Origin: a bacterium
Lineage (GTDB): Bacteria > Patescibacteriota > Minisyncoccia > Phycocordibacterales > UBA2100
Direction: 5' to 3'
Length of the DNA: 64,000 bases
Assembly: GCA_038128225.1 (NCBI GenBank)
Contig: JAYPJF010000002.1
Span: forward strand, 191,751 to 255,750
Below, piece after piece: positions 1-64,000 of the stretch. Below the pieces are notes generated by a model. That model did not search any database. It was given only the letters and a program-made list of their open reading frames with translations, and was not told where the DNA came from. A program made the position numbers and the translations under genes. Every line of letters begins with the position of its first letter. Position 1 is the stretch's first letter.

Positions 1-264
1 ACTGAACTTAGGAAGGCGAAAGAGTACACAAAAGGGACGTTGGCTCTTTCGCTTGAGACATCAGACGCCCTTGCTGCGCATATTGCGTTTGATGCTGTCG
101 TTCGAGATCATCTTGAACCACTTGAAGCAACATACGCGCATATAGAACGCGTTACTCCAGCCGACATTCAGCGCGTCGCAAAAGATATTTTCAAGCCTGA
201 GCACGTTCACCTCGCACTTGTGGGGCCGCACGCACCGCAGTCTTTTGAGACTCTCATCTCGTAG
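1..264 (+). CDS. C-terminal fragment of a probable M16-family (insulinase-like) zinc peptidase; the 5' end lies outside the window
   Basis: Open frame runs from base 1 with no stop. The tail ...TPADIQRVAKDIF...LALVGP resembles the conserved C-terminal end of M16 peptidases. Confidence 0.4.
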   Translation, partial: TELRKAKEYTKGTLALSLETSDALAAHIAFDAVVRDHLEPLEATYAHIERVTPADIQRVAKDIFKPEHVHLALVGPHAPQSFETLIS

Positions 265-883
265 AAGTTAATGGACGTGCAACCGCTACTTCATCTTCAA
301 GTGACTGAAGAAGCTGTTCGTACGGTTCCCATGCGCGCATAAGTACTTCCCGCGCAGGATGCCCTTCAAGTTTCTTACGTAAAACACTCACGAGCGCTGC
401 GTACGCTAAGAACCGTGATTTTTGGGCGCCGGTGAAATAGGCGCGAAACTGCTCGTGATCGGCACCGAACTGACTTGTTATGGTCGTGAAGTTGTGTATT
501 TTGTCCCCAGAGGCTATGAGTGTTGTTTCTAAACTTCCCGCTTCAAGTTGCTGCAGATACGCCCGCCATCCATCAGGTGATTTTGGCACCGTAACCGCAC
601 TCACCAGCTTTGCGATTCGCTCGCCGAAATCACGCGCAAGTTCCTCTCGCGTGTATGGTGTGTCTTCAAGTACATCATGGAGAAGGGCCGCAGCGACAAC
701 CTCTTCGTCATCGGAAAAACGCGCAACAAAGCTTGCCGCGATTACGGGATGCACAATATACGGGATGGCACTTGCCCCTTTGCGGACCTGGCCAGCATGA
801 AGCTCGGTTGCTTTTTCAAGCGCCCGTTGTGTCAGTGGTGTCATCGGCATACGGTCAAAAAAGTGTTTTGTTCTTGCTTGCAA
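254..883 (-). CDS. HD-domain protein, RelA/SpoT-type (p)ppGpp hydrolase-like (small alarmone hydrolase)
   Basis: LLHDVLEDT motif typical of the SpoT/RelA HD hydrolase domain. About 209 aa with no synthetase domain. Confidence 0.6.
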   Translation of the reverse strand: MQARTKHFFDRMPMTPLTQRALEKATELHAGQVRKGASAIPYIVHPVIAASFVARFSDDEEVVAAALLHDVLEDTPYTREELARDFGERIAKLVSAVTVPKSPDGWRAYLQQLEAGSLETTLIASGDKIHNFTTITSQFGADHEQFRAYFTGAQKSRFLAYAALVSVLRKKLEGHPAREVLMRAWEPYEQLLQSLEDEVAVARPLTSTR

Positions 884-1688
884 CTGGCGTCACTCGCTCC
901 ATAACTGCCTCAACTGCCCCACGATACCGACAATAGTCACAATCATCAGCCGATTTAGGCAAAGGCCCTTCGAAACACGCACGAATGTCGTGGAGTGTCC
1001 CATCAACCCATGATGCATCCCCCGTGTGCGCGACAAGCGTTACTTCAAACTCGAGCTTTCCATCAAACGCGCGGCGATCCTTACTCGCATTCGCATATAC
1101 AAAATATCCTGTGTTTGAGACAGCAAATCCTGACTGTCGCAGAAGCCATTGATACACTTCCATTTGTCGCTTATAACCATCGTGCCAGTCCTTATCGAGC
1201 GCCTCGATTCTCTCATCCTTACTTGTTGATTTATAGTCAACCACAATGAGCTCCCCTTGGGGGTTTACCCAAATGTCATCAACTGCACCAGAAACACAAA
1301 AGCCAGTCGCGGCATGCTGGTGTTCAATCCCTTTGAAATTTTCTCGCCACACATCCATGCTCGGGTGTTCAAACGGCACTGCATCGACGCCGTACTGCTC
1401 CATGAGCGGGTGGTGTGATTTCGCTCTCCGGTGTATATCAAATTCCTTCTTTAGAAGCGCATCAACCGCGCTGTTGAGATTAAAAGGAAACCCCGGCGGC
1501 CGCGCAACCCCGAGTTTGTTATCGACATAAAAACAGCGCGCGCATTCAATGTACAAATCAATTTTTGAGCGGGACAGGCGAAAACGCTTGCCGCCATAAT
1601 TCCAATCAGGATTTCGATGCGGTTTGTAATATTGACTCACCGCACGAGTATACCATTTATCGAAGCGGCACGTCTCGTTCCTCTGCAT
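855..1688 (-). CDS. PD-(D/E)xK nuclease with C-terminal Cys cluster (Cas4/RecB-like Fe-S nuclease family)
   Basis: IVVDYKS core (D..hDYK) and C-terminal C-x11-C-x2-C plus N-terminal Cys. Start placed at the internal Met MQRNET to limit overlap with the MgtC gene; the longest ORF reaches 1754. Confidence 0.5.
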   Translation of the reverse strand: MQRNETCRFDKWYTRAVSQYYKPHRNPDWNYGGKRFRLSRSKIDLYIECARCFYVDNKLGVARPPGFPFNLNSAVDALLKKEFDIHRRAKSHHPLMEQYGVDAVPFEHPSMDVWRENFKGIEHQHAATGFCVSGAVDDIWVNPQGELIVVDYKSTSKDERIEALDKDWHDGYKRQMEVYQWLLRQSGFAVSNTGYFVYANASKDRRAFDGKLEFEVTLVAHTGDASWVDGTLHDIRACFEGPLPKSADDCDYCRYRGAVEAVMERVTPVASKNKTLF

Positions 1689-2196
1689 CCGGAACACTAT
1701 CGTGATCAAGGTCTGGAGTTTCGGTAATGCGCACTGTCTGATGTTTGTCCGCAAACGCGCGCACTTTCTCTTCTAGAAACCACATAACGGTAAAGACGAG
1801 AAGAGTGAGTATGGTCACCGCAACAGCGAGTGTATACAATCCAAAACCTACCGCCATGCCAACACCGGCGGCAACCCACAACCCTGCGGCAGTGGTGAGG
1901 CCCTGGAGCGCCTGTTCACGAACGAATATTACTCCTGCACCAATAAACCCAATACCTTGAATAATCGCCGCACTGATGCGCATTGGATCAAAATTAACGA
2001 GACCAAGATATAGAGCGGTCACTGACAGTGACATGACAACAAAAAGACACGCACCCATCGCAACAAGCGCATACGTCCGCGAGCCCGCATCTTTGCGCGC
2101 CGATACACGTTCAATACCGATACTCATGCCCAAAAGCGCCGCGAGCACGAGTTTTGCAACCATTACCACTGTTGGATGTGCAAAAAGTACTTCCAT
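1657..2196 (-). CDS. MgtC/SapB family membrane protein
   Basis: Multi-pass hydrophobic N-terminal domain with MgtC-like GIERVSARK.AG.RTYALVA signature. Confidence 0.6.
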   Translation of the reverse strand: MEVLFAHPTVVMVAKLVLAALLGMSIGIERVSARKDAGSRTYALVAMGACLFVVMSLSVTALYLGLVNFDPMRISAAIIQGIGFIGAGVIFVREQALQGLTTAAGLWVAAGVGMAVGFGLYTLAVAVTILTLLVFTVMWFLEEKVRAFADKHQTVRITETPDLDHDSVPDAEERDVPLR

Positions 2197-2198
2197 AG

Positions 2199-2666
2199 TT
2201 ACTGTGTTGTAAACATGGCGATCAACGGGTCGCCTTCTGCTGCGAGAATTGGCAAATCAGTACGCAATTCAAACTCTCGATCACCATCGTCTTCATAAAG
2301 AATCACTGCATACGGTGATGTTGTGGCCGTGTTCCGGAGTAATTCAACTGAGACCAACGAATGTACACCCGCGTCTCTACGCGCAGCGCCAAGCGCGTTT
2401 CCAATATGACTACCGATCATTTCATGTACCACCACCCACCCTGCGCGCGGCAGTCCAACGGCCTCAATAAGAACGGAAGGTCCTGCGGCCTGATCACGTA
2501 CTCGAATGAGTGGCGTTGTGCTTGCATACTGCTGCGCATAGACAGCCGCACCCGATTCATCAGGAGCTGGTGCACTATGCCCTGGTTGCAACCATGTTGC
2601 ATACAGGAGCCATACAATGGTCGCAATAAGTATGATCGCGGTGATCGGCAGGACAAACTTGTTCAC
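2199..2666 (-). CDS. Hypothetical membrane-anchored protein (N-terminal TM helix, soluble C-terminal domain)
   Basis: ORF with hydrophobic anchor VLPITAIILIATIVWLL. GTG start chosen at 2666; the longer in-frame extension would overlap the upstream gene. Confidence 0.3.
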   Translation of the reverse strand: MNKFVLPITAIILIATIVWLLYATWLQPGHSAPAPDESGAAVYAQQYASTTPLIRVRDQAAGPSVLIEAVGLPRAGWVVVHEMIGSHIGNALGAARRDAGVHSLVSVELLRNTATTSPYAVILYEDDGDREFELRTDLPILAAEGDPLIAMFTTQ

Positions 2667-2697
2667 CCCACTATGATGAAGGCTCGAAACGTCACTG

Positions 2698-3558
2698 TCA
2701 AACCGCCTGCTGCAAAACTGGTTGGCGCACGTACGTTGGCTCGCAGAGCGTGCGGGCTTCAGCGAGCACTGCATCAACCGAGCCAGGGCGCACCCCTGCA
2801 GACTCAAGGATTTCAGGTCTTTGTGTAAGCGCACTGCACAATACAATCTTTTGAGCTAAAAGCGCCTGCTTTTCTTTTGATGAAAGACTTACAAGGCACG
2901 TAAGTGGATGAACGCCTGAGCGCTCGATCATATCCTCAATGCCATGTTCGTGTGGGTAATCCCAGCCAATCATCGTAAGTCCTGAGCATCTTCCATACCG
3001 TGTCGCGTTTTTCGTGAGACGCGTGTTGGTGACCAACCATCCTTCGGTGACTCGATCTTTCGGGTTTGGCGCGTTTTTAAGATCTTCAAAACGCGCATAG
3101 ACATACAACGCGTCTTTCAGATCTGTCTTCACTCCTAAGTTGTTATGGAATTTGAGTTCGATGCCCGCGCGGACCCCGTCGCGTTCCGCAAGAATATCGA
3201 CTTCATGCGGAGCGCACTTTCCGTACAACTGCACATCAGTGTGGGTTTGCCACCCTTCAGTGCGCAAAAGCGCAGCAACAAATTGTTCGAAAGGAAACCC
3301 GGATGGGCCAAGATCAAAAACGGCACGTTTGAGTGAATAACGAGCCGCAACATGTGGCGCTTCCCATTTTTTCAAAAGTGCAAAGGCGTGCGCATAAATC
3401 TTTTCGGTTTCGATGCCGTCATACAATTCTTTACGCACGTGCTCAATAACACGATCCTGGATATGTTCAGTAACTCCTGTACGCGTGAGCGAGCTACGCA
3501 ACTTTTCGATCTCGAACAACTCCTGTTCGCCGTCAGCCTTCGTAACGCGCAACTCCAT
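2698..3558 (-). CDS. ATP-cone domain fused to a restriction-endonuclease-like (Mrr_cat / PD-(D/E)xK) domain
   Basis: N-terminus MELRVTKADGEQELFEIEKL is ATP-cone-like. Central EVDILAERDG...IELK fits a D-(D/E)xK nuclease core. Confidence 0.5.
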   Translation of the reverse strand: MELRVTKADGEQELFEIEKLRSSLTRTGVTEHIQDRVIEHVRKELYDGIETEKIYAHAFALLKKWEAPHVAARYSLKRAVFDLGPSGFPFEQFVAALLRTEGWQTHTDVQLYGKCAPHEVDILAERDGVRAGIELKFHNNLGVKTDLKDALYVYARFEDLKNAPNPKDRVTEGWLVTNTRLTKNATRYGRCSGLTMIGWDYPHEHGIEDMIERSGVHPLTCLVSLSSKEKQALLAQKIVLCSALTQRPEILESAGVRPGSVDAVLAEARTLCEPTYVRQPVLQQAV

Positions 3559-3560
3559 GT

Positions 3561-3944
3561 TTAAAGTGCCTGGGCGATACGGATCGGTATCCAGTTGTTG
3601 TTTGCAATTGCCCGAAATTCGAGAGCAGACGATCCAAAAACCTGCACCTGGAATGCGCGCGGCGTGGGCTCATGCTTACAATCTCGATACGGCTGTTCCC
3701 AGGTCTCAAAAACGAGCGCGGTCATACTTCCGTTTATATCTTGTGCGCGCACAAAAAGGTCGTGACATTCTGAAGGCACGGTATACATGCCGCTAATTGA
3801 ATGCACGCCGTTTGCGTAGCGATCATGAACACTAAGCGAGTAGTTTGATGCCTGCGCGTCTGCGGTTAGATACGACGCAAAGAAAAGATGCGCTCCGAGC
3901 GCAAGACACGCACCGAGGCATATAAACCACAACAAGCGTCCCAT
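3561..3944 (-). CDS. Hypothetical secreted protein (signal peptide)
   Basis: N-terminal signal-like MGRLLWFICLGACLALGAHL. No recognisable domain. Confidence 0.35.
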   Translation of the reverse strand: MGRLLWFICLGACLALGAHLFFASYLTADAQASNYSLSVHDRYANGVHSISGMYTVPSECHDLFVRAQDINGSMTALVFETWEQPYRDCKHEPTPRAFQVQVFGSSALEFRAIANNNWIPIRIAQAL

Positions 3945-3982
3945 AGACGCATTGTATCGCGCCCGATGTGCGGTGCACGATC

Positions 3983-5032
3983 TTATTCACACGCTGAAAC
4001 CACGCCGCCGCCAAGACACGCGTCTTGGTGGTACACAACAATCGACTGCCCTTCTGCCACAATCTGGGAATTACTGAATGTAACGCGCGCATGCGCGCCA
4101 CGCACATGCACCTCACACGTCTGCGGAACTTGATGGTAGCGCACTTCCGCAGTGTATGTTCCCTCCGGGACGTGGTGGATCCAGTTACACTGAGAGAGTG
4201 TGAAAACTTTATGTGAGGCACGAAGTGGCTCTGCGGCTACAGTAATCGTGTTGGCTTTGGGTTCAATGCGAACTACATACTGCGGCGTTTGTGCGTGCTC
4301 TTTGTGGGTGATTGTAAAACCGTGACGTTGCCCAACCGTATAGCGTATCGCGCCTGCGTGGACGCCAATTACATGCCCGCTCTCAGATAACACAGAACCC
4401 GGCTTCTGTGGGACGTAGCGTGCCAAAAAGTCCCCTATTGAAACGTCGCCAACAAAACAGAGCCCTTGACTATCAGGGCGCGCCGCCGTCGGCAACCGGC
4501 ACTCACGCGCGAGCGCACGCACTTCATTTTTTGTTTTATCCCCAACAGGAAATAATACGTGCGCAAGATCGTCCTGTGTCAGTGTCCACAAAAAATAACT
4601 TTGGTCTTTTGTTCTGTCTTTTCCACGAATAAGTGCGTATGCGCCATTTTCGGAATGTGTTTGCGCATAGTGCCCTGTCGCAACATAGTCGGCGCCTTCT
4701 TTGTGCGCCCAAGCACGAAAAAAGCCAAACTTGATGTGTCGATTACACAACACATCGGGATTTGGCGTGCGCCCTGCTTGGTACTCTGCAATCATCGAAT
4801 TAATGACGGCATCCTTGTACTCAGATGAAAAATCAACTTCTCGGAATGGGATCTGCAGCGCCGCGGCGACTCGTTTCGCATCAAGGCGATCCTGCTCCCA
4901 GGTGCACTCCAAAAATTCTGGCTGCCAGATTTTAATGAAAGCCCCAGTTACGACATGCCCCGCCTTTTTCAGTAGCGCAGCGGAGACTGAACTGTCCACG
5001 CCGCCTGAAAGACCAACGAATACGTGTGCCAT
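3983..5032 (-). CDS. mnmA: tRNA-specific 2-thiouridylase MnmA
   Basis: PP-loop SGGVDSS at the N-terminus. Full-length collinear MnmA-like sequence with conserved Cys pair. Confidence 0.9.
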   Translation of the reverse strand: MAHVFVGLSGGVDSSVSAALLKKAGHVVTGAFIKIWQPEFLECTWEQDRLDAKRVAAALQIPFREVDFSSEYKDAVINSMIAEYQAGRTPNPDVLCNRHIKFGFFRAWAHKEGADYVATGHYAQTHSENGAYALIRGKDRTKDQSYFLWTLTQDDLAHVLFPVGDKTKNEVRALARECRLPTAARPDSQGLCFVGDVSIGDFLARYVPQKPGSVLSESGHVIGVHAGAIRYTVGQRHGFTITHKEHAQTPQYVVRIEPKANTITVAAEPLRASHKVFTLSQCNWIHHVPEGTYTAEVRYHQVPQTCEVHVRGAHARVTFSNSQIVAEGQSIVVYHQDACLGGGVVSACE

Positions 5033-5094
5033 ACCTCAAATAAACACGTCTTCCGCACAAAACACAAGCATACGTAGCTCGCGAGCCTGGATTT

Positions 5095-6126
5095 CTATGT
5101 CCCTAAATACTGTCTTTTCTTCCGCAAATGTTCTTCGTACGTCTTACTGTAGTGTGTCACGTGAGAATAATCCGCGAGATAAAACAAAAAGTCATGTTTG
5201 ATCGGTGTTGCTGCGGCACGAAGCGCACTTAAGCTCGGGCTTGCAATCGCGCCTGGCGGTAATCCTTTGTATCGGTATGTATTGTATGGCGAATCAATTT
5301 GCAAATCCCGCAGCGTGAGTGTAAACGTACTTTTGCCATTAATGTACAAAAAAGCCGCGTCAACCTGAAGGGGCATGTTGATCGCAACGCGATTCCACAA
5401 CACGCCCGCAATCATGCGCCGATCGTAAAAAGTATGTGCTTCTTTTTCAAGTAGCGATGCCATGACTACTATGTCGTTGAGCGTGCGCCCCGACGCTTGT
5501 ATTTCCTTATCGAGTTCGACAATACGCGCGTCGAAATTGTTGCGCAATGCCTTAAGCACGCTTTCCGCAGTTGCATTTGGCAAGAAAAAGTACGTATCAG
5601 GAAATAAGTACCCCTCGTACGGCTGCGCCAGCGCAACGAATTCGCTTGGGTTAAATCGTGGAAATCGCTCATCAAAAAGCTCGGCAATGCCCTGCGCGGT
5701 TGTTCCCTCGCTAACCCGTACACGCACCGGCTCAAGTCCGTATGCACCCATGATCAATGCGCGCGTCACTGCAAAGACCGTAACTCGATTGGGAAACTGA
5801 TAGTCGCCTGCGTGAACCCGTCGTTCTCCACCGAGAACACGAACGATGACCTGCAACGCCAGCGCTGATCGAACAACATGCCGTGTTTCGAGTTCCTGCG
5901 AAATTTCTTTGAGCGACATGTCCGTTGGCACCGTAACGATTTCTTTAACAGGGAAATCTGCAGGTGCTTGGATATAGAGTACATATGCAACGCTTGCCGG
6001 AATAAGCAGACCCACGATTGTAATTAACGTCCGCTTACTTGCGTGCTTGTTCCATGCTTTAAAAAAGCGATGACGAAACCCTTCAAAGCGCCACCAGGCA
6101 CGTGCTGCATCTTTTTGCAAATCCAT
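5095..6126 (-). CDS. mltG: Endolytic murein transglycosylase MltG (YceG family)
   Basis: YceG-like motifs (LLEKE, PYNTY..GLPPGAI.SP) and N-terminal TM helix. Start at MDLQ abuts the upstream gene. Confidence 0.8.
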   Translation of the reverse strand: MDLQKDAARAWWRFEGFRHRFFKAWNKHASKRTLITIVGLLIPASVAYVLYIQAPADFPVKEIVTVPTDMSLKEISQELETRHVVRSALALQVIVRVLGGERRVHAGDYQFPNRVTVFAVTRALIMGAYGLEPVRVRVSEGTTAQGIAELFDERFPRFNPSEFVALAQPYEGYLFPDTYFFLPNATAESVLKALRNNFDARIVELDKEIQASGRTLNDIVVMASLLEKEAHTFYDRRMIAGVLWNRVAINMPLQVDAAFLYINGKSTFTLTLRDLQIDSPYNTYRYKGLPPGAIASPSLSALRAAATPIKHDFLFYLADYSHVTHYSKTYEEHLRKKRQYLGT

Positions 6127-6130
6127 AATA

Positions 6131-7462
6131 CTACACGGGTAAATTAGGCGGTGCCTCTGATTTTGTTGCAGGAATCCGCTCAAGCCCCGGTGCTCGTATC
6201 GCACGACTCGGGAAATGGAAAATCGTTGCTAATTCCTCGGTCGTCATAACAAAATGCTGTTTCTTGTGAGGTGGATGGAACCATGAACGCCGGCGATACG
6301 CATCAAAAAGTTTTTTGCGTGCCTTATCTTCTGCGCCTCCAAGTTTCTGCCAGGGAAAATTAAAAACTGTCATGCCGCCAGTCGGCACTAATGAATTGAG
6401 ATGCGCTGAACTAAACTGCTTAAAAATGCCAGTCATGCCCACAAAACTCGGCGCACGAAACGCATCTTTTTCCGCAATATAGATCGCACGTATACCAGTA
6501 TCAAACGCCTGCTTGTCGAGACTCCGCCCAATTGCTTTGATTCGTTCGATGTCAGAGGGGGTTGGATTAGGAAATCCTCTCGCTTTCTTGCCCTCTCCGA
6601 CATCATACTCAATCACGCTCGCGTCGCGAATTTTTTGTATCTCTTGTTTCGCTTCAGTCTTCCACCGATCTTCTTTCTCAAACCACGAGACCTTCTTTGT
6701 TTTCGGGTCAACTTTTGGAATCAAATCTTTATTGGTACGAATAAGCACCTGAATCCAAATGCGCTCACCGGGCTTGAGGGTGCTTAGATGCTCGAACAAA
6801 TGCGCGAGTGGATCCACTTTAAATTCTTCCTTAGGATCTTTATCAAGCTCATAGTCGATGTATGTTTTGATTGGGTAGACATCTTTTTGTCCAAGCTTAA
6901 AATCACACCCCCACAAATTGTACTGAGTCGTATTGTATGGAAACTGTTTTGCGTAATCGGGAACGACGAATATTTCTACCTCAGGATACTGCGCATAAAT
7001 TTGCGCCTCGACGATGTCTTTAAGAAATTTGCGTGTCCACACATAAAAATGAATACGCCCTCCTTCTGAAACTATTTCAAACGAATACCAGGGGCGAACT
7101 TTCCCATAAATAAAAAGGTCGATAAACGTGCCTTCGCCCATACCAATGTGAAGCCCAGCAAAGGCAAGCTCCATTGCCCGCGGTGACTTTTCAATGTCGC
7201 GCGGCACTTTGACCTCAAGCAAAATCATTTCCTGTGATGCGATAAAACGTGCCCGCAAAGACCACAAACGGAGATGCCATAAAATAATCGCCAGCAATAG
7301 AGGGAGCCAAGCGGGCGCAGAAACAAACAAAAAACTCAAAATGCCAAGCGCAAGCTCTGGAAATGTAAGTGCGAGACCCAAAAGTCCTCCCAAAAAAAGT
7401 ATGGCGATACTATGTAAACCCTTGATACCAAAACCTTCAAGTGTTTTTATCAGTGACTCCAC
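6131..7462 (-). CDS. Hypothetical multi-pass membrane protein with a large soluble domain
   Basis: 443-aa ORF with an N-terminal cluster of TM helices. No confidently recognised domain. Confidence 0.4.
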   Translation of the reverse strand: MESLIKTLEGFGIKGLHSIAILFLGGLLGLALTFPELALGILSFLFVSAPAWLPLLLAIILWHLRLWSLRARFIASQEMILLEVKVPRDIEKSPRAMELAFAGLHIGMGEGTFIDLFIYGKVRPWYSFEIVSEGGRIHFYVWTRKFLKDIVEAQIYAQYPEVEIFVVPDYAKQFPYNTTQYNLWGCDFKLGQKDVYPIKTYIDYELDKDPKEEFKVDPLAHLFEHLSTLKPGERIWIQVLIRTNKDLIPKVDPKTKKVSWFEKEDRWKTEAKQEIQKIRDASVIEYDVGEGKKARGFPNPTPSDIERIKAIGRSLDKQAFDTGIRAIYIAEKDAFRAPSFVGMTGIFKQFSSAHLNSLVPTGGMTVFNFPWQKLGGAEDKARKKLFDAYRRRSWFHPPHKKQHFVMTTEELATIFHFPSRAIRAPGLERIPATKSEAPPNLPV

Positions 7463-7522
7463 GCATCTATGATAGCAGAGTTTGTGCGCACAAACGCGTA
7501 GCGCACGTGTATCTGTGAGAAA

Positions 7523-8548
7523 TTACACGAGTTCGTACAAACCGTCGTCATTGCGACGAAACGGACCGTTTTGAAGATTCACCAAAATCGTCGCGTCTTT
7601 AACGTAGCGCTCTCGCTTTACGCGCTCAATCAACTCTTCACGAGAAAGCGCGCGTCCCTCGCGTGCGAGTACCCCGCGAATGACATCGCGAACAACACCC
7701 GGTTGATACCCCCACTCAAGGAGTGCATACAAGCCACGTCCCACAAGTACAAAACGTGGGTCTTTAATGAGCTCGTTGTGACATGTTGCTGGATGTGCTT
7801 TGCGACCAAAGAGTTTTTGAATCGCTGCAGCAACTTCCGTAAAATGCATTGGAGAGCCATGTCGCTTGAGCGCAAGGTACGCGAGATCACGCATACTTTT
7901 CACGCGTACATACGGAGACGATGCCCTGCCCCACTCGCCCAACGGATTGCGTCCAAGGCGTTTGGTGATTTCGAGCCAGCGTTGCAATACTTCAGGAGAT
8001 TGTTTTTTGACAATACCTGCTTTCGTGAGGCACGCGCCAAACTGTTGCATAAAATCTTCTTCGGGAATCAGGTGGTCAGGATCAACCGCCTCGTGCAAAT
8101 CGCGTAATGCCCCCTCGACTCGCGTCGCAAGGTCTTCGTTGACATGCCAGCGGCGCACAAAGTGATCATCTTCGCGCGCGTCCACAAACGGGTGGCCCAC
8201 AGTAAGCAAAAAGATCACATGATTGCGATCTTGGGGGTTTTTTGCGACTTCTTGAACGAGGCGACGCTCTGAGATTACGCCCCCGAGTACTTCTATTTGT
8301 TTTTCGAGCTCCGTAATTTCACGCTCATGCGCCTTATATGCAGCCGAATCACGAATGGCGGAAAGGCCATGATTCTCTATTTGGCGAACACGTTCGCGTG
8401 TAATGCCCAAATCCGAGCCGATTGATTCCAATGTCCGTACGACATTGTCTTTATCGAGTCCAAACCGCGCGACCAAGACCCCCCGCGAACGCTCGGGCAA
8501 ACCTGCCAGCAATTCTTTTGTAACTGAACGAGGTGAAAATGTAAGCAT
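7523..8548 (-). CDS. Sigma-70 region 4 (HTH) domain protein with an uncharacterised C-terminal domain
   Basis: LESIGSDLGITRERVRQIENHGLSAIR is a region 4.2 helix-turn-helix. No region 2 is present. Confidence 0.5.
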   Translation of the reverse strand: MLTFSPRSVTKELLAGLPERSRGVLVARFGLDKDNVVRTLESIGSDLGITRERVRQIENHGLSAIRDSAAYKAHEREITELEKQIEVLGGVISERRLVQEVAKNPQDRNHVIFLLTVGHPFVDAREDDHFVRRWHVNEDLATRVEGALRDLHEAVDPDHLIPEEDFMQQFGACLTKAGIVKKQSPEVLQRWLEITKRLGRNPLGEWGRASSPYVRVKSMRDLAYLALKRHGSPMHFTEVAAAIQKLFGRKAHPATCHNELIKDPRFVLVGRGLYALLEWGYQPGVVRDVIRGVLAREGRALSREELIERVKRERYVKDATILVNLQNGPFRRNDDGLYELV

Positions 8549-8701
8549 ACTTGATAGGTATCGTAATACCGTGGGATAATTTGTAAAGCTTTATCACACA
8601 AAAGTCAAGTGCTACGGGTATGCACGCATTATGCACATTATGTGCATCTATGCACGTTTTAGGTCGACTGGCCAAAATATGACCCGTGATAGAATCAGCA
8701 A

Positions 8702-10111
8702 ATGGCAAAAGCAGCACGTACTCCTCCCCAGGATCTTGAGACAGAAAAGATTCTGCTTGGAGCACTCATGTTGCACCCAAATGCGATGTATGAAGTAGTT
8801 GACCTCATATCGCCTGACGCATTTTATGCCCCAAAACATCGAACAATTTATGAAGCGATGCTTGCGCTCTCCGAAAAAGGCGAACCAATTGACTTTGCAC
8901 TCGTCGCGGCAAAAATTGCAGAACGGAAACAACTTGACCAAATCGGAGGCCGTGCATACCTTTCCGAACTTATCGCCCAAGCGCCGTCTGCGGTGCATGC
9001 CGGTAATTATGCCGGTGTCATCCAATCGAAAGGTGTCTTGCGCAACCTCATTGAAGTAGCCGATGAAATTAGCGGACTTGGGTTCTCAGAGGAGCGTCCG
9101 ATTGACGAAGTATTGGATGAAGCTCAGTCAAAAATCTTCAAAATATCAAACCGCGTCGGCCTCAAATCATTCACGTCGCTCTCACAAGAACTCCACGAAA
9201 CATGGGAACGAATCGAGCGTTTAAGCCACACAAAAGACGGCCTTCGGGGGGTACCAACGGGCTTTACTGCGCTCGACAATAAACTTGCAGGGCTGCAAAA
9301 TTCCGACCTCATTATTCTTGCTGCACGCCCTTCGATGGGTAAAACATCGCTTGCGCTTGATATTGTACGGCGCGCCGCACTCGAACATAAAATACCTGTT
9401 GGCTTTTTCGCGCTTGAAATGAGCGCGCAGCAACTTACTGAACGTATGCTCGCCGCCACTGCACATGTTGATGCGTGGCGCCTGCGAACCGGCAAAGGGC
9501 TTTCGGCGACTGACTATGAAAATCTGCAACATGCGATTGGTATGCTCGACGAGGCGCCGATTTATATCGATGATAACTCGACAAACACTGTACTTGCGAT
9601 GCGCTCAGTTGCCCGTAGATTGAAAGCCGAAAAGGGATTGGGACTTATTGTTGTTGACTACCTCCAGCTTATTTCGTCGGCATCGTCACGCCCAAACGAC
9701 AACATCGTGCAGCAAGTCACGGAAATTTCACGCGGTCTTAAAGCAATGGCACGCGATCTTGATGTTCCAGTACTCGCCCTTTCACAGCTTTCCCGTGCCG
9801 TTGAACAGCGCGGAGGTCGCCCTCGTTTGTCAGACCTCCGTGAATCGGGAGCCATCGAGCAGGACGCAGATGTTGTTATGTTCATTCACCGTGAAGACAA
9901 AGACAAACGGTATCATGAAGCCGAGTTTGAAAATGGCCACGACTCGTTTAAGAGCGATACTGTTGATGTTGATATCATTATCGCAAAACACCGTAATGGT
10001 CCTGTTGGCACCGTGCGGCTTAAGTTTCGCGATAACCAAGCGCGTTTCGAGTCAGTTTCTGAAGATTTTAGCGACGCTTCGGCTGAAGCTGCGGTTGATA
10101 TTGCAGACTAA
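8702..10111 (+). CDS. dnaB: Replicative DNA helicase DnaB
   Basis: DnaB N-terminal domain plus RecA-like core with Walker A (ARPSMGKTS). 469 aa. Confidence 0.92.
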   Translation: MAKAARTPPQDLETEKILLGALMLHPNAMYEVVDLISPDAFYAPKHRTIYEAMLALSEKGEPIDFALVAAKIAERKQLDQIGGRAYLSELIAQAPSAVHAGNYAGVIQSKGVLRNLIEVADEISGLGFSEERPIDEVLDEAQSKIFKISNRVGLKSFTSLSQELHETWERIERLSHTKDGLRGVPTGFTALDNKLAGLQNSDLIILAARPSMGKTSLALDIVRRAALEHKIPVGFFALEMSAQQLTERMLAATAHVDAWRLRTGKGLSATDYENLQHAIGMLDEAPIYIDDNSTNTVLAMRSVARRLKAEKGLGLIVVDYLQLISSASSRPNDNIVQQVTEISRGLKAMARDLDVPVLALSQLSRAVEQRGGRPRLSDLRESGAIEQDADVVMFIHREDKDKRYHEAEFENGHDSFKSDTVDVDIIIAKHRNGPVGTVRLKFRDNQARFESVSEDFSDASAEAAVDIAD

Positions 10112-10113
10112 CC

Positions 10114-10701
10114 ATGAGTGCTCTCGAGCGACTTGCGGCACTTTTTGAACGTTTTCCTGGCATTGGTCCTCGACAAGCAATGCGGTTTGTTATGTTCTTA
10201 CTTAAAGCGTCACCCGCGATGCGAAAAGAAATTGCTGATGCGCTTCTCGAGGTTGGTAAAAACGTGCGCCGCTGTAACAATTGTCTCCGTTTCCACGACG
10301 CAACAACACCGTTGTGCTCGATGTGCTCAAGCGCGCGTGACTCCGTTCTCATGGTGGTTGTCCACGATACCGACATTGCAGCTATAGAGCGATCAGGCAC
10401 GTATCGAGGATATTACTTCGTGCTTGGCGGCATGCTCAGCCTTGGCGGCACAACGACCGAAATTCACGAACGCGAACTTGTTGCTCGCCTCAAGAAAAGC
10501 CCCGAGATTACTGAGGTGATCCTTGCGCTCCCCGCGCAACCTGATGGTGACATGACTGCAGCACAGGTGCGTGAAAAAATCACCGCCGCACTCGACACGC
10601 CACCAAAAATAACCACGCTCGGGCGAGGGCTTTCAACAGGAAGTGAGATCGAGTACGCTGACCCCGAAACCATTAGAAACGCCCTCCTGGGACGCCACTA
10701 A
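10114..10701 (+). CDS. recR: Recombination protein RecR
   Basis: N-terminal HhH, C4 zinc finger (C..C...C..C) and Toprim. Tightly coupled to dnaB. Confidence 0.9.
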   Translation: MSALERLAALFERFPGIGPRQAMRFVMFLLKASPAMRKEIADALLEVGKNVRRCNNCLRFHDATTPLCSMCSSARDSVLMVVVHDTDIAAIERSGTYRGYYFVLGGMLSLGGTTTEIHERELVARLKKSPEITEVILALPAQPDGDMTAAQVREKITAALDTPPKITTLGRGLSTGSEIEYADPETIRNALLGRH

Positions 10702-11009
10702 ACCTCAAGAATGCGCACTTTAGTGTACAACTGACGGTGTCCACGCTTTTTGTGATAATTGCTTTTTGCGCGGAATTTTTCAACAATAATCTTTTTTCCT
10801 TTGCCCGCTTCGATTACTTCAGCATTCACCGTTGCGCCTGCAATGTAGGGTGCTCCAACAGTTTGGGTACTACCATCGTCAATAACAAGAACTTTGTCGA
10901 AGACGATCTTTTTGCCCGCATCTGCACCTTCGATTTTTTCGACAGTCAACACCGTGTCGTTAGTGACGACATACTGTTTCCCTCCGGTCTCAACAACTGC
11001 GATTTTCAT
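10698..11009 (-). CDS. rplU: 50S ribosomal protein L21
   Basis: 103 aa with MKIAVVETGGKQY and the characteristic L21 C-terminus. Confidence 0.85.
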   Translation of the reverse strand: MKIAVVETGGKQYVVTNDTVLTVEKIEGADAGKKIVFDKVLVIDDGSTQTVGAPYIAGATVNAEVIEAGKGKKIIVEKFRAKSNYHKKRGHRQLYTKVRILEV

Positions 11010-11134
11010 GTCGCGGAAGTGTACGATATTTATAAGAAATATGCAAGGCGCATTGAATCAGAAATTGACTTAGATGATTAAGGTGGCATTATCCTTAGCG
11101 GCCACCCCAGCGGTGGAAACAATGGAGCTAGGAA

Positions 11135-11551
11135 ATGAAATACGAAAAGGGTTCCGACGCCTCTGTGACCTCTTTGGATTCTTCGGAGCGCGACCGCGAG
11201 ACGCGCTGGTGGCGTGTGCTAATTGAGATCCCGGTAATTTTCTGGGGTCTACTCACCGAGTCGATTAAGTTCGCCGGCATTGTTTTTTGCGGCTGGGTTC
11301 TGTGGAATGCCGCCCAGGAAACCGGTGTCGAACTGATCGGGGTTCTGGACCAAGCGGGAAAGCTTTATATGAAGCTACTTGAACCTGGACCGTGGAACAC
11401 GGAACAGATCACGCTTGCCGCCGCCGTCGCTTTCGGCGTCGGTCTCGCGCTCTACAAGAGTTATATCGTATGGGTGCAACTGCGTTCATGGGCGCGCGAG
11501 CACTTTGGCGGCACACGGAAGGCACGACACCTCACGATCAATCCGAGCTAG
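11135..11551 (+). CDS. Hypothetical membrane protein
   Basis: ORF with several hydrophobic segments. Confidence 0.3.
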   Translation: MKYEKGSDASVTSLDSSERDRETRWWRVLIEIPVIFWGLLTESIKFAGIVFCGWVLWNAAQETGVELIGVLDQAGKLYMKLLEPGPWNTEQITLAAAVAFGVGLALYKSYIVWVQLRSWAREHFGGTRKARHLTINPS

Positions 11552-11623
11552 GAACGCTCGTTTATACTTTGGTGACTCACTACTGGCGGCCGCAGCACTG
11601 CGGCCGTTTCTTTTTTAAACAGC

Positions 11624-12664
11624 TTAATCAAGCAAAGGTTTCTCGAGGAGCGCCGGTTCAATTCCGGGCGCTTCACCAGAGATTTTTAATACATCCTTAT
11701 CGATTTTTCCCAACTCTTTATACGCGGCATTGTAGTGACTTACGGTCGTACCGAGCGCAACGCCAAGTTTTGCATAGTATTCATCATACTTACCGATGTG
11801 ACGCCCGAGGTCTTCTACCCTATTACGTATTTCTTTTGCCGATTCTTCGATTTGAAGCGCCTTAAGTCCTTGCAAAACGGTTTGTAAATAGGCGAGAAAC
11901 GATGTCGGCGAGACAATAATGACTCGGTACGTACCGGCAGATTTTTGCAGCAAATTCTCCTCGTCGCCCCCCACACGATTCGTCAGAAGGTCGTAATAAA
12001 TACTCTCAGACGGTATCACCATAAATGCGAAGTCAGTTGTATTCTCGCTCGGGCGTATGTACTTCGAAGTTTCTTTAATTCGCATTTTCAGATCGTTCAC
12101 AAAAAGTTTCTCGTACCGCTGCTTAGTGTCAGGATCTGTCGCGTCAAGGTATCGCGTATAATTCTCGAGTGAAAATTTTGAATCAACGGGAATGATTTTG
12201 TCTTTGACAAACACCACCGCATCCGCAATCTCGCCATTACTGAACGGGTACTGCATTTGGTATGCATTCGGCGGCAATACATTCTGCAGTACCGCCTCAA
12301 GATAGTATTCACCGAGTACACCACGCTGCTTGGGGTTGGTAAGCGTATCTTGGAGTTTTTTTAGTTGCTCAGCAAACCCAACAACCTGCTTGTTGGTTTC
12401 GCCAAGCCGCGTAAGCCCTTCGGTAACCTCTTTCACAATACGCGTCGACTCGGAAAGTTGTGTGCGCAAACCTTCTTGCATGGTTTTCGCGCTTTCGCCA
12501 AGTTTTGCATCCATTGTTTGTCGCAGCTCCTGGATTGCTTGTTGCAATAAAAGTGATCCCGTATCATCTTTCTGCCCACGCGCACGAGCCAGTACAAAAA
12601 CGAGCGCCGCGACCGCAAGCGCCAAAACACCAATAACAATTAAAAGAATTGTTACCGCTTCCAT
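11624..12664 (-). CDS. rmuC: DNA recombination protein RmuC
   Basis: N-terminal TM helix and coiled coil, with a conserved RmuC C-terminal domain. Confidence 0.8.
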   Translation of the reverse strand: MEAVTILLIVIGVLALAVAALVFVLARARGQKDDTGSLLLQQAIQELRQTMDAKLGESAKTMQEGLRTQLSESTRIVKEVTEGLTRLGETNKQVVGFAEQLKKLQDTLTNPKQRGVLGEYYLEAVLQNVLPPNAYQMQYPFSNGEIADAVVFVKDKIIPVDSKFSLENYTRYLDATDPDTKQRYEKLFVNDLKMRIKETSKYIRPSENTTDFAFMVIPSESIYYDLLTNRVGGDEENLLQKSAGTYRVIIVSPTSFLAYLQTVLQGLKALQIEESAKEIRNRVEDLGRHIGKYDEYYAKLGVALGTTVSHYNAAYKELGKIDKDVLKISGEAPGIEPALLEKPLLD

Positions 12665-12693
12665 GGCCGCAGTGTATCACGACACGTACGTGA

Positions 12694-15318
12694 TTATGAA
12701 AATCGTCGCGCAACCACTTTAAGGGTTTCAATGAGCACAATGTTTGCCACCGCAAAACCAAGCAAGTACAGTGCAAATTGTATAGGAAACGTGGTGAGCG
12801 AGAGAAGTTCACGCATGGGTGCAAGCGTTACGCTCAACACCAAAATCCCGATACTTATACTGAGAGAGACGAGAAGCGACCGGTTGTTGAGAAGTGGTAT
12901 ACGCCACAACGGATTTGAAGGGTCTTTAAGTGACAGTGCAAACGAAAGTGCAGTAATTGAAAGCGCAACAAACATTACACTGCGCATTGTCTCGGCGGGC
13001 AAATGCGCCATAAGAAGCCACCCATAGAACCCGATCAACAGTGCGCTGCCGCCGATACTGACGAGTGTTATGAGTACGCCGAGTTTTCGAGTGAGAATCG
13101 CTTCTCCAAGACCTCGTGGTTTTTCACGCATGACCCCAGTGCGGGCCGGCTCGAACGCATACGGAATACTCATAAAACCTTCGTGGATGATGTTGGTCCA
13201 CAAAAGCTGTGTTGGCAAAAGCGGCAGCGGAGTGCCCATAACGAGCGCGCTCCCAATGACCATAACCTCACTCGCGCTCGTTGAAAGCAAGTAGGTGACA
13301 ATACTCCGCAAATTATCGACGACACGTCTTCCCTCTCGAATCGCAGATACGATAGTCGAAAATTTGTTGTCGAGTAATACCAGGTCGCCTGCTTCTTTTG
13401 CCACATCCGTCCCGCTACCCACGGTAATACCGATGTGTGCTGCAGTAAGTGCGGGCGCATCATTAACACCATCCCCTGTCATCGCAACCACTTCTCCGTG
13501 TTTTTTTAGCACCCGGACAACCCGCAGTTTCTGTTCAGGCAACACACGCGCAAGCACCGTGCACGACGCGAGTTTGGTCGCAAGCGCCTCATCGGAAAGC
13601 TGTTCCATTTCTTCTCCTGTCAGCATCTTCTCAGCGTTAATTCCAACTTCGTGTGCAACCGCGCGCGCGGTTTCTGGGTAATCCCCTGTGAGCATCATGA
13701 TCCTGACACCAGCTCCCTCGACTTCACGTATCGCATCAGGGACATCTTTGCGCACGTGATCTGCAATTGCCAAAAGACCAACAAACACTAGCTGTTCAAG
13801 CGTGCCACCACGTGCGTCGTCAGTTATTTTTTTCTCACGCGTGTCCGCGTACGCAACCGCAAGAAACTTCTGCCCTTGCGCCGCACCATCACGCTGCACT
13901 GCCATAAAATGCTCTCGCGTTTCTTTGTCGAGAATACGCGCGCCTCCCGCCGAAAAACAATGTGTCGCCTGTGCAAGAAGCGGTTCTGGTGCCCCCGATG
14001 CGTACACACGATACGCTCCAACTGGGTTCGCGTTGAGCGAAAGTGCAAAGCGACGCACAGACTCGAATTGAACAAAATCAAGTCGTTCATGACCTTGAGT
14101 GAAAAGTTTCTGCTGCTCTATTCCGTTGGCATAGCCACACTCAATAATTGAACGTTCTACAGGACGGCCACGAAACACGGGTCCTTCAGCAGCGTGTTCC
14201 ACGAACGCATCGGATGCGAGTACCGCCATTTCGATAAGAGCGCGGTTGTCGGGATGATCAACGCCGCCTGCGTGTTCGAGTGTTCGTGCCGTATATAAAT
14301 GTGCGATGCGCATCGCCCCTTCCGTGAGCGTTCCGGTTTTGTCAACAAGAATGACCGTTGTGGCACCCAGCGTTTCCGTTGCAAGCAATCCCCGCACCAA
14401 ACCACCACGGCGCAGAATCGATTCCATGCCAAGCGCGAGTGTAATGGTGACTGCGGCGGGCAATCCTTCTGGCATTGCAGAAACGGCAACCGCAACACTA
14501 ATCAAAAGCATCTCAGCAACTGCAGTCCCACGCAAAAGTCCAACAATGAAGATGGCCGCCAACACCGCCAAAATAAGCAAAGAAATTACTGTCGCAAGCC
14601 GACGCACGCTCGCACTCAGAGGCGTGTGTTCATCTTTTGCATGTAGAGCGAGCGTTGCAATCGTTCCAATCGTTGAGTGCGCCCCCGTCTCAACAACCAC
14701 CCCACGACCGCGCCCCGCAACAACAACCGTACCGCCCCACGCCATATTTTTGCGGGCATTTTTTGGTGCCGTCTCAGGTTCGAGCGCTTCGCTTTTTTCT
14801 ACCGGGTGCCACTCACCGGTAAGCATCGATTCATTAACGTGAAGTCCTTGTGCCTCAAAAATGCGCACGTCAGCCGGCACTACGTGTCCTCCTGCAAGTT
14901 CGACCACATCGCCCGGTACGAGTTCGCGAATAGGAATAATTTTGTGCTCTTCTTGCCGGACCACTTCCGCGGTGGGTGCTTGCGTTGCTTCAAGCGCCTC
15001 AAATATTTTTGAGGCGCGTGCTTCTTGTGCCACGCTTGCACCTACGTTAATACACAGCGCTATCACCAACACCACCGCATCTGCATATTCAGAAAGGAGG
15101 AGCGTTACAATGAGTGCGCCAACAAGAACGAGTGCTAACGGACTCCGAAACTGTCCCACGAGTGCGCGGACAAACGTCCATCGCTGCCCGCGCGTCAGTT
15201 CGTTGTATCCAAATCGCTCCAGGCGTGCCACCGCTTCGCGCGCCGTGATGCCGTGCAATGAAGAATGCAGTTCATCCAACACTGTTGCGACAGTGCGGCT
15301 ATGCCATGGCGAGCTCAT
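12694..15318 (-). CDS. Cation-transporting P-type ATPase (type II, Ca2+/Mg2+-like)
   Basis: DKTGTLT phosphorylation motif, TGDGVNDAPAL hinge and about ten TM segments. Start placed at the internal Met MSSPWHS. Confidence 0.9.
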   Translation of the reverse strand: MSSPWHSRTVATVLDELHSSLHGITAREAVARLERFGYNELTRGQRWTFVRALVGQFRSPLALVLVGALIVTLLLSEYADAVVLVIALCINVGASVAQEARASKIFEALEATQAPTAEVVRQEEHKIIPIRELVPGDVVELAGGHVVPADVRIFEAQGLHVNESMLTGEWHPVEKSEALEPETAPKNARKNMAWGGTVVVAGRGRGVVVETGAHSTIGTIATLALHAKDEHTPLSASVRRLATVISLLILAVLAAIFIVGLLRGTAVAEMLLISVAVAVSAMPEGLPAAVTITLALGMESILRRGGLVRGLLATETLGATTVILVDKTGTLTEGAMRIAHLYTARTLEHAGGVDHPDNRALIEMAVLASDAFVEHAAEGPVFRGRPVERSIIECGYANGIEQQKLFTQGHERLDFVQFESVRRFALSLNANPVGAYRVYASGAPEPLLAQATHCFSAGGARILDKETREHFMAVQRDGAAQGQKFLAVAYADTREKKITDDARGGTLEQLVFVGLLAIADHVRKDVPDAIREVEGAGVRIMMLTGDYPETARAVAHEVGINAEKMLTGEEMEQLSDEALATKLASCTVLARVLPEQKLRVVRVLKKHGEVVAMTGDGVNDAPALTAAHIGITVGSGTDVAKEAGDLVLLDNKFSTIVSAIREGRRVVDNLRSIVTYLLSTSASEVMVIGSALVMGTPLPLLPTQLLWTNIIHEGFMSIPYAFEPARTGVMREKPRGLGEAILTRKLGVLITLVSIGGSALLIGFYGWLLMAHLPAETMRSVMFVALSITALSFALSLKDPSNPLWRIPLLNNRSLLVSLSISIGILVLSVTLAPMRELLSLTTFPIQFALYLLGFAVANIVLIETLKVVARRFS

Positions 15319-15372
15319 ATACGTAAGTATATCGCTACTTGCGCCGCATATGCCCGCTGTTACACTACGCGC

Positions 15373-15822
15373 ATGTTGATAGACACCATACGCGCACATG
15401 CGACCGATGCAATGAAGGCGCGAGACTCCATGCGCGTAACCACGCTCCGGAGCATCATTGCCGCATACACCAATGAACTCGTTGCGAAAGGACGAAAGCC
15501 GACCGAAACGTTAACTGATGAAGAAACCATTCTGGTCTTAAAACGGCTTGTGAAGCAGCGCAAAGAAGCAGCAGAACAGTTTACTGCAGGCAATCGCCCG
15601 GAATTGGCCGAGAAAGAAAAACAAGAACTTGGCATACTCGAAGCCTACGTCCCACAAATGGCCTCACGTGAGGATGTCGAGAAAATTGCGCGAAGCAAGC
15701 AAGCAGAGATGAATGTTGACGCAAAAAGTGCTGGAAAACTTATGGGAGCAGTCATGAAAGAGCTCGGCGGTCGCGCTGATGGCGCTGTGGTAAAGGAAGT
15801 GGTCACTAGCCTATTTCAGTAG
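15373..15822 (+). CDS. GatB/YqeY domain protein
   Basis: About 150 aa with a YqeY-like helical pattern. Start at the internal Met. Confidence 0.6.
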   Translation: MLIDTIRAHATDAMKARDSMRVTTLRSIIAAYTNELVAKGRKPTETLTDEETILVLKRLVKQRKEAAEQFTAGNRPELAEKEKQELGILEAYVPQMASREDVEKIARSKQAEMNVDAKSAGKLMGAVMKELGGRADGAVVKEVVTSLFQ

Positions 15823-15903
15823 TTGACAGTTTTCTAAGTGATTGTAGAATCTAAGCAGCGTACTGCGTCGGTAACAGAGTAGAATCAAACTCTGGAGGCG
15901 CAT

Positions 15904-16179
15904 ATGAGCAGAAAGATTTGTTTTGCCCCGCGCGTTCTTCGCGTGGACTGCGCTGAAGTGGAGGTGGAACTCCCAATCACGGGGGTGATGCTCACCTTTC
16001 GGTGCGGAAAGCGTGATGAGCCGCTCCCGCACAACCTCATCGAAGTTTCTCGCATGACTGCACGCGCACGATGGCACGGGTCAATTCTCGTTTCCGCTGG
16101 TGGGTGGCTGAATGCCAAATCCGCTGGCGCAGATGCCATCCGCGCGCATCGACAAGAAGTTCAAAAACGGCACAGGTAA
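15904..16179 (+). CDS. Hypothetical small protein
   Basis: ORF only. It is followed by a hairpin. Confidence 0.2.
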   Translation: MSRKICFAPRVLRVDCAEVEVELPITGVMLTFRCGKRDEPLPHNLIEVSRMTARARWHGSILVSAGGWLNAKSAGADAIRAHRQEVQKRHR

Positions 16180-16189
16180 AAGTTTTCCG

Positions 16190-16211
16190 CCCCGCGCTCA
16201 CTAGCGCGGGG
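16190..16211. terminator. GC-rich hairpin between convergent genes (putative bidirectional terminator)
   Basis: ccccgcgct-cact-agcgcgggg perfect 9-bp stem. Flanking A/T runs are weak. Confidence 0.4.
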
Positions 16212-16220
16212 TGACTAATT

Positions 16221-17429
16221 TCAATAGGTCTTCACGATGCGTTGCTGTCGTGACAATAGTGACGTGACGACTGATGCGCCCGCTGCAAGGAGTGCGCCGA
16301 TCATGATCGCCACAAGCACTTCGGCTACAAACAGGTATACGATTCCAACAATACACAAGAGCACGACTCTCCCCGCGTTTAATGCAATTTCCTTAAGGAC
16401 CGTATACTCATCAATATATCGCCCACTGTCCGCTGCCTGCTCATACGTAAGCGCCTCAATCGATGTGTGGTGTACCGTTCTCCCAATCCCGTGGAACCCA
16501 TCTACGATGACAACTTGGAATGGCGAACCGACGAATATTTTGAGCACCCACCCCCCCGCAGAAATGATCGCGCCGTACAAAAGAATTCGCCGCTTGTTCC
16601 ATCGATCAAAAAGCGATCCTGTGACCGCACGCGTCACAAGCACAATCAAAAGCGTAAACGTCGCCACGGCACCTAACATGACATACTCCTTTCCAATGAT
16701 TAAATAGACCGCAAGCGGCCATGCAATAAGAACCATCGCCGATTGTATCCCTTCTGCAAGGTGACTAATCACGAGCGGCTGGTTGCGCGGATGAACTAAT
16801 TGTCGAAAGGTTTCTTGATAGGACCACGTGTAGCGATCATACCCAGTTGGAATGTACCCGAGTGGAATGAGTGCGACACAAATGAGACCCGCCCCAAGCA
16901 AAAACAAAGACGAAAAACCTGTCGTTGCTACAATGTAACCACCCACAAATGGTGCAAGAGTAACCAGTATATCCGCACCATTCTCAAGTGTCGCAAGCTG
17001 TCTGCCTCGCCACCCTGATTCAGAAAGGCGCGCCATATCTATTTGATACGGCACCCAATAGAGTGCTCGGTACAGAGCTTCACTCACAACAAAAACTATG
17101 AGCGCGGCAGGAAGCGAAAGCGTATGCGGTGATGATGCAAGAAAATAGAGCGCCCCCACTCCCCCGACGAGTGCTGGCAGCGCGCATGCGATAAGCGTTC
17201 GTATTCCTAAGACACCAATGAGCCGAGCAGCAACGGGCGTCAACGCCGCAGTGGATGCATACAGCAATGCAAAAACTCCAAGAAGATCCGTGAGTGAGGA
17301 GTCAAGTTGCTCGTACAGAAAAACCACTGCAAAAACCCCGAACGCTTGCAGTGCGAGGCGTATAAGTACCCGCTGCGTAAAGAGCGCAGCAAGCCCTACG
17401 CTCATAGGTGTTTGTAAGAAATAATTCAT
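16221..17429 (-). CDS. MFS transporter
   Basis: 402 aa with about 12 TM segments and MFS-like loop motifs. Confidence 0.8.
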   Translation of the reverse strand: MNYFLQTPMSVGLAALFTQRVLIRLALQAFGVFAVVFLYEQLDSSLTDLLGVFALLYASTAALTPVAARLIGVLGIRTLIACALPALVGGVGALYFLASSPHTLSLPAALIVFVVSEALYRALYWVPYQIDMARLSESGWRGRQLATLENGADILVTLAPFVGGYIVATTGFSSLFLLGAGLICVALIPLGYIPTGYDRYTWSYQETFRQLVHPRNQPLVISHLAEGIQSAMVLIAWPLAVYLIIGKEYVMLGAVATFTLLIVLVTRAVTGSLFDRWNKRRILLYGAIISAGGWVLKIFVGSPFQVVIVDGFHGIGRTVHHTSIEALTYEQAADSGRYIDEYTVLKEIALNAGRVVLLCIVGIVYLFVAEVLVAIMIGALLAAGASVVTSLLSRQQRIVKTY

Positions 17430-17478
17430 GCCTACACTCTCGAGTGTAGCAGGAATTATTCTTCAAAAGAGCGCTTGT

Positions 17479-17973
17479 TCACAACCCGCGTATGTAGAGG
17501 CGCAGACGATGCAAAGTCCACGCAACAATAAAAATCGCGACGATGTACGTTACAAGATACGTACCAAATGAAAACGGCAGCTGCCCCGCAAGTCCAAGAA
17601 GCGCTGCGCCCCACCATGACGTAAATGAGATACTTGCGCCGAGCCACAAAGGAACCCATCGCTTGGAAAGCGCGACGGCATTCGCAACAATCGCGACAAA
17701 CATAAGGTCTTTCATCCAAATTTTCTCACTCGAAAAAATCCACATATTGTCCTGAGAGAAATGGTACCAAAACATGCCGATGACTGAGAAAAAAATGATC
17801 GCCATGCCAACACGAATCATGCGGTAATTCACGTGCATAAGCGCGCGCTCATCATCGCTCACTTTTCCATCTCTCAGCGCCTGACTAATCTGAAACTCGG
17901 CAATAGTTGCTCCCCCAGCGCCAAGGACAGTTCCGATCACGTGCCCAGCAACAATCAGCGAGTACACATCCAT
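17479..17973 (-). CDS. Hypothetical multi-pass membrane protein
   Basis: ORF with four to five hydrophobic helices. Confidence 0.4.
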   Translation of the reverse strand: MDVYSLIVAGHVIGTVLGAGGATIAEFQISQALRDGKVSDDERALMHVNYRMIRVGMAIIFFSVIGMFWYHFSQDNMWIFSSEKIWMKDLMFVAIVANAVALSKRWVPLWLGASISFTSWWGAALLGLAGQLPFSFGTYLVTYIVAIFIVAWTLHRLRLYIRGL

Positions 17974-17992
17974 GCCGAAAGTGTATCACGTG

Positions 17993-18065
17993 TGGACCCA
18001 AGGGGGCTCGAACCCCTCACCTCGCCCATGCCATGGGCGCGCTCTACCAGATGAGCTATGGGCCC
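17993..18065 (-). tRNA. tRNA-Ala (anticodon GGC)
   Basis: Hand-folded cloverleaf with G3:U70 identity pair. Anticodon loop ATGGCAT and T-loop GGTTCGAGCCC. Confidence 0.85.
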
Positions 18066-18159
18066 TTCTCGTGGATTCTACCAGAACCACGAGTTTGTAC
18101 AGTCTACGGGCGAAAGGGCAAAAAAGTGACCCGCCGCTTCCTCGCGACGGGTCACCACA

Positions 18160-18618
18160 CTACAACTTCACCCTGCATTCGATATTGTCCTTCCCAAAGT
18201 TCCATTCTCCAGACGAAACGCGACGTAACTGTGTAAAAAGGCGCATCAGCCTCTTGAGTGTTTGGTAGGCAGCCTCTCGCGATGGAAACTGAACATAGTT
18301 CCCATCGATTAGATAAGAGTCTGGCGTGCTTGTACACTTTTCGCTAAGAAACGAGTAATTTCCGTACGGCCCTTCTCCAATCACGAGATGTAGTTCAATA
18401 CCGACATCACATGCAAGTGGCTTTTCAGGCGCGCCCCAGAGTGATGTAAATTTTGGATCAACATGGAGACCCCTCAAAGGCGCCGAGCCGATGCCAGTTA
18501 AAAACACCACCCCTCCGATCATGAAAAGCGCGCAACACGCACTGAAAAAATCTACAAGTGTTCGCATGAGATTTCTCCCGGAATAGAGTTTTCCTATGTA
18601 CCGCATGTACCATAGCAC
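18160..18618 (-). CDS. Hypothetical membrane-anchored or secreted protein
   Basis: ORF lying between two tRNA genes, with an N-terminal hydrophobic segment. Confidence 0.35.
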   Translation of the reverse strand: MLWYMRYIGKLYSGRNLMRTLVDFFSACCALFMIGGVVFLTGIGSAPLRGLHVDPKFTSLWGAPEKPLACDVGIELHLVIGEGPYGNYSFLSEKCTSTPDSYLIDGNYVQFPSREAAYQTLKRLMRLFTQLRRVSSGEWNFGKDNIECRVKL

Positions 18619-18642
18619 ATCGACTCAACCTGGCAATTTTTG

Positions 18643-18714
18643 TGCTCCCGGCAGGAATCGAACCTGCATCGCCTCCTTCGGAGGGAGGTATCCTATCCGT
18701 TGAACGACGGGAGC
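18643..18714 (-). tRNA. tRNA-Arg (anticodon CCG)
   Basis: Cloverleaf with a 7-bp acceptor stem GCTCCCG/CGGGAGC. Anticodon loop CTCCGAA and T-loop GGTTCGATTCC. Confidence 0.8.
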
Positions 18715-18747
18715 CTAAAGGCGTGCGCGCATCTTCGCACGCATATT

Positions 18748-19893
18748 TTAGTATGCAACACGAACTTCTGAACCCAATTCATAAAAACCCTTGCCCACCG
18801 CATACTCAACAAATAATGTTGCCTTGCCAGCTTTTTTTGCAGCAGCGATAGGGGCGCGAGCGACCATACGAGGAAACGTAATATATGATTCCCAAAATGT
18901 GAGCGTCGTAGTATCTGTTATATCAACTTCAGTGAGTATCCAGATGTCGCAGCTATCGGACACGTCGTCTATAGGGATAGCGAACGTGACATTTTTCGGC
19001 ATATCTGCAGAATCACACGTATATGTGTGCATCGCGGTGACATGCGCAAGAAATTCATTAGGTGCGAGCACTTCAACCCACTCATGTGTCAGGCGAATCT
19101 TTTTTGGGGGGTGATGCACGCTACCCGCTTCAACGAGCGCGCATGAAATATGGATGCGTTTTGGAACGATGCTCCCTCCCATGGCAAGATGCGGCAAAAA
19201 GTGCGCGCACACGTCGGGGAATGACTCGCCCATTAAACCTTGGGTGATCGTTTCGGAGAGAAGTACGTCAATTGGAGCGTGCGGTATGTATTGGATTGCG
19301 TCAGCTACTACCAGCTGCACATTGGTGAGATGATGCGCATCAAGAATACTCCGCGCAATCCGCGCAGAATGACGATTGTACTCGATCAAAGTCACCGCGC
19401 TTTCAGGGCGCGCGAGCGCAGCGTAAAGTCCTAGGAGCGGCACTGCGCCACATCCTGCATCGACAATGTGCATGCGCTTGTTCGCAGGGTACTCCGCCAG
19501 CACGTCTCGGATACCTGATAGAAACTTTTTTGTTCGCACCACGTCCTCAAAAGAATTATACGTTGCGCCGCTTTCGAGTGCTCCAGATGCAAGCGACTCG
19601 CCATGTTCTTCGGGAAGCGCTTCGAGTGCATGCGCGTCAGTAAGTGCAAAGAGCCTCAACGTAAGGTCGGTGGGATAGCGCATGCCATGAAACTCTCGCC
19701 CAGGAGCTTCTTCGGATGCCTGTTCAGGAGTATCCGGCAGCGCATCAAGTAGCGTGTCGAATGTGGCACGCGTGAGCGGCTGGTTGCCGAAACGTTTTTG
19801 TCCCTCACTTTGTAATGCTCTGAGCAGCGCGCGCGAATCAAATTTGTTGATGCTCATCACGTCGTACATTACGCTCAATATACGGAATCGCAA
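18748..19893 (-). CDS. Class I SAM-dependent methyltransferase
   Basis: Motif I VDAGCGAVPL in a Rossmann-fold context. The true start may be the internal Met near 19869. Confidence 0.55.
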   Translation of the reverse strand: MRFRILSVMYDVMSINKFDSRALLRALQSEGQKRFGNQPLTRATFDTLLDALPDTPEQASEEAPGREFHGMRYPTDLTLRLFALTDAHALEALPEEHGESLASGALESGATYNSFEDVVRTKKFLSGIRDVLAEYPANKRMHIVDAGCGAVPLLGLYAALARPESAVTLIEYNRHSARIARSILDAHHLTNVQLVVADAIQYIPHAPIDVLLSETITQGLMGESFPDVCAHFLPHLAMGGSIVPKRIHISCALVEAGSVHHPPKKIRLTHEWVEVLAPNEFLAHVTAMHTYTCDSADMPKNVTFAIPIDDVSDSCDIWILTEVDITDTTTLTFWESYITFPRMVARAPIAAAKKAGKATLFVEYAVGKGFYELGSEVRVAY

Positions 19894-20140
19894 TTAAGTG
19901 ATGTATCACGTCGGAAAGCACCAATGCGCCACCTATAACAAATAGCCATGGCATGTGTTCAGAATATGCTGAGCCACCCATCAAAAGAAATCCCGGAAAT
20001 GCGTGGTGTACACGAGGAATCCCAAGTTGCCTTTGAATTTTCTCGCTTTCTAAACAAAAGTGGCACCGCAAGACTATAGTGACGACTTCAAACGCTCCTG
20101 TAAAAAACACGAGCGCAACGATGTGCTGGGGTTCAAGCAT
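19838..20140 (-). CDS. Hypothetical small membrane protein
   Basis: 100-aa ORF with two to three hydrophobic helices. Confidence 0.3.
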   Translation of the reverse strand: MLEPQHIVALVFFTGAFEVVTIVLRCHFCLESEKIQRQLGIPRVHHAFPGFLLMGGSAYSEHMPWLFVIGGALVLSDVIHHLIAIPYIERNVRRDEHQQI

Positions 20141-20217
20141 GTCCCATCATCGTAGCATGGGATGTGCCGCACTTACTGTGGATTGTGATTTTCCTTTATG
20201 CACCAAGCTTTTTCGGC

Positions 20218-20718
20218 TCAGGCTTTTGCCGCTTCATCATTTACTCCCCGCGTGAAAAGACCCCCTTCCGCTATCGACGAAAGTGTTGCGTCTGCTTCTT
20301 TCTCTTGATCGAGAATCTCTTCCAACGCGTCCTTGCCACTGTCGCGCAATTCTCCGGCCCACGCAACGAGCGTGCCATAAATGCCGATTTCGATGTGCTC
20401 AACAAGTTGCGCCGCTGCGATAATGACGGCATCTCTCACCAGTGGTGACTCAACCGTATCAATTTCTTCACCTGCCGAAGCAAGGAGCATGCGAAACGGT
20501 TCGAATGTTTTTATCACACCTTCTCCGCCACACGCGGCAAGCACCCCAGATACTTTGTCGCGCTGCTGCCGAGTAATCTTAAGATGTTCGGAGAGCGCCC
20601 CGACAAGATCAGGATCTTTTGCTTTTGCAATCAGGGGTGGCAAATGTTCGATGATTAAATCTTCGACACAAACTGCTTTAGCGAGTTTGTTAATGTATTC
20701 CGTTTTTAACGTATCCAT
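20218..20718 (-). CDS. Ferritin-like DUF892 (YciE/YciF family) stress protein
   Basis: Length and helical-repeat pattern resemble YciF-type ferritin-like proteins. Confidence 0.45.
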   Translation of the reverse strand: MDTLKTEYINKLAKAVCVEDLIIEHLPPLIAKAKDPDLVGALSEHLKITRQQRDKVSGVLAACGGEGVIKTFEPFRMLLASAGEEIDTVESPLVRDAVIIAAAQLVEHIEIGIYGTLVAWAGELRDSGKDALEEILDQEKEADATLSSIAEGGLFTRGVNDEAAKA

Positions 20719-20907
20719 AGCGTTGAAAATTAATTGCTAACACACGTACTCTACCGAATAGCAAGTGAAGACTTACTGAACACGCTCCACGCTCCTACCG
20801 CGCAACCATTCACGAAGCATTCATCGCCAATTCAATAGAATGGAAAAGAAAGTTCATTCGTGAATTTTCACGTACGGTGTACTTTTATCAAATAACACAC
20901 TTATGTT

Positions 20908-21876
20908 ATGGAGATACATAACTCTACCCCTCGGACCTATGCCAAGCGCATGCTCGAAACGCTGTGGATTGTGATCGGAGTGGCATTCATTACTAGCTTA
21001 GCGCTGAGTGGACTTTTTCTGCTCGCAAACGCGCAGACTACATCCGCGCCCACATGCACGCTGACCCTAACGCCATCGATGCTCAGCGGCACCGGGCAGT
21101 CCACCGTTCTTTCGTGGACGTCTACTAACGCGTATGGGCTAAGTGTCGCGGGAATTGGGAGCGTCTACCCTGCACTCGGTGGCGCACTGACCGTAACACC
21201 GACCAGCACGAGTCAGACATATATCGGAACCGTGACAGGCACCGGTGGTTCCGCGCAGTGTCAGGTAACACTCAATAGCGGCAGCACCCCGAACGGTACA
21301 ACGGCAACATCGACCACGGCGACAACAACGCCAAGTTCAGGTACGGCAACAAGTACTCCGGGTACAGGAACCTCAACGCCACAAACTGGCTCAGGACAAG
21401 TGCCCGGAAGCACAGCAACCTCTACGGGCTCAGGGGGACAAAACCCCACTCCGCCACTTACCATCACGTACCCTGCACCAGGCACCACCCCAGCACCGAT
21501 GGTTCTTGATGTGAGTAGCGACGGAAGAGTCTTGGTGCGAGGAACAGTACTCATGGCGAGCGCAAATCTCATTACCGTGCGTAGCTGGGGCGGCATTTGG
21601 ATTGTGCGCACAACACCACAAAGTGTTGTGATCCCGCAAATAGTACCAGGAGACATGTCTGCGCTTCGTGTAGGTGACTTCGTAGGTATTGACGGATATA
21701 TGTCCGGACAAATCTACACTATCGACGCGACACTGGTGCGCGACTGGACAACACACCCGTATACCGCATCTGCGAACACCTCCTCAACCGATACACAAGA
21801 GATCCAGGCCTCTGATTTGCCAGAAGGTTCTACTGACACAACTGAATCTGACGCAGGTACTGAGTCCGAAGAGTAA
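20908..21876 (+). CDS. Secreted or surface protein with a Thr/Ser/Gly-rich low-complexity linker
   Basis: N-terminal TM/signal segment, a long TSTTATTTPSSGTATSTPGTGTST tract and a C-terminal acidic tail. Confidence 0.45.
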   Translation: MEIHNSTPRTYAKRMLETLWIVIGVAFITSLALSGLFLLANAQTTSAPTCTLTLTPSMLSGTGQSTVLSWTSTNAYGLSVAGIGSVYPALGGALTVTPTSTSQTYIGTVTGTGGSAQCQVTLNSGSTPNGTTATSTTATTTPSSGTATSTPGTGTSTPQTGSGQVPGSTATSTGSGGQNPTPPLTITYPAPGTTPAPMVLDVSSDGRVLVRGTVLMASANLITVRSWGGIWIVRTTPQSVVIPQIVPGDMSALRVGDFVGIDGYMSGQIYTIDATLVRDWTTHPYTASANTSSTDTQEIQASDLPEGSTDTTESDAGTESEE

Positions 21877-22043
21877 TTGTCAAAATCGCTCACGCAAGAG
21901 CAAGCAATTACTCTTTGCAGGAACTAAACAACGTAAGCGAAAACGCTTACGTTGTTTTTTCGTCCCCGCCGTTTAATCATCCTTTCACTTGTCTTTGCAA
22001 TACTGAGTTCGGTCGAATTATTAAGTCACACACACTAAATAGT

Positions 22044-22178
22044 ATGGCTAATAACCGAGATGACCGAGACAAAAAAGGGTCTCGCACAAGTTCAAGCGAC
22101 TCGAACGCAAATCGTCGCAGCTCAAGTGACTCTTCGAACACGAAAAGTGGTGGATCAAGCTCACGAAGCTCAAAATAA
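22044..22178 (+). CDS. Tiny hydrophilic Ser/Arg/Asp-rich protein (possible stress protein)
   Basis: 44-aa ORF below the track's length cut-off. A strong terminator follows at 22414-22439. Confidence 0.2.
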   Translation: MANNRDDRDKKGSRTSSSDSNANRRSSSDSSNTKSGGSSSRSSK

Positions 22179-22413
22179 ATACATAGAGAGGAAAAGAAAG
22201 ATGAGTGGGGCACGAGACGCTTATTAATTAAATATCTCACCATGAATTACTTCGATGATATTCGCGATCCGTACCGCGGCATGGCGAATGACTGGGAGCG
22301 AGGGCGTGTTACGCGTCGCGAGGATGGGAGCGATTGGGATGAAGAAAACCCTGGCGTCCAGCATTCTGAAACAGACGAATAGCAACTGAGGATTGAGACA
22401 CGTAGCATACATC

Positions 22414-22439
22414 AAAAGAGGGGCTCACGCCCCTCTTTT
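22414..22439. terminator. Rho-independent terminator (bidirectional)
   Basis: aaaagaggggc-tcac-gcccctctttt: perfect 11-bp stem with A/T runs on both sides. Confidence 0.75.
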
Positions 22440-22458
22440 GATGTATAGACAAAAGACA

Positions 22459-22722
22459 CTAGACGATAAGATTCGCAGCCAACAAGAGTATCACTGCGCC
22501 GATCACTGCCCACAAAAAACTCGCGATTGATGTTGGCCGTTCAACTCCAGGTTTACCAGCGCCCATATCAACCTGATCTGCGATCCATCCTCCTACGAAC
22601 GCACCAGCAATTCCAACAAGAATATTTCCGAGTATCCCAAGGCCAGGATCATTACCTACGAATATACTTGCAAGCCACCCTGCAATCCCGCCAAAAACTA
22701 CCCACAACAACATGTTAATCAT
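22459..22722 (-). CDS. GlsB/YeaQ/YmgE family transglycosylase-associated stress membrane protein
   Basis: 87 aa with Gly-zipper TM helices (GGIAGWLAS...GIAGAFVGGWIA). Confidence 0.75.
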   Translation of the reverse strand: MINMLLWVVFGGIAGWLASIFVGNDPGLGILGNILVGIAGAFVGGWIADQVDMGAGKPGVERPTSIASFLWAVIGAVILLLAANLIV

Positions 22723-22733
22723 ATGTGTGCGGC

Positions 22734-22937
22734 CTAAAAATTGTAATCATGAGACCCGAGCTCCTCAATGACATCCATCGGGCTTCGGTAAGTGCGGTCT
22801 GGCAACGTGCTAATCGCTGTTAATACATCAGCATCCGCGTCATCTTGATCAGCAGCATCCACTAACGCTCGTTTGTCCGCTGGGTAAGCAGCTCCATCAA
22901 TGTACGTACCTATGATAAACGGGTTTATATTTCTCAT
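22734..22937 (-). CDS. DUF2795 family protein
   Basis: YPADKRALVDAA...VLTAISTLPDRTYRSPMDVIEELG matches the DUF2795 pattern. Confidence 0.55.
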   Translation of the reverse strand: MRNINPFIIGTYIDGAAYPADKRALVDAADQDDADADVLTAISTLPDRTYRSPMDVIEELGSHDYNF

Positions 22938-23106
22938 ACCTAGATGATTGAATTTATAAATCGACCGCACGTCTACACAATAAACTTTGAAAACTTCCGC
23001 TCCTACGCAGTCTCTAGCCTACAGAGGAGTGCATGAACCGTTCGTGAATTCACACAGATAGAGGGGGCCTGTGATACACTTGCGTGGGTAACAAAAGGAG
23101 CACCTC

Positions 23107-23475
23107 ATGCAGGAAACGTGGGCGCGGATCATACATGCCTTAGAGCAATTGTGGCAGCTTATGTTGCAGTTGCTTCAGTTTTTGTATCGCTGGTCGTTTG
23201 GTGAAATCGTCACCATGTTCCAGACAATTTTGCCAAATTTCGGAGCACTTCCACTGTGGAAACAAATTCTTGTGCTGGTGGTGGCAGCGGCTGTCGCCTA
23301 CCTGCTCTATCTGATGTTCAGGGATATCGTCTCCGCAGTCGTGCGCATCTTTGACGCAGTGCTGTCGCTTGTTCGTGCGATAGTGGCAAATCTGCAATAC
23401 GTTTTGGTAGCCGGAATAATCGCCATCGGTGGTTCCTGGGTGATCAACAATATGACGGTCTCATGGCTTCCGTAG
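23107..23475 (+). CDS. Hypothetical membrane protein
   Basis: 122-aa ORF with hydrophobic helices. A terminator follows. Confidence 0.35.
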   Translation: MQETWARIIHALEQLWQLMLQLLQFLYRWSFGEIVTMFQTILPNFGALPLWKQILVLVVAAAVAYLLYLMFRDIVSAVVRIFDAVLSLVRAIVANLQYVLVAGIIAIGGSWVINNMTVSWLP

Positions 23476-23489
23476 CCGAGAGCGCAACG

Positions 23490-23520
23490 CAAAACCGCGA
23501 AGTACATACTTCGCGGTTTT
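23490..23520. terminator. Rho-independent terminator (bidirectional)
   Basis: aaaaccgcgaagta-cat-acttcgcggtttt: 14-bp stem with flanking A and T runs. Confidence 0.75.
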
Positions 23521-23539
23521 CGTGTTTGCGTGCGCTGTA

Positions 23540-24631
23540 TTAGCGCCAACTTCGATCAAAATCTTGAAAGACGTTTTTTGTGATTCTTTCTACTTGATCA
23601 GTTGCGTAGGAACTAACACGATCGTGTGTTTCTTTTGCCCACGCCTGTTGCCCATATTCATTCCAAGAATCTACGCTATCGGAATTTTTTTTCCAATCGT
23701 CCGCGTCATAGTCATGTGACTTCCATGATTGGTTTTTGTCTCTTCCATGGCCATCCTCATATGAGCCCTTACCCCATCCACTGTCATCCTTCTTGTCCCA
23801 GTCGTTTTTTTCATGATCGTCTTTAGCGTATCCATGCCTACCGTCTTTGCCATCCTTACCGTCTTTACCGCCACCGTGCTGCCATGTCATCCAGTAATCA
23901 TTCTGGTACCCATCCGCGTCATACCACCAACTATGCTTGGAATCTTTCTTGTCGCTAGACTTTGCGTGCGAGTGGTCATCATAGCACCATGTGTTTCCTC
24001 CATCGTGTGTGTGTTTTTTTGAATCATCACACCATCCGTCCTTACAGGTGTTGTGACCGTCATCACCATACGCGAAGGTGCCTGAAACCTGTCCGCGAAT
24101 TTCACCGTTCGGGTAGTCAGTGGTGTGCACGTTTACATAGATCTGTCCATTTGCCATCTGTCGCTTGAGGTCATCGACGGTCGCTATTGTCTGAGCGCAG
24201 CCTGCGTTTAACCGAATTGATCCTTGCTCAATAGACCCAGACGCGAGCACGCCATTGAGTGTTGTCGTAGCCATGCCGCCGTTGTAGAGCGTAACCACTA
24301 CTGGACCGTTTACGCCAGGTGCCCCACAGTGTAAGTGTGCCTCGGTTACCTTGTCGATGGCACTGACATTCAATGTAAAGCGTAGGTTTTCGTTTGTATT
24401 TTGTGATGCGCTGAACGAACCTGACGCGCTCGTTGATACCTGAGGAACTTCCTGCGACCCACTGAGGTTTGCTTCAGCTGAGAAGGCTCTCTCACTTCCA
24501 CTTCCGTACTCTATTGTCGAATACACTTCCGCGTGCGCATCATGCGCAAAGAATATTCCTAGCGCGAGCACCATGAAAGGTACGATGATACGCCCAGCTA
24601 CCTTTCGTTTTATGTGTTTTTTCTTTTCCAT
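23540..24631 (-). CDS. Secreted CHRD-domain protein with a long Trp/Asp/Lys/His/Gly-rich C-terminal tail
   Basis: Signal peptide, then AHLHCGAPGVNGPVVVTLYNG...GEIRGQV (CHRD signatures). Start at MEKKK. Confidence 0.6.
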   Translation of the reverse strand: MEKKKHIKRKVAGRIIVPFMVLALGIFFAHDAHAEVYSTIEYGSGSERAFSAEANLSGSQEVPQVSTSASGSFSASQNTNENLRFTLNVSAIDKVTEAHLHCGAPGVNGPVVVTLYNGGMATTTLNGVLASGSIEQGSIRLNAGCAQTIATVDDLKRQMANGQIYVNVHTTDYPNGEIRGQVSGTFAYGDDGHNTCKDGWCDDSKKHTHDGGNTWCYDDHSHAKSSDKKDSKHSWWYDADGYQNDYWMTWQHGGGKDGKDGKDGRHGYAKDDHEKNDWDKKDDSGWGKGSYEDGHGRDKNQSWKSHDYDADDWKKNSDSVDSWNEYGQQAWAKETHDRVSSYATDQVERITKNVFQDFDRSWR

Positions 24632-24784
24632 ACTGTTTTTATTAAGGCTATTAATAATGGTGGCACTGTGCCACAAATTCGGGAGCGCCGAACATACCTC
24701 CACACTAAAGAAGATGCGTGAATAGTGAGTGAATGCGCGAGTACTTAATCCTGAATTCACCAGAGTTTCTGTACAATCGACGAT

Positions 24785-25429
24785 ATGCGAAACAAACAAA
24801 ACAAACAGAAGGGCGCAAAACAAAACACGGGGGCGAAAAGCGGTTCGCGCGTTAGCATGCAGAAACGTTCAGACAGCGCGCGGAGCTCGAAACATTCCAC
24901 ACAGCCATCGCCCAATAGATATCCGACCGAATGGGGCGCGACGCCACTCCGTGACGTATTCGATCGTTTGTACGAACAAATGTTGGCGGAGCCGATAGAT
25001 TTTTTGCGAACGCCACGACTGCTTTCATATATGAACCGCGCATATTTCCCCCACGCAGATGTTCGGGAAACCGGCGACATCATCGAAGTGCGCGCGGATA
25101 TCCCAGGAGTTGCTCCTGAAAAACTTGAAGTTTATGTGCGCAACGATGGGCTTCATATCGCGGGTAGTATTGAGCAAAAGCGTGAACCGACAGAACCGAA
25201 TGAAGAAGCGAATCGTGGATATCGATTTGAGCGTATACATGGCACATTTCACCGGGTTCTTAGTTTGCCTGCAGAAGTTGATAAAGATGCGGTACGTGCA
25301 GTGTGCATGAACGGTGTCCTTACCGTGACACTGCCAAAGATACAAGGGTCGCATGCACGTATCCCCATTGAGGTCGATGACTCAACGGAACAAAAATCTG
25401 TTGTTAATAAAAACAATCAAAAAACCTAG
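24785..25429 (+). CDS. Hsp20/alpha-crystallin small heat-shock protein
   Basis: ACD core ([18 protein letters not shown]...GVLTVTLPK). An alternative start lies at 24857. Confidence 0.8.
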
Positions 25430-25430
25430 T

Positions 25431-25622
25431 ATGCTTTACGCTACCTTTCTGTTTCTCGTACTAGCGCTTGTTGCAGGATATTTCGGCTTCTTTAGCGTTG
25501 CTAGCGCATCAGCCGGAATTGCACAGGTGCTTTTTTTCCTATTTCTAATTTTGCTTGCTCTTTCACTTGTCGCCCGATTTGCGCGCAGTGCGGATGAAAT
25601 CGTAGAACGAGAGTTGGAGTGA
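25431..25622 (+). CDS. DUF1328 (UPF0391/YtjA) small membrane protein
   Basis: [20 protein letters not shown]...[17 protein letters not shown] pattern. Confidence 0.65.
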
Positions 25623-25683
25623 CTACTTCGAGGGAAGACAGAACAGGCGAACGAAATGCTCGCTCGCCCGTTTCCCTTGTTCG

Positions 25684-26136
25684 CTATTCAACAGTCTGCA
25701 TCTCATCAGTGAGGTGCAGAATACGTGCCGCTGCTCCACCAAGAATCCACGCGTCGTAGACAACCACGGCAATGGTCATGCATCCGATCACAAGATTTAG
25801 TGACGAAACCGGATACAAGTTGACCAGATCGAGCACGATCATAAAGAGCCCAGGGATCGCAGGGAGGAGCGATAAAATTGCATCGATAGTTTGCGCTCCA
25901 GGTGTGCCAAGCTTCGCGTACCCGAGAGGATACCCTTGCACTGTAAGATACACGAGCCCAAGCAGCGCAACTCCCATGCCAAACGCAAAACCTTCAGGCG
26001 CACTCTCGATTCCCATACTCGCAAAACTTGCTTGCGGTGCAAAGGCATAGAGTGCGATGAGTGCCGCAGTCAAAATCAATGACGCAAATGCACGAGTTCG
26101 GATTGCTCTCATATCATTCTCTCCATGTTCTCCCAT
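25684..26136 (-). CDS. Hypothetical membrane protein
   Basis: ORF with four to five TM helices. Confidence 0.35.
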   Translation of the reverse strand: MGEHGENDMRAIRTRAFASLILTAALIALYAFAPQASFASMGIESAPEGFAFGMGVALLGLVYLTVQGYPLGYAKLGTPGAQTIDAILSLLPAIPGLFMIVLDLVNLYPVSSLNLVIGCMTIAVVVYDAWILGGAAARILHLTDEMQTVE

Positions 26137-26279
26137 ACACGTGCATGGGACTTGTTACACGCTACCCTTTTCGCAATGAATGTTTTGTTAAGCACCGTCG
26201 GCGCTGTTAACGAGTCCTTCATCACTCATATCTACAATAGGTGTGGTCGAACATTATTCGTTTCGAACCAAAAACCACT

Positions 26280-26489
26280 ATGGTAAACGACACAAAATCA
26301 AGCTCAGATGGACGCGGGTTTGCATCAATGGATGAGGAACGCCGTCGAGAGATTGCTTCAAAAGGTGGACAAAGCCAGGGAAAGGAAAACAATCCAGGTA
26401 ACTTCGCAAACGACCCTGAGCGTGCCGCAGAAGCGGGACGCAAGGGCGGCCAAAGCCGAAGTAATAATTCTGAAAGCGCAAACGAATAG
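26280..26489 (+). CDS. KGG-repeat stress-induced protein (YciG/Con-10 family)
   Basis: Repeated KGGQS and RKGGQSR motifs in a 69-aa hydrophilic protein. A terminator follows. Confidence 0.7.
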   Translation: MVNDTKSSSDGRGFASMDEERRREIASKGGQSQGKENNPGNFANDPERAAEAGRKGGQSRSNNSESANE

Positions 26490-26505
26490 CACGTAACTGG
26501 CAAAA

Positions 26506-26532
26506 CAAAAACGCGCGGTACCGCGCGTTTTT
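26506..26532. terminator. Rho-independent terminator
   Basis: aaaaacgcgcgg-ta-ccgcgcgttttt hairpin with a T-run. Confidence 0.7.
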
Positions 26533-26570
26533 GTTGTACGTCCGTTTTAACTCCGAACAAGTCCGTATGG

Positions 26571-26643
26571 TGGACCCTACCGGATTTGAACCGGTGACCT
26601 CCTCATTGCAAATGAGGCGCTCTACCAACTAAGCTAAGGGCCC
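26571..26643 (-). tRNA. tRNA-Ala (anticodon TGC)
   Basis: Cloverleaf with G3:U70. Anticodon loop TTTGCAA and T-loop GGTTCAAATCC. Confidence 0.85.
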
Positions 26644-26736
26644 AAACACAGGGATTCACCCCTGGCGAAACACTATACCACACCACTTTCTTTTTGAAAC
26701 TACAGGCATGATATCTCCTTGTCACAAGGTCATTCC

Positions 26737-26758
26737 TTGTTCGGGCTGCCGGGAATCG
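26737..26758 (-). repeat. 22-nt exact copy of the tRNA-Pro(GGG) 3' end (last 18 nt of the tRNA plus 4 nt of trailer)
   Basis: ttgttcgggctgccgggaatcg is identical to 26877-26898. Flanking sequence diverges immediately and no full tRNA can be folded here. Confidence 0.6.
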
Positions 26759-26880
26759 GTCATTAGTTTTGCTTTGCAAACTATCGACCCCGCCTCGGCT
26801 GTCTTATTGCATTCGACATGCCTCCGGCTTTCGATTCCGGACGCTGCACGCTCAAGCGCGCGTCTCATCCCTCACTTTGT

Positions 26881-26951
26881 TCGGGCTGCCGGGAATCGAA
26901 CCCGGTCTACACCCACCCCATGGGCGCGTACTACCGGTATACTACAGCCCG
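26881..26951 (-). tRNA. tRNA-Pro (anticodon GGG)
   Basis: Acceptor CGGGCTG/CAGCCCG, anticodon loop ATGGGGT, T-arm CCGGGTTCGATTCCCGG and a 4-nt variable loop. Confidence 0.7.
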
Positions 26952-26970
26952 CACTTGTGGAATCCTTTTG

Positions 26971-27041
26971 TCGGGATGCCGGGAATCGAACCCGGTCTTT
27001 ACGCACCCGAAGCGCACGTACTACCGGTATACTACATCCCG
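26971..27041 (-). tRNA. tRNA-Pro (anticodon CGG)
   Basis: Acceptor CGGGATG/CATCCCG, anticodon loop TTCGGGT and the same D- and T-arms as the neighbouring tRNA-Pro. Confidence 0.75.
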
Positions 27042-27058
27042 AAAAAAGAACTCCACGG

Positions 27059-27132
27059 TGCATCCTGAAGGATTCGAACCTTCGACCTTTCGAATGTGAA
27101 TCGAATGCTCTAGCCAACTGAGCTAAGGATGC
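27059..27132 (-). tRNA. tRNA-Val (anticodon CAC)
   Basis: Acceptor GCATCCT/AGGATGC, D-arm GCTCAGTTGGCTAGAGC, anticodon loop TTCACAT and T-loop GGTTCGAATCC. Confidence 0.8.
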
Positions 27133-27232
27133 GTACACGCCAGTATGCCAAAGATACGAGGAAGTTCCACTCGCGCTCATTGCTACCACAACACACTCGC
27201 TCGGATACAGTATACCGATTAATCTGCAAGAG

Positions 27233-27260
27233 TTGCAAATTATGATTATTATTGTAGAAT
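27233..27260 (+). promoter_or_regulatory. Sigma-70-like promoter (TTGCAA, 16-nt spacer, TAGAAT) followed by a strong SD
   Basis: Hexamers read directly. SD AAGAGGAGGAGG lies at 27276-27288, 4-6 nt before the TTG start of the 27292 gene. Confidence 0.5.
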
Positions 27261-27291
27261 CTTTTCCGGCAACAAAGAGGAGGAGGTCGCC

Positions 27292-27528
27292 TTGAGCTAC
27301 GAATTGTTCCCACTGCCGCTCCTACTGGCAGTTACGGCGGGCATGCTCGCCGCGTATACAGTCGGATCACTCATACTTCTCTTGCTTATAGGCAGGGGGC
27401 AGGAGGATCCGAAGGCACCAATCAAAATACGGGTGTCGCAGGTTGCTGTCGGGATTGGACATGCGCTAGCACTTACTCTGCTTGCGCTCCTGGCTGGCAA
27501 TTTTTTGAGATACTTCGGCATGCTGTAG
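27292..27528 (+). CDS. Hypothetical small membrane protein (TTG start)
   Basis: Excellent RBS and promoter upstream. Two TM helices. Confidence 0.5.
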   Translation: MSYELFPLPLLLAVTAGMLAAYTVGSLILLLLIGRGQEDPKAPIKIRVSQVAVGIGHALALTLLALLAGNFLRYFGML

Positions 27529-27583
27529 GTAGCCGGTTTGCGCAGCGAAGCTTTGCTTTCGCTGCGCATTCGCTTTGTAAATT

Positions 27584-28048
27584 TTACGCCGAGTGAGCCC
27601 CGATACGCCCAACCATTTGAGAAAGATTCTGCAAAAACGACCCGACCGCAGCAACCGCGAGAATAACGACAAAGAACGTGCCGAGCGGATTCACAAAATA
27701 CAAAACCGAGACAAGAAGCGCTGCCCATAACCCAGTACACCAAAGACATTCGATCATTTCAGCCATGAGTCTCCTGAAACCACCGGCAGGTTTTTTGTGC
27801 TCATCTCCCACTTTGTCCATAAACCATTCACGCACAAACGCAAAGATTTTATCGAAGGTTACGAGTCGTATTATGCGGAAAGTAGCAAGCGAGAGCACGA
27901 CCATGTCGAACCCATTAATATGGTACATCCAGCGCCCTAAACCGCGGCCGCCGGTAAGTACGGCAAACCCAACTCCTACAAGCACCGCAAACACAACCAG
28001 CGCAAGAAAATTCCAAAACACCTGATCCTTGGGCATGTGATTCGACAT
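27584..28048 (-). CDS. DUF1360 family membrane protein
   Basis: LATFRIIRLVTFDKI and C.WCTGLWAA motifs characteristic of DUF1360. Confidence 0.55.
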   Translation of the reverse strand: MSNHMPKDQVFWNFLALVVFAVLVGVGFAVLTGGRGLGRWMYHINGFDMVVLSLATFRIIRLVTFDKIFAFVREWFMDKVGDEHKKPAGGFRRLMAEMIECLWCTGLWAALLVSVLYFVNPLGTFFVVILAVAAVGSFLQNLSQMVGRIGAHSA

Positions 28049-28092
28049 GAATGAAGCTATTATACCTTACTACACAGTAAGGAGTACTAAGA

Positions 28093-28500
28093 CTACGCTA
28101 TGTTCACATCCGTTTTTCGCATTGCCCCGACACTCATAGGGCCTGTGCCATGAATTATCACTGCGAGCAATCCACCGATGATACCAAGGTTCTTAAGCGC
28201 TTGTGTGAGCTGGTTTGCATCAGCAAAATTACTATGCGCAACCACAATTGTGACCAGCACAAACCCGATTAAAGCCCACGCTGCCCATTCTCCTTTGTAT
28301 CCCAGAAGGAGCATAAGTCCTCCGCCGACTTTCACCGCAATAACAATCGCGGCTGCAAGTGTACCCATCGGTACGATACTGCCGATAAAAGCCGCGGTTT
28401 GGCCAAAACTAAAAAGCATCCCTGTGCCCGAGACAATAAAAAGAGCCGAGAGACAAACTCGCATTATTAAAGGACCCCATTCACGTAATATTGTTTGCAT
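28093..28500 (-). CDS. DoxX family membrane protein
   Basis: 135 aa with four TM helices and a DoxX-like pattern. Confidence 0.65.
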   Translation of the reverse strand: MQTILREWGPLIMRVCLSALFIVSGTGMLFSFGQTAAFIGSIVPMGTLAAAIVIAVKVGGGLMLLLGYKGEWAAWALIGFVLVTIVVAHSNFADANQLTQALKNLGIIGGLLAVIIHGTGPMSVGAMRKTDVNIA

Positions 28501-28581
28501 ATAAGCACGCGACTACCTACATAATAATTTCCAAAGCATAGCCCCCGCGAGATGCGGGGGCAAGATCGATATGCACAGCCT

Positions 28582-28797
28582 CTATGGTCGTTCGAGCGCG
28601 TCGCCAGGAAGCCCAAGCCATGTAAGGTACTCGAGGCACGCCTCAAACGTCATGCGGCAAGTCAGAACACAGTGGCAAAGATAATCAAGAAGGTTGCCTG
28701 TTCCTTCGGCAGAGGCTAGGTTAAAAACTCTCACACCTTCCGGAGTTTTAAGCGTAACACTTTCGAATCTACGTGTCTTTGCAACAAAGTGGGCCAT
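28582..28797 (-). CDS. Hypothetical small protein
   Basis: ORF only. Confidence 0.25.
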   Translation of the reverse strand: MAHFVAKTRRFESVTLKTPEGVRVFNLASAEGTGNLLDYLCHCVLTCRMTFEACLEYLTWLGLPGDALERP

Positions 28798-28878
28798 GGG
28801 AGTTCTCCGTTAGTAACGTATGCTCGCGCCACTGTAGAATGCCTTACAAAAAAGTAAAGTGAGCTCGTCCGAAACTCT

Positions 28879-29133
28879 TCACATCTGAGCCTCGGCATCT
28901 GTGTTGTCAGTGTGTTCCAAAAGCCTATTAAATTCTTCATCAGTGATTGTCCCGTCTTCCATAATTTTTTCTGGCACAATGTCTTTCTTGTTTTCTTCTG
29001 TTGATTCTTGTGCCTCGGTAGATGGTAGTGATTTTTCTGGCTTGATTTCTCCCCACAAGAGTGCCCCGCAAAGAAGTACCGCCATCCCCAAAAGCACAAC
29101 GCGCATTACTACCGTACTTTTTTGCATACTCAA
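28879..29133 (-). CDS. Hypothetical small membrane-anchored acidic protein
   Basis: N-terminal TM helix followed by an acidic tail. Confidence 0.3.
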   Translation of the reverse strand: MSMQKSTVVMRVVLLGMAVLLCGALLWGEIKPEKSLPSTEAQESTEENKKDIVPEKIMEDGTITDEEFNRLLEHTDNTDAEAQM

Positions 29134-29247
29134 TTATAAAATATAAGAAACATTGGAGTCTAGTATAACAGTGCAGCGATGAAGCCAACTATAATCTATA
29201 CAGGGCGCCGCGGCAGAAGCCGGGCGCCCTGAATACTACTGCGAAAC

Positions 29248-29781
29248 CTACTTTTTGATCCGAGAACGGATCTTGGAATCATAGTTTCTTTCAACAATTG
29301 CCAGTATTACCATCCCTAATGCGGTTGCTATGCCCATTGCAACGGCGCCGACCACTGCGGGTCCCATATACAGATCAAATGTCACATGATGTGCAAAATC
29401 CGCGTCGAGTAAAAGGAACACAAAGACGCTACATATGATCTGCGAAAGACCATACAAAAGCGCAAAAAATACACCAGCGAACAGAGCGTTTTCGAGACAT
29501 TTTCCGCGCCCATCAAAGTACATCTCGATTCCTTGCAATCCAAGCGCCAAGTAGAAACTACACATTCCTCCAAGAAGTGAGCAGCCCGCGATTACTCGAT
29601 CCCAGCGATTCCTTATTAGCACCTCTTCGAGCAAAAGAAGAAATGCGGGTTTGTAGTCTGTTGGGAATCCACCTGGCAAAATGAAATACGCCGCACCTAT
29701 CACAAGAATGATTCCCGCAAGCGCAAGGAGACACATCCGGACTCCTTCCGCGAGTAATTTTTTGTTCAACTCCTGTTCCAC
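29248..29781 (-). CDS. Hypothetical multi-pass membrane protein
   Basis: ORF with five TM helices. Confidence 0.35.
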   Translation of the reverse strand: MEQELNKKLLAEGVRMCLLALAGIILVIGAAYFILPGGFPTDYKPAFLLLLEEVLIRNRWDRVIAGCSLLGGMCSFYLALGLQGIEMYFDGRGKCLENALFAGVFFALLYGLSQIICSVFVFLLLDADFAHHVTFDLYMGPAVVGAVAMGIATALGMVILAIVERNYDSKIRSRIKK

Positions 29782-29871
29782 TTTTGCCTCCGCTTCTGGC
29801 CATCTACGGACACTGAAAGTACTCTACAATACTATTTTCAATTTGCAATATACGGTTTAGAAGCCCGCTCC

Positions 29872-31446
29872 TCACTTTGCAGCTACCTGCAAACGCCCAA
29901 GCAAAAAATTCCGATCAAGCGTGGCGAGAAACCACCCCGCCTGCGGGCCGGAGTCGCGGCCGAGAAACGCCTGGTAAATACCTCCGAAAAGCTGCTTCGC
30001 ATCCATCCCGAGCTCTGCTTTAAGCGCATGGAGATGCGCGTGCAACTCTGCCCCATCAATCACGTTGTGCGCTGCAACAAATACCGCGATTCGCGCGAAC
30101 GCGTCTTTTTGTAGTGCGGAAAACTGCTGCATTGAAGCGGGAGGCGTTTGCTGTAATTCAAACTTATACGCATCAGGCGCGTATGTTGACAGCCAGGTTT
30201 TTACATATGCCACACGCTCGTTAAGTACATCAATTTCACTGCTCGTGAGCGCCCCCCCTTTAAGCGCCGAAACTTCTTTTTCAAGATTAAGGTGTGGCAT
30301 CTGCGCCACAAACACAACAGTTGAAAAGCGCGGCAAGTACATGCGTTCAGGCGGTGTATGTGCATGCACGAGTTCAAAAAGTCGTGCGTCATCATCGGCC
30401 ACACCACTCCAGTATTTTTCTGCAATCTTGTCATACCAATCAAACCAGAGCGGAATTGTTTCGCCCGCAGGGTCGAGATTCATCGCGCGCTCCGGTTGTG
30501 CGCCGAGAAGCGCCAGTCGGAAGATGTGCTGGGGTACTAAATCGGAAACTTCTTTAGCAGAAGAACCACGCCCTTTCGATGATGACATCTTCGCACCGCC
30601 AACAAGGAAAAATTCATAGGGAATATCAAGCGGTGGTTCGTACCCAAACACATCTTTTGAGATGTGATTTGCTACATCACGAGACCCGCCGCGTGTGGAA
30701 TGATCTTTACCCGCGCCCTCGATATGCACGCCAACTACTTTCCATTTTGCCGGCCACTCAACTTTCCACGGTAGTTTTGCATTGCCGTTCCACGGTGTAT
30801 CACTTCCTTCGTAGCCACACCCTTCTGCACCGCCTGCGCCTGCAATGCACCGGTAGGAAACTTTTTCACCGTCAAACGTGTACGCATGCGTGGTACCGAT
30901 CTTGCCGCACTGGGCACACACCATAGAAACAGGCAGCCAGTCGTCTTTTTTTTGAGAACCTGAGACTTCTTTGTAAATGCGACGGATGTCAGCAGTGTGC
31001 TCAAGCGCTATTCGCAGCACGTCGTTCATCTTTCCGGAGAGATACAATTCACTTCCGCGATAAAACGTAGGTGTAAATCCCGCTTTCGTGATGACCTCGC
31101 AAAATTCAGCAGCATAAAATTCTGCAAAATTTTTTGCACGCCCATCCGGTGACGGTACGCGATTCAGTGGCATCCCAAGATACTGCTTCCATTCTGCCTC
31201 GGTAAGCATCGCCGGAATGCCATCCATTGGATCAAAATCGTTAATCTCATAACTAAAGAGTGCCTTAGTACCAGCGCGCGTGAGCACATCAGAAACCACG
31301 TCGTGAATCGCTACGCCGCGCATCGAGCCAACATGGACTCTACCGGATGCGGTTTTTTCATCACGTACAACAAGAACCTCCCCCGCGTCACTCTGCGCTT
31401 TAAATTTACGCCGCGCTTCTTCTTTTACCTTGTCTGCCCAGAACAT
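29872..31446 (-). CDS. lysS: Lysine--tRNA ligase, class I (archaeal-type LysRS)
   Basis: HIGH-like region (VHVGSMRG) and KMSSSKG (KMSKS). Class I LysRS architecture with a Cys-rich insertion. Confidence 0.85.
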   Translation of the reverse strand: MFWADKVKEEARRKFKAQSDAGEVLVVRDEKTASGRVHVGSMRGVAIHDVVSDVLTRAGTKALFSYEINDFDPMDGIPAMLTEAEWKQYLGMPLNRVPSPDGRAKNFAEFYAAEFCEVITKAGFTPTFYRGSELYLSGKMNDVLRIALEHTADIRRIYKEVSGSQKKDDWLPVSMVCAQCGKIGTTHAYTFDGEKVSYRCIAGAGGAEGCGYEGSDTPWNGNAKLPWKVEWPAKWKVVGVHIEGAGKDHSTRGGSRDVANHISKDVFGYEPPLDIPYEFFLVGGAKMSSSKGRGSSAKEVSDLVPQHIFRLALLGAQPERAMNLDPAGETIPLWFDWYDKIAEKYWSGVADDDARLFELVHAHTPPERMYLPRFSTVVFVAQMPHLNLEKEVSALKGGALTSSEIDVLNERVAYVKTWLSTYAPDAYKFELQQTPPASMQQFSALQKDAFARIAVFVAAHNVIDGAELHAHLHALKAELGMDAKQLFGGIYQAFLGRDSGPQAGWFLATLDRNFLLGRLQVAAK

Positions 31447-31471
31447 AGAGGCATACTAGCAGAAGTGCAGA

Positions 31472-31942
31472 CTATTTCACGTTCACAATTTTATATTTTT
31501 GTCTTCCCTTTGGAGTTTCAAACTCAAATGACTCGCCTTTCTTTTTTCCCATCAGCGCCGCCCCCATCGGAGAAAGGTGTGAAATCTTTCGCTCGAGCAT
31601 GTTCGCTTCTGCAGAGCCCACGAGCTCATATGTATGTTCCTCTTTTTCTCCGACTTTTTGGATGACAACCTGACTCCCGAGAGTGACTTTTCCTCCTTTG
31701 GCTTTTTGATCGATAATCTGCGCATGTCCAAGCATCTCCTCGATCTGTCGAATGCGTTCTTCTGTTGCCGCTTGCAAGTCCCGCGCTTCTTGATATTCAG
31801 CGTTTTCCGAAAGATCACCAAGTGAACGAGCGTATTCCAGCTGTTCGGCAATCTCGCGACGACGTGTCGTTTTGAGATGATCCAATTCGGTGGTTAATTC
31901 GTCAAATTTTTCTTGAGTAAGATAATTATTGTCTTCAGTCAT
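31472..31942 (-). CDS. greA: Transcription elongation factor GreA
   Basis: N-terminal coiled coil with conserved acidic tip (LSENAEYQEARD) and C-terminal FKBP-like domain. Confidence 0.9.
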   Translation of the reverse strand: MTEDNNYLTQEKFDELTTELDHLKTTRRREIAEQLEYARSLGDLSENAEYQEARDLQAATEERIRQIEEMLGHAQIIDQKAKGGKVTLGSQVVIQKVGEKEEHTYELVGSAEANMLERKISHLSPMGAALMGKKKGESFEFETPKGRQKYKIVNVK

Positions 31943-31990
31943 GTTGGCGCCATTGTATCGGTTCGCGGCAAGAGCGCAATGTGGACTGTA

Positions 31991-33655
31991 CTAGCGAATA
32001 TAGTCTGGCTTTTCGACGAGCAACCAATCAAAAAAAGGGCGCAGCCCTGGTGCTGCACCGGAAAGGGTACCCGCGGGAGCACGCTCGAGCACTACTGCAA
32101 ACGCATATCGCGGCGCCTCATATGGCCAAAAACCAACTACCCACGAGTTCATCCATTGTTTTTTGTTTCCTACTTCAGCGGTACCTGTTTTTCCAGCAAT
32201 GCGCATGTCGGGAAGATACAACGCTTGCGCGGTACCTCCCGGTTCAGCAGCTTTCTTCATGCCCTCACGAACGACAGAAAGATCCTGTGGTGTGATTGCG
32301 ATTTTAGTGCGCTCGGGTGTCGTACTCGCACGCACGTGCGGCGTGAGCAAGTCGCCCCCATTTGCGATCGCGGCGATTGCACGCACCATTTGTATGGGTG
32401 TTACTTGAAAGCCATATTGTCCGATCGCGGTATTATACGTATCGCCGATGCGCCATATTTCGTCTGCGCCAAACACTTCCTCCTTCCACTCAGGTGTAGG
32501 GATCACCCCCTCGGCCTCACCAGAAAGCGCAATCCCGGTCTCTGCCCCCAAACCAAACATCTGAGCATACGAGTCGAGTCGTGCAATACCAAGCCCTCGC
32601 TGGTCTTCGTAGCCGCCTCCGATTGCAAAAAAATACACATCCGACGAAACAGCGATCGCTTCTTGCATGTTGGTCCACCCGTGCGCACGCCAGTCCTTTA
32701 TGATTGTCGGCACATCAGGATTGTATGGATTTGGTATTGAGATAAAACCCGGGCTGAAAATCTTTTTTTCTGGGTCAATGATTTTTTCTGCCAAGGCAGC
32801 AGCTGCGAACAAAGGCTTTACTATGGAACCAGGCGCATACAACCCAGAGATTGCACGATTGAGGAACGGTGTACGCGTGTCGTTTGTATATGATTCGAGC
32901 GCTTCGCTATCACCTGATGTCAATGCGGCAAGATCGTAACTTGGAAAACTGGTGAGCGCGAGCAACTCGCCGCTGTGCACATCCATGATGATCGCCGCGC
33001 CGCCCTGAAACCCTTGCGCAACCGCATGCGCCGAAAGTTGTTCATATAATTTTTTCTGGACCTCATAGTCAATGGTGAGCGTGATATTTTCTCCATGTTC
33101 CGGCGGCTCAATTATTCCCCGCCGTTGCACAACATTATGCGCATCAACCTCAATCAATTCTCGCCCGTTCTTGCCAGAGAGAAGCTCGTCAAAAACTTGC
33201 TCAGCACCAGAGACTCCCGAAAATTCTGTGCGCCACCACAGACCTGAGGCGTCCTTTTTTGGATAGCGCACATACCCCATGAGGTGCGCAATACTTGGTG
33301 AATCTGCATAGCGTCGTTCAGCATACGGGAGTCCGTCTTGTGATTCATTCCACGCTAACTCCACGTGCGTCCGATCATACAGTACTCCCCGCACCGAAAA
33401 AAGGATCTGGTGCGCGAGCGTATTTCTCTCTGCTGCTTGTGCGAAAAAAGCGCCCTGCACAACTTGTAAGTATGCGGCGCGCCCCATAAAAACTAGCATG
33501 ACGAGCACAAACACCACTCCAATACCAAAGAGTGACCGCCGCGATACCGGCTGAATCACCCGACCTTCAAATTGCTCTATATCAAGGCCGGGCAAATTAG
33601 ACGCATCGAGAAGTACGTCACCCGGATCGATTTCATGTCGTGACCATCTCACCAT
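31991..33655 (-). CDS. mrdA: Penicillin-binding protein 2 (peptidoglycan D,D-transpeptidase MrdA)
   Basis: N-terminal TM helix, dimerisation domain and transpeptidase with SxxK, SxN and KTG(T) motifs. It precedes mreDCB. Confidence 0.85.
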   Translation of the reverse strand: MVRWSRHEIDPGDVLLDASNLPGLDIEQFEGRVIQPVSRRSLFGIGVVFVLVMLVFMGRAAYLQVVQGAFFAQAAERNTLAHQILFSVRGVLYDRTHVELAWNESQDGLPYAERRYADSPSIAHLMGYVRYPKKDASGLWWRTEFSGVSGAEQVFDELLSGKNGRELIEVDAHNVVQRRGIIEPPEHGENITLTIDYEVQKKLYEQLSAHAVAQGFQGGAAIIMDVHSGELLALTSFPSYDLAALTSGDSEALESYTNDTRTPFLNRAISGLYAPGSIVKPLFAAAALAEKIIDPEKKIFSPGFISIPNPYNPDVPTIIKDWRAHGWTNMQEAIAVSSDVYFFAIGGGYEDQRGLGIARLDSYAQMFGLGAETGIALSGEAEGVIPTPEWKEEVFGADEIWRIGDTYNTAIGQYGFQVTPIQMVRAIAAIANGGDLLTPHVRASTTPERTKIAITPQDLSVVREGMKKAAEPGGTAQALYLPDMRIAGKTGTAEVGNKKQWMNSWVVGFWPYEAPRYAFAVVLERAPAGTLSGAAPGLRPFFDWLLVEKPDYIR

Positions 33656-33678
33656 GAGGCGAGTATATCAAACGCGCT

Positions 33679-33933
33679 CTACAAAGAGAGCTGCCGACGA
33701 AATGGCTCGAACCCGATAAGCGCGAGCCCCAAAAGCATTGTTGCCGGCAAGGGCACCCCATAAAAACCGGCCGGCCCGAGGTACAATAAGTCGATCAGTA
33801 GCCCAACGCCGATTACTTCCCATGCGCGATATCGAAGCGTGAGTATTCCTGAAAGAATAAGTGGGAGCCATGGCGGCGCAAGAAAAACACTCGCACATGC
33901 GCCAATCGTGAGCACTACGCGAATGCGCGTCAT
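33679..33933 (-). CDS. mreD: Rod shape-determining protein MreD (short form)
   Basis: Small polytopic membrane protein lying between mreC and the PBP2 gene. Confidence 0.55.
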   Translation of the reverse strand: MTRIRVVLTIGACASVFLAPPWLPLILSGILTLRYRAWEVIGVGLLIDLLYLGPAGFYGVPLPATMLLGLALIGFEPFRRQLSL

Positions 33934-34712
33934 AAGCGAGGCGTGAGTAGAACAACGTTGATTGACTGAATTGCAAACGGTAAGCCAATCAGTACTTTTT
34001 TCGTAGGTTCTGCAGAATCTTCAGTGATCGCTGCAATAGTGCCCACAGTCGCATACGTATCAGCGAGCAGTACGGTTTGGCCAATGTTCGCCGCGAGTGC
34101 CCGCGGTACCAGTATTTCAGCATTGTTGCTACCTCGTCCTACCATTTCAAGATTTGCGGCTCCGGGTATATCAACGGTCGTTTTAACTCCTGGCGCAGTA
34201 AACAATTGCACCAGCGCGGTAGACTCATGCACTTCAACAACACTCCCAATCGCGATGCGCTCACCAACAAGCACAACATCATCACTATGAACTTCAGAAC
34301 CCGGCGCAAACGCAACAACGATCGTCCCGTACGGTGAATGCGCGGGATTTGATACTACACGTGCACCGATGCCAGAAGATGTCGCTGTTTGCATACGCAA
34401 CAATTCGCGTAGCGCCGCGTTTTCTGTTTTAAGTACATCATTTACCACAATACTCCACTGTGCATTCTTGACCTCCTCTTGTAGCCGCGCATTATCCGCT
34501 ATAAGCGACGCCTCGTTCGTTAGTAGTTTCGAGTTTCCGACCGCTTGAACTGCAGAGGCATATGAGCTCCACAACACTGTGGCACCAGTGCGCGCAGCGC
34601 CGCGCGCCAGGTCGCCCCAAAAAAAGACCGTGAACGACAGTACGCCAATAGCCAAAATCGCAACGAGCGCTTGCGTACGTTCTGGTTTTCTATTGGGTAG
34701 GTACGATCTCAT
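33930..34712 (-). CDS. mreC: Rod shape-determining protein MreC
   Basis: N-terminal TM helix, coiled coil and MreC beta domain. Position between mreB and mreD. Confidence 0.8.
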   Translation of the reverse strand: MRSYLPNRKPERTQALVAILAIGVLSFTVFFWGDLARGAARTGATVLWSSYASAVQAVGNSKLLTNEASLIADNARLQEEVKNAQWSIVVNDVLKTENAALRELLRMQTATSSGIGARVVSNPAHSPYGTIVVAFAPGSEVHSDDVVLVGERIAIGSVVEVHESTALVQLFTAPGVKTTVDIPGAANLEMVGRGSNNAEILVPRALAANIGQTVLLADTYATVGTIAAITEDSAEPTKKVLIGLPFAIQSINVVLLTPRL

Positions 34713-35769
34713 CGTCAGAAGTTAGCAAAGATTCACGATACTGTTCCAAGTCGTCGAGAATTGATGCGGTACCGCGAACCACCGCAGTAAGCGGATCCTC
34801 TGCTACACGCACAGTAACACCAAACACTTCTGTAAGCAGTACAGGAAGCCCCCGCAAAAGCGCTCCACCCCCTGCCAGGTATACTCCCCGCTGCATAACA
34901 TCGGAGAGTACCTCAGGCGGCGTCGCTTCAATTGTTTCTTTTATGGCATCAACAAGCTCTTCAATCGAATGTAAAATTGCATGTCTCACATCGCGGTCAG
35001 TTACATCAACTTCGCGCGGCAACCCGGAAACCAAATCACGCCCCCGCACCTTTGTGGTGAGAGGCGCTTCTAATTCTAACACGGACCCCACATTGATTTT
35101 TACCTCTTCTGCTGTTTTTTCACCGATGACCAATTTAAATTCGTTCCTGATATGCGCAATAATGTCGGTGTTTAATCGATCACCCGCAATGCGTATGTTC
35201 CGCGCACCGACGAGCCCCCCGAGGGAAACTATGCCGATGTCAGTGGTTCCACCACCAATGTCAATCACCATACTTCCTGTCGGAGCATGCACCGGCAATC
35301 GAATGCCGATCGCCGCTGCCATAGGTTCTTCAACGATATACACTTGCCGTGCGCCAGCGTTGTGCGCCGCGTCACGAACAGCTCGCACTTCTACCGAGGT
35401 GATCCCGGACGGCACACCAATAACGACCCGCGGCCCAAGTAGTTTAGTGTGTTTATCTTGCGCTTTGTGGAGAAGATACGAGAGCATTTCTTCAGTGATT
35501 TCGAAATCAGAGATGACTCCGTCAATCACCGGCCGTACCGCGTCAATGTGTGGCGGGGTGCGCCCGAGCATTTCTTTCGCTTGGGTGCCAACCGCAACTA
35601 CCTGGCCGGTTTTTCGATTAATTGCAACAATCGAGGGTTCGTTGATAACAATACCGCGTCCTTTCACATACACGAGCGTGTTTGCAGTCCCGAGATCAAT
35701 GCCGATATCGTTAGAAAACGGCGCAAGCACCCGATCGAGCCATCGTCCAACTGTGCGTCGTCTGCTCAT
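34690..35769 (-). CDS. mreB: Rod shape-determining protein MreB
   Basis: GIDLGTANTLVYV phosphate-1 and DIGGGTTD phosphate-2. Full actin fold. Confidence 0.92.
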   Translation of the reverse strand: MSRRRTVGRWLDRVLAPFSNDIGIDLGTANTLVYVKGRGIVINEPSIVAINRKTGQVVAVGTQAKEMLGRTPPHIDAVRPVIDGVISDFEITEEMLSYLLHKAQDKHTKLLGPRVVIGVPSGITSVEVRAVRDAAHNAGARQVYIVEEPMAAAIGIRLPVHAPTGSMVIDIGGGTTDIGIVSLGGLVGARNIRIAGDRLNTDIIAHIRNEFKLVIGEKTAEEVKINVGSVLELEAPLTTKVRGRDLVSGLPREVDVTDRDVRHAILHSIEELVDAIKETIEATPPEVLSDVMQRGVYLAGGGALLRGLPVLLTEVFGVTVRVAEDPLTAVVRGTASILDDLEQYRESLLTSDDEIVPTQ

Positions 35770-35771
35770 AG

Positions 35772-37028
35772 TTATTGTGCATTAACATAATCAACGAGCG
35801 CGGGTTCAGGCATAAATTGCGTTTGTCCGCTCGCTCGATTCGTAACCTCCACGCCGCCTTCAGCAATAGTCTTTTCAGAAATAACCACGCGCGTCGGAAT
35901 ACCTATAAGATCCGCGTCTGCAAATTTTTCTCCAGCGCGAACATCGCGATCGTCGTACAAAACGTCAACGCCGCTTTCAGTGAGTTCGTCATACAGTCGA
36001 TCTGCCTCAGATGCAACTGCCGGATTTTTTCCCACGATGGAAATAAGGTGTACAGGAAACGGCGCGAGTTCTTTTGGCCACACCATGTTCTCTGCGGTGC
36101 CAAGCACCTCGGCGACCGTACCCATAAGCCGATTGGGGCCGATGCCGTAAGAGCCCATAATAACCGGTTGGCTGTTCCCATTTTCGTCTTTAAATGTGAG
36201 GTTGAGCGCGCTCGAAAATTTCGTGCCAAGTGAAAATATATTTCCAACCTCAATAGACGTGCGCTGTTCCAGTTCGTCGCGAGTCACGCCTAATTCAGAA
36301 AGATCTGCGGCGCCAAGAACCTCTTCGTTTACCGCGACACCTTTTTTTTCATTGACATAAATAACATCTTCGCCGGCGTCTGAAAGCGTCTGAAACTCGT
36401 GGCTAAATTTTGAAAACGCACCCCCTGAAGCGAACGTGCGGTATGTTTTGTGCCCTATGCCCGCGCGCGTGAACACCCGCATGTACGCAGCAGCGCACTT
36501 CTCATAAAAATCAGTATGTTCTTTTTCGGTCCGGGAAAAAGAGTACAAATCTTTCATGAAAAACTCCCGTGTGCGCATAATTCCGCTCTTTGCGCGCACT
36601 TCATTGCGAAACTTATTTTGTATATGGTATGCGTAGAGCGGCAAATCTTTATACGACTGAACGTATTCAGTCATAATCCCGGTGATAGTCTCTTCATGCG
36701 TCCATGCAAAACCCACTTCTCCACCTGCCTTAAGTTCAGATTTGAACCACACATCCACAACGTCGTCATCCCAGCGGTTAGTTTTTTTCCAGATTTCAGG
36801 GTTTTGCAGCGAGGGCATAAAAAACTCCTGGCCACCGATTCCGTTCATTTCCTCGCGAATAATGCGCATGCCATTCTCTAAAACCCGAAGCCCGAGCGGC
36901 AAATAGGAATACACACCCGCCATCTCTTTATGAATGAAGCCCGCGCGAATTAAAAGCTGCGCGTTTTTCGAGACTTCGTCTTTCGGCGCTTCTTTTCTGG
37001 TTTTGGTAAAGAGATGCGATTGCCTCAT
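35772..37028 (-). CDS. proS: Proline--tRNA ligase (bacterial-like N-terminus, no INS editing domain)
   Basis: MRQSHLFTKTRKEAP...LLIRAGFIHKEMAGVYSYLPLG class II motifs. 418 aa. Confidence 0.85.
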   Translation of the reverse strand: MRQSHLFTKTRKEAPKDEVSKNAQLLIRAGFIHKEMAGVYSYLPLGLRVLENGMRIIREEMNGIGGQEFFMPSLQNPEIWKKTNRWDDDVVDVWFKSELKAGGEVGFAWTHEETITGIMTEYVQSYKDLPLYAYHIQNKFRNEVRAKSGIMRTREFFMKDLYSFSRTEKEHTDFYEKCAAAYMRVFTRAGIGHKTYRTFASGGAFSKFSHEFQTLSDAGEDVIYVNEKKGVAVNEEVLGAADLSELGVTRDELEQRTSIEVGNIFSLGTKFSSALNLTFKDENGNSQPVIMGSYGIGPNRLMGTVAEVLGTAENMVWPKELAPFPVHLISIVGKNPAVASEADRLYDELTESGVDVLYDDRDVRAGEKFADADLIGIPTRVVISEKTIAEGGVEVTNRASGQTQFMPEPALVDYVNAQ

Positions 37029-37088
37029 GTTCCGCTATTGTACGCGGGTTTGAAAAATCGCCAAATTGACAGTTCTAAAATTTGAGGT

Positions 37089-38186
37089 TTACACCAGCAG
37101 GCGCACAATGTCGTTGTAGGTTACCGCAACCATCAAGAAAATAATGAGCGCGAATCCAAAGGTGTTAAACACGCGCGAGACGATTGCGGGAATACGGCGT
37201 TGGATGACTGCTTCAATACCTACAAACAACAAGCGTCCGCCGTCGAGCGCCGGGATCGGTATGAGATTCACGATCGCCAAGTTCAAGGAAATGAACGCTG
37301 CAAGACTGAGTAAATACCCAGCTCCATATCCAGCTGCTCCTCCTACCACATCAACAAGACCGACCGGTCCGACCAAGGCCGTAATGTCTGGTTTCCCAAA
37401 TACGGCATCGCGCACCAGTGCACCAAGACTTACCGCAACCGTTTTGAGTGCGCTCCACGTATGACCAAAAGAAGCAGAAAGCGCTTCCGCAAAAGTGAGT
37501 TTCTGCTCGGCGACAAGTGCAAGTGCCACCCCAATCGCAGGACGCCCCGCCTCTTGTGCAAGAACTGCGTGCGCCGGCACGAGTGCGACCGTGCTCGATT
37601 GTGTACCACGCACGTACGCAAGTTCGATTGGTTTACCCGGATGTGTTTCAATAAATGACACTACGCTTTCGGGAGTAAGGACGGTTATTTCTTCTTTCGT
37701 TTTCGGGTCCGCGAGATACACGATGGTATCACCTGCACGCAGACCGCTTTGTGCCGCTGGCGAATCCGACACAACGCTGCTTATCATCAGGCGCGCGCCT
37801 TCGGTGCCCTCAGGAACCACTGTGGTTGTCCCGCTCATAAACGCCCCAACAAACAAGAGCCAGCCCACGAGGACGTTTGCGAGTACTCCCGCAGCAAGAA
37901 TAATCGCTTGATGCCCTTTCGGCGCTGCGGCAAAACCGCCGACTTTCAAACGGGTTTCTTCCGACCGAGGAGGATCTTCTTCAAGGAGTCGTACGAATCC
38001 GCCAAACGGAAGCCAGTTAAGCGTGTATTCGGTCCCGCGCCACTTTCCAAGCGAAAAAGCGCGCGGTGGATATCCAACTCCAAACTCTTCCACGGTGACT
38101 TTAAAAAACTTTGCAGTAATAAAATGCCCAAACTCATGCGCAACAATGAGCGCGACAAGTATGACGATGACTATAAGTACAGCCAT
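37089..38186 (-). CDS. rseP: RseP-like site-2 protease (M50 zinc metalloprotease with PDZ domain)
   Basis: HEFGHF zinc motif in TM1, a central PDZ domain and a C-terminal LDGG motif. Confidence 0.85.
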   Translation of the reverse strand: MAVLIVIVILVALIVAHEFGHFITAKFFKVTVEEFGVGYPPRAFSLGKWRGTEYTLNWLPFGGFVRLLEEDPPRSEETRLKVGGFAAAPKGHQAIILAAGVLANVLVGWLLFVGAFMSGTTTVVPEGTEGARLMISSVVSDSPAAQSGLRAGDTIVYLADPKTKEEITVLTPESVVSFIETHPGKPIELAYVRGTQSSTVALVPAHAVLAQEAGRPAIGVALALVAEQKLTFAEALSASFGHTWSALKTVAVSLGALVRDAVFGKPDITALVGPVGLVDVVGGAAGYGAGYLLSLAAFISLNLAIVNLIPIPALDGGRLLFVGIEAVIQRRIPAIVSRVFNTFGFALIIFLMVAVTYNDIVRLLV

Positions 38187-38187
38187 G

Positions 38188-38739
38188 CTACTGTGTCATT
38201 TCCTGTTCTTTCTTTTTAAACTGTTCTTCAAGCGCATTGTTCGCCGCATCAACTTTCTTTTGAATTTCATCTTTCAAACGAAACTTGTCATCTTCACTCA
38301 TGCCGCCTTCGCGCTCTTGCGCCTGCACACCACTCCATACCTCGTCACGTGCCGCGCGCACTGCCACACGCGCCTCTTCCAGTTTCTGTTTTGCGAGCTT
38401 CACAAATTCTTGGCGCCGCTCACTGGTAAGTTCGGGAAAGGTGACTCGAACCGTTGCATCAGACGAGGAAACACCGAGACCCAAATCTGCCGCAGTGATT
38501 GCCTTCTCGATTTCTTTTGAAAGTGACGCATCAAACGGTGCTACACGAAGCGTCCTTGAATCCTCAACCGACACACTTGCTACTTGCTTTAGCGGCATAC
38601 TTGACCCGTAGGCACTCACCTGCACGCTATCAAGGATGACTGGCGTCGCCCTTCCTGTTCGAAGTCCCTGATATTCGCGGCTTAGCCACTCGCGGGCTTC
38701 GGTCAATTTCTTATCAAATGGTGCGAAGTTGTGATTCAT
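38188..38739 (-). CDS. frr: Ribosome recycling factor
   Basis: Length and conserved RRF sequence (VRVAPFD...RRQEFVKLAK). Confidence 0.9.
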   Translation of the reverse strand: MNHNFAPFDKKLTEAREWLSREYQGLRTGRATPVILDSVQVSAYGSSMPLKQVASVSVEDSRTLRVAPFDASLSKEIEKAITAADLGLGVSSSDATVRVTFPELTSERRQEFVKLAKQKLEEARVAVRAARDEVWSGVQAQEREGGMSEDDKFRLKDEIQKKVDAANNALEEQFKKKEQEMTQ

Positions 38740-38766
38740 AGTGCGAGTATACGAGTTCATGTGCGC

Positions 38767-39390
38767 TCACACAAGAAGCGCGACGTGCTCAAGTAATATT
38801 TTTGCCGAGGCACCTGTTTGCGTCAGGTATCGCTTTGCATCATACACGGCGCGCATTGCACTAGGTGCTGGTGACTTTTTCGCAAGCGCTGTTTCTAGTG
38901 CATTAAGAAACACAAGCGCCTGACTGGAGCCAAACGCGTCATCTCCGACCATTTCCTTGATTTGATCCAGGCGCTGCGTCTTGCTCGCGCTTAAAAAACC
39001 TGAAACATCAGGTGCGCTGCACGTTCCTTCCAGCATCTGTACGCGCGAACGAAATGTTGGCAAAAGCCGATCGGGCTGCAGTACAAAAAGGAAAAACTGA
39101 GAACTCGCGGGTTCTTCAAAAGTTTTGAGAAGTGTATTTTGGGCATCGGCACTCATTGTTCCAGCGCTCATAATAAAAATGTTTTTATCGTTCTGAAGTG
39201 GGTGTAAAAGAGCGCGATCGCGAAGTGCGCGAGCTTCGGTGACTCCGCACGACTCAACATGGTCGACGAAAAAATCAGGGCTCTGTGCTTCAATCACCTT
39301 TTCCTCAATGAGGTGCTCGCGTAACCGCTCTGCTTCCGCTCTGCCACCAGTGCCTATGTATGCATGATGTTCAAACGAAGTGGGCCACAT
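38767..39390 (-). CDS. holB: DNA polymerase III delta/delta' subunit-like clamp-loader protein
   Basis: NTLLKTFEEP and TFRSRVQ clamp-loader boxes. Shortened, with no intact Walker A. Confidence 0.6.
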   Translation of the reverse strand: MWPTSFEHHAYIGTGGRAEAERLREHLIEEKVIEAQSPDFFVDHVESCGVTEARALRDRALLHPLQNDKNIFIMSAGTMSADAQNTLLKTFEEPASSQFFLFVLQPDRLLPTFRSRVQMLEGTCSAPDVSGFLSASKTQRLDQIKEMVGDDAFGSSQALVFLNALETALAKKSPAPSAMRAVYDAKRYLTQTGASAKILLEHVALLV

Positions 39391-39470
39391 GGGTACAGTG
39401 TACCAAAAGAGGCACCCCCGCAGCTGCGGGGGTGTCGAATTCTCGCCAGGAACGACAAATTCTTCTTTTT

Positions 39471-39788
39471 CTAGGATCCGGGCCGCACTTTCGTTGTCTC
39501 GTCACGCTTGATCACGAAGCCTGGCGGGCATAGCCAGAGTTTCTCAGTCTCCTCGTAAACGCAGCGCCCGTCATCCTTTTCGGCTCTGACGATGCTGCTG
39601 GAGGACAGCCAATTCAATCTCATGACGTACTTGACGCCATTAGGGCATACCCATTCCTCCGTTTCGCCTCCGATCAGTTTCCAGTAAACGTACGTACACA
39701 CCTCCACATTGAGTCCTGTTACAACAGGTTCCTCTGCAGACGCCGCAGTGGCGGCGAGCGCAAACGCCAGTGCAAGAGTGTTCCTCAT
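39471..39788 (-). CDS. Hypothetical small secreted protein with four Cys
   Basis: Signal peptide MRNTLALAFALAATAASA. CxxxYW...C...C...C pattern. Confidence 0.35.
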   Translation of the reverse strand: MRNTLALAFALAATAASAEEPVVTGLNVEVCTYVYWKLIGGETEEWVCPNGVKYVMRLNWLSSSSIVRAEKDDGRCVYEETEKLWLCPPGFVIKRDETTKVRPGS

Positions 39789-39935
39789 TTTTTCCTCCTT
39801 CTATCCCAGCCAACGGGTACTTTACAACTGTCTGCACTTATATCAAATGCATGCGTCCAGCTCACCTACACACGTCTACAAGCTTTAGTGCCAAACATTT
39901 CAAGGTAGTAAATAGAGGACGACTCAAAAATCTAT

Positions 39936-40946
39936 TTATCTTTTGGAAATAACCGCCTTTTTATATACGTCGAGGTGTTTGATTGCCTCGCCTGTTCCCT
40001 TCGCAACACAATATTGTGGATCTTTTGCGATACGCGCTTTCACTCCCGTGCGCCGATAAACTAATTCAGCAAAATGGCGCAACTGCGAGGAACCACCAGT
40101 CATAATAATGCCCTGGTCGATAATATCGGCGGAAAGTTCGGGAGGGGTTTCTTGCAGCACGTCTTTCATTGCGCCAATCATCTGCCGCAACTCTTTACTT
40201 ATCGCTCGTACTACTTCATTTGTTCCCAACTCAACTGAACGCGGAAGGCCGGTGAGATAGTCGCGCCCTTTCACCTGCATGGTCAACTCTTCTTCAAGCG
40301 GCACCGCAGAACCGATCGTGATTTTAATATTTTCTGCCATCTTGTCGCCAATCGCGATGTTATGCGTTTTCTTCACATAATCTGCGATTGCATGATCAAT
40401 GCGGTTCCCTGCACACTTTACTGACGTTGAAGCAACGATGCCTCCAAGCGAGATCACCGCAACATCGGTCGTTCCGCCACCAATATCAACCACCATATGC
40501 CCGCGCGCTTCATAAATAGGAATCCCCGCGCCGATTGCGGCGAGGATTGGTTCTTTCACCACAAACGCTTCACGCGCGCCTGCTTTCGTTGCAGCCTCCA
40601 CAACCGCGCGCCGCTCAGTTGATGTCACCCCTGCCGGTACTGAAATAAGCACTTCGGGTTTAAAAAAATTAAATCGCCCGAGCGCTTTTCCCATGTAATA
40701 GCGGAGCATCGCTTCGGTGACACGGTAGTCTGCAATAACTCCGTCTTTCATTGGTCGATACGCGATGATGTCGTCAGGCGTGCGCCCTATCATCTCTTTT
40801 GCCTCGTTCCCTACGGCCAAAATCTTGTTGTCTTTCGACACCGCGACTACCGACGGCTCGTTGAGCACGATGCCTTTGCCAGGAGAAAAAACGAGTACCG
40901 TGGTGGTACCGAGGTCAATGCCGAGCTTTGGATTGAGCCGAAACAC
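39936..40946 (-). CDS. MreB-like actin homolog (second paralog)
   Basis: GIDLGTTTVLVF and DIGGGTTD motifs. GTG start at 40946 chosen because a strong terminator hairpin sits inside the longer ATG-started ORF. Confidence 0.8.
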   Translation of the reverse strand: MFRLNPKLGIDLGTTTVLVFSPGKGIVLNEPSVVAVSKDNKILAVGNEAKEMIGRTPDDIIAYRPMKDGVIADYRVTEAMLRYYMGKALGRFNFFKPEVLISVPAGVTSTERRAVVEAATKAGAREAFVVKEPILAAIGAGIPIYEARGHMVVDIGGGTTDVAVISLGGIVASTSVKCAGNRIDHAIADYVKKTHNIAIGDKMAENIKITIGSAVPLEEELTMQVKGRDYLTGLPRSVELGTNEVVRAISKELRQMIGAMKDVLQETPPELSADIIDQGIIMTGGSSQLRHFAELVYRRTGVKARIAKDPQYCVAKGTGEAIKHLDVYKKAVISKR

Positions 40947-40965
40947 TGGAGCATTGTAGGAGAGA

Positions 40966-41003
40966 TTGCAAAAAATGAAAGCCGCCCACGTCCGTGGGCG
41001 GCT
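40966..41003 (-). terminator. Rho-independent terminator (minus strand) for the gene at 41014-41268
   Basis: agccgcccacg-tc-cgtgggcggct 11-bp stem followed on the minus strand by TTTCATTTTTTG. Confidence 0.7.
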
Positions 41004-41013
41004 CTTGAAAAAA

Positions 41014-41268
41014 TCACTCTTTCCCCTCACCTACACTCCGATGCTTCATACGTGCCGCCTTAAGGGCATACCCCTGGGCTTGGTCTAGATGCACTTTCGC
41101 ACCAAGCGCGTATCCTTCCGCGATTGCATCCATGCCTGCCTTCTTAAGACTCGCGACCTGCAGTAAACTTTCAGCCCAACAAAGCAGTTGAAATCCTGCG
41201 AGATCAACATACTCCTCGTAACCAGGTTTGGCTTTCTTTGCTGATGCCCGTTTTGACTTTCGCGCCAT
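41014..41268 (-). CDS. Hypothetical small basic protein
   Basis: ORF with Lys/Arg-rich N-terminus and its own terminator. Confidence 0.35.
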   Translation of the reverse strand: MARKSKRASAKKAKPGYEEYVDLAGFQLLCWAESLLQVASLKKAGMDAIAEGYALGAKVHLDQAQGYALKAARMKHRSVGEGKE

Positions 41269-41294
41269 CCCATGCTCCTTGCTGGATTACGGCG

Positions 41295-41498
41295 TCAGCA
41301 CCGTTCCACCAAAAAATCCCCGCTCCGTGTAGCCAACTCCGCCTCGTAGCGCTTCGCCACTTTCTCGCACTGATCGGCGCAGTCGCCCTTGCCGCTTCCG
41401 CGAGCCGAGGAGGCACGCCGACGATACACGCGGATACGTTCCTCGAGCTGCCCTTTGGCAAGATTGGCGAGCACTGTGTCGAGCGAATCCATTTCCAT
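41295..41498 (-). CDS. Hypothetical small protein
   Basis: ORF only. An alternative overlapping frame exists at 41287-41541. Confidence 0.2.
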   Translation of the reverse strand: MEMDSLDTVLANLAKGQLEERIRVYRRRASSARGSGKGDCADQCEKVAKRYEAELATRSGDFLVERC

Positions 41499-41560
41499 TG
41501 TTTATTCCTTTCTCTACCTCCGCTAGTGCGCGATAGTACAATCTTATCTCTACTTGTCAA

Positions 41561-41842
41561 TTATCTATCCCCACGCCCATTTTTGAGTTTCCCCTTCACT
41601 TCCCACCAAAACTTTTTAGAAAAGTTCTTTGCGTCCTTGCAAACGCTTTGAAGATAGTACAGATCTTTGGTCGGAATCCCTTGGAGCATATACCCCATGC
41701 GCGCTATCGTTATCTTCGGAAGTCCATCTTGAACGCGCGAAACGTTCAGTTCCGCGCAAAAATAGCGCAGTAGCTCTCCGCGCTCTGTTTCTTTTCCCTG
41801 TGCAAGCGCCCGCTGTTTCAGAATATCTTTGATGTGCTTCAT
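41561..41842 (-). CDS. Hypothetical protein
   Basis: ORF; start chosen at MKHIKDIL. Confidence 0.3.
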   Translation of the reverse strand: MKHIKDILKQRALAQGKETERGELLRYFCAELNVSRVQDGLPKITIARMGYMLQGIPTKDLYYLQSVCKDAKNFSKKFWWEVKGKLKNGRGDR

Positions 41843-41884
41843 GTTTCCTTTCGCTCCCGTACACCGTATAGTAATAATACTTGT

Positions 41885-42409
41885 ATGATCGTAAAAGCCC
41901 CGCATGCAGTATTGCGCACCGTTGCCCAAACAGTTGATCTCCTAGAACTCAAAACGGCCAAGTTTAAGGCACTTGTCACCACAATGAAAAAAGCTCTGCA
42001 CGCCGCTCAGTACGGCGTTGCAATCGCCGCACCACAGATTGGAGAATCAAAAAGAATCTTTGTGGTCGCAGGGCACGTATACGCTGCGCGCGCAAAAGAA
42101 GAATACGACCCTAAAAAACACCTCGACCATGTTTTTGTAAACCCCGAAATAATTTCCCGCTCAAAAAAAGTATCAAAGAAGCACGAAGGATGCTTGTCAG
42201 TTGAGAGCGAAAACGGGCGTATGCTCTGGGGCGACGTACCGCGCGCCGAAAAAGTTACATTAAAAGCTTTTGACCACGAAGGTACAGCACTGCGCATTGG
42301 CACCTCGGGGCTCCTTGCACAAATCTTCCAACACGAAGTCGATCATTTGAATGGAATTTTATATGTGGACCACGTAGACGTACTGTATGAGGAAAAACCA
42401 AGCGAATAA
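41885..42409 (+). CDS. def: Peptide deformylase
   Basis: EGCLSV and HEVDHLNG metal-binding motifs. Confidence 0.9.
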   Translation: MIVKAPHAVLRTVAQTVDLLELKTAKFKALVTTMKKALHAAQYGVAIAAPQIGESKRIFVVAGHVYAARAKEEYDPKKHLDHVFVNPEIISRSKKVSKKHEGCLSVESENGRMLWGDVPRAEKVTLKAFDHEGTALRIGTSGLLAQIFQHEVDHLNGILYVDHVDVLYEEKPSE

Positions 42410-43280
42410 AGACATCCGGTTTATCTTTTTCGGAACACCAGATATTGCGGTGACCGCACTCGAAGCTCTTGCCGAAAGTAACTTACTTCCAGCACTTATC
42501 ATCACGCAGCCCGATGCGCCGAAAGGCCGCGGCCGCATCATGACCGCGCCGCCGGTTAAGACATGGGCGCAACAACACGGGATTGATGTATTGCAACCAG
42601 AAAAAATAACTCACGATGTCGCGGCTGAACTTCACAATACAGAATGGGACGTGTTTGTCGTTGTGGCATATGGCGCCCTCTTACCACAAAGTCTTCTCGA
42701 TATTCCGCGACACGGTGTTCTTAATATGCACCCCTCGCTTCTTCCGCGCCTGCGCGGCCCTTCGCCTATTCAGTCGGCAATTCTTATGGACGAACGCACG
42801 GTTGGAGTTTCGATAATGCTTTTGGACGAAAAAATGGATCATGGAGCTGTCCTTACACAGGCACGCGTAGAACTAGATGAGTGGCCACCGGGAGCGCGTC
42901 TTCTGGAAGGAATTCTTGCTCAAGAAGGATCATCACTCCTTGCGGAAACATTGCCACAGTGGGTCGCGGGTGACATCAATGCAGTGCCGCAAAATGACAA
43001 TGAAGCCACGTTTTGCGAAATGATTGAAAAGGAAGACGCGCTGATTTCATTTTCTGACGCTCCATACCTCAACCTGTTGAAAATACGCGCCTTCGAGGTT
43101 TGGCCCGTTGCGTATACTTTTTTTAAACGGGGCGATCGTACTATACGGGTACAGCTTCTCAGTGCCCATATGGAAGATGAGCAACTTGTCATCGATTCGG
43201 TGAAACCTGAGGGTAAAAGTGAAATGGCATATGCGGATTTTTTGCGCTCAGGAGCAGCTCCGCTTGACAATATGAACTGA
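42387..43280 (+). CDS. fmt: Methionyl-tRNA formyltransferase
   Basis: N-terminal formyltransferase domain with HPSLLP and C-terminal domain. Located downstream of def. Confidence 0.9.
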   Translation: MRKNQANKDIRFIFFGTPDIAVTALEALAESNLLPALIITQPDAPKGRGRIMTAPPVKTWAQQHGIDVLQPEKITHDVAAELHNTEWDVFVVVAYGALLPQSLLDIPRHGVLNMHPSLLPRLRGPSPIQSAILMDERTVGVSIMLLDEKMDHGAVLTQARVELDEWPPGARLLEGILAQEGSSLLAETLPQWVAGDINAVPQNDNEATFCEMIEKEDALISFSDAPYLNLLKIRAFEVWPVAYTFFKRGDRTIRVQLLSAHMEDEQLVIDSVKPEGKSEMAYADFLRSGAAPLDNMN

Positions 43281-43431
43281 AACAGTATAGTCTCCAGTAG
43301 TGAAAGCGGTGGTAGCCCACTCCTCCCGGGCAACCACCACAGCTCCTCCTCGCAAATTAGGCGAGGAGGAGCACTAACCGCTGCAGATTGTCCCTCTGCA
43401 GCGACAGTCGGAGCCCACTCCGACTGAGGCG

Positions 43432-43471
43432 CGGCCAGCTTCTCCCCCCGAGAGCTGGCCGCATCTTTTTA
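43432..43471 (+). terminator. Rho-independent terminator of the def-fmt operon
   Basis: gcggccagc...gctggccgc stem followed by ATCTTTTT. Confidence 0.65.
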
Positions 43472-43482
43472 TCACTCAGCAG

Positions 43483-43848
43483 CTAGGAACCAAACCGCAA
43501 CCACTCTTTTAGCTTTGCGCCTCCACGCCGCAGTAAGTTGTCGTCTTTTTTGTTTGTTCGTCGAAGAATGTGCATCATCTCGTCTTTCGCTTCATCCACC
43601 GCCGCATTAATGGTTTCTCCGCGCGCCTCGGCACGATAAAATTCGCCTGCAATGCGCAAATTAATTTCCACGCGCCACACATTCCCGTGCGCCCCTGTTG
43701 TTTCGCGCCCCACTTCCACATCGCATTTCACCGCTTCTTCGTCAGCGCGTATGAGTTTTGAAAGTGCACCGAGCTTGTCCTCAATATACTGCCGCGCTTC
43801 TGTGGTGAGCTCATAATGCGTACCTTTAATATTTGGAATGACTGTCAT
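43483..43848 (-). CDS. hpf: Ribosome hibernation promoting factor / RaiA (S30AE family)
   Basis: 121 aa with S30AE fold signatures (NIKGTHYELT..ARQYIEDKL). Confidence 0.8.
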   Translation of the reverse strand: MTVIPNIKGTHYELTTEARQYIEDKLGALSKLIRADEEAVKCDVEVGRETTGAHGNVWRVEINLRIAGEFYRAEARGETINAAVDEAKDEMMHILRRTNKKDDNLLRRGGAKLKEWLRFGS

Positions 43849-44111
43849 ATGCGCATGGTAACACTCAAAATCTTGCGACGCGAGGTGTGCCCCCTACTAA
43901 TGCGCACTGCCGTAACAGGCACACCAAAATGGAGTGCAATCAACTCACGGACTCGCGTATTTGCGTAATTGCCCGAAGCTTTCTCTTTTACACGAACAGC
44001 AAAAAAATCCTTATACTCGCGGAGGCGCTCGTTACGCGCTCCTGCGACCACTTCCACAGTGATTTCACGCGTATGTGTTTTTGAGATGAGCGATGATTGC
44101 CTCCGATTCAT
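43845..44111 (-). CDS. DUF167 (YggU/UPF0235) family protein
   Basis: VEVVAGARNERL...VRVKEKASGNYANTRV...VRISRGHTSRRKIL matches the YggU pattern. Confidence 0.6.
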   Translation of the reverse strand: MNRRQSSLISKTHTREITVEVVAGARNERLREYKDFFAVRVKEKASGNYANTRVRELIALHFGVPVTAVRISRGHTSRRKILSVTMRI

Positions 44112-44295
44112 ACATTTCTGTATTGTGCTCGGTATCTACTAAATAAGGCGTCTGAAGCTTACCCCCTCGCTTGAGAAGTTCCGCCTCCACCGCAGGGTCT
44201 GCAATATTTTTTAGCGTCAGTGCAACATGTAATTCGGCGGCGAGCTCGAGTACGTCCGCCGAGTGCGGGCAGCCAATTTTCACAAATAATTCCAT
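44065..44295 (-). CDS. Glutaredoxin-like (thioredoxin-fold) protein
   Basis: 76 aa with GCPHS active-site-like motif and a TPYL(V) cis-Pro region. Confidence 0.5.
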   Translation of the reverse strand: MELFVKIGCPHSADVLELAAELHVALTLKNIADPAVEAELLKRGGKLQTPYLVDTEHNTEMYESEAIIAHLKNTYA

Positions 44296-44297
44296 GT

Positions 44298-44933
44298 CTA
44301 TTTTCGCGCGTACGTACCGATGAGAGAAGTCTCTTGCAAAATATGTCCTTCCATGGCTGCAAGCACCTCGGTTTTTGTACTTCCCTCCGGCACGTCAAGC
44401 ATCCCATCAAGCGCGTATAACGTGAACACGTACCGATGCTCTTGAGGATCGTATTGTGAGGGCGGACACGGCCCGGCGTACGCTTGTGCGTTATTCGAAC
44501 TTACACCCATACGCGCAAGAGGCTTTGAGTTTTCGCCAATCACCGTTGTTGAAACCGGGAGATTGAACAAAACCCAATGATCATACACGGCAATTCCTCG
44601 CTCCTTTTTGATCGCTTCGGGAATATCAGGATCTTCCATCAAAAGAACGAGAGATTGTGCATTAGCAGGAACGCCCGAAATTGAAAGCGGTGGATTGACA
44701 CCTTCGCCATCGCACGTGTAGCGCGCTGGTATTGCAGTATTATGCTCAAACGCTGAACTTGTTAGCTCAAAACGTGCCTCAGATGCTTGCGCCATAGATT
44801 CAGTATTGCCGATGTCGGTGAAAAGCATATTAGCTTCCTGTTGAATAGGGCTGTTCGGTTTTACGAGCACATAGAAAAAAAGTGCGACTGCGCCGAGCAT
44901 AAACACGAGCGCTACAGTCCATAAGACCCGCAT
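44298..44933 (-). CDS. YbhB/YbcL family Raf-kinase-inhibitor-like (PEBP) protein
   Basis: PEBP signatures (DPDIPEA..HWVLFNLP...GPCPP..HRYVFTLYALD). N-terminal TM helix. Confidence 0.8.
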   Translation of the reverse strand: MRVLWTVALVFMLGAVALFFYVLVKPNSPIQQEANMLFTDIGNTESMAQASEARFELTSSAFEHNTAIPARYTCDGEGVNPPLSISGVPANAQSLVLLMEDPDIPEAIKKERGIAVYDHWVLFNLPVSTTVIGENSKPLARMGVSSNNAQAYAGPCPPSQYDPQEHRYVFTLYALDGMLDVPEGSTKTEVLAAMEGHILQETSLIGTYARK

Positions 44934-45040
44934 GTAAAAACTATACCATGCAAAATTGCAATGCGAGACTAAAAAAGGTACAGTTTGCTCGTGCCTGCGG
45001 GCACTGTTGTTTTAAGGACTGGCTCCGGCCAGCAATATAT

Positions 45041-45113
45041 TCCGCGGTAGCTCAGTCGGTAGAGCGGCTCGCTGTTAACGAGTTGGTCGTAGGTTCGAAT
45101 CCTACCCGCGGAG
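45041..45113 (+). tRNA. tRNA-Asn (anticodon GTT); CCA is encoded at 45114-45116
   Basis: TCCGCGG/CCGCGGA acceptor, anticodon loop CTGTTAA and T-loop GGTTCGAATCC. Confidence 0.85.
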
Positions 45114-46814
45114 CCAGTTAGGAATAGAGGCGGCGAAAGCTGCCTCTTTCCTTTTGGTGTAGCCCTTCTTTTCAGGTTCGAGCGTAGCAAGTAGCTGTTT
45201 CTGGTCCCGAAGCTCGTTTTCAATGAGCAAATACGGGTGCAGCCTTTCAATGCTTAGTTTTTTGTCCTTAAGGGTTAGGTTCGAGCCGATGGTTGAAAAT
45301 ATCTCCCGTTTCTTCTGTAACGGAGCGTCTTCGTTGAAATGTCTTTTCGCAAAGGCACAGAAATTGAACGTACGTTCAGCAACGGCGAGGTCATGGTCAA
45401 ACTTCTCTCTAGTACCACCCATTTCTTTTTCAATGCGCGTTCGCTCCGTGACTAAAGCTTTTTTCTCTTGAGCAAATTCATCGGGGGTATACAGCTCGTG
45501 GTGAGAATTCTGTGGTGAGGTAAATATCTTGCTCAAATTAGCAAGCCTTGTTTGGCAGTCATCATATGCCGCCTGAAGAGACACGCGCACCGTCTTCTCT
45601 TCTTTAGTAGAGGTCTTCTGCTTTTCCTGAAGGTAATCGAGGGCTAAGGTTAGGTAATCCTCATCAATGGTAATTTTCTCAAGCTCCTTGTTGAATTGTG
45701 ATTCTAGGTCTTCTACACGCACATGCTTTTGCGTGCAGTCCCGATTCTTTTTCTTGGTGCAGTGATAGTAAACATATTTCAAAATGACAGGATTCTGCAT
45801 TTCGGAAACGTCAGTCAAACATTTCGGGCAATCAGTCCTGTTTTGACTTGAAAACTTGAATTTGCAGTTTGAGCAAATAATCTGATTTTTCTCTTCAGCC
45901 GTGATGGTCGAATCACATTCACCGCAGCGCATTAGACCTGTGAAAGCGAACTCGTGGAGCTGCATTCGAGGCTTACCTTTCTTGCCTAAAAGAAGCTGCG
46001 CACGCTGATACTCCTTTTCAGTAATCATTGGAGGATGATTACCTTTTATCATTTTCTCTTCGCCAGTTTCAGGGTCTGTCCAAGGAAAATAGCCGTAATA
46101 AAAAGGGTCTTTTAGGATGTTGTACATGTGGCTCATCGTAGGAGGATTGCCACCAATCTTCCTGTGCTTGAGGGTTCTCAAGCCCCACTCGTTTATTGCA
46201 ATGTCACGAATCTTGGAAACAGGATAGCTTCCCGTAAGAAAGAGGTCCCATATTTTTCTCACCAACTCAAAACGTTCTGGGTCCGCAGCAATAGTTTTGC
46301 TGCCTTTTTCAGTGCCAACGTTGATATATCCAATCGGACCACCTGAAGGTCGCCAACCGCGTTGAGCTTTACTGTTCAAACCACGTTTAACAACTCTCGA
46401 AAGTCGCATGACGTAATCTGTCGCACGACCACTCTCTATACTCATCAGAAGCCCCGCGTCCTGCGGATAATACGAGCGTGTAGGAGTTTTTATAACTTTA
46501 ATAACCTCATTCTGCAGCATCCACTGGAGCCTGCCGCTATCAATGGGATTTCGAGAAAGACGGTCTACGTCCCAGCAAATTAGCGCGTTTGCCTCTTCGC
46601 GCTCGATACGCTCAAGCATTTGATTAAAGACACTTCGACCAGGGGCTTTCGCACTGCGCTCTTCAGTAAAAGGTTTTGCGACCAACACCAAACTCTCTCG
46701 CTCGCACTGCTTTTTGAGCGCTCCGATTTGGTCGTCTATGGATGCAATCTGGCGTTGAGAATCCTCGGAACTTTTACGACAGTATGCAAAGAATTTAAGA
46801 GTTTCCGTTTTCAT
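45102..46814 (-). CDS. Large serine recombinase (resolvase/invertase N-terminal domain, recombinase domain, zinc ribbon)
   Basis: YCRKSSEDSQRQ catalytic Ser motif. About 570 aa with a C-terminal Cys-rich zinc ribbon and coiled coil. Confidence 0.85.
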   Translation of the reverse strand: MKTETLKFFAYCRKSSEDSQRQIASIDDQIGALKKQCERESLVLVAKPFTEERSAKAPGRSVFNQMLERIEREEANALICWDVDRLSRNPIDSGRLQWMLQNEVIKVIKTPTRSYYPQDAGLLMSIESGRATDYVMRLSRVVKRGLNSKAQRGWRPSGGPIGYINVGTEKGSKTIAADPERFELVRKIWDLFLTGSYPVSKIRDIAINEWGLRTLKHRKIGGNPPTMSHMYNILKDPFYYGYFPWTDPETGEEKMIKGNHPPMITEKEYQRAQLLLGKKGKPRMQLHEFAFTGLMRCGECDSTITAEEKNQIICSNCKFKFSSQNRTDCPKCLTDVSEMQNPVILKYVYYHCTKKKNRDCTQKHVRVEDLESQFNKELEKITIDEDYLTLALDYLQEKQKTSTKEEKTVRVSLQAAYDDCQTRLANLSKIFTSPQNSHHELYTPDEFAQEKKALVTERTRIEKEMGGTREKFDHDLAVAERTFNFCAFAKRHFNEDAPLQKKREIFSTIGSNLTLKDKKLSIERLHPYLLIENELRDQKQLLATLEPEKKGYTKRKEAAFAASIPNWLRG

Positions 46815-46815
46815 A

Positions 46816-47067
46816 TCACCTCAAAAGAGAACGAATTTTTCCTGTAAGCTGCTGTAACTTAGTCTCAAGCTGAACAACATATTCCAAAAAAGAATCGTCC
46901 CGAAAGTACACACCGAAACATTTGGAGCATGCGTATTTTTCAGTACCCCAAATCCTCTTAAGTTTACAGGAAAGACAAGGTTTTTTCATGGCAATTTTGC
47001 TTGCTTTGTAATATGTGCTGCCAAGCTGCCAACCTGATTCCTTAAGGAAAGAAAAACAACTTGGCAA
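46816..47067 (-). CDS. Small zinc-finger protein (CxxC...CxxC)
   Basis: 83-aa ORF with two CxxC pairs, directly upstream of the recombinase. Confidence 0.35.
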   Translation of the reverse strand: MPSCFSFLKESGWQLGSTYYKASKIAMKKPCLSCKLKRIWGTEKYACSKCFGVYFRDDSFLEYVVQLETKLQQLTGKIRSLLR

Positions 47068-47082
47068 TTTGGCAATGGATTA

Positions 47083-48225
47083 TTAAATATCATCAAAAAT
47101 CGAATTTTCTTCTGTGGGAGATACTATCCCTGCAAGGGCTTCCTCCTCTTTAGGCAAGAAGTAGGAATTCTGCTTACCAACCTTTACGGAATTAATTTTG
47201 CCTAAAAGAACTAGCTCTCGAAGCGCCTGGCGAACATTCTTTTGACCCGCATCTTTTTTAGTGATTTCAAGTAGCTCGTTAGTTGTTCGCATCTCGCCTG
47301 AAGAGAGAACATCCAATATCAGGGATTTGGCGGTCTCTTTCTTGTTTGCATCTTCTTCAATTTCACCTAGGTAGTCGAACTTAAAGACAGTACGACCGTC
47401 CTCCACGCCATCGGTAATCTTCACCGCAAAAGGCTTTATTTCGCTCCCTAGGCGATTTTTACGCTGATAGAAGTGTGTCTCCCCAGACACTTCATCTTTC
47501 CTGAGCATGAGGAGTGTTTCTACACTCGCTACCTTGTCTTGAGAACCAAAAAGCTGCTCTTTTTTTGGTATTTTTCCTTCAAACTGCTGATTCTTGCGTA
47601 GGTGTTCTGTGAATATGACCGACACGCCAGAATTTTTCAGAATCTGGAACTTCTGGAAGAAATGCCGTACTTCTTCTGCCTTTTCTTCGCGCATCCCGCC
47701 TGTGGCAGGACGGAAGGTATCAATGATGAGAACATCAATTTTGTTCTTAAGGATATAGTTCAGAAGCCAACGGTATTTCTTATCTTCTTCGCCCGTACCG
47801 TTCAAATTAAAATCATCCTCATTGAGGATAAAAAGGTTTTCATTTGAAGGGTCAAATTTCATCATTCGACCTCGCCTCTGCATTTCGCTCACTGCCATTT
47901 CCAGATTTACATACAGAACTCTGCATTTTTCAGTTTTGAATCGTGTATCCCCAAACCAGGGTGTACCTGTTGTAAGGCACTCCGACAGATGCATTATGGC
48001 TATAGACTTTCCTTCACCAGAAACAGAAGCCACGATTGATACGCCTTCTTTTGGGAAAAGGTCTTTAACTAGCCATCGGTCATCTGGGAAAGAAAGCTTA
48101 TCTATGTCCGCCCAAAGCACAGGTTCAGGCTGTTTGCGTTCCTCGCGCACAAAATCCCATTCGCGCGGTGCGCCACCTAGACTTTCGATATGCTCTTCAA
48201 GCTTTTGCCATTTTTCTTCCTGCAT
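47083..48225 (-). CDS. RecA-like P-loop ATPase of the RepA/AAA_25 type with C-terminal winged-helix
   Basis: Walker A SGEGKS and Walker B DVLIIDT. Domain order typical of plasmid/ICE RepA-like helicase loaders. Confidence 0.55.
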   Translation of the reverse strand: MQEEKWQKLEEHIESLGGAPREWDFVREERKQPEPVLWADIDKLSFPDDRWLVKDLFPKEGVSIVASVSGEGKSIAIMHLSECLTTGTPWFGDTRFKTEKCRVLYVNLEMAVSEMQRRGRMMKFDPSNENLFILNEDDFNLNGTGEEDKKYRWLLNYILKNKIDVLIIDTFRPATGGMREEKAEEVRHFFQKFQILKNSGVSVIFTEHLRKNQQFEGKIPKKEQLFGSQDKVASVETLLMLRKDEVSGETHFYQRKNRLGSEIKPFAVKITDGVEDGRTVFKFDYLGEIEEDANKKETAKSLILDVLSSGEMRTTNELLEITKKDAGQKNVRQALRELVLLGKINSVKVGKQNSYFLPKEEEALAGIVSPTEENSIFDDI

Positions 48226-48406
48226 ACACTTTCGGCAGAATTACCTCGTCTGCCTTAAGGTGGCTCGTAATTGAACCGACCAGACAAACTAATTTTTCAA
48301 AATACTCAAGAGCCATCTCGTCAGAGATGGTTGTACGGTTTTTTATTTCGTAGAGCGCCTTAAACCTCTTGATGTATTTTTCTTTTTCGACCATGTGATG
48401 CGGCAT
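48197..48406 (-). CDS. Hypothetical small protein
   Basis: ORF only; overlaps the ATPase gene start. Confidence 0.25.
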   Translation of the reverse strand: MPHHMVEKEKYIKRFKALYEIKNRTTISDEMALEYFEKLVCLVGSITSHLKADEVILPKVYAGRKMAKA

Positions 48407-48867
48407 CTGCCGTATCTTGAAAATAGCAATCCGTTATATAAAAGAGAATCCCAATTCTAGGATTCTTTTTTAAAAAATAATGTAGGAAAAAAATAATTAG
48501 TATCAACTCAATATGTCTTAAATATTGGGTCAGTACTAAAACACCTCAACTTAATATCTGGTCAGTATTTTCTTAGTACTAAGCACTTATGCACAGATTT
48601 TCCATGTTCCAAAATACTTTCTTCCTTAAGGCAAGAGTGATTGCTATTTGGGACGAAAATCAGGCATAATGGAAAGACAACTGAATATTGGCTCGCAAGA
48701 GCAGCGACCTAAACCGTCTGAAAAGGCGGCATGGTCGAGGAATCGCGTTCAACATAAAAAACCCGTTATTAGGGCGTTGAACGCGTTATGGAGGGAAACT
48801 TCCATAGAGGTCTTCGGACCTTCCTAGTAGCGGGCTTTTTGTTTGGTTGCTTATCAAAGAAACCAAA

Positions 48868-49119
48868 TATATGTCATTTCTTTTACATGCGTTGCAGGCA
48901 CTAGGTCTGTATCTTCTTTACGGCAAAATCTCTGCCCTTTTATGGTGGGGATTGCTTGCCCTTTTCGTGGCTTTCTATTTTGCAGGAAAAACCTACTACA
49001 ACGTATCGGATTCAGACGACCAAAAGGTAAAAGCTTTTTGGTATCAGATTCGGTCTCTCGTATTTATTACTGATATCGTTTCAGTGTTAGCTCTATATGG
49101 CTATTTCTTCCTACGATAA
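48868..49119 (+). CDS. Hypothetical small membrane protein
   Basis: Three hydrophobic helices. Lies immediately upstream of the 804-aa gene. Confidence 0.3.
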   Translation, partial: YMSFLLHALQALGLYLLYGKISALLWWGLLALFVAFYFAGKTYYNVSDSDDQKVKAFWYQIRSLVFITDIVSVLALYGYFFLR

Positions 49120-49173
49120 TGGATTTTTACTGTATGCCCCAAAAGTCTTCATTTTTGCTAAAATTAATACCTA

Positions 49174-51588
49174 ATGAAAGGCACCGCAAACGTAAAACTT
49201 AGACCTCTGAAATTTGCCTTTTTGGTGAATCCAAATGATTCTAAAAGTCTTGCGCGTGCTTTGGAACTCAACGCTTCTTTATGGGGTGGCAGTTACAACC
49301 CGATAATTCCAACTTTCAATCGTATTCCAGCAGTTTGGCGTAAACGTGGAGATGTTTTTGGACACACAGGTAAAACCATCCTCAAGGGGTATATTGATGC
49401 CTTTAACCCAGACTTTCTGGTTCCACTGGGTGACTGTAAAAAAATGAAGCTTGATGATTTTGGTCGTGATGTAGTTGATGATAAAAATCTTGAGGTAAAC
49501 ACCGCAGACGGAACACCAAATTACGGTGTGGGCATTTTTGAAGTGCTGAAAGGCTTTTTCGATAAAGAACTGAAATTCAAAAGACGATATCCAATAAATT
49601 TTATTTTTCCTATTCTTCCTAAAAAGAATAGGCTTTTTTATCAGAGCATCTTTGGATTACCTTCTAAAGAAATACAAGATGTTCTTGTTGAACATTGGCG
49701 AGAACCGCTTGGCGCTACAGATAAAGAGATAGGCTTTGAGAACTATCTTACTGAAATGCTCGCTTATTATCCAAGAAAGCTGATGCGGTTTGAGATTGAA
49801 GCTTCAAATCGTTCGGGTTGGCAGAAAGGTGAATGCATATTTTTAATGGACGCAAGCAATAATCACGACATTATTGATTATTGGAACCTAAGAGCTAATG
49901 GCTGGTCGGTGCTGCCCGTTGCCATTCAAGGCATGCATCTTGATGCGGTAAAAAACGAGGCTCAAAAATTCATCGAGGAGACTTCGGGTGTTAGTAGGCA
50001 CAATACTCAAATTTATTATCACGCCAATTTGATGAAGGCGCGAAGTGTAGATGAGAAGCATGTAAAAGATTTTGCCGCCTCGCTTTCTCCTAAGCCTGAC
50101 GAAAAGGCACGAGGTTCACGATTCTCAATTCAAGCTTGGTATCCGCGAATGTGGGATGAGTGGGCACGCCATAAAGATGGAGTTGGATTTTGTGAAGTCG
50201 AGAGCAAGTCTAAAAGCTATGACTTTAATGATGAGTCTGATGAGGTTTCGGTAAAAACAGTAGACCCTAAATTTGCTTTTAGGTTCGGAGGACACAACAG
50301 TTATTTTAGGTTTGCGAATGACGTTGCGACTAATAACTACAGTTACGATGACCTATATGCTGATGTGATACCTGAAGGTGGAGAACATCTCACCCGCGCA
50401 CTTAGCTCAATTCATTTTGATGAATGGCGTTTTTCCAAAAGAGGAGCCACTTACATGTCCAAATTTAAAGGTTGGACCATTCATATAAAAGTTCCGAAAG
50501 CAGAAGATGTTTTTACAGCCTGGATGAAAGACCAAGGTCTAGAAATAAACCTGTCTGCTCCAGGGAAAATAGCCAAGCAGATGATAAAACACCTGGGAGG
50601 CATACACGGTACAAATACCCTCGCTAACGAGCACATGATTGCTCTCCTGAAGAACATGGAGTCGGGCAAAGAAATGAATAAGGACCAGTTTTGGGGTGAA
50701 ATATCCAAAGTGGCTTCAACCAGAACCTTTAGGCAAGATGCATCAGAACTACTGAAACATTACGTTGAGAAAAAAATGTTTCAGCTAGGAGTTACTCTTC
50801 AGTGTCCAACCTGCACGCACAGTTCTTGGTACGACATTAAAGCTCTTAATTATGTCGTTACATGTACGAACTGCTTGGAGGAGTTTAATATCCCCACCCA
50901 TTCGCCTAATGATATTAAATGGGCGTACAAAACAAGCGGACCTTTTGGACTTCCTAAAAGAGCAGAAGGCGTGTATCCCACACTTCTAACTTTGCGCATT
51001 TTCTCTTCTCTTTTTCACCATAGCCCAATAACTCCGATGCTTAGTTTTGAAACTAAAATCAAAAATGTGGCGATGGAAGTTGACCTTGGTTTATTTTTCA
51101 GGAAATCTCAATTTAGAGAGGAGGACGAAACACGAGTTATTTTTGCTGAATGCAAATCTGAAAACAGCTTTGCTAAAAGTGATATAGATAAGATGAAATT
51201 AATCGCCGAAAAGTTCCCTGGTGCTGTATTGGTATTTGCGACTCTTAAGGAAGAGCTAAACTCAAAAGAAGTTGCTCTACTCAAACCACTTGTAAATAAA
51301 TGCCGCCGATATTACAAAAACGAGGAGCCTTATAACCCAGTAATGATTCTCACCAAGACAGAATTGTTTTCTTCTTGGGATTTGAATCAGACCTGGAAAG
51401 AAAAAGGCGGTAAATATGCCCCCTTCGGCGACAGACACTATTACGGCGATGAGTTGCTTAGCGTGTGTGATGCAACGCAGCAACTATATTTAGGCATGAA
51501 GCCTTGGAATGATTTTATACACGAGCAGTTTGAAAAGAGGAGGAAAAAGAAAGCATTAGCAACACCAGGAACGGCGCTAAACCCGTGA
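49174..51588 (+). CDS. Large orphan protein (804 aa) with central CxxC...CxxC zinc ribbon and C-terminal PD-(D/E)xK-like motif
   Basis: CPTCTHSSWYDIKALNYVVTCTNC zinc ribbon. EVDLGLFF...RVIFAECKS fits hhD...ExK. No match to any family I recognise. Confidence 0.45.
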   Translation: MKGTANVKLRPLKFAFLVNPNDSKSLARALELNASLWGGSYNPIIPTFNRIPAVWRKRGDVFGHTGKTILKGYIDAFNPDFLVPLGDCKKMKLDDFGRDVVDDKNLEVNTADGTPNYGVGIFEVLKGFFDKELKFKRRYPINFIFPILPKKNRLFYQSIFGLPSKEIQDVLVEHWREPLGATDKEIGFENYLTEMLAYYPRKLMRFEIEASNRSGWQKGECIFLMDASNNHDIIDYWNLRANGWSVLPVAIQGMHLDAVKNEAQKFIEETSGVSRHNTQIYYHANLMKARSVDEKHVKDFAASLSPKPDEKARGSRFSIQAWYPRMWDEWARHKDGVGFCEVESKSKSYDFNDESDEVSVKTVDPKFAFRFGGHNSYFRFANDVATNNYSYDDLYADVIPEGGEHLTRALSSIHFDEWRFSKRGATYMSKFKGWTIHIKVPKAEDVFTAWMKDQGLEINLSAPGKIAKQMIKHLGGIHGTNTLANEHMIALLKNMESGKEMNKDQFWGEISKVASTRTFRQDASELLKHYVEKKMFQLGVTLQCPTCTHSSWYDIKALNYVVTCTNCLEEFNIPTHSPNDIKWAYKTSGPFGLPKRAEGVYPTLLTLRIFSSLFHHSPITPMLSFETKIKNVAMEVDLGLFFRKSQFREEDETRVIFAECKSENSFAKSDIDKMKLIAEKFPGAVLVFATLKEELNSKEVALLKPLVNKCRRYYKNEEPYNPVMILTKTELFSSWDLNQTWKEKGGKYAPFGDRHYYGDELLSVCDATQQLYLGMKPWNDFIHEQFEKRRKKKALATPGTALNP

Positions 51589-51830
51589 AGACCTCGAACT
51601 TGACACATTTTGACAACCCTCCAGTAGACAAAGTAAAATATGAGGACAGTATGATGACGCGAGAGAAATTTCTGACCCTTAAGGAAGTTGCGAAAATTCT
51701 GCGTGTCAGCGAGAGGTCAATTTTCCGTTATATTCACGGCGGCAAGTTGAAGGCAAGCAAAATTGGGTACTGGCGAATACGCGAAAAGGACCTTGAGGAC
51801 TTTCTCGCAAAGAACCGCGCTTCAAAGTAA
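51585..51830 (+). CDS. Excisionase/MerR-like HTH (HTH_17) DNA-binding protein
   Basis: LTLKEVAKILRVSERSIFRYI helix-turn-helix. GTG start overlaps the upstream stop. An alternative Met start lies near 51651. Confidence 0.55.
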   Translation: MKTSNLTHFDNPPVDKVKYEDSMMTREKFLTLKEVAKILRVSERSIFRYIHGGKLKASKIGYWRIREKDLEDFLAKNRASK

Positions 51831-51834
51831 CAAT

Positions 51835-52767
51835 ATGAAAACGGCAACTGCATCAAAAATGACAATCAACAAGAAACCTGCAAAGAAGGCGGCAAAAAAG
51901 ACGTACAAAATTATTGACCTTTTTGCGGGTATCGGCGGCTTTCACATTGCTTTCCACAATCTCGGCGTAGAAACAGTTTTTGCGAGCGAATGGGACGAGC
52001 ACGCACGTAAAACTTACGAGCACAATTTCAAGAAAATTACGCCTTCTCTTTTTGAGAACGGAAACTTTGCAGGCGACATCACAAAGGTAGATGCGGCTTC
52101 AATCCCTGATTTTGATATTTTGACCGGCGGTTTCCCTTGCCAGCCGTTCAGTCAGGCGGGTTTCAAAAAAGGTTTTTCTGATGTGCGCGGGACACTTTTC
52201 TTTGACATCGTTCGCATCATTGATACAAAACGCCCAGTCGCTTTCTTTATTGAAAATGTACGTCATCTCCTCAACCACGATGACGGCAAAACCTTTGCGA
52301 CAATCAAAAAAGTAATTGAGGAGGACTTGGGGTACTCTTTCCACGCAAAAATAATAAAAGCGTCCGACTTCGGCTTGCCGCAACACCGACCTCGCCTGTA
52401 TATGGTCGGTTTCCGTGACAAAAAAATACCTTTCAATTTCCCTGAACCGATACCGCTTCAAGCGAGTATGTCTGATGTATTCGGAGCACCCGTGAACAAA
52501 AAAGTGGGTTATACCCTCCGACTTGGCGGCCGCGGTTCTGGTCTGCACGACCGCAGAAATTGGGATACTTACCTCGTCAAAGGAAAGGCCCGCAGATTGT
52601 CACCGAAAGAAGGAAAGAAAATGATGGGCATACCAGACGATTTTGAGTTTCCTGTGTCAGAAGCACAGGCAATGAGGCAACTCGGCAACAGTGTCGCTGT
52701 AAATGCGATACAGGCCACTGCCGCGGAAATTATCAACTCACTCAACAACTACTATGGCAAAAGGTAA
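51835..52767 (+). CDS. DNA (cytosine-5)-methyltransferase
   Basis: Motif I DLFAGIGGF, motif IV GFPCQPFS and motif VI ENV. C-terminal QLGNSV. Confidence 0.9.
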   Translation: MKTATASKMTINKKPAKKAAKKTYKIIDLFAGIGGFHIAFHNLGVETVFASEWDEHARKTYEHNFKKITPSLFENGNFAGDITKVDAASIPDFDILTGGFPCQPFSQAGFKKGFSDVRGTLFFDIVRIIDTKRPVAFFIENVRHLLNHDDGKTFATIKKVIEEDLGYSFHAKIIKASDFGLPQHRPRLYMVGFRDKKIPFNFPEPIPLQASMSDVFGAPVNKKVGYTLRLGGRGSGLHDRRNWDTYLVKGKARRLSPKEGKKMMGIPDDFEFPVSEAQAMRQLGNSVAVNAIQATAAEIINSLNNYYGKR

Positions 52768-53833
52768 TAAAGGCGAATGGAGTGAGTTCTATACGTTCCT
52801 GAAACTGCTTGCAGAAAAGCAGTTGAACGGTGCGGACGAAAATCTGCAAAAGATAGAGGATATTTTCTATCCGATTTTGAAAGTAATCCGCGAAGAAGCA
52901 ACGGGCAGAATGGATTACGAACTTGCCGAAAACAACAAAGTGAAGGTTGTGCAAACAGGTACAGAAGTCGCCCTCGTAGATGCTTCGGACCTCAAGTCGA
53001 AAGTGGTCCAGATATTTCAGACAATACGCGACAATCAGGATACTACTTTTGAAATCCCAGAAGCGGACGAACTGATGACTCGGTTCCATTCAAAGAAGTT
53101 GAGCGCTGGTAACTCTCACAAGGAAGACATCACTCTCAAAATTCACGACCGTATTACGGGCGCAATGCCGGAAGTCGGGTTCAGCATCAAATCAATGCTC
53201 GGTGCGGCATCCACACTTCTCAACCCTTCCGCCGCAACCAACTTTATTTACAAAATCTCGGGCCTTGATGAGAGTAAGATAGACGAAATAAACGCAATTG
53301 ATACTCGCTCAAAAGTACGTGACCGTCTTTCAGCAATTGTTGCGGCTGGCGGCAGTTTCTCCTATGCGGGCATCAGTTCAGATACGTTCACAAAAAACTT
53401 GAGGCGGGTGGATACGGTTCTGCCTGAAATAATGGCGCAGCTTCTTCTTGCCTTCTATCTCGGTAAGGGCAACGGGTTGCCAGACCTTATTTCAAATTTG
53501 GGTGACGGAGAAACCAACATTCTCACCTTCACGCTGGACCGCTCCGATTACGAGTTCAAGGTCAAAGGTCTCTTGCACAATGTAGCCCTCGGAATGGTGC
53601 CCGATACCGCTTGGGACGGCCTTATACGCGCTCACGGGGGCTATATCATCGTCAGGGAGGACGGAGAGGTGGTCTGTTACCACGTCTACAACGCAGATGC
53701 TTTCAGGTCTTACCTGTACAAGAACACCCGATTTGATACCCCCAGCACGACCCGCTACGGGTTCGGGAAGGTCTACAAGGAAGGCAACGACCTTTTCATG
53801 AAACTGACCCTGCAAATCAGGTTCATCAGATAA
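52754..53833 (+). CDS. Type II restriction endonuclease (HpaII-family-like) paired with the C5-methyltransferase
   Basis: Overlaps the methyltransferase stop by 14 nt. N-terminus MAKGNKGEWSEFYTFLKLL resembles R.HpaII-family proteins as I recall them. Confidence 0.5.
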   Translation: MAKGNKGEWSEFYTFLKLLAEKQLNGADENLQKIEDIFYPILKVIREEATGRMDYELAENNKVKVVQTGTEVALVDASDLKSKVVQIFQTIRDNQDTTFEIPEADELMTRFHSKKLSAGNSHKEDITLKIHDRITGAMPEVGFSIKSMLGAASTLLNPSAATNFIYKISGLDESKIDEINAIDTRSKVRDRLSAIVAAGGSFSYAGISSDTFTKNLRRVDTVLPEIMAQLLLAFYLGKGNGLPDLISNLGDGETNILTFTLDRSDYEFKVKGLLHNVALGMVPDTAWDGLIRAHGGYIIVREDGEVVCYHVYNADAFRSYLYKNTRFDTPSTTRYGFGKVYKEGNDLFMKLTLQIRFIR

Positions 53834-53837
53834 AAAT

Positions 53838-54251
53838 ATGGCGGACCGCATCTCACAATCACAGCGGTCAAAAAATATGGCCGCAGTCAAAAGCCGCGGC
53901 AATAAAACCACGGAGCAAAAACTTCTCGTTCTTTTGAGAGAAAATAAAATTACAGGTTGGCGCAGGCACTACAAGAAACTTGCCGGCACACCCGACTTTG
54001 CCTTTCCTAAACGGAAGGTGGCGGTCTTCGTTGACGGCTGTTTCTGGCACGGGTGCGAATGCTCAAGTATTCCTAAAACAAACAGAAAGTTTTGGAAAGA
54101 GAAGATAAATGGAAATATCAAAAGAGACAAACTCGTGGTTTCACTGCTACGTAAAAAGGGATGGTTTCCAATCCGCATCAAAGAACATGAATTCAAAAAT
54201 AATAAAATACCCACCAACCTTTTAAACAGACTTGGTGTTAAATACGGATGA
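53838..54251 (+). CDS. vsr: Very short patch repair endonuclease Vsr
   Basis: FVDGCFWHGC motif and about 137 aa. Located downstream of the C5-methyltransferase and endonuclease. Confidence 0.85.
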   Translation: MADRISQSQRSKNMAAVKSRGNKTTEQKLLVLLRENKITGWRRHYKKLAGTPDFAFPKRKVAVFVDGCFWHGCECSSIPKTNRKFWKEKINGNIKRDKLVVSLLRKKGWFPIRIKEHEFKNNKIPTNLLNRLGVKYG

Positions 54252-54291
54252 CTTTTGGATAGGTTGTCCTGTGGCGGTATTTCCTCGGCAC

Positions 54292-54330
54292 GGGGGGCCA
54301 CTTTGGGGGGATACCTAGGGGGTATGGGGG
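54292..54330 (+). repeat. Four consecutive G5-6 tracts (G-quadruplex-forming motif)
   Basis: GGGGGG-N7-GGGGGG-N7-GGGGG-N3-GGGGG read directly. Confidence 0.5.
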
Positions 54331-54758
54331 TATTTTTTAACTTAATACTAAGTCAGTACTACGCAGCTCTGGCACATAAAAATCGTCCGAGTTATCCTGA
54401 ATCCACGTTCGGATTGCCTCAACGGTGTGGAGCTTGGTAACGCTTGGGATTTCTTGTGAATCGTTGTTTGTCGCCTTTAAGTGTCTATACTTAGTGCATG
54501 ACAAACAATGATGTAGAACTTGTAGATGTGGTTGATGAGAAGGGCAATGTTTTGGAAGTAGTGCCTAAACCGGACGCTCATAAGCGGGGGCTTCTTCACA
54601 AGACAGTAATGGAGCATTACGCAACGACTATCTCTGAGGCCGATAACTTCAAATACCGATTATTTCTTTTTAGTTTCGCCCGCTAATATTGACATACTGT
54701 CGTATCTGTGATATCGTTAGTGCGGCTATCGTGTCCTTTAGATATTGGGAGAAAGCAA

Positions 54759-55172
54759 ATGAGCCTCACCATTGAGGACGAAATCTCTGGCAAGCCCGTC
54801 GTCATCGAGCGTCCGCTTCTGGCCGAGCACATCAAGGTCAACCAGGTGCTCTGGTACAACGGCTTCACCAGCGTCGGCAGCTGGGATTGCCCCGCAATCA
54901 TCACGCAGGTGGACGACAAGAAGAAGCGTTTCCGCGTCCGCTCGCTCGACGACATGAGAGAGCAAGACCAATGGTACAAGTTCTCCGTCTCGAAGCATTC
55001 GTCGGGAAGCCGCAAGACGATGCGTGTCGTCGAGCCTACCGAGGTCAAAGCGTACCTCGAGAAGCGCAGGCCGCAGCTCCAGGAGGCCGTCGAGGACGAG
55101 AAAGCGTCCCTTCAGCGGGCAGAAGCCGCTCTGAAGCACTTCGACGACATCCTGGCGACTCTGAACATCTGA
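54759..55172 (+). CDS. Hypothetical protein (GC3-rich, foreign-looking)
   Basis: RBS GGGAGA. Strong G/C third-position bias unlike its neighbours. A UUCG-loop terminator follows. Confidence 0.4.
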   Translation: MSLTIEDEISGKPVVIERPLLAEHIKVNQVLWYNGFTSVGSWDCPAIITQVDDKKKRFRVRSLDDMREQDQWYKFSVSKHSSGSRKTMRVVEPTEVKAYLEKRRPQLQEAVEDEKASLQRAEAALKHFDDILATLNI

Positions 55173-55194
55173 AGTGTCGCTGCACCGCCCTATC

Positions 55195-55230
55195 GAGAGC
55201 CGCCTGGCTTCGGTCGGGCGGTTTTCATTT
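55195..55230 (+). terminator. Rho-independent terminator
   Basis: gccgcctggc-ttcg-gtcgggcgg hairpin followed by TTTTCATTT. Confidence 0.6.
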
Positions 55231-55428
55231 GGCTAAGTCGGGAATGTAAAAGTACCCCGAATGTGTCTGGAAATAGGTTCTGACTTCAGACACAATGTGG
55301 AGCAAACGATTTTTAGTTTTAACAGAGCCGCTTTATTTTTAATCCGTGAAGAGAGTAGTAGAGTCGTAGCCTCGACAATTTTTATAAGTAAAGTATAACG
55401 AATTTGGCAACAGTTGGAGGACGCACCG

Positions 55429-55932
55429 ATGTCAGACAAAGGAATGGTTGAGAACGCTCGCGAGGCGGGCAAGCCAGCGCAACAGCCTGGCGATCGAGAA
55501 CTTTTGCTTCAGGTCGTAATGTTGCAAACAATGCTGAACTCGAAAATGTTTGAGTTTATGCGCGAATATCAGCAGCAAGACAACTGGGGAACCGACCGAG
55601 CCTTATTCCGAGATGGGTCTGGCCGCAAAACAAAGGTAGCTAATTTATTCGATGAGGTGAACCGGGTTGGTTGCTTGTTGAGTGAGGCCGTCTCCGCGTT
55701 TGCAGGAGAACGACTGTACGAAAAGCGAGATGAGAACGGCCGGGTAGTTGCCTTTTGCACAGTATGCGAAAAAGAAACTCCTTTCAGAAGGGAAATCGAC
55801 TCCCCTTACGGAATGCTTGAAGCGTATTTTCGTGATTGCGAACGACTCGTATGCACGATTTGCGATCGCGATACGATCTATCCCGGCGATGAACGGTTGC
55901 CTAGACTCAACTCGATCTTTCGTACCAGGTAG
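55429..55932 (+). CDS. Hypothetical protein with C-terminal zinc ribbon (CTVC...CTIC)
   Basis: GGAGG RBS 8 nt upstream. A terminator follows. Confidence 0.4.
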   Translation: MSDKGMVENAREAGKPAQQPGDRELLLQVVMLQTMLNSKMFEFMREYQQQDNWGTDRALFRDGSGRKTKVANLFDEVNRVGCLLSEAVSAFAGERLYEKRDENGRVVAFCTVCEKETPFRREIDSPYGMLEAYFRDCERLVCTICDRDTIYPGDERLPRLNSIFRTR

Positions 55933-55962
55933 CAACCTCGCGAGTACAGCGAACAAGCGAGA

Positions 55963-55994
55963 CCGCTTGGCATCTGCCAGGCGGTTTTCTTTTT
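55963..55994 (+). terminator. Rho-independent terminator
   Basis: ccgcttggca..tgccaggcgg stem followed by TTTTCTTTTT. Confidence 0.65.
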
Positions 55995-56103
55995 AAACAA
56001 TCGGCATCTGCATCCTTTCTGTCTGTACTGAAAAAGGATCGAGGCCCAGAAACAGATGCGGCCGCCCTTGTGGGCGGCCGCATTATACTTTCCTTGCCGC
56101 GAC

Positions 56104-57975
56104 TTATTCGCCAATGAGTATAAGACGCGGAGCAAGTGTCATATTTGAGGCATCGACCGCTCCTTCTTTTGAGTAATATTCGATGCGACCGTTTTGATTC
56201 TCGTTTGTTTTTCTAATGAGCCACTCCGTGCGCCCATTGAGCACATCCGCGGTCACATCCCACCTAACTTCCCCTGTTTGGTTGTTAGTGTGAGTCACAG
56301 GCGAGGCTGTCGCCGCACCATACGTGCCCCCGTTCCATTGTGGATTACAATTGGCGACTTGATTTTCAATCGCAGTATCGATCGCGCAATTCCAAGTCAC
56401 ACCACTGCCAGTTCCTCGAGTTGCCTGCGCGGGTGGGAGACCTTCACCTTTGCCATTTCCCTCTGCAAATGTGGCAACGAGCGGATGTGCATCAACTGTC
56501 CGGCCAGTTCCCCAGTTGTTTCCATTTTCTGCAATCGTAAGCACAAGCTCTGCGGAGACATTTTCATGCTCTGTGAGAAACGCCGCAACTTCTGAAGCAT
56601 CGAAGCCGACGAGTGCGCGGTTATTGCCATCACTACGCACCATAAGATGCGGATTTGCGCCTTCGTTGCGATTACTCTGCCCAGCGCGCACGAACGCATC
56701 GGCGTTTGTTGTAAGCGTCACGCTTTCAAGCGGATTAAAGATGCGAGCGACAATCTCTCGGGGACTTGTGCCTTGTTGTGACTCCCATGTGGCTACGAAC
56801 ACGCCGTCTTGGAGTTGCGCCACCGGCTGAACAGTTGCACGCTGCGGTCCAGTTGAATACACGTTCATTTGGAAATCTGTGCCGATCTGCTGCCCGTCGA
56901 GATCTAAGAACTGTCCGTACACACCCAAATTACTTCCATCACGCTCATACACGTTCCACGTGAGAAGAATGGTTGAAGGATCATACAAGACCGCGCTGAA
57001 TCGTTCTTTTTGATTCGTCTCATCAGCGGTCACCAGAAATTCCGAGGTAAGCGGTGTGGCATTTTCATCGTAAAGCCGACCATAAACACCATGATCATCC
57101 TGCATGCGCAGGGCGATGAAGTTACCGTTGGGCAACGCGAGAACAAAACTTCGCCCTTCGTCACCACTGGTATTTTGATTCACCTGAAATTGCGTCCCCA
57201 CAAGAGTACCGTCATTTTCCATAAGCTGTCCGTAGACACCACCGGCGCTGCCATCTTCCTGCCACGAATTCCAAACCATTATGATTCTGCCGTTCGTAAG
57301 CTGTGTAATTGTCGGCCCTTCCTTCTGCCCGTTGCCACTCACTAGTATCTCGGTGCCAATCGGCGTGCCGTTTTCCGCATAGATGCGTGCTCGTACATCA
57401 GCCGGACTACCAACAGCTTTGTCGGTCCACGCTGCGATGAAGTTTCCACTCTGAAGAGGCACCACCGTCGAGCCAAATTGGTCATCCTCACTGTTCGTGT
57501 TTACGTGGAATTCTGATCCGACTTTGTTTCCATACTCGTCAAAGAGCTGTGCAAATATGCCGTAATCACTGCTAGTTCCGCCGTACTCTTGACCAATCGA
57601 CTCAGTGAGCACAACAAATCCGCCGTTTGCAAGCGGCGCAACATGCGAAGGAAACTGATCGCCAGAGGTAAATGTATTGATCTGAAATTCAGAACTTATT
57701 GCATTTCCTGCTCGATCGAAAAGTCGCCCATACCCCCCGTAACCGCTACCGTCCTGCCCAAGAGAAGCCCAAATGACGACAAAATCTCCGTTCGCAAGCG
57801 TTGCAACCTTTGGTTCGATTTGGTCGTTGTCGGTAGATGCGTTCACGACAAACTCGGCTCCACCATTTGCCGATTGCGCCTGTGCAATTAATGGAGAGAG
57901 AAACATGACCACCGCGAGTAATGAAAAAACAAAAAACTCTACGCAGAATTTCTGCGCAAAAAGCGAGGTATTCAT
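56104..57975 (-). CDS. Secreted protein with about eight tandem ~55-aa repeats (probable beta-propeller) plus a C-terminal domain
   Basis: Signal peptide and a repeating F.VN..T.GDQ..P.V..L.NG.FVV.W.S...DGS..GVYGQLFD unit. Confidence 0.5.
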   Translation of the reverse strand: MNTSLFAQKFCVEFFVFSLLAVVMFLSPLIAQAQSANGGAEFVVNASTDNDQIEPKVATLANGDFVVIWASLGQDGSGYGGYGRLFDRAGNAISSEFQINTFTSGDQFPSHVAPLANGGFVVLTESIGQEYGGTSSDYGIFAQLFDEYGNKVGSEFHVNTNSEDDQFGSTVVPLQSGNFIAAWTDKAVGSPADVRARIYAENGTPIGTEILVSGNGQKEGPTITQLTNGRIIMVWNSWQEDGSAGGVYGQLMENDGTLVGTQFQVNQNTSGDEGRSFVLALPNGNFIALRMQDDHGVYGRLYDENATPLTSEFLVTADETNQKERFSAVLYDPSTILLTWNVYERDGSNLGVYGQFLDLDGQQIGTDFQMNVYSTGPQRATVQPVAQLQDGVFVATWESQQGTSPREIVARIFNPLESVTLTTNADAFVRAGQSNRNEGANPHLMVRSDGNNRALVGFDASEVAAFLTEHENVSAELVLTIAENGNNWGTGRTVDAHPLVATFAEGNGKGEGLPPAQATRGTGSGVTWNCAIDTAIENQVANCNPQWNGGTYGAATASPVTHTNNQTGEVRWDVTADVLNGRTEWLIRKTNENQNGRIEYYSKEGAVDASNMTLAPRLILIGE

Positions 57976-58158
57976 AAAAATGTGTGCAAACTTATTAAAG
58001 GCGTACCAAACCCTAATAAAGCTGTCTTCAGTGTAGCATGAATTTTGCTGTGTTTTGAAACATAGCGGACAAAGTGGTTGTTGATTCCGGGCATTGTTTT
58101 TTCCTTAATAATATGTAGACTTTGCGCGGACCATAAGGTTCATAGGTAAACGAGAGGA

Positions 58159-58899
58159 TTGAAAATGAAGGAAGGGGTCCCAGCGTTTGCGTGGAGTAAC
58201 TACGCAGAACTTGGTCGCAACTTGTACCCTGGCAGAGGTATCGTGGTAGGCCGCGATGAAACCGGAAAATATTTAATCCAAGTGTATTGGGTTACAGGGC
58301 GAAGCGAAAAAAGCAGAAATCGCATTTTCGACGCGGACTACGATGCGGGGCGTCTTTTCACTGAAGCAGCGGACGCCGCGAAGATGATGGACCCGAGCCT
58401 CGTCATCTACAACGCGATGCGCGAACGGGGGTCTTTTTATATCGTTGGCAATGGAGACCAGACCGACACCGTTGCGGATTCTCCGCACTTACCACACCTG
58501 AACACTGCGCTACAAGGACGCATATACGAGCCGGACTCACCCAACTTTACACAGCGCATTACTGCGGTGTGCGTTCTGCAGGCACGCCCATGCGTTCAAA
58601 TGTCCATCCTGCGGAAATCGGTGATCGGGGAAACGTGCGACCGAATGTTCTATGAGTTCGTACTGAAACCGGGTTGCGGTTATTGCATTATGACCTATGC
58701 GGGTGACGGTGATCCCCTGCCTCCGTTCCGTGCAGAGCCTCTTCTGATGCCGCTTTGCGGCAGTATGATAGATATTGCGAACGCGTACTGGAATGCGCTT
58801 AACGAAAGCAATCGTGTGTCGCTTGCGGTGAAGTTTGTGAAAATCCGCAGCGGGCGATCAACTATTCACATCATCAACAAGTACGAAAAAGTCGGGTAG
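58159..58899 (+). CDS. purO: IMP cyclohydrolase PurO-like (archaeal type)
   Basis: YPGRGIVVGRDETGKYLIQVYWVTGRSEKSRNR...VIYNAMRERGSFYIVGNGDQTDTVADS resembles the PurO family N-terminal pattern as I recall it. Confidence 0.5.
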   Translation: MKMKEGVPAFAWSNYAELGRNLYPGRGIVVGRDETGKYLIQVYWVTGRSEKSRNRIFDADYDAGRLFTEAADAAKMMDPSLVIYNAMRERGSFYIVGNGDQTDTVADSPHLPHLNTALQGRIYEPDSPNFTQRITAVCVLQARPCVQMSILRKSVIGETCDRMFYEFVLKPGCGYCIMTYAGDGDPLPPFRAEPLLMPLCGSMIDIANAYWNALNESNRVSLAVKFVKIRSGRSTIHIINKYEKVG

Positions 58900-59052
58900 A
58901 AGTCTCTGGCACATTGGAAGCCGCAGCGCGCACTGCGGCTTTTTGCTATATTATGTAAGTATCAGTTGGCGTTTTGTGGGTTCATGTGTGCTGCGCGTCC
59001 TTTCGTACTGTACTCTTTGAGAAACTCAAACTATGCTACCATTGCGGACACA

Positions 59053-59646
59053 ATGAAAAACGAAATCGAAGCGACCTTTGTCAACATCGACCACGAGTTT
59101 ATGCGCCAAAAGTTACGAGAATTTGGAGCTCAACTCGTGCGTCCGGAGCGTCTTAACCGGCGCACGATTTTTGACTACGAAGATTTGCGTCTCGATAAGA
59201 AAGCTGCATGGATACGCCTCCGAGACGAAGGTGACTCTGTTACGCTCACCTTTAAGCAAAGAAATGGTGAGACTATTGACGGCATGAAAGAAATAGAGGT
59301 GGTAGTAAGCGACTACGAGAAAACGAAAGCCTTGTTGCTTGCGACAGGCCTATCGGTAAAAGCCGAACAAGAAACTAAGCGCGAACTTTGGGAACATGAG
59401 GGTGTCCAAATCATGCTCGACACCTGGCCATGGCTCAACCCCATCATTGAGATCGAAGGGCAAAGTGAGGAGCATGTGAAAGCATTTTCCGAGCGCCTTG
59501 GTTTCAATTGGAGCGAGGCTGTTTTTGATAGTGCCGATAAACTATATCAACTTGTTTTCGATGTAAGTCGGACAGAAATATCTACCTGCCCAATACTATT
59601 TGGCCCCGTCCCCGTGTGGTTGGAGAAAAAGCGTCGCATCGGGTAA
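59053..59646 (+). CDS. CYTH-like (triphosphate tunnel metalloenzyme / class IV adenylyl cyclase-like) domain protein
   Basis: N-terminal NEIEATF beta-strand with paired Glu and roughly 190 aa. Match is weak. Confidence 0.4.
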   Translation: MKNEIEATFVNIDHEFMRQKLREFGAQLVRPERLNRRTIFDYEDLRLDKKAAWIRLRDEGDSVTLTFKQRNGETIDGMKEIEVVVSDYEKTKALLLATGLSVKAEQETKRELWEHEGVQIMLDTWPWLNPIIEIEGQSEEHVKAFSERLGFNWSEAVFDSADKLYQLVFDVSRTEISTCPILFGPVPVWLEKKRRIG

Positions 59647-59714
59647 GCGAATGTTTTAGCAGTGTACCCGCGCATGTGCTGACGTTTCCGCTGAAAAACG
59701 GTACAATACTGCCA

Positions 59715-60194
59715 ATGCGCACAAAAAATATAATCGAGGCCGCAGTCGCCATTATAGTGTGCGAAGCTGCTGGGATTGCGGGATCGTTCTTTACAGCCCC
59801 CTCCATTCCCACGTGGTACGCCGACCTTATCAAAGGACCGCTCAATCCGCCTTCTTGGATTTTTGCACCCGTATGGACCACGCTCTATGCTCTTATGGGT
59901 ATTGCCGCATACCTTGTATGGAAACAAGGCATGCATCGCCGCGACGTGCAGATCGCTCTCGTTCTTTTCGGCGTGCAACTTGTCCTCAACATGCTCTGGT
60001 CTTACATCTTTTTCGGACTTCGCGCACCAGGACTTGCCTGTGTTGAAGTTGTTTTGTTGTGGATTACAATTGCTGCCACACTGTGGGCGTTTGCGAAAAT
60101 TTCCAAACCCGCTGCGTGGCTCCTCGTACCGTACATCGCATGGGTCAGCTTTGCCGCTTACCTCAACTATACGCTCTGGATACTTAATTCGTGA
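59715..60194 (+). CDS. tspO: TspO/MBR family tryptophan-rich sensory protein
   Basis: TWYADLIKGPLNPPSWIFAPVWTTLYALMGIAAYLVW and five TM helices. Confidence 0.85.
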   Translation: MRTKNIIEAAVAIIVCEAAGIAGSFFTAPSIPTWYADLIKGPLNPPSWIFAPVWTTLYALMGIAAYLVWKQGMHRRDVQIALVLFGVQLVLNMLWSYIFFGLRAPGLACVEVVLLWITIAATLWAFAKISKPAAWLLVPYIAWVSFAAYLNYTLWILNS

Positions 60195-60219
60195 TCGGCC
60201 ACTATTCTAAGTGTCATTT

Positions 60220-60846
60220 CTACGTTCTCGGATCACTTCTCAGCCATTCCCGCGCATCAGTTGTTGTCCGCTCGAATGCGCTTGCAGGTCTGAGAATGCG
60301 TCGATTGACTTTCGGCACCAAGGCGTAGTGCTTCTGCTCATCGAGGGCGTGTGCGATGTAGTGAAGGTTCTTTTCATCAGTGACCCACCCAGAGCCGAAC
60401 TTGCGAAGATCGAGTGGGCGTGAGTAGCTCACAAGCGTCTTAACCCCATTGTTACTCATGTAGTACTCGTGAAAATACGAGAGTGCGAGCTCACGTATAT
60501 TTTTGTAGATCGGATCACGATAGCGAAGTACCGCATGGTTCGTTTTGCTCAGTGCACCCCAGTATCCGCCCACACGAAACAAGGCAACCACGTGATCATC
60601 GTCATACGACTTCGAGGTAAGATCCATGAGAAGCGGCCGTGTGCCATGGATCCACAGCGCGCATGCGGCAAGGAGCGCACCTTCAAGACAGTGCGCCTTG
60701 CCTGTCTTTAACACACGCCTCGGCGACATGTACGTTTGGCCTTTTTTCTCAAAATTAACGGGTATCGTGTCGAGAAAATCTTGAATTTTTTTCGCGGTCG
60801 TTAACCTTCTAAATAACCGCATTTCTGAATCACTAAGCCCAAACAT
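60220..60846 (-). CDS. Hypothetical protein, possibly transglutaminase-like Cys-protease fold
   Basis: GKAHCLEGALLAACAL then a downstream His and Asp. Weak. Confidence 0.3.
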   Translation of the reverse strand: MFGLSDSEMRLFRRLTTAKKIQDFLDTIPVNFEKKGQTYMSPRRVLKTGKAHCLEGALLAACALWIHGTRPLLMDLTSKSYDDDHVVALFRVGGYWGALSKTNHAVLRYRDPIYKNIRELALSYFHEYYMSNNGVKTLVSYSRPLDLRKFGSGWVTDEKNLHYIAHALDEQKHYALVPKVNRRILRPASAFERTTTDAREWLRSDPRT

Positions 60847-60896
60847 CGTCTCAGTATACGCGAAAGTTCAGCACGCCACTTACACCGCGTTGTTCG

Positions 60897-61709
60897 CTAC
60901 TCTTGCCGATATTGTATCTTGTCTTGGTATATCAATGACACGAGTGCAAAACTAAGAACAAGCAATAAAAACCACGAACCGATCTTTTCAGGCGCAACAA
61001 GGTGCCACGTAATAACTTGTGACGGATAGAGCCATATGTGTGCAAATGTGCCGATGTTTTCAGCAACCCAAACACATACCGCGGTTAAAAATGCGGTGAG
61101 TAATAACGGCAACGTGCGCTCTTTTTTATACACGCAAAATCGTGCAGTAGTTTTCCAAAAAATGTAGACTGCGTACACGAAAAGTACGTATCGAATGTCA
61201 TAGAAAAAGTGGTGCGTGAAAAAGTTTACATAGATGAGTGCCGCGATAATCCAGAGGTGGTGCCGTTGAGGAAAATTTTCGTATGAAAGCTTTAAAAAGA
61301 CAAAGGCTCGTGATATATAGCTCCCTACGGCTGAATACAAAAAGCCGGTAAAAAGTGGCACGGTTCCCAACGCAAATATGGTACCAGGTAACTCCGGATA
61401 TATCCACGAACCAATTGTCGGATGCGTTTTAAACAATTCCATACCTGTTGCAAGCGCATGGAAAAGTAAGATTACAAAAAACTCTTTCAAACGCTCCACC
61501 TTAAATACGAGCACGCATACTTGAAAAAGAACCGCTGCAAGAAAGATAAGATCATATCTGCTTATCCACGGAACCGAGAAAAACTCGGTAAGAAGAAACA
61601 CCGCAAGGAGAAACGCCCCGAAGTAACTCGCCCGCGCGTTCGCGATACAAAAGTGCCACAGTTCGATTACCCACGACATCATACGCTTACGTAAGCAATG
61701 GTAGCGCAA
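60897..61709 (-). CDS. Polytopic membrane protein (DUF817-like)
   Basis: About eight TM helices and a His-rich loop. Confidence 0.4.
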   Translation of the reverse strand: MRYHCLRKRMMSWVIELWHFCIANARASYFGAFLLAVFLLTEFFSVPWISRYDLIFLAAVLFQVCVLVFKVERLKEFFVILLFHALATGMELFKTHPTIGSWIYPELPGTIFALGTVPLFTGFLYSAVGSYISRAFVFLKLSYENFPQRHHLWIIAALIYVNFFTHHFFYDIRYVLFVYAVYIFWKTTARFCVYKKERTLPLLLTAFLTAVCVWVAENIGTFAHIWLYPSQVITWHLVAPEKIGSWFLLLVLSFALVSLIYQDKIQYRQE

Positions 61710-62778
61710 CGGAAAATGTTGAACCTTTACCGAAAACGCTTGTAACGGAAATCGTGCCTTTGTGCTGTTTTACTATCTCCTGTGCGACATGCAAACCGAT
61801 CCCTGACCCAGGGGTGGTGTCATCACACATAGCGGTAGGCGCACGATAGTAGCGCTCAAAAATCCTCCGCACATCCTGTTTTTTGATGCCATAGCCAAAA
61901 TCTTGAATCGTGCACGTAAAAGTTGTGTTGCGTTTTTGTAACGTCACGATCACCCGTGTATTTGTGGGTGAGTATCGCAGCGCGTTCGAAATGAGGTTTG
62001 TAAACACTTGTGCAATCCGTACCTCATTGCCATGCATAAAGCAGCGTAGACGCGGTTTTTTAAACACAATCGTTCGCGTCGTGAGGTGGCGAATGTCCTT
62101 TACCACCCGGGCGACACAATCACATATCCGAAATACTTTCCAACTCTTGCGCTCAGTATCATCTGACAGACGGGCTAAGTTCAAATTATCAGTGACGAGC
62201 CGATCGAGCCGTCGCACTTGTGCATCAAGATCATACAGTATACGCTCGATCTCTTCGCGTTTTACATTCTCCTGGACGCTCTCTTTTGCAAGCGACAGTT
62301 GCGTGCGAAGTACGGCAAGCGGCGTCTTAAGTTCATGACTGATGGTCCCCATAAATTCATCCTTCTTTTGTTCCAATTTTTTTTGGTGCGTGATATCGAG
62401 CGCAAAACTCACCCCAAGCTTAGGTCGTAGGCGAATCTGTGTTGCGCCTACCAAAACCGGAACTATGTGCCCTTTCTTGTGAATATACGCTTTCTCAAAA
62501 GGCTCAATCGTTTTCCGCTGTTCAAGCGTCCGCAACTTTCGCTGATCTAAAGCTGAATAATCAGCAGGAGTTATCCGTGTCCAGGTGACAACGCCTTTTT
62601 TAAGATCCGTGTGTGTATATCCAATTATTTTTAGAAACGCATCGTTTGCTTCCAAAATTCTTTCATCGAGATCAGTGATGACAATGCCGATCATGTTTGA
62701 TTCAAAGAGCGCCCGAAAGCGTTCCCGGTTTTCGCGGATTATTTCGGAATACTTTTGAGTTGGCCGTTTTCGCGTCAT
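61687..62778 (-). CDS. Sensor histidine kinase (PAS, HisKA, HATPase_c)
   Basis: PAS segment, H-box TISHELKTPL, and N, G1 (DFGYGI) and G2 (GSGIGL) boxes. Confidence 0.85.
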   Translation of the reverse strand: MTRKRPTQKYSEIIRENRERFRALFESNMIGIVITDLDERILEANDAFLKIIGYTHTDLKKGVVTWTRITPADYSALDQRKLRTLEQRKTIEPFEKAYIHKKGHIVPVLVGATQIRLRPKLGVSFALDITHQKKLEQKKDEFMGTISHELKTPLAVLRTQLSLAKESVQENVKREEIERILYDLDAQVRRLDRLVTDNLNLARLSDDTERKSWKVFRICDCVARVVKDIRHLTTRTIVFKKPRLRCFMHGNEVRIAQVFTNLISNALRYSPTNTRVIVTLQKRNTTFTCTIQDFGYGIKKQDVRRIFERYYRAPTAMCDDTTPGSGIGLHVAQEIVKQHKGTISVTSVFGKGSTFSVALPLLT

Positions 62779-62878
62779 GACGATGCCATTTATCATCTTT
62801 GCTGCCACACACAACTACGCACGCATCCTACACACAAAGAATAGCCGCGCCACAAAATTATGGCGCGGTCTATCCACC

Positions 62879-63535
62879 TCATGTTTCCAGACGCCGAAAG
62901 AGCTCCTCCGAACTTATTCGCTGTACGCCGCCAAGTACATCTGCCATGTAGTTTACATTGTACATTAAATAATCTTTGCCATCACCACGCACTGCAAACC
63001 GCACTGCGTGATCCTCTGTTCTCTTTCTCGGAGCATACGGCAACAACTGCGTAATATGACCACACACATCAAGCAGCTTCTCGCGCAGCTCATTGATTTC
63101 TTCCATATAGAGTCGCATGCAGCTGTAGAGAAAATACGCTGACCCGATGTGCATGATGTAGTAGCTCTGCGTTACTAGTGATGCCGGCTTGTAACTTGTA
63201 TGCCCTGGTCGTTGTCGTGCCCGAGCCTCACTTTCGCGCTTCTTCTTCAGTCCACTGAGAATCGTCTGCAGGCTTAAATATACTACCTGCACTTCGAGTT
63301 CTCCGACTCTGATGATTTCTGGCCGGCGCGCACCATCTTGCTCAACATAGGCTATGCACCCATGGAGTCCGTACGTATCTCGATACTGCTTGGAAGCAAG
63401 CATCTCACGGTGAACGATATGTGTTCTTTCTCTCACCCTGTTCCCTGGTGCAAGTACTAGGCAAAAGTGCGACGTGGGATTTTGCTTATGTCGGACATCA
63501 TGCGTTGCTCCGCGACTACCACGCGGCTGATTCAT
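62879..63535 (-). CDS. Hypothetical protein
   Basis: ORF only. Confidence 0.3.
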   Translation of the reverse strand: MNQPRGSRGATHDVRHKQNPTSHFCLVLAPGNRVRERTHIVHREMLASKQYRDTYGLHGCIAYVEQDGARRPEIIRVGELEVQVVYLSLQTILSGLKKKRESEARARQRPGHTSYKPASLVTQSYYIMHIGSAYFLYSCMRLYMEEINELREKLLDVCGHITQLLPYAPRKRTEDHAVRFAVRGDGKDYLMYNVNYMADVLGGVQRISSEELFRRLET

Positions 63536-63728
63536 GTGGACTCTCCTCTCAAAGGCCCTCGCCCTGCGCTAAGAGTGTTCGGTATTTATGTCTGTGTCAA
63601 CATCTGTTGGTGCGCGGTAGAGGTATCCCCACTGTAAACACGACACATATCTCTCAAATAAAAACGTGCTTGCACAGTCCGCGCATACGTGTATTGTGCA
63701 CGCGGCATCAAGACCGATGGAGGAAGAT

Positions 63729-63908
63729 ATGCATATGCGCTCTTGGGTCGTCCTTGGGTTGGCTATCGTTTGTGTCTGCGTGTATCACTACTACGGACAA
63801 GTGCAGTTTGATCGCACGTGTAACGCTGCGGGTGGAAAGCGAATCTGGGATTGGGGCTTTGGAAACGTGTGTGTGAGGCCCGGCTCACCTTTCTATCCGA
63901 CTGAGTAG
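63729..63908 (+). CDS. Hypothetical small secreted or membrane Cys-containing protein
   Basis: GGAGGAAG RBS, a signal-like hydrophobic segment and four Cys. Confidence 0.35.
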   Translation: MHMRSWVVLGLAIVCVCVYHYYGQVQFDRTCNAAGGKRIWDWGFGNVCVRPGSPFYPTE

Positions 63909-64000
63909 CGCATACCTGCACGAGCCGCCAACAAGGCGGCTCGCTTGTTTTCGTCAAAAAACCTTTTTAGCGCCACTGCTGCGCCACGCCCCACTTTATC

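Follow-up and report, generated by a model that had tools for sequence, protein, structure and literature searches.

The purO locus

The window, by which we mean the whole 64-kb stretch of DNA analyzed here (64,000 nucleotides), carries on its plus strand an intact open reading frame for a PurO-like protein (58159-58899, 246 aa when counted from TTG in the ORF map). The gene and its immediate surroundings comprise the following features:

56104-57975, minus strand, gene for a predicted secreted protein of 623 aa, which has a hydrophobic segment at the N-terminus, repetitive beta-propeller-like repeats and, at the C-terminus, a DNRLRE/CBM96 domain
57976-58151, no strand assigned, intergenic region and presumed promoter, between the divergent secreted-protein gene (minus) and purO (plus)
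58152-58158, plus strand, Shine-Dalgarno-like GAGAGGA, read from the sequence, 6 nt upstream of ATG 58165
58165-58899, plus strand, purO-like gene, 244 aa from ATG, bacterial-type PurO and predicted IMP cyclohydrolase
58916-58945, plus strand, hairpin resembling an intrinsic terminator, with the core GCCGCAG-CGCGCA-CTGCGGC and TTTTT behind it, 17 nt past the purO stop
58966-59646, plus strand, gene for a CYTH-domain protein, directly downstream of purO, start probably ATG 59054
59616-60194, plus strand, gene for a TspO/MBR tryptophan-rich sensory protein, downstream of the CYTH gene

ATG 58165 is a likelier start of purO than TTG 58159. The latter directly abuts the GAGAGGA motif and is thus disfavoured, whereas the spacing between the motif and the ATG fits a start codon. 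A gene call in public data on the same sequence (P0001) also places the start of a 244-aa protein at ATG 58165, and an identical 244-aa protein was found in an independent sequencing run (Logan DRR685536), on a 12-kb contig identical to the window. The GC content of purO (0.50) equals the window average. The hairpin behind the stop codon has a computed RNA folding energy of -21.5 kcal/mol (z = -2.77 versus shuffled sequences) and was not listed by a simple terminator consensus scan. Since the upstream neighbour is divergent and this terminator-like hairpin follows the stop, the arrangement suggests that purO is monocistronic. A scan of the presumed promoter region (57976-58151) for the sigma-70 consensus gave no match, an Rfam scan of 57900-59100 yielded no riboswitch, ZTP and purine classes included, and nothing else at E ≤ 1, and a riboswitch scan of eight CPR (Patescibacteria) purO loci returned only tRNAs. 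As to the downstream genes, the CYTH protein resembles a triphosphate tunnel metalloenzyme or a class IV adenylate cyclase.

Family, fold and active site of the PurO protein

The protein matched PF07826 (IMP_cyclohyd, IMP cyclohydrolase-like) at 128.3 bits, against a gathering cutoff of 28.1 (E = 3.5e-37), and covered positions 1-189 of the 192 in the profile. This significant and nearly full-length match, obtained by the search that the earlier note had proposed, bears out its reading of a PurO-like protein in a bacterial genome. Its description of the N-terminal pattern was likewise accurate: residues ~17-140 align by sequence to archaeal PurO structures, with E = 3.7e-5 for 2ntk when the single window sequence was used and E = 2e-12 for 2ntk/1kuu with a 39-member family profile. 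The same note had called the protein archaeal-type, and this label is not supported. Both archaeal equivalog models aligned to the N-terminal half only and scored below their cutoffs (NF003167, 39.4 bits versus 150; TIGR01922 [purO_arch], 32.5 bits versus 158.35), and the protein groups with a bacterial clade that is very large. Its fold is truly that of PurO, yet by the equivalog measure it is no orthologue of the archaeal enzyme.

The breadth of the family is evident from a full HMMER search of 1.84 billion representatives, which retrieved 2,182 homologue clusters at 50% identity with E ≤ 1e-3; 363 of these reached E ≤ 1e-30, nearly all with a length of ~245 aa. With a bacterial branch of this size (>2,000 clusters at 50% identity), a PF07826 match in a bacterium is no evidence of archaeal ancestry or gene transfer. 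That branch was described in silico in 2019 by Cruz et al. (Genome Biol Evol 11:1235, PMC6486802) in 22 genomes of Clostridia, Bacillales, Actinobacteria, Spirochaetes, Fibrobacteres and Epsilonproteobacteria. In that study, bacterial purO co-occurs with a stand-alone AICAR formyltransferase (purV) and anticorrelates with purH, and the bacterial PurO clade is separate from all archaeal PurOs in the tree; Patescibacteria or CPR are mentioned nowhere in the article. Our literature search found neither a paper tying IMP cyclohydrolase to Patescibacteria nor an assay or enzymology of any bacterial PurO.

The purO gene of the window is a new CPR member of this already described group. Its product has the Pfam family, the length (~245 aa), the active-site signature and the invariant residues in common with the bacterial PurOs of Cruz et al. 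2019 and shows 42-48% identity to members from Paenibacillus, Fibrobacter and clostridia; pairing with a stand-alone AICAR formyltransferase (PurV) also occurs in some CPR relatives. The CPR copies differ in forming a clade of their own, mostly outside a pur context, and the copy in the window differs in being apparently monocistronic and flanked by the secreted-protein and CYTH genes. A distinct CPR PurO clade that is usually unlinked to other pur genes thus exists, of which we found no description in the literature searched. Given this clade and its usual lack of pur linkage, the last purine step may be annotated too rarely in CPR genomes by pipelines that search for purH alone.

An AlphaFold2 model built on the 39-member alignment had a pLDDT of 96.3 and a pTM of 0.93. 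Foldseek aligned this model over the whole chain (235-239 columns) with 2ntm, 2ntk and 1kuu at E ~2e-12 and target-normalised TM scores of 0.75-0.78. Its best PDB match was Mth PurO (2ntm/2ntk; TM 0.77, ~20% identity), and the next ones, to the proteasome, taspase and other Ntn-hydrolase folds, had E > 3e-3, so that no other PDB protein came to the level of PurO. The predicted structure is accordingly that of the PurO structural family, with its four-layer alpha-beta-beta-alpha Ntn-hydrolase-like fold.

The closest archaeal counterparts are M. jannaschii MJ0626, M. thermautotrophicus MTH1020 (PDB 1kuu, 2ntk, 2ntl and 2ntm) and T. kodakarensis PurO (PMC6797443), all under EC 3.5.4.10. In common with them, the window protein would have the four-layer fold along its whole chain, as modelled; its N-terminal ~120 residues are homologous, the YxGR, RS, YN, NGxxTD and YExDxxNTPRI motifs are kept, and so are the candidate catalytic Arg, Glu and Tyr. 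It differs from the archaeal proteins in its low identity (~20%) and in missing TIGR01922 and NF003167 by >100 bits, in an extra N-terminal helix of ~20 residues (residues 9-20), in an overall length greater by ~40 residues, and in a C-terminal portion of ~100 residues that is not alignable by sequence. Moreover, Ser24, His76 and Tyr56 of Mth PurO are replaced by Gly47, Gln101 and Ser80/Leu81, respectively. The profile alignment placed the following residues at identical positions:

Mth R25, S26 and R30: window R48, S49 and R53
Mth Y59 and N60: window Y84 and N85
Mth N73, G74, T77 and D78: window N98, G99, T102 and D103
Mth Y103, E104 and D106: window Y123, E124 and D126
Mth N109, T110 and R112: window N129, T131 and R133

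Mth E104 and R30/31 are taken to be catalytic positions, which were reportedly mutated by Kang et al. 2007 (MjR31K and MjE104Q). In the profile alignment, Mth R30, E104 and Y59 fall on R53, E124 and Y84 of the window protein, and these three residues vary little or not at all among 69 bacterial homologues. For archaeal PurO, a mechanism has been proposed in which the side chains of Arg, Glu and Tyr take part (Kang et al. 2007, summarised in PMC6797443). Of the 14 residues in the archaeal active site, 10 are reported to be retained in bacterial PurOs, which also show a signature of their own, in which Ser26 is invariant, Tyr56 is mostly Ser and Ser24 is variable (PMC6486802); the window protein carries this signature as S49 (Ser26), S80 (Tyr56 to Ser) and G47 (Ser24). 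Finally, of the 32 positions without variation in 50 non-CPR PurOs, every one is also unchanged or almost unchanged in 19 CPR PurOs, and the window protein retains them all. A functional shift is therefore unsupported, and at the level of residues there is no sign of a changed function in the CPR PurOs or in that of the window.

Purine genes around purO and the proposed function

To define the genomic context of purO, we compared loci from a scan of species-representative genomes with 12 closer PurO sequences, which yielded 585 relatives, of which 80 loci were kept; the genome of the window itself is not among them. ORFs were called and clustered, cluster identities were confirmed by Pfam, and the neighbourhood was set at 10 kb. 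Within this distance of purO, a PF01808-only AICAR formyltransferase was encoded at 36 of the 61 non-CPR loci, usually together with purD, N, M, L, F, C, S and B. The operon order in Paenibacillus is purB-C-S-Q/L-F-M-N-purV-purO-purD, where the purV-purO pair stands at the position that purH has in the Bacillus subtilis pur operon. This placement and the linkage to PurV provide strong contextual evidence that bacterial PurO is an IMP cyclohydrolase.

CPR loci presented another picture. PurV was found within 10 kb of purO at only two of the 20 CPR loci in the genome scan, L016 (Falkowbacteria) and L022, the latter also with a purN-like gene, and was missing at the other 18; L068 has purC 6 kb from purO. 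Elsewhere in CPR, the neighbours are variable and unrelated to purines (RibD_C, LUD or a transposase), and no conserved partner of purO was found across the CPR loci. Similarly, the gene in the window is surrounded by those for the DNRLRE/CBM96 secreted protein, CYTH, TspO and DUF817, with no pur context at the locus. The arrangement with CYTH and TspO next to purO was common to the identical contig only, with TspO loosely associated in Andersenbacteria as well, where it lies 3 kb from purO (L002), a linkage without wider conservation. A search that started from PurV uncovered more CPR-like PurV-PurO pairs, divergent in L086 and L087 and convergent in L088, as well as a PurV that adjoins a nucleoside phosphorylase without PurO (L089). 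Because the pairs in L086 and L088 stand without other pur genes alongside, a two-step AICAR-to-IMP module is conceivable in some CPR. The CPR PurV (~349 aa) shares 57-66% identity with the full-length PurH of CPR (~535 aa, MGS plus AICARFT) but only ~26% with Paenibacillus PurV. This closer relationship to CPR PurH suggests that, judging by sequence similarity, those CPR lineages that have PurO as well came by their PurV independently, when the cyclohydrolase domain was lost.

Neither purH nor PF01808 nor any other purine-synthesis gene was found in the 64-kb window, where the sole formyltransferase gene is fmt, next to def. A PurV/PurH search with a CPR PurV query gave no match on the source contig of the window among the best 120 of 2,618 matches, which is a weak negative. 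The same search showed that many CPR encode a full PurH, and complete de novo IMP synthesis has been reported for ~32% of 399 CPR MAGs (PMC11608272). Since about a third of these MAGs have the complete IMP module, a functional purine pathway is plausible here.

We thus consider it probable that the window PurO is an IMP cyclohydrolase that converts FAICAR to IMP in the last purine step, encoded by a vertically inherited CPR gene. The protein of ~245 residues would adopt an Ntn-hydrolase-like fold without an N-terminal nucleophile and would cyclise FAICAR (5-formamidoimidazole-4-carboxamide ribonucleotide) to IMP, the final reaction in purine nucleotide synthesis. By analogy with the archaeal enzyme, catalysis would rely on Arg, Glu and Tyr, namely R53, E124 and Y84. 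PurO would replace the IMP-cyclohydrolase (MGS-like) domain of PurH, and its partner, an AICAR formyltransferase, would be encoded elsewhere in the genome as a stand-alone PurV or a PurH. The cyclohydrolase domain of PurH (MGS-like, PF02142; PurH2/PurJ) shares with the window protein the predicted reaction, FAICAR to IMP, but is unrelated in fold and sequence, an analogue rather than a homologue (PMC6797443), and many other CPR genomes rely on full-length PurH in its place. Several observations speak against this assignment: the lack of pur genes across the 64 kb, the rarity of PurV beside purO at CPR loci (2 of 20, versus 36 of 61 outside CPR), the variable neighbours unrelated to purines, and the absence of a purine or ZTP riboswitch upstream.

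An alternative, which we regard as unlikely, is that a CPR PurO without an adjacent PurV acts outside de novo synthesis, the pathway being otherwise lost. Such a role could be the salvage or detoxification of exogenous or host FAICAR/AICAR-type nucleotides, or the cyclisation or hydrolysis of another formamido or ureido nucleotide. The isolated, monocistronic purO of the window, the lack of pur genes throughout its 64 kb, and the 18 of 20 CPR loci with neither PurV nor any other pur gene within 10 kb all fit this idea, and the two-gene PurV-PurO modules of L086 and L088 fit AICAR-to-IMP salvage over a full pathway. Against it, the protein keeps all residues that are invariant in operon-linked PurOs and 42-48% identity to those of Paenibacillus and Fibrobacter, and PurV-paired members lie inside the CPR clade. 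Besides, scattered pathway genes are normal in CPR, and purO is placed in a pur context in 15 of 22 bacterial cases but out of it in the remaining 7 of 22 and in 53 of 59 archaeal ones (PMC6486802). A related reading holds that most Patescibacteria purO genes, the window copy included, are true orphans in genomes that lack both an AICAR formyltransferase and the de novo pathway, and serve host-dependent salvage, such as the conversion of scavenged nucleotides derived from FAICAR or AICAR to IMP, or act on a new substrate. We consider it quite unlikely; if true, the presence of PurO would indicate by what means ultrasmall episymbionts acquire their purines.

Lineage and inheritance of purO

The closest homologues of the window PurO (57-66% identity) come from Moraniibacteriota, Paceibacterota, Andersenbacteria, Saccharibacteria, Staskawiczbacteria and Falkowbacteria. 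A neighbour-joining tree placed it in a CPR clade with Andersen- and Moranbacteria that includes PurV-paired members. The earlier note had also reported a class I LysRS elsewhere in the window, and the gene is indeed present:

29872-31446, minus strand, class I LysRS, PF01921 at 288.6 bits (cutoff 27)

Its best named homologues (56-62% identity) belong to the Patescibacteria group, Kaiserbacteria, Paceibacterota, Ryanbacteria and Parcubacteria. With the nearest homologues of both PurO and LysRS in Patescibacteria, the guess of a CPR lineage made in that note proved right. The two genes had further been taken to indicate an unusual lineage; the CPR part of this claim stands, but both are normal within Patescibacteria, and together they say nothing beyond a CPR genome. 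The locus is otherwise ordinary housekeeping, and the window carries a standard bacterial set of such genes, i.e., those for DnaB, RecR, MnmA, YceG, two MreB, MreC, PBP2, RseP, RRF and def-fmt.

CPR-type PurOs also occur on a contig labelled Nanoarchaeia archaeon (L019, DATJQC010000055.1, 50% identity) and on one labelled Bdellovibrionales (L007, CAZTBI010000002.1, 61% identity). Rather than real cross-domain occurrences, they most likely reflect errors in the binning or labelling of MAG contigs.

The gene order of the window recurs in L090, a metagenomic relative with 65% identity in PurO: aaRS, RseP, RRF, holB, MreB, def, fmt, S30AE and purO. The distance from S30AE to purO is 1.5 kb in L090 versus 14.3 kb in the window, where it holds tRNA-Asn, a serine recombinase, an AAA_25 ATPase, a LOOT RNA, an 804-aa protein and an HpaII-type restriction-modification pair. 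This insertion is an island, and purO is part of the chromosomal backbone; L090 keeps the gene order without the island. In a second relative (P0008), DUF817 and a PAS histidine kinase are encoded near purO, as in the window.

An ancient lateral transfer, the other possibility raised in the earlier note, is not supported by this synteny or by the nesting of the protein in a CPR clade within the bacterial clade, and the gene occupies an ordinary chromosomal position. Lateral acquisition of an archaeal purO, whether recent or ancient, is in our view very improbable. The family was first defined in Euryarchaeota, its solved structures are archaeal only, and L019 bears a CPR-like copy under a Nanoarchaeia label. 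However, the scores of 32-39 bits fall far from the archaeal equivalog cutoffs of 150-158, identity to Mth PurO is ~20%, the CPR clade is nested in a large bacterial clade that stands apart from the archaeal PurOs in the published tree (PMC6486802), the GC content of purO (0.50) matches that of the surrounding chromosome, its position is syntenic in the relative with the 65% identical protein, and the mobile island (~45.1-54 kb) does not include it. That the ORF is left over from a lost purine pathway and is decaying or no longer functional, as the lack of visible partners in the window might indicate, is hardly credible in view of its intact, full-length frame with RBS and terminator, the retention of all invariant residues, the identical protein in the independent run (Logan DRR685536), and the equal length of relatives at 57-66% identity, which indicates purifying selection. 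Our preferred reading remains that purO would be a housekeeping gene, monocistronic and passed on vertically, on a chromosome of Patescibacteria (Parcubacteria-type); the synteny with L090 shows that its inheritance on the chromosome is stable.

The island is a probable integrated mobile element (45041-54000) beside tRNA-Asn (45041-45116), with these components:

45102-46814, minus strand, large serine recombinase, 3′ end overlapping tRNA-Asn
47083-48225, AAA_25 ATPase
48706-48822, plus strand, LOOT RNA motif (RF03000), full-length Rfam match at 75.6 bits (gathering score 46.4)
49174-51588, 804-aa protein with no Pfam match
51763-52767 and 52703-53833, HpaII-type C5-methylase/endonuclease pair

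Its GC content is 0.40-0.47, and the whole stretch of roughly 10 kb is absent from the syntenic L090. No convincing att direct repeat was found for the island beside tRNA-Asn. The LOOT RNA lies between the AAA_25 gene and the 804-aa ORF, inside this low-GC region.

Two further observations concern other parts of the window. Two MreB paralogues (34690-35769 and 39936-41030), MreC (33930-34712) and a PBP2-type transpeptidase (31991-33655), all encoded on the minus strand, make up a full rod-shape machinery in a Patescibacteria genome. Compared by way of L090, the MreB paralogues show ~43% identity to one another, and L090 has the duplication too. An unusual fusion was found near the start of the window:

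2698-3558, minus strand, ATP-cone fused to an Mrr-type restriction endonuclease catalytic domain
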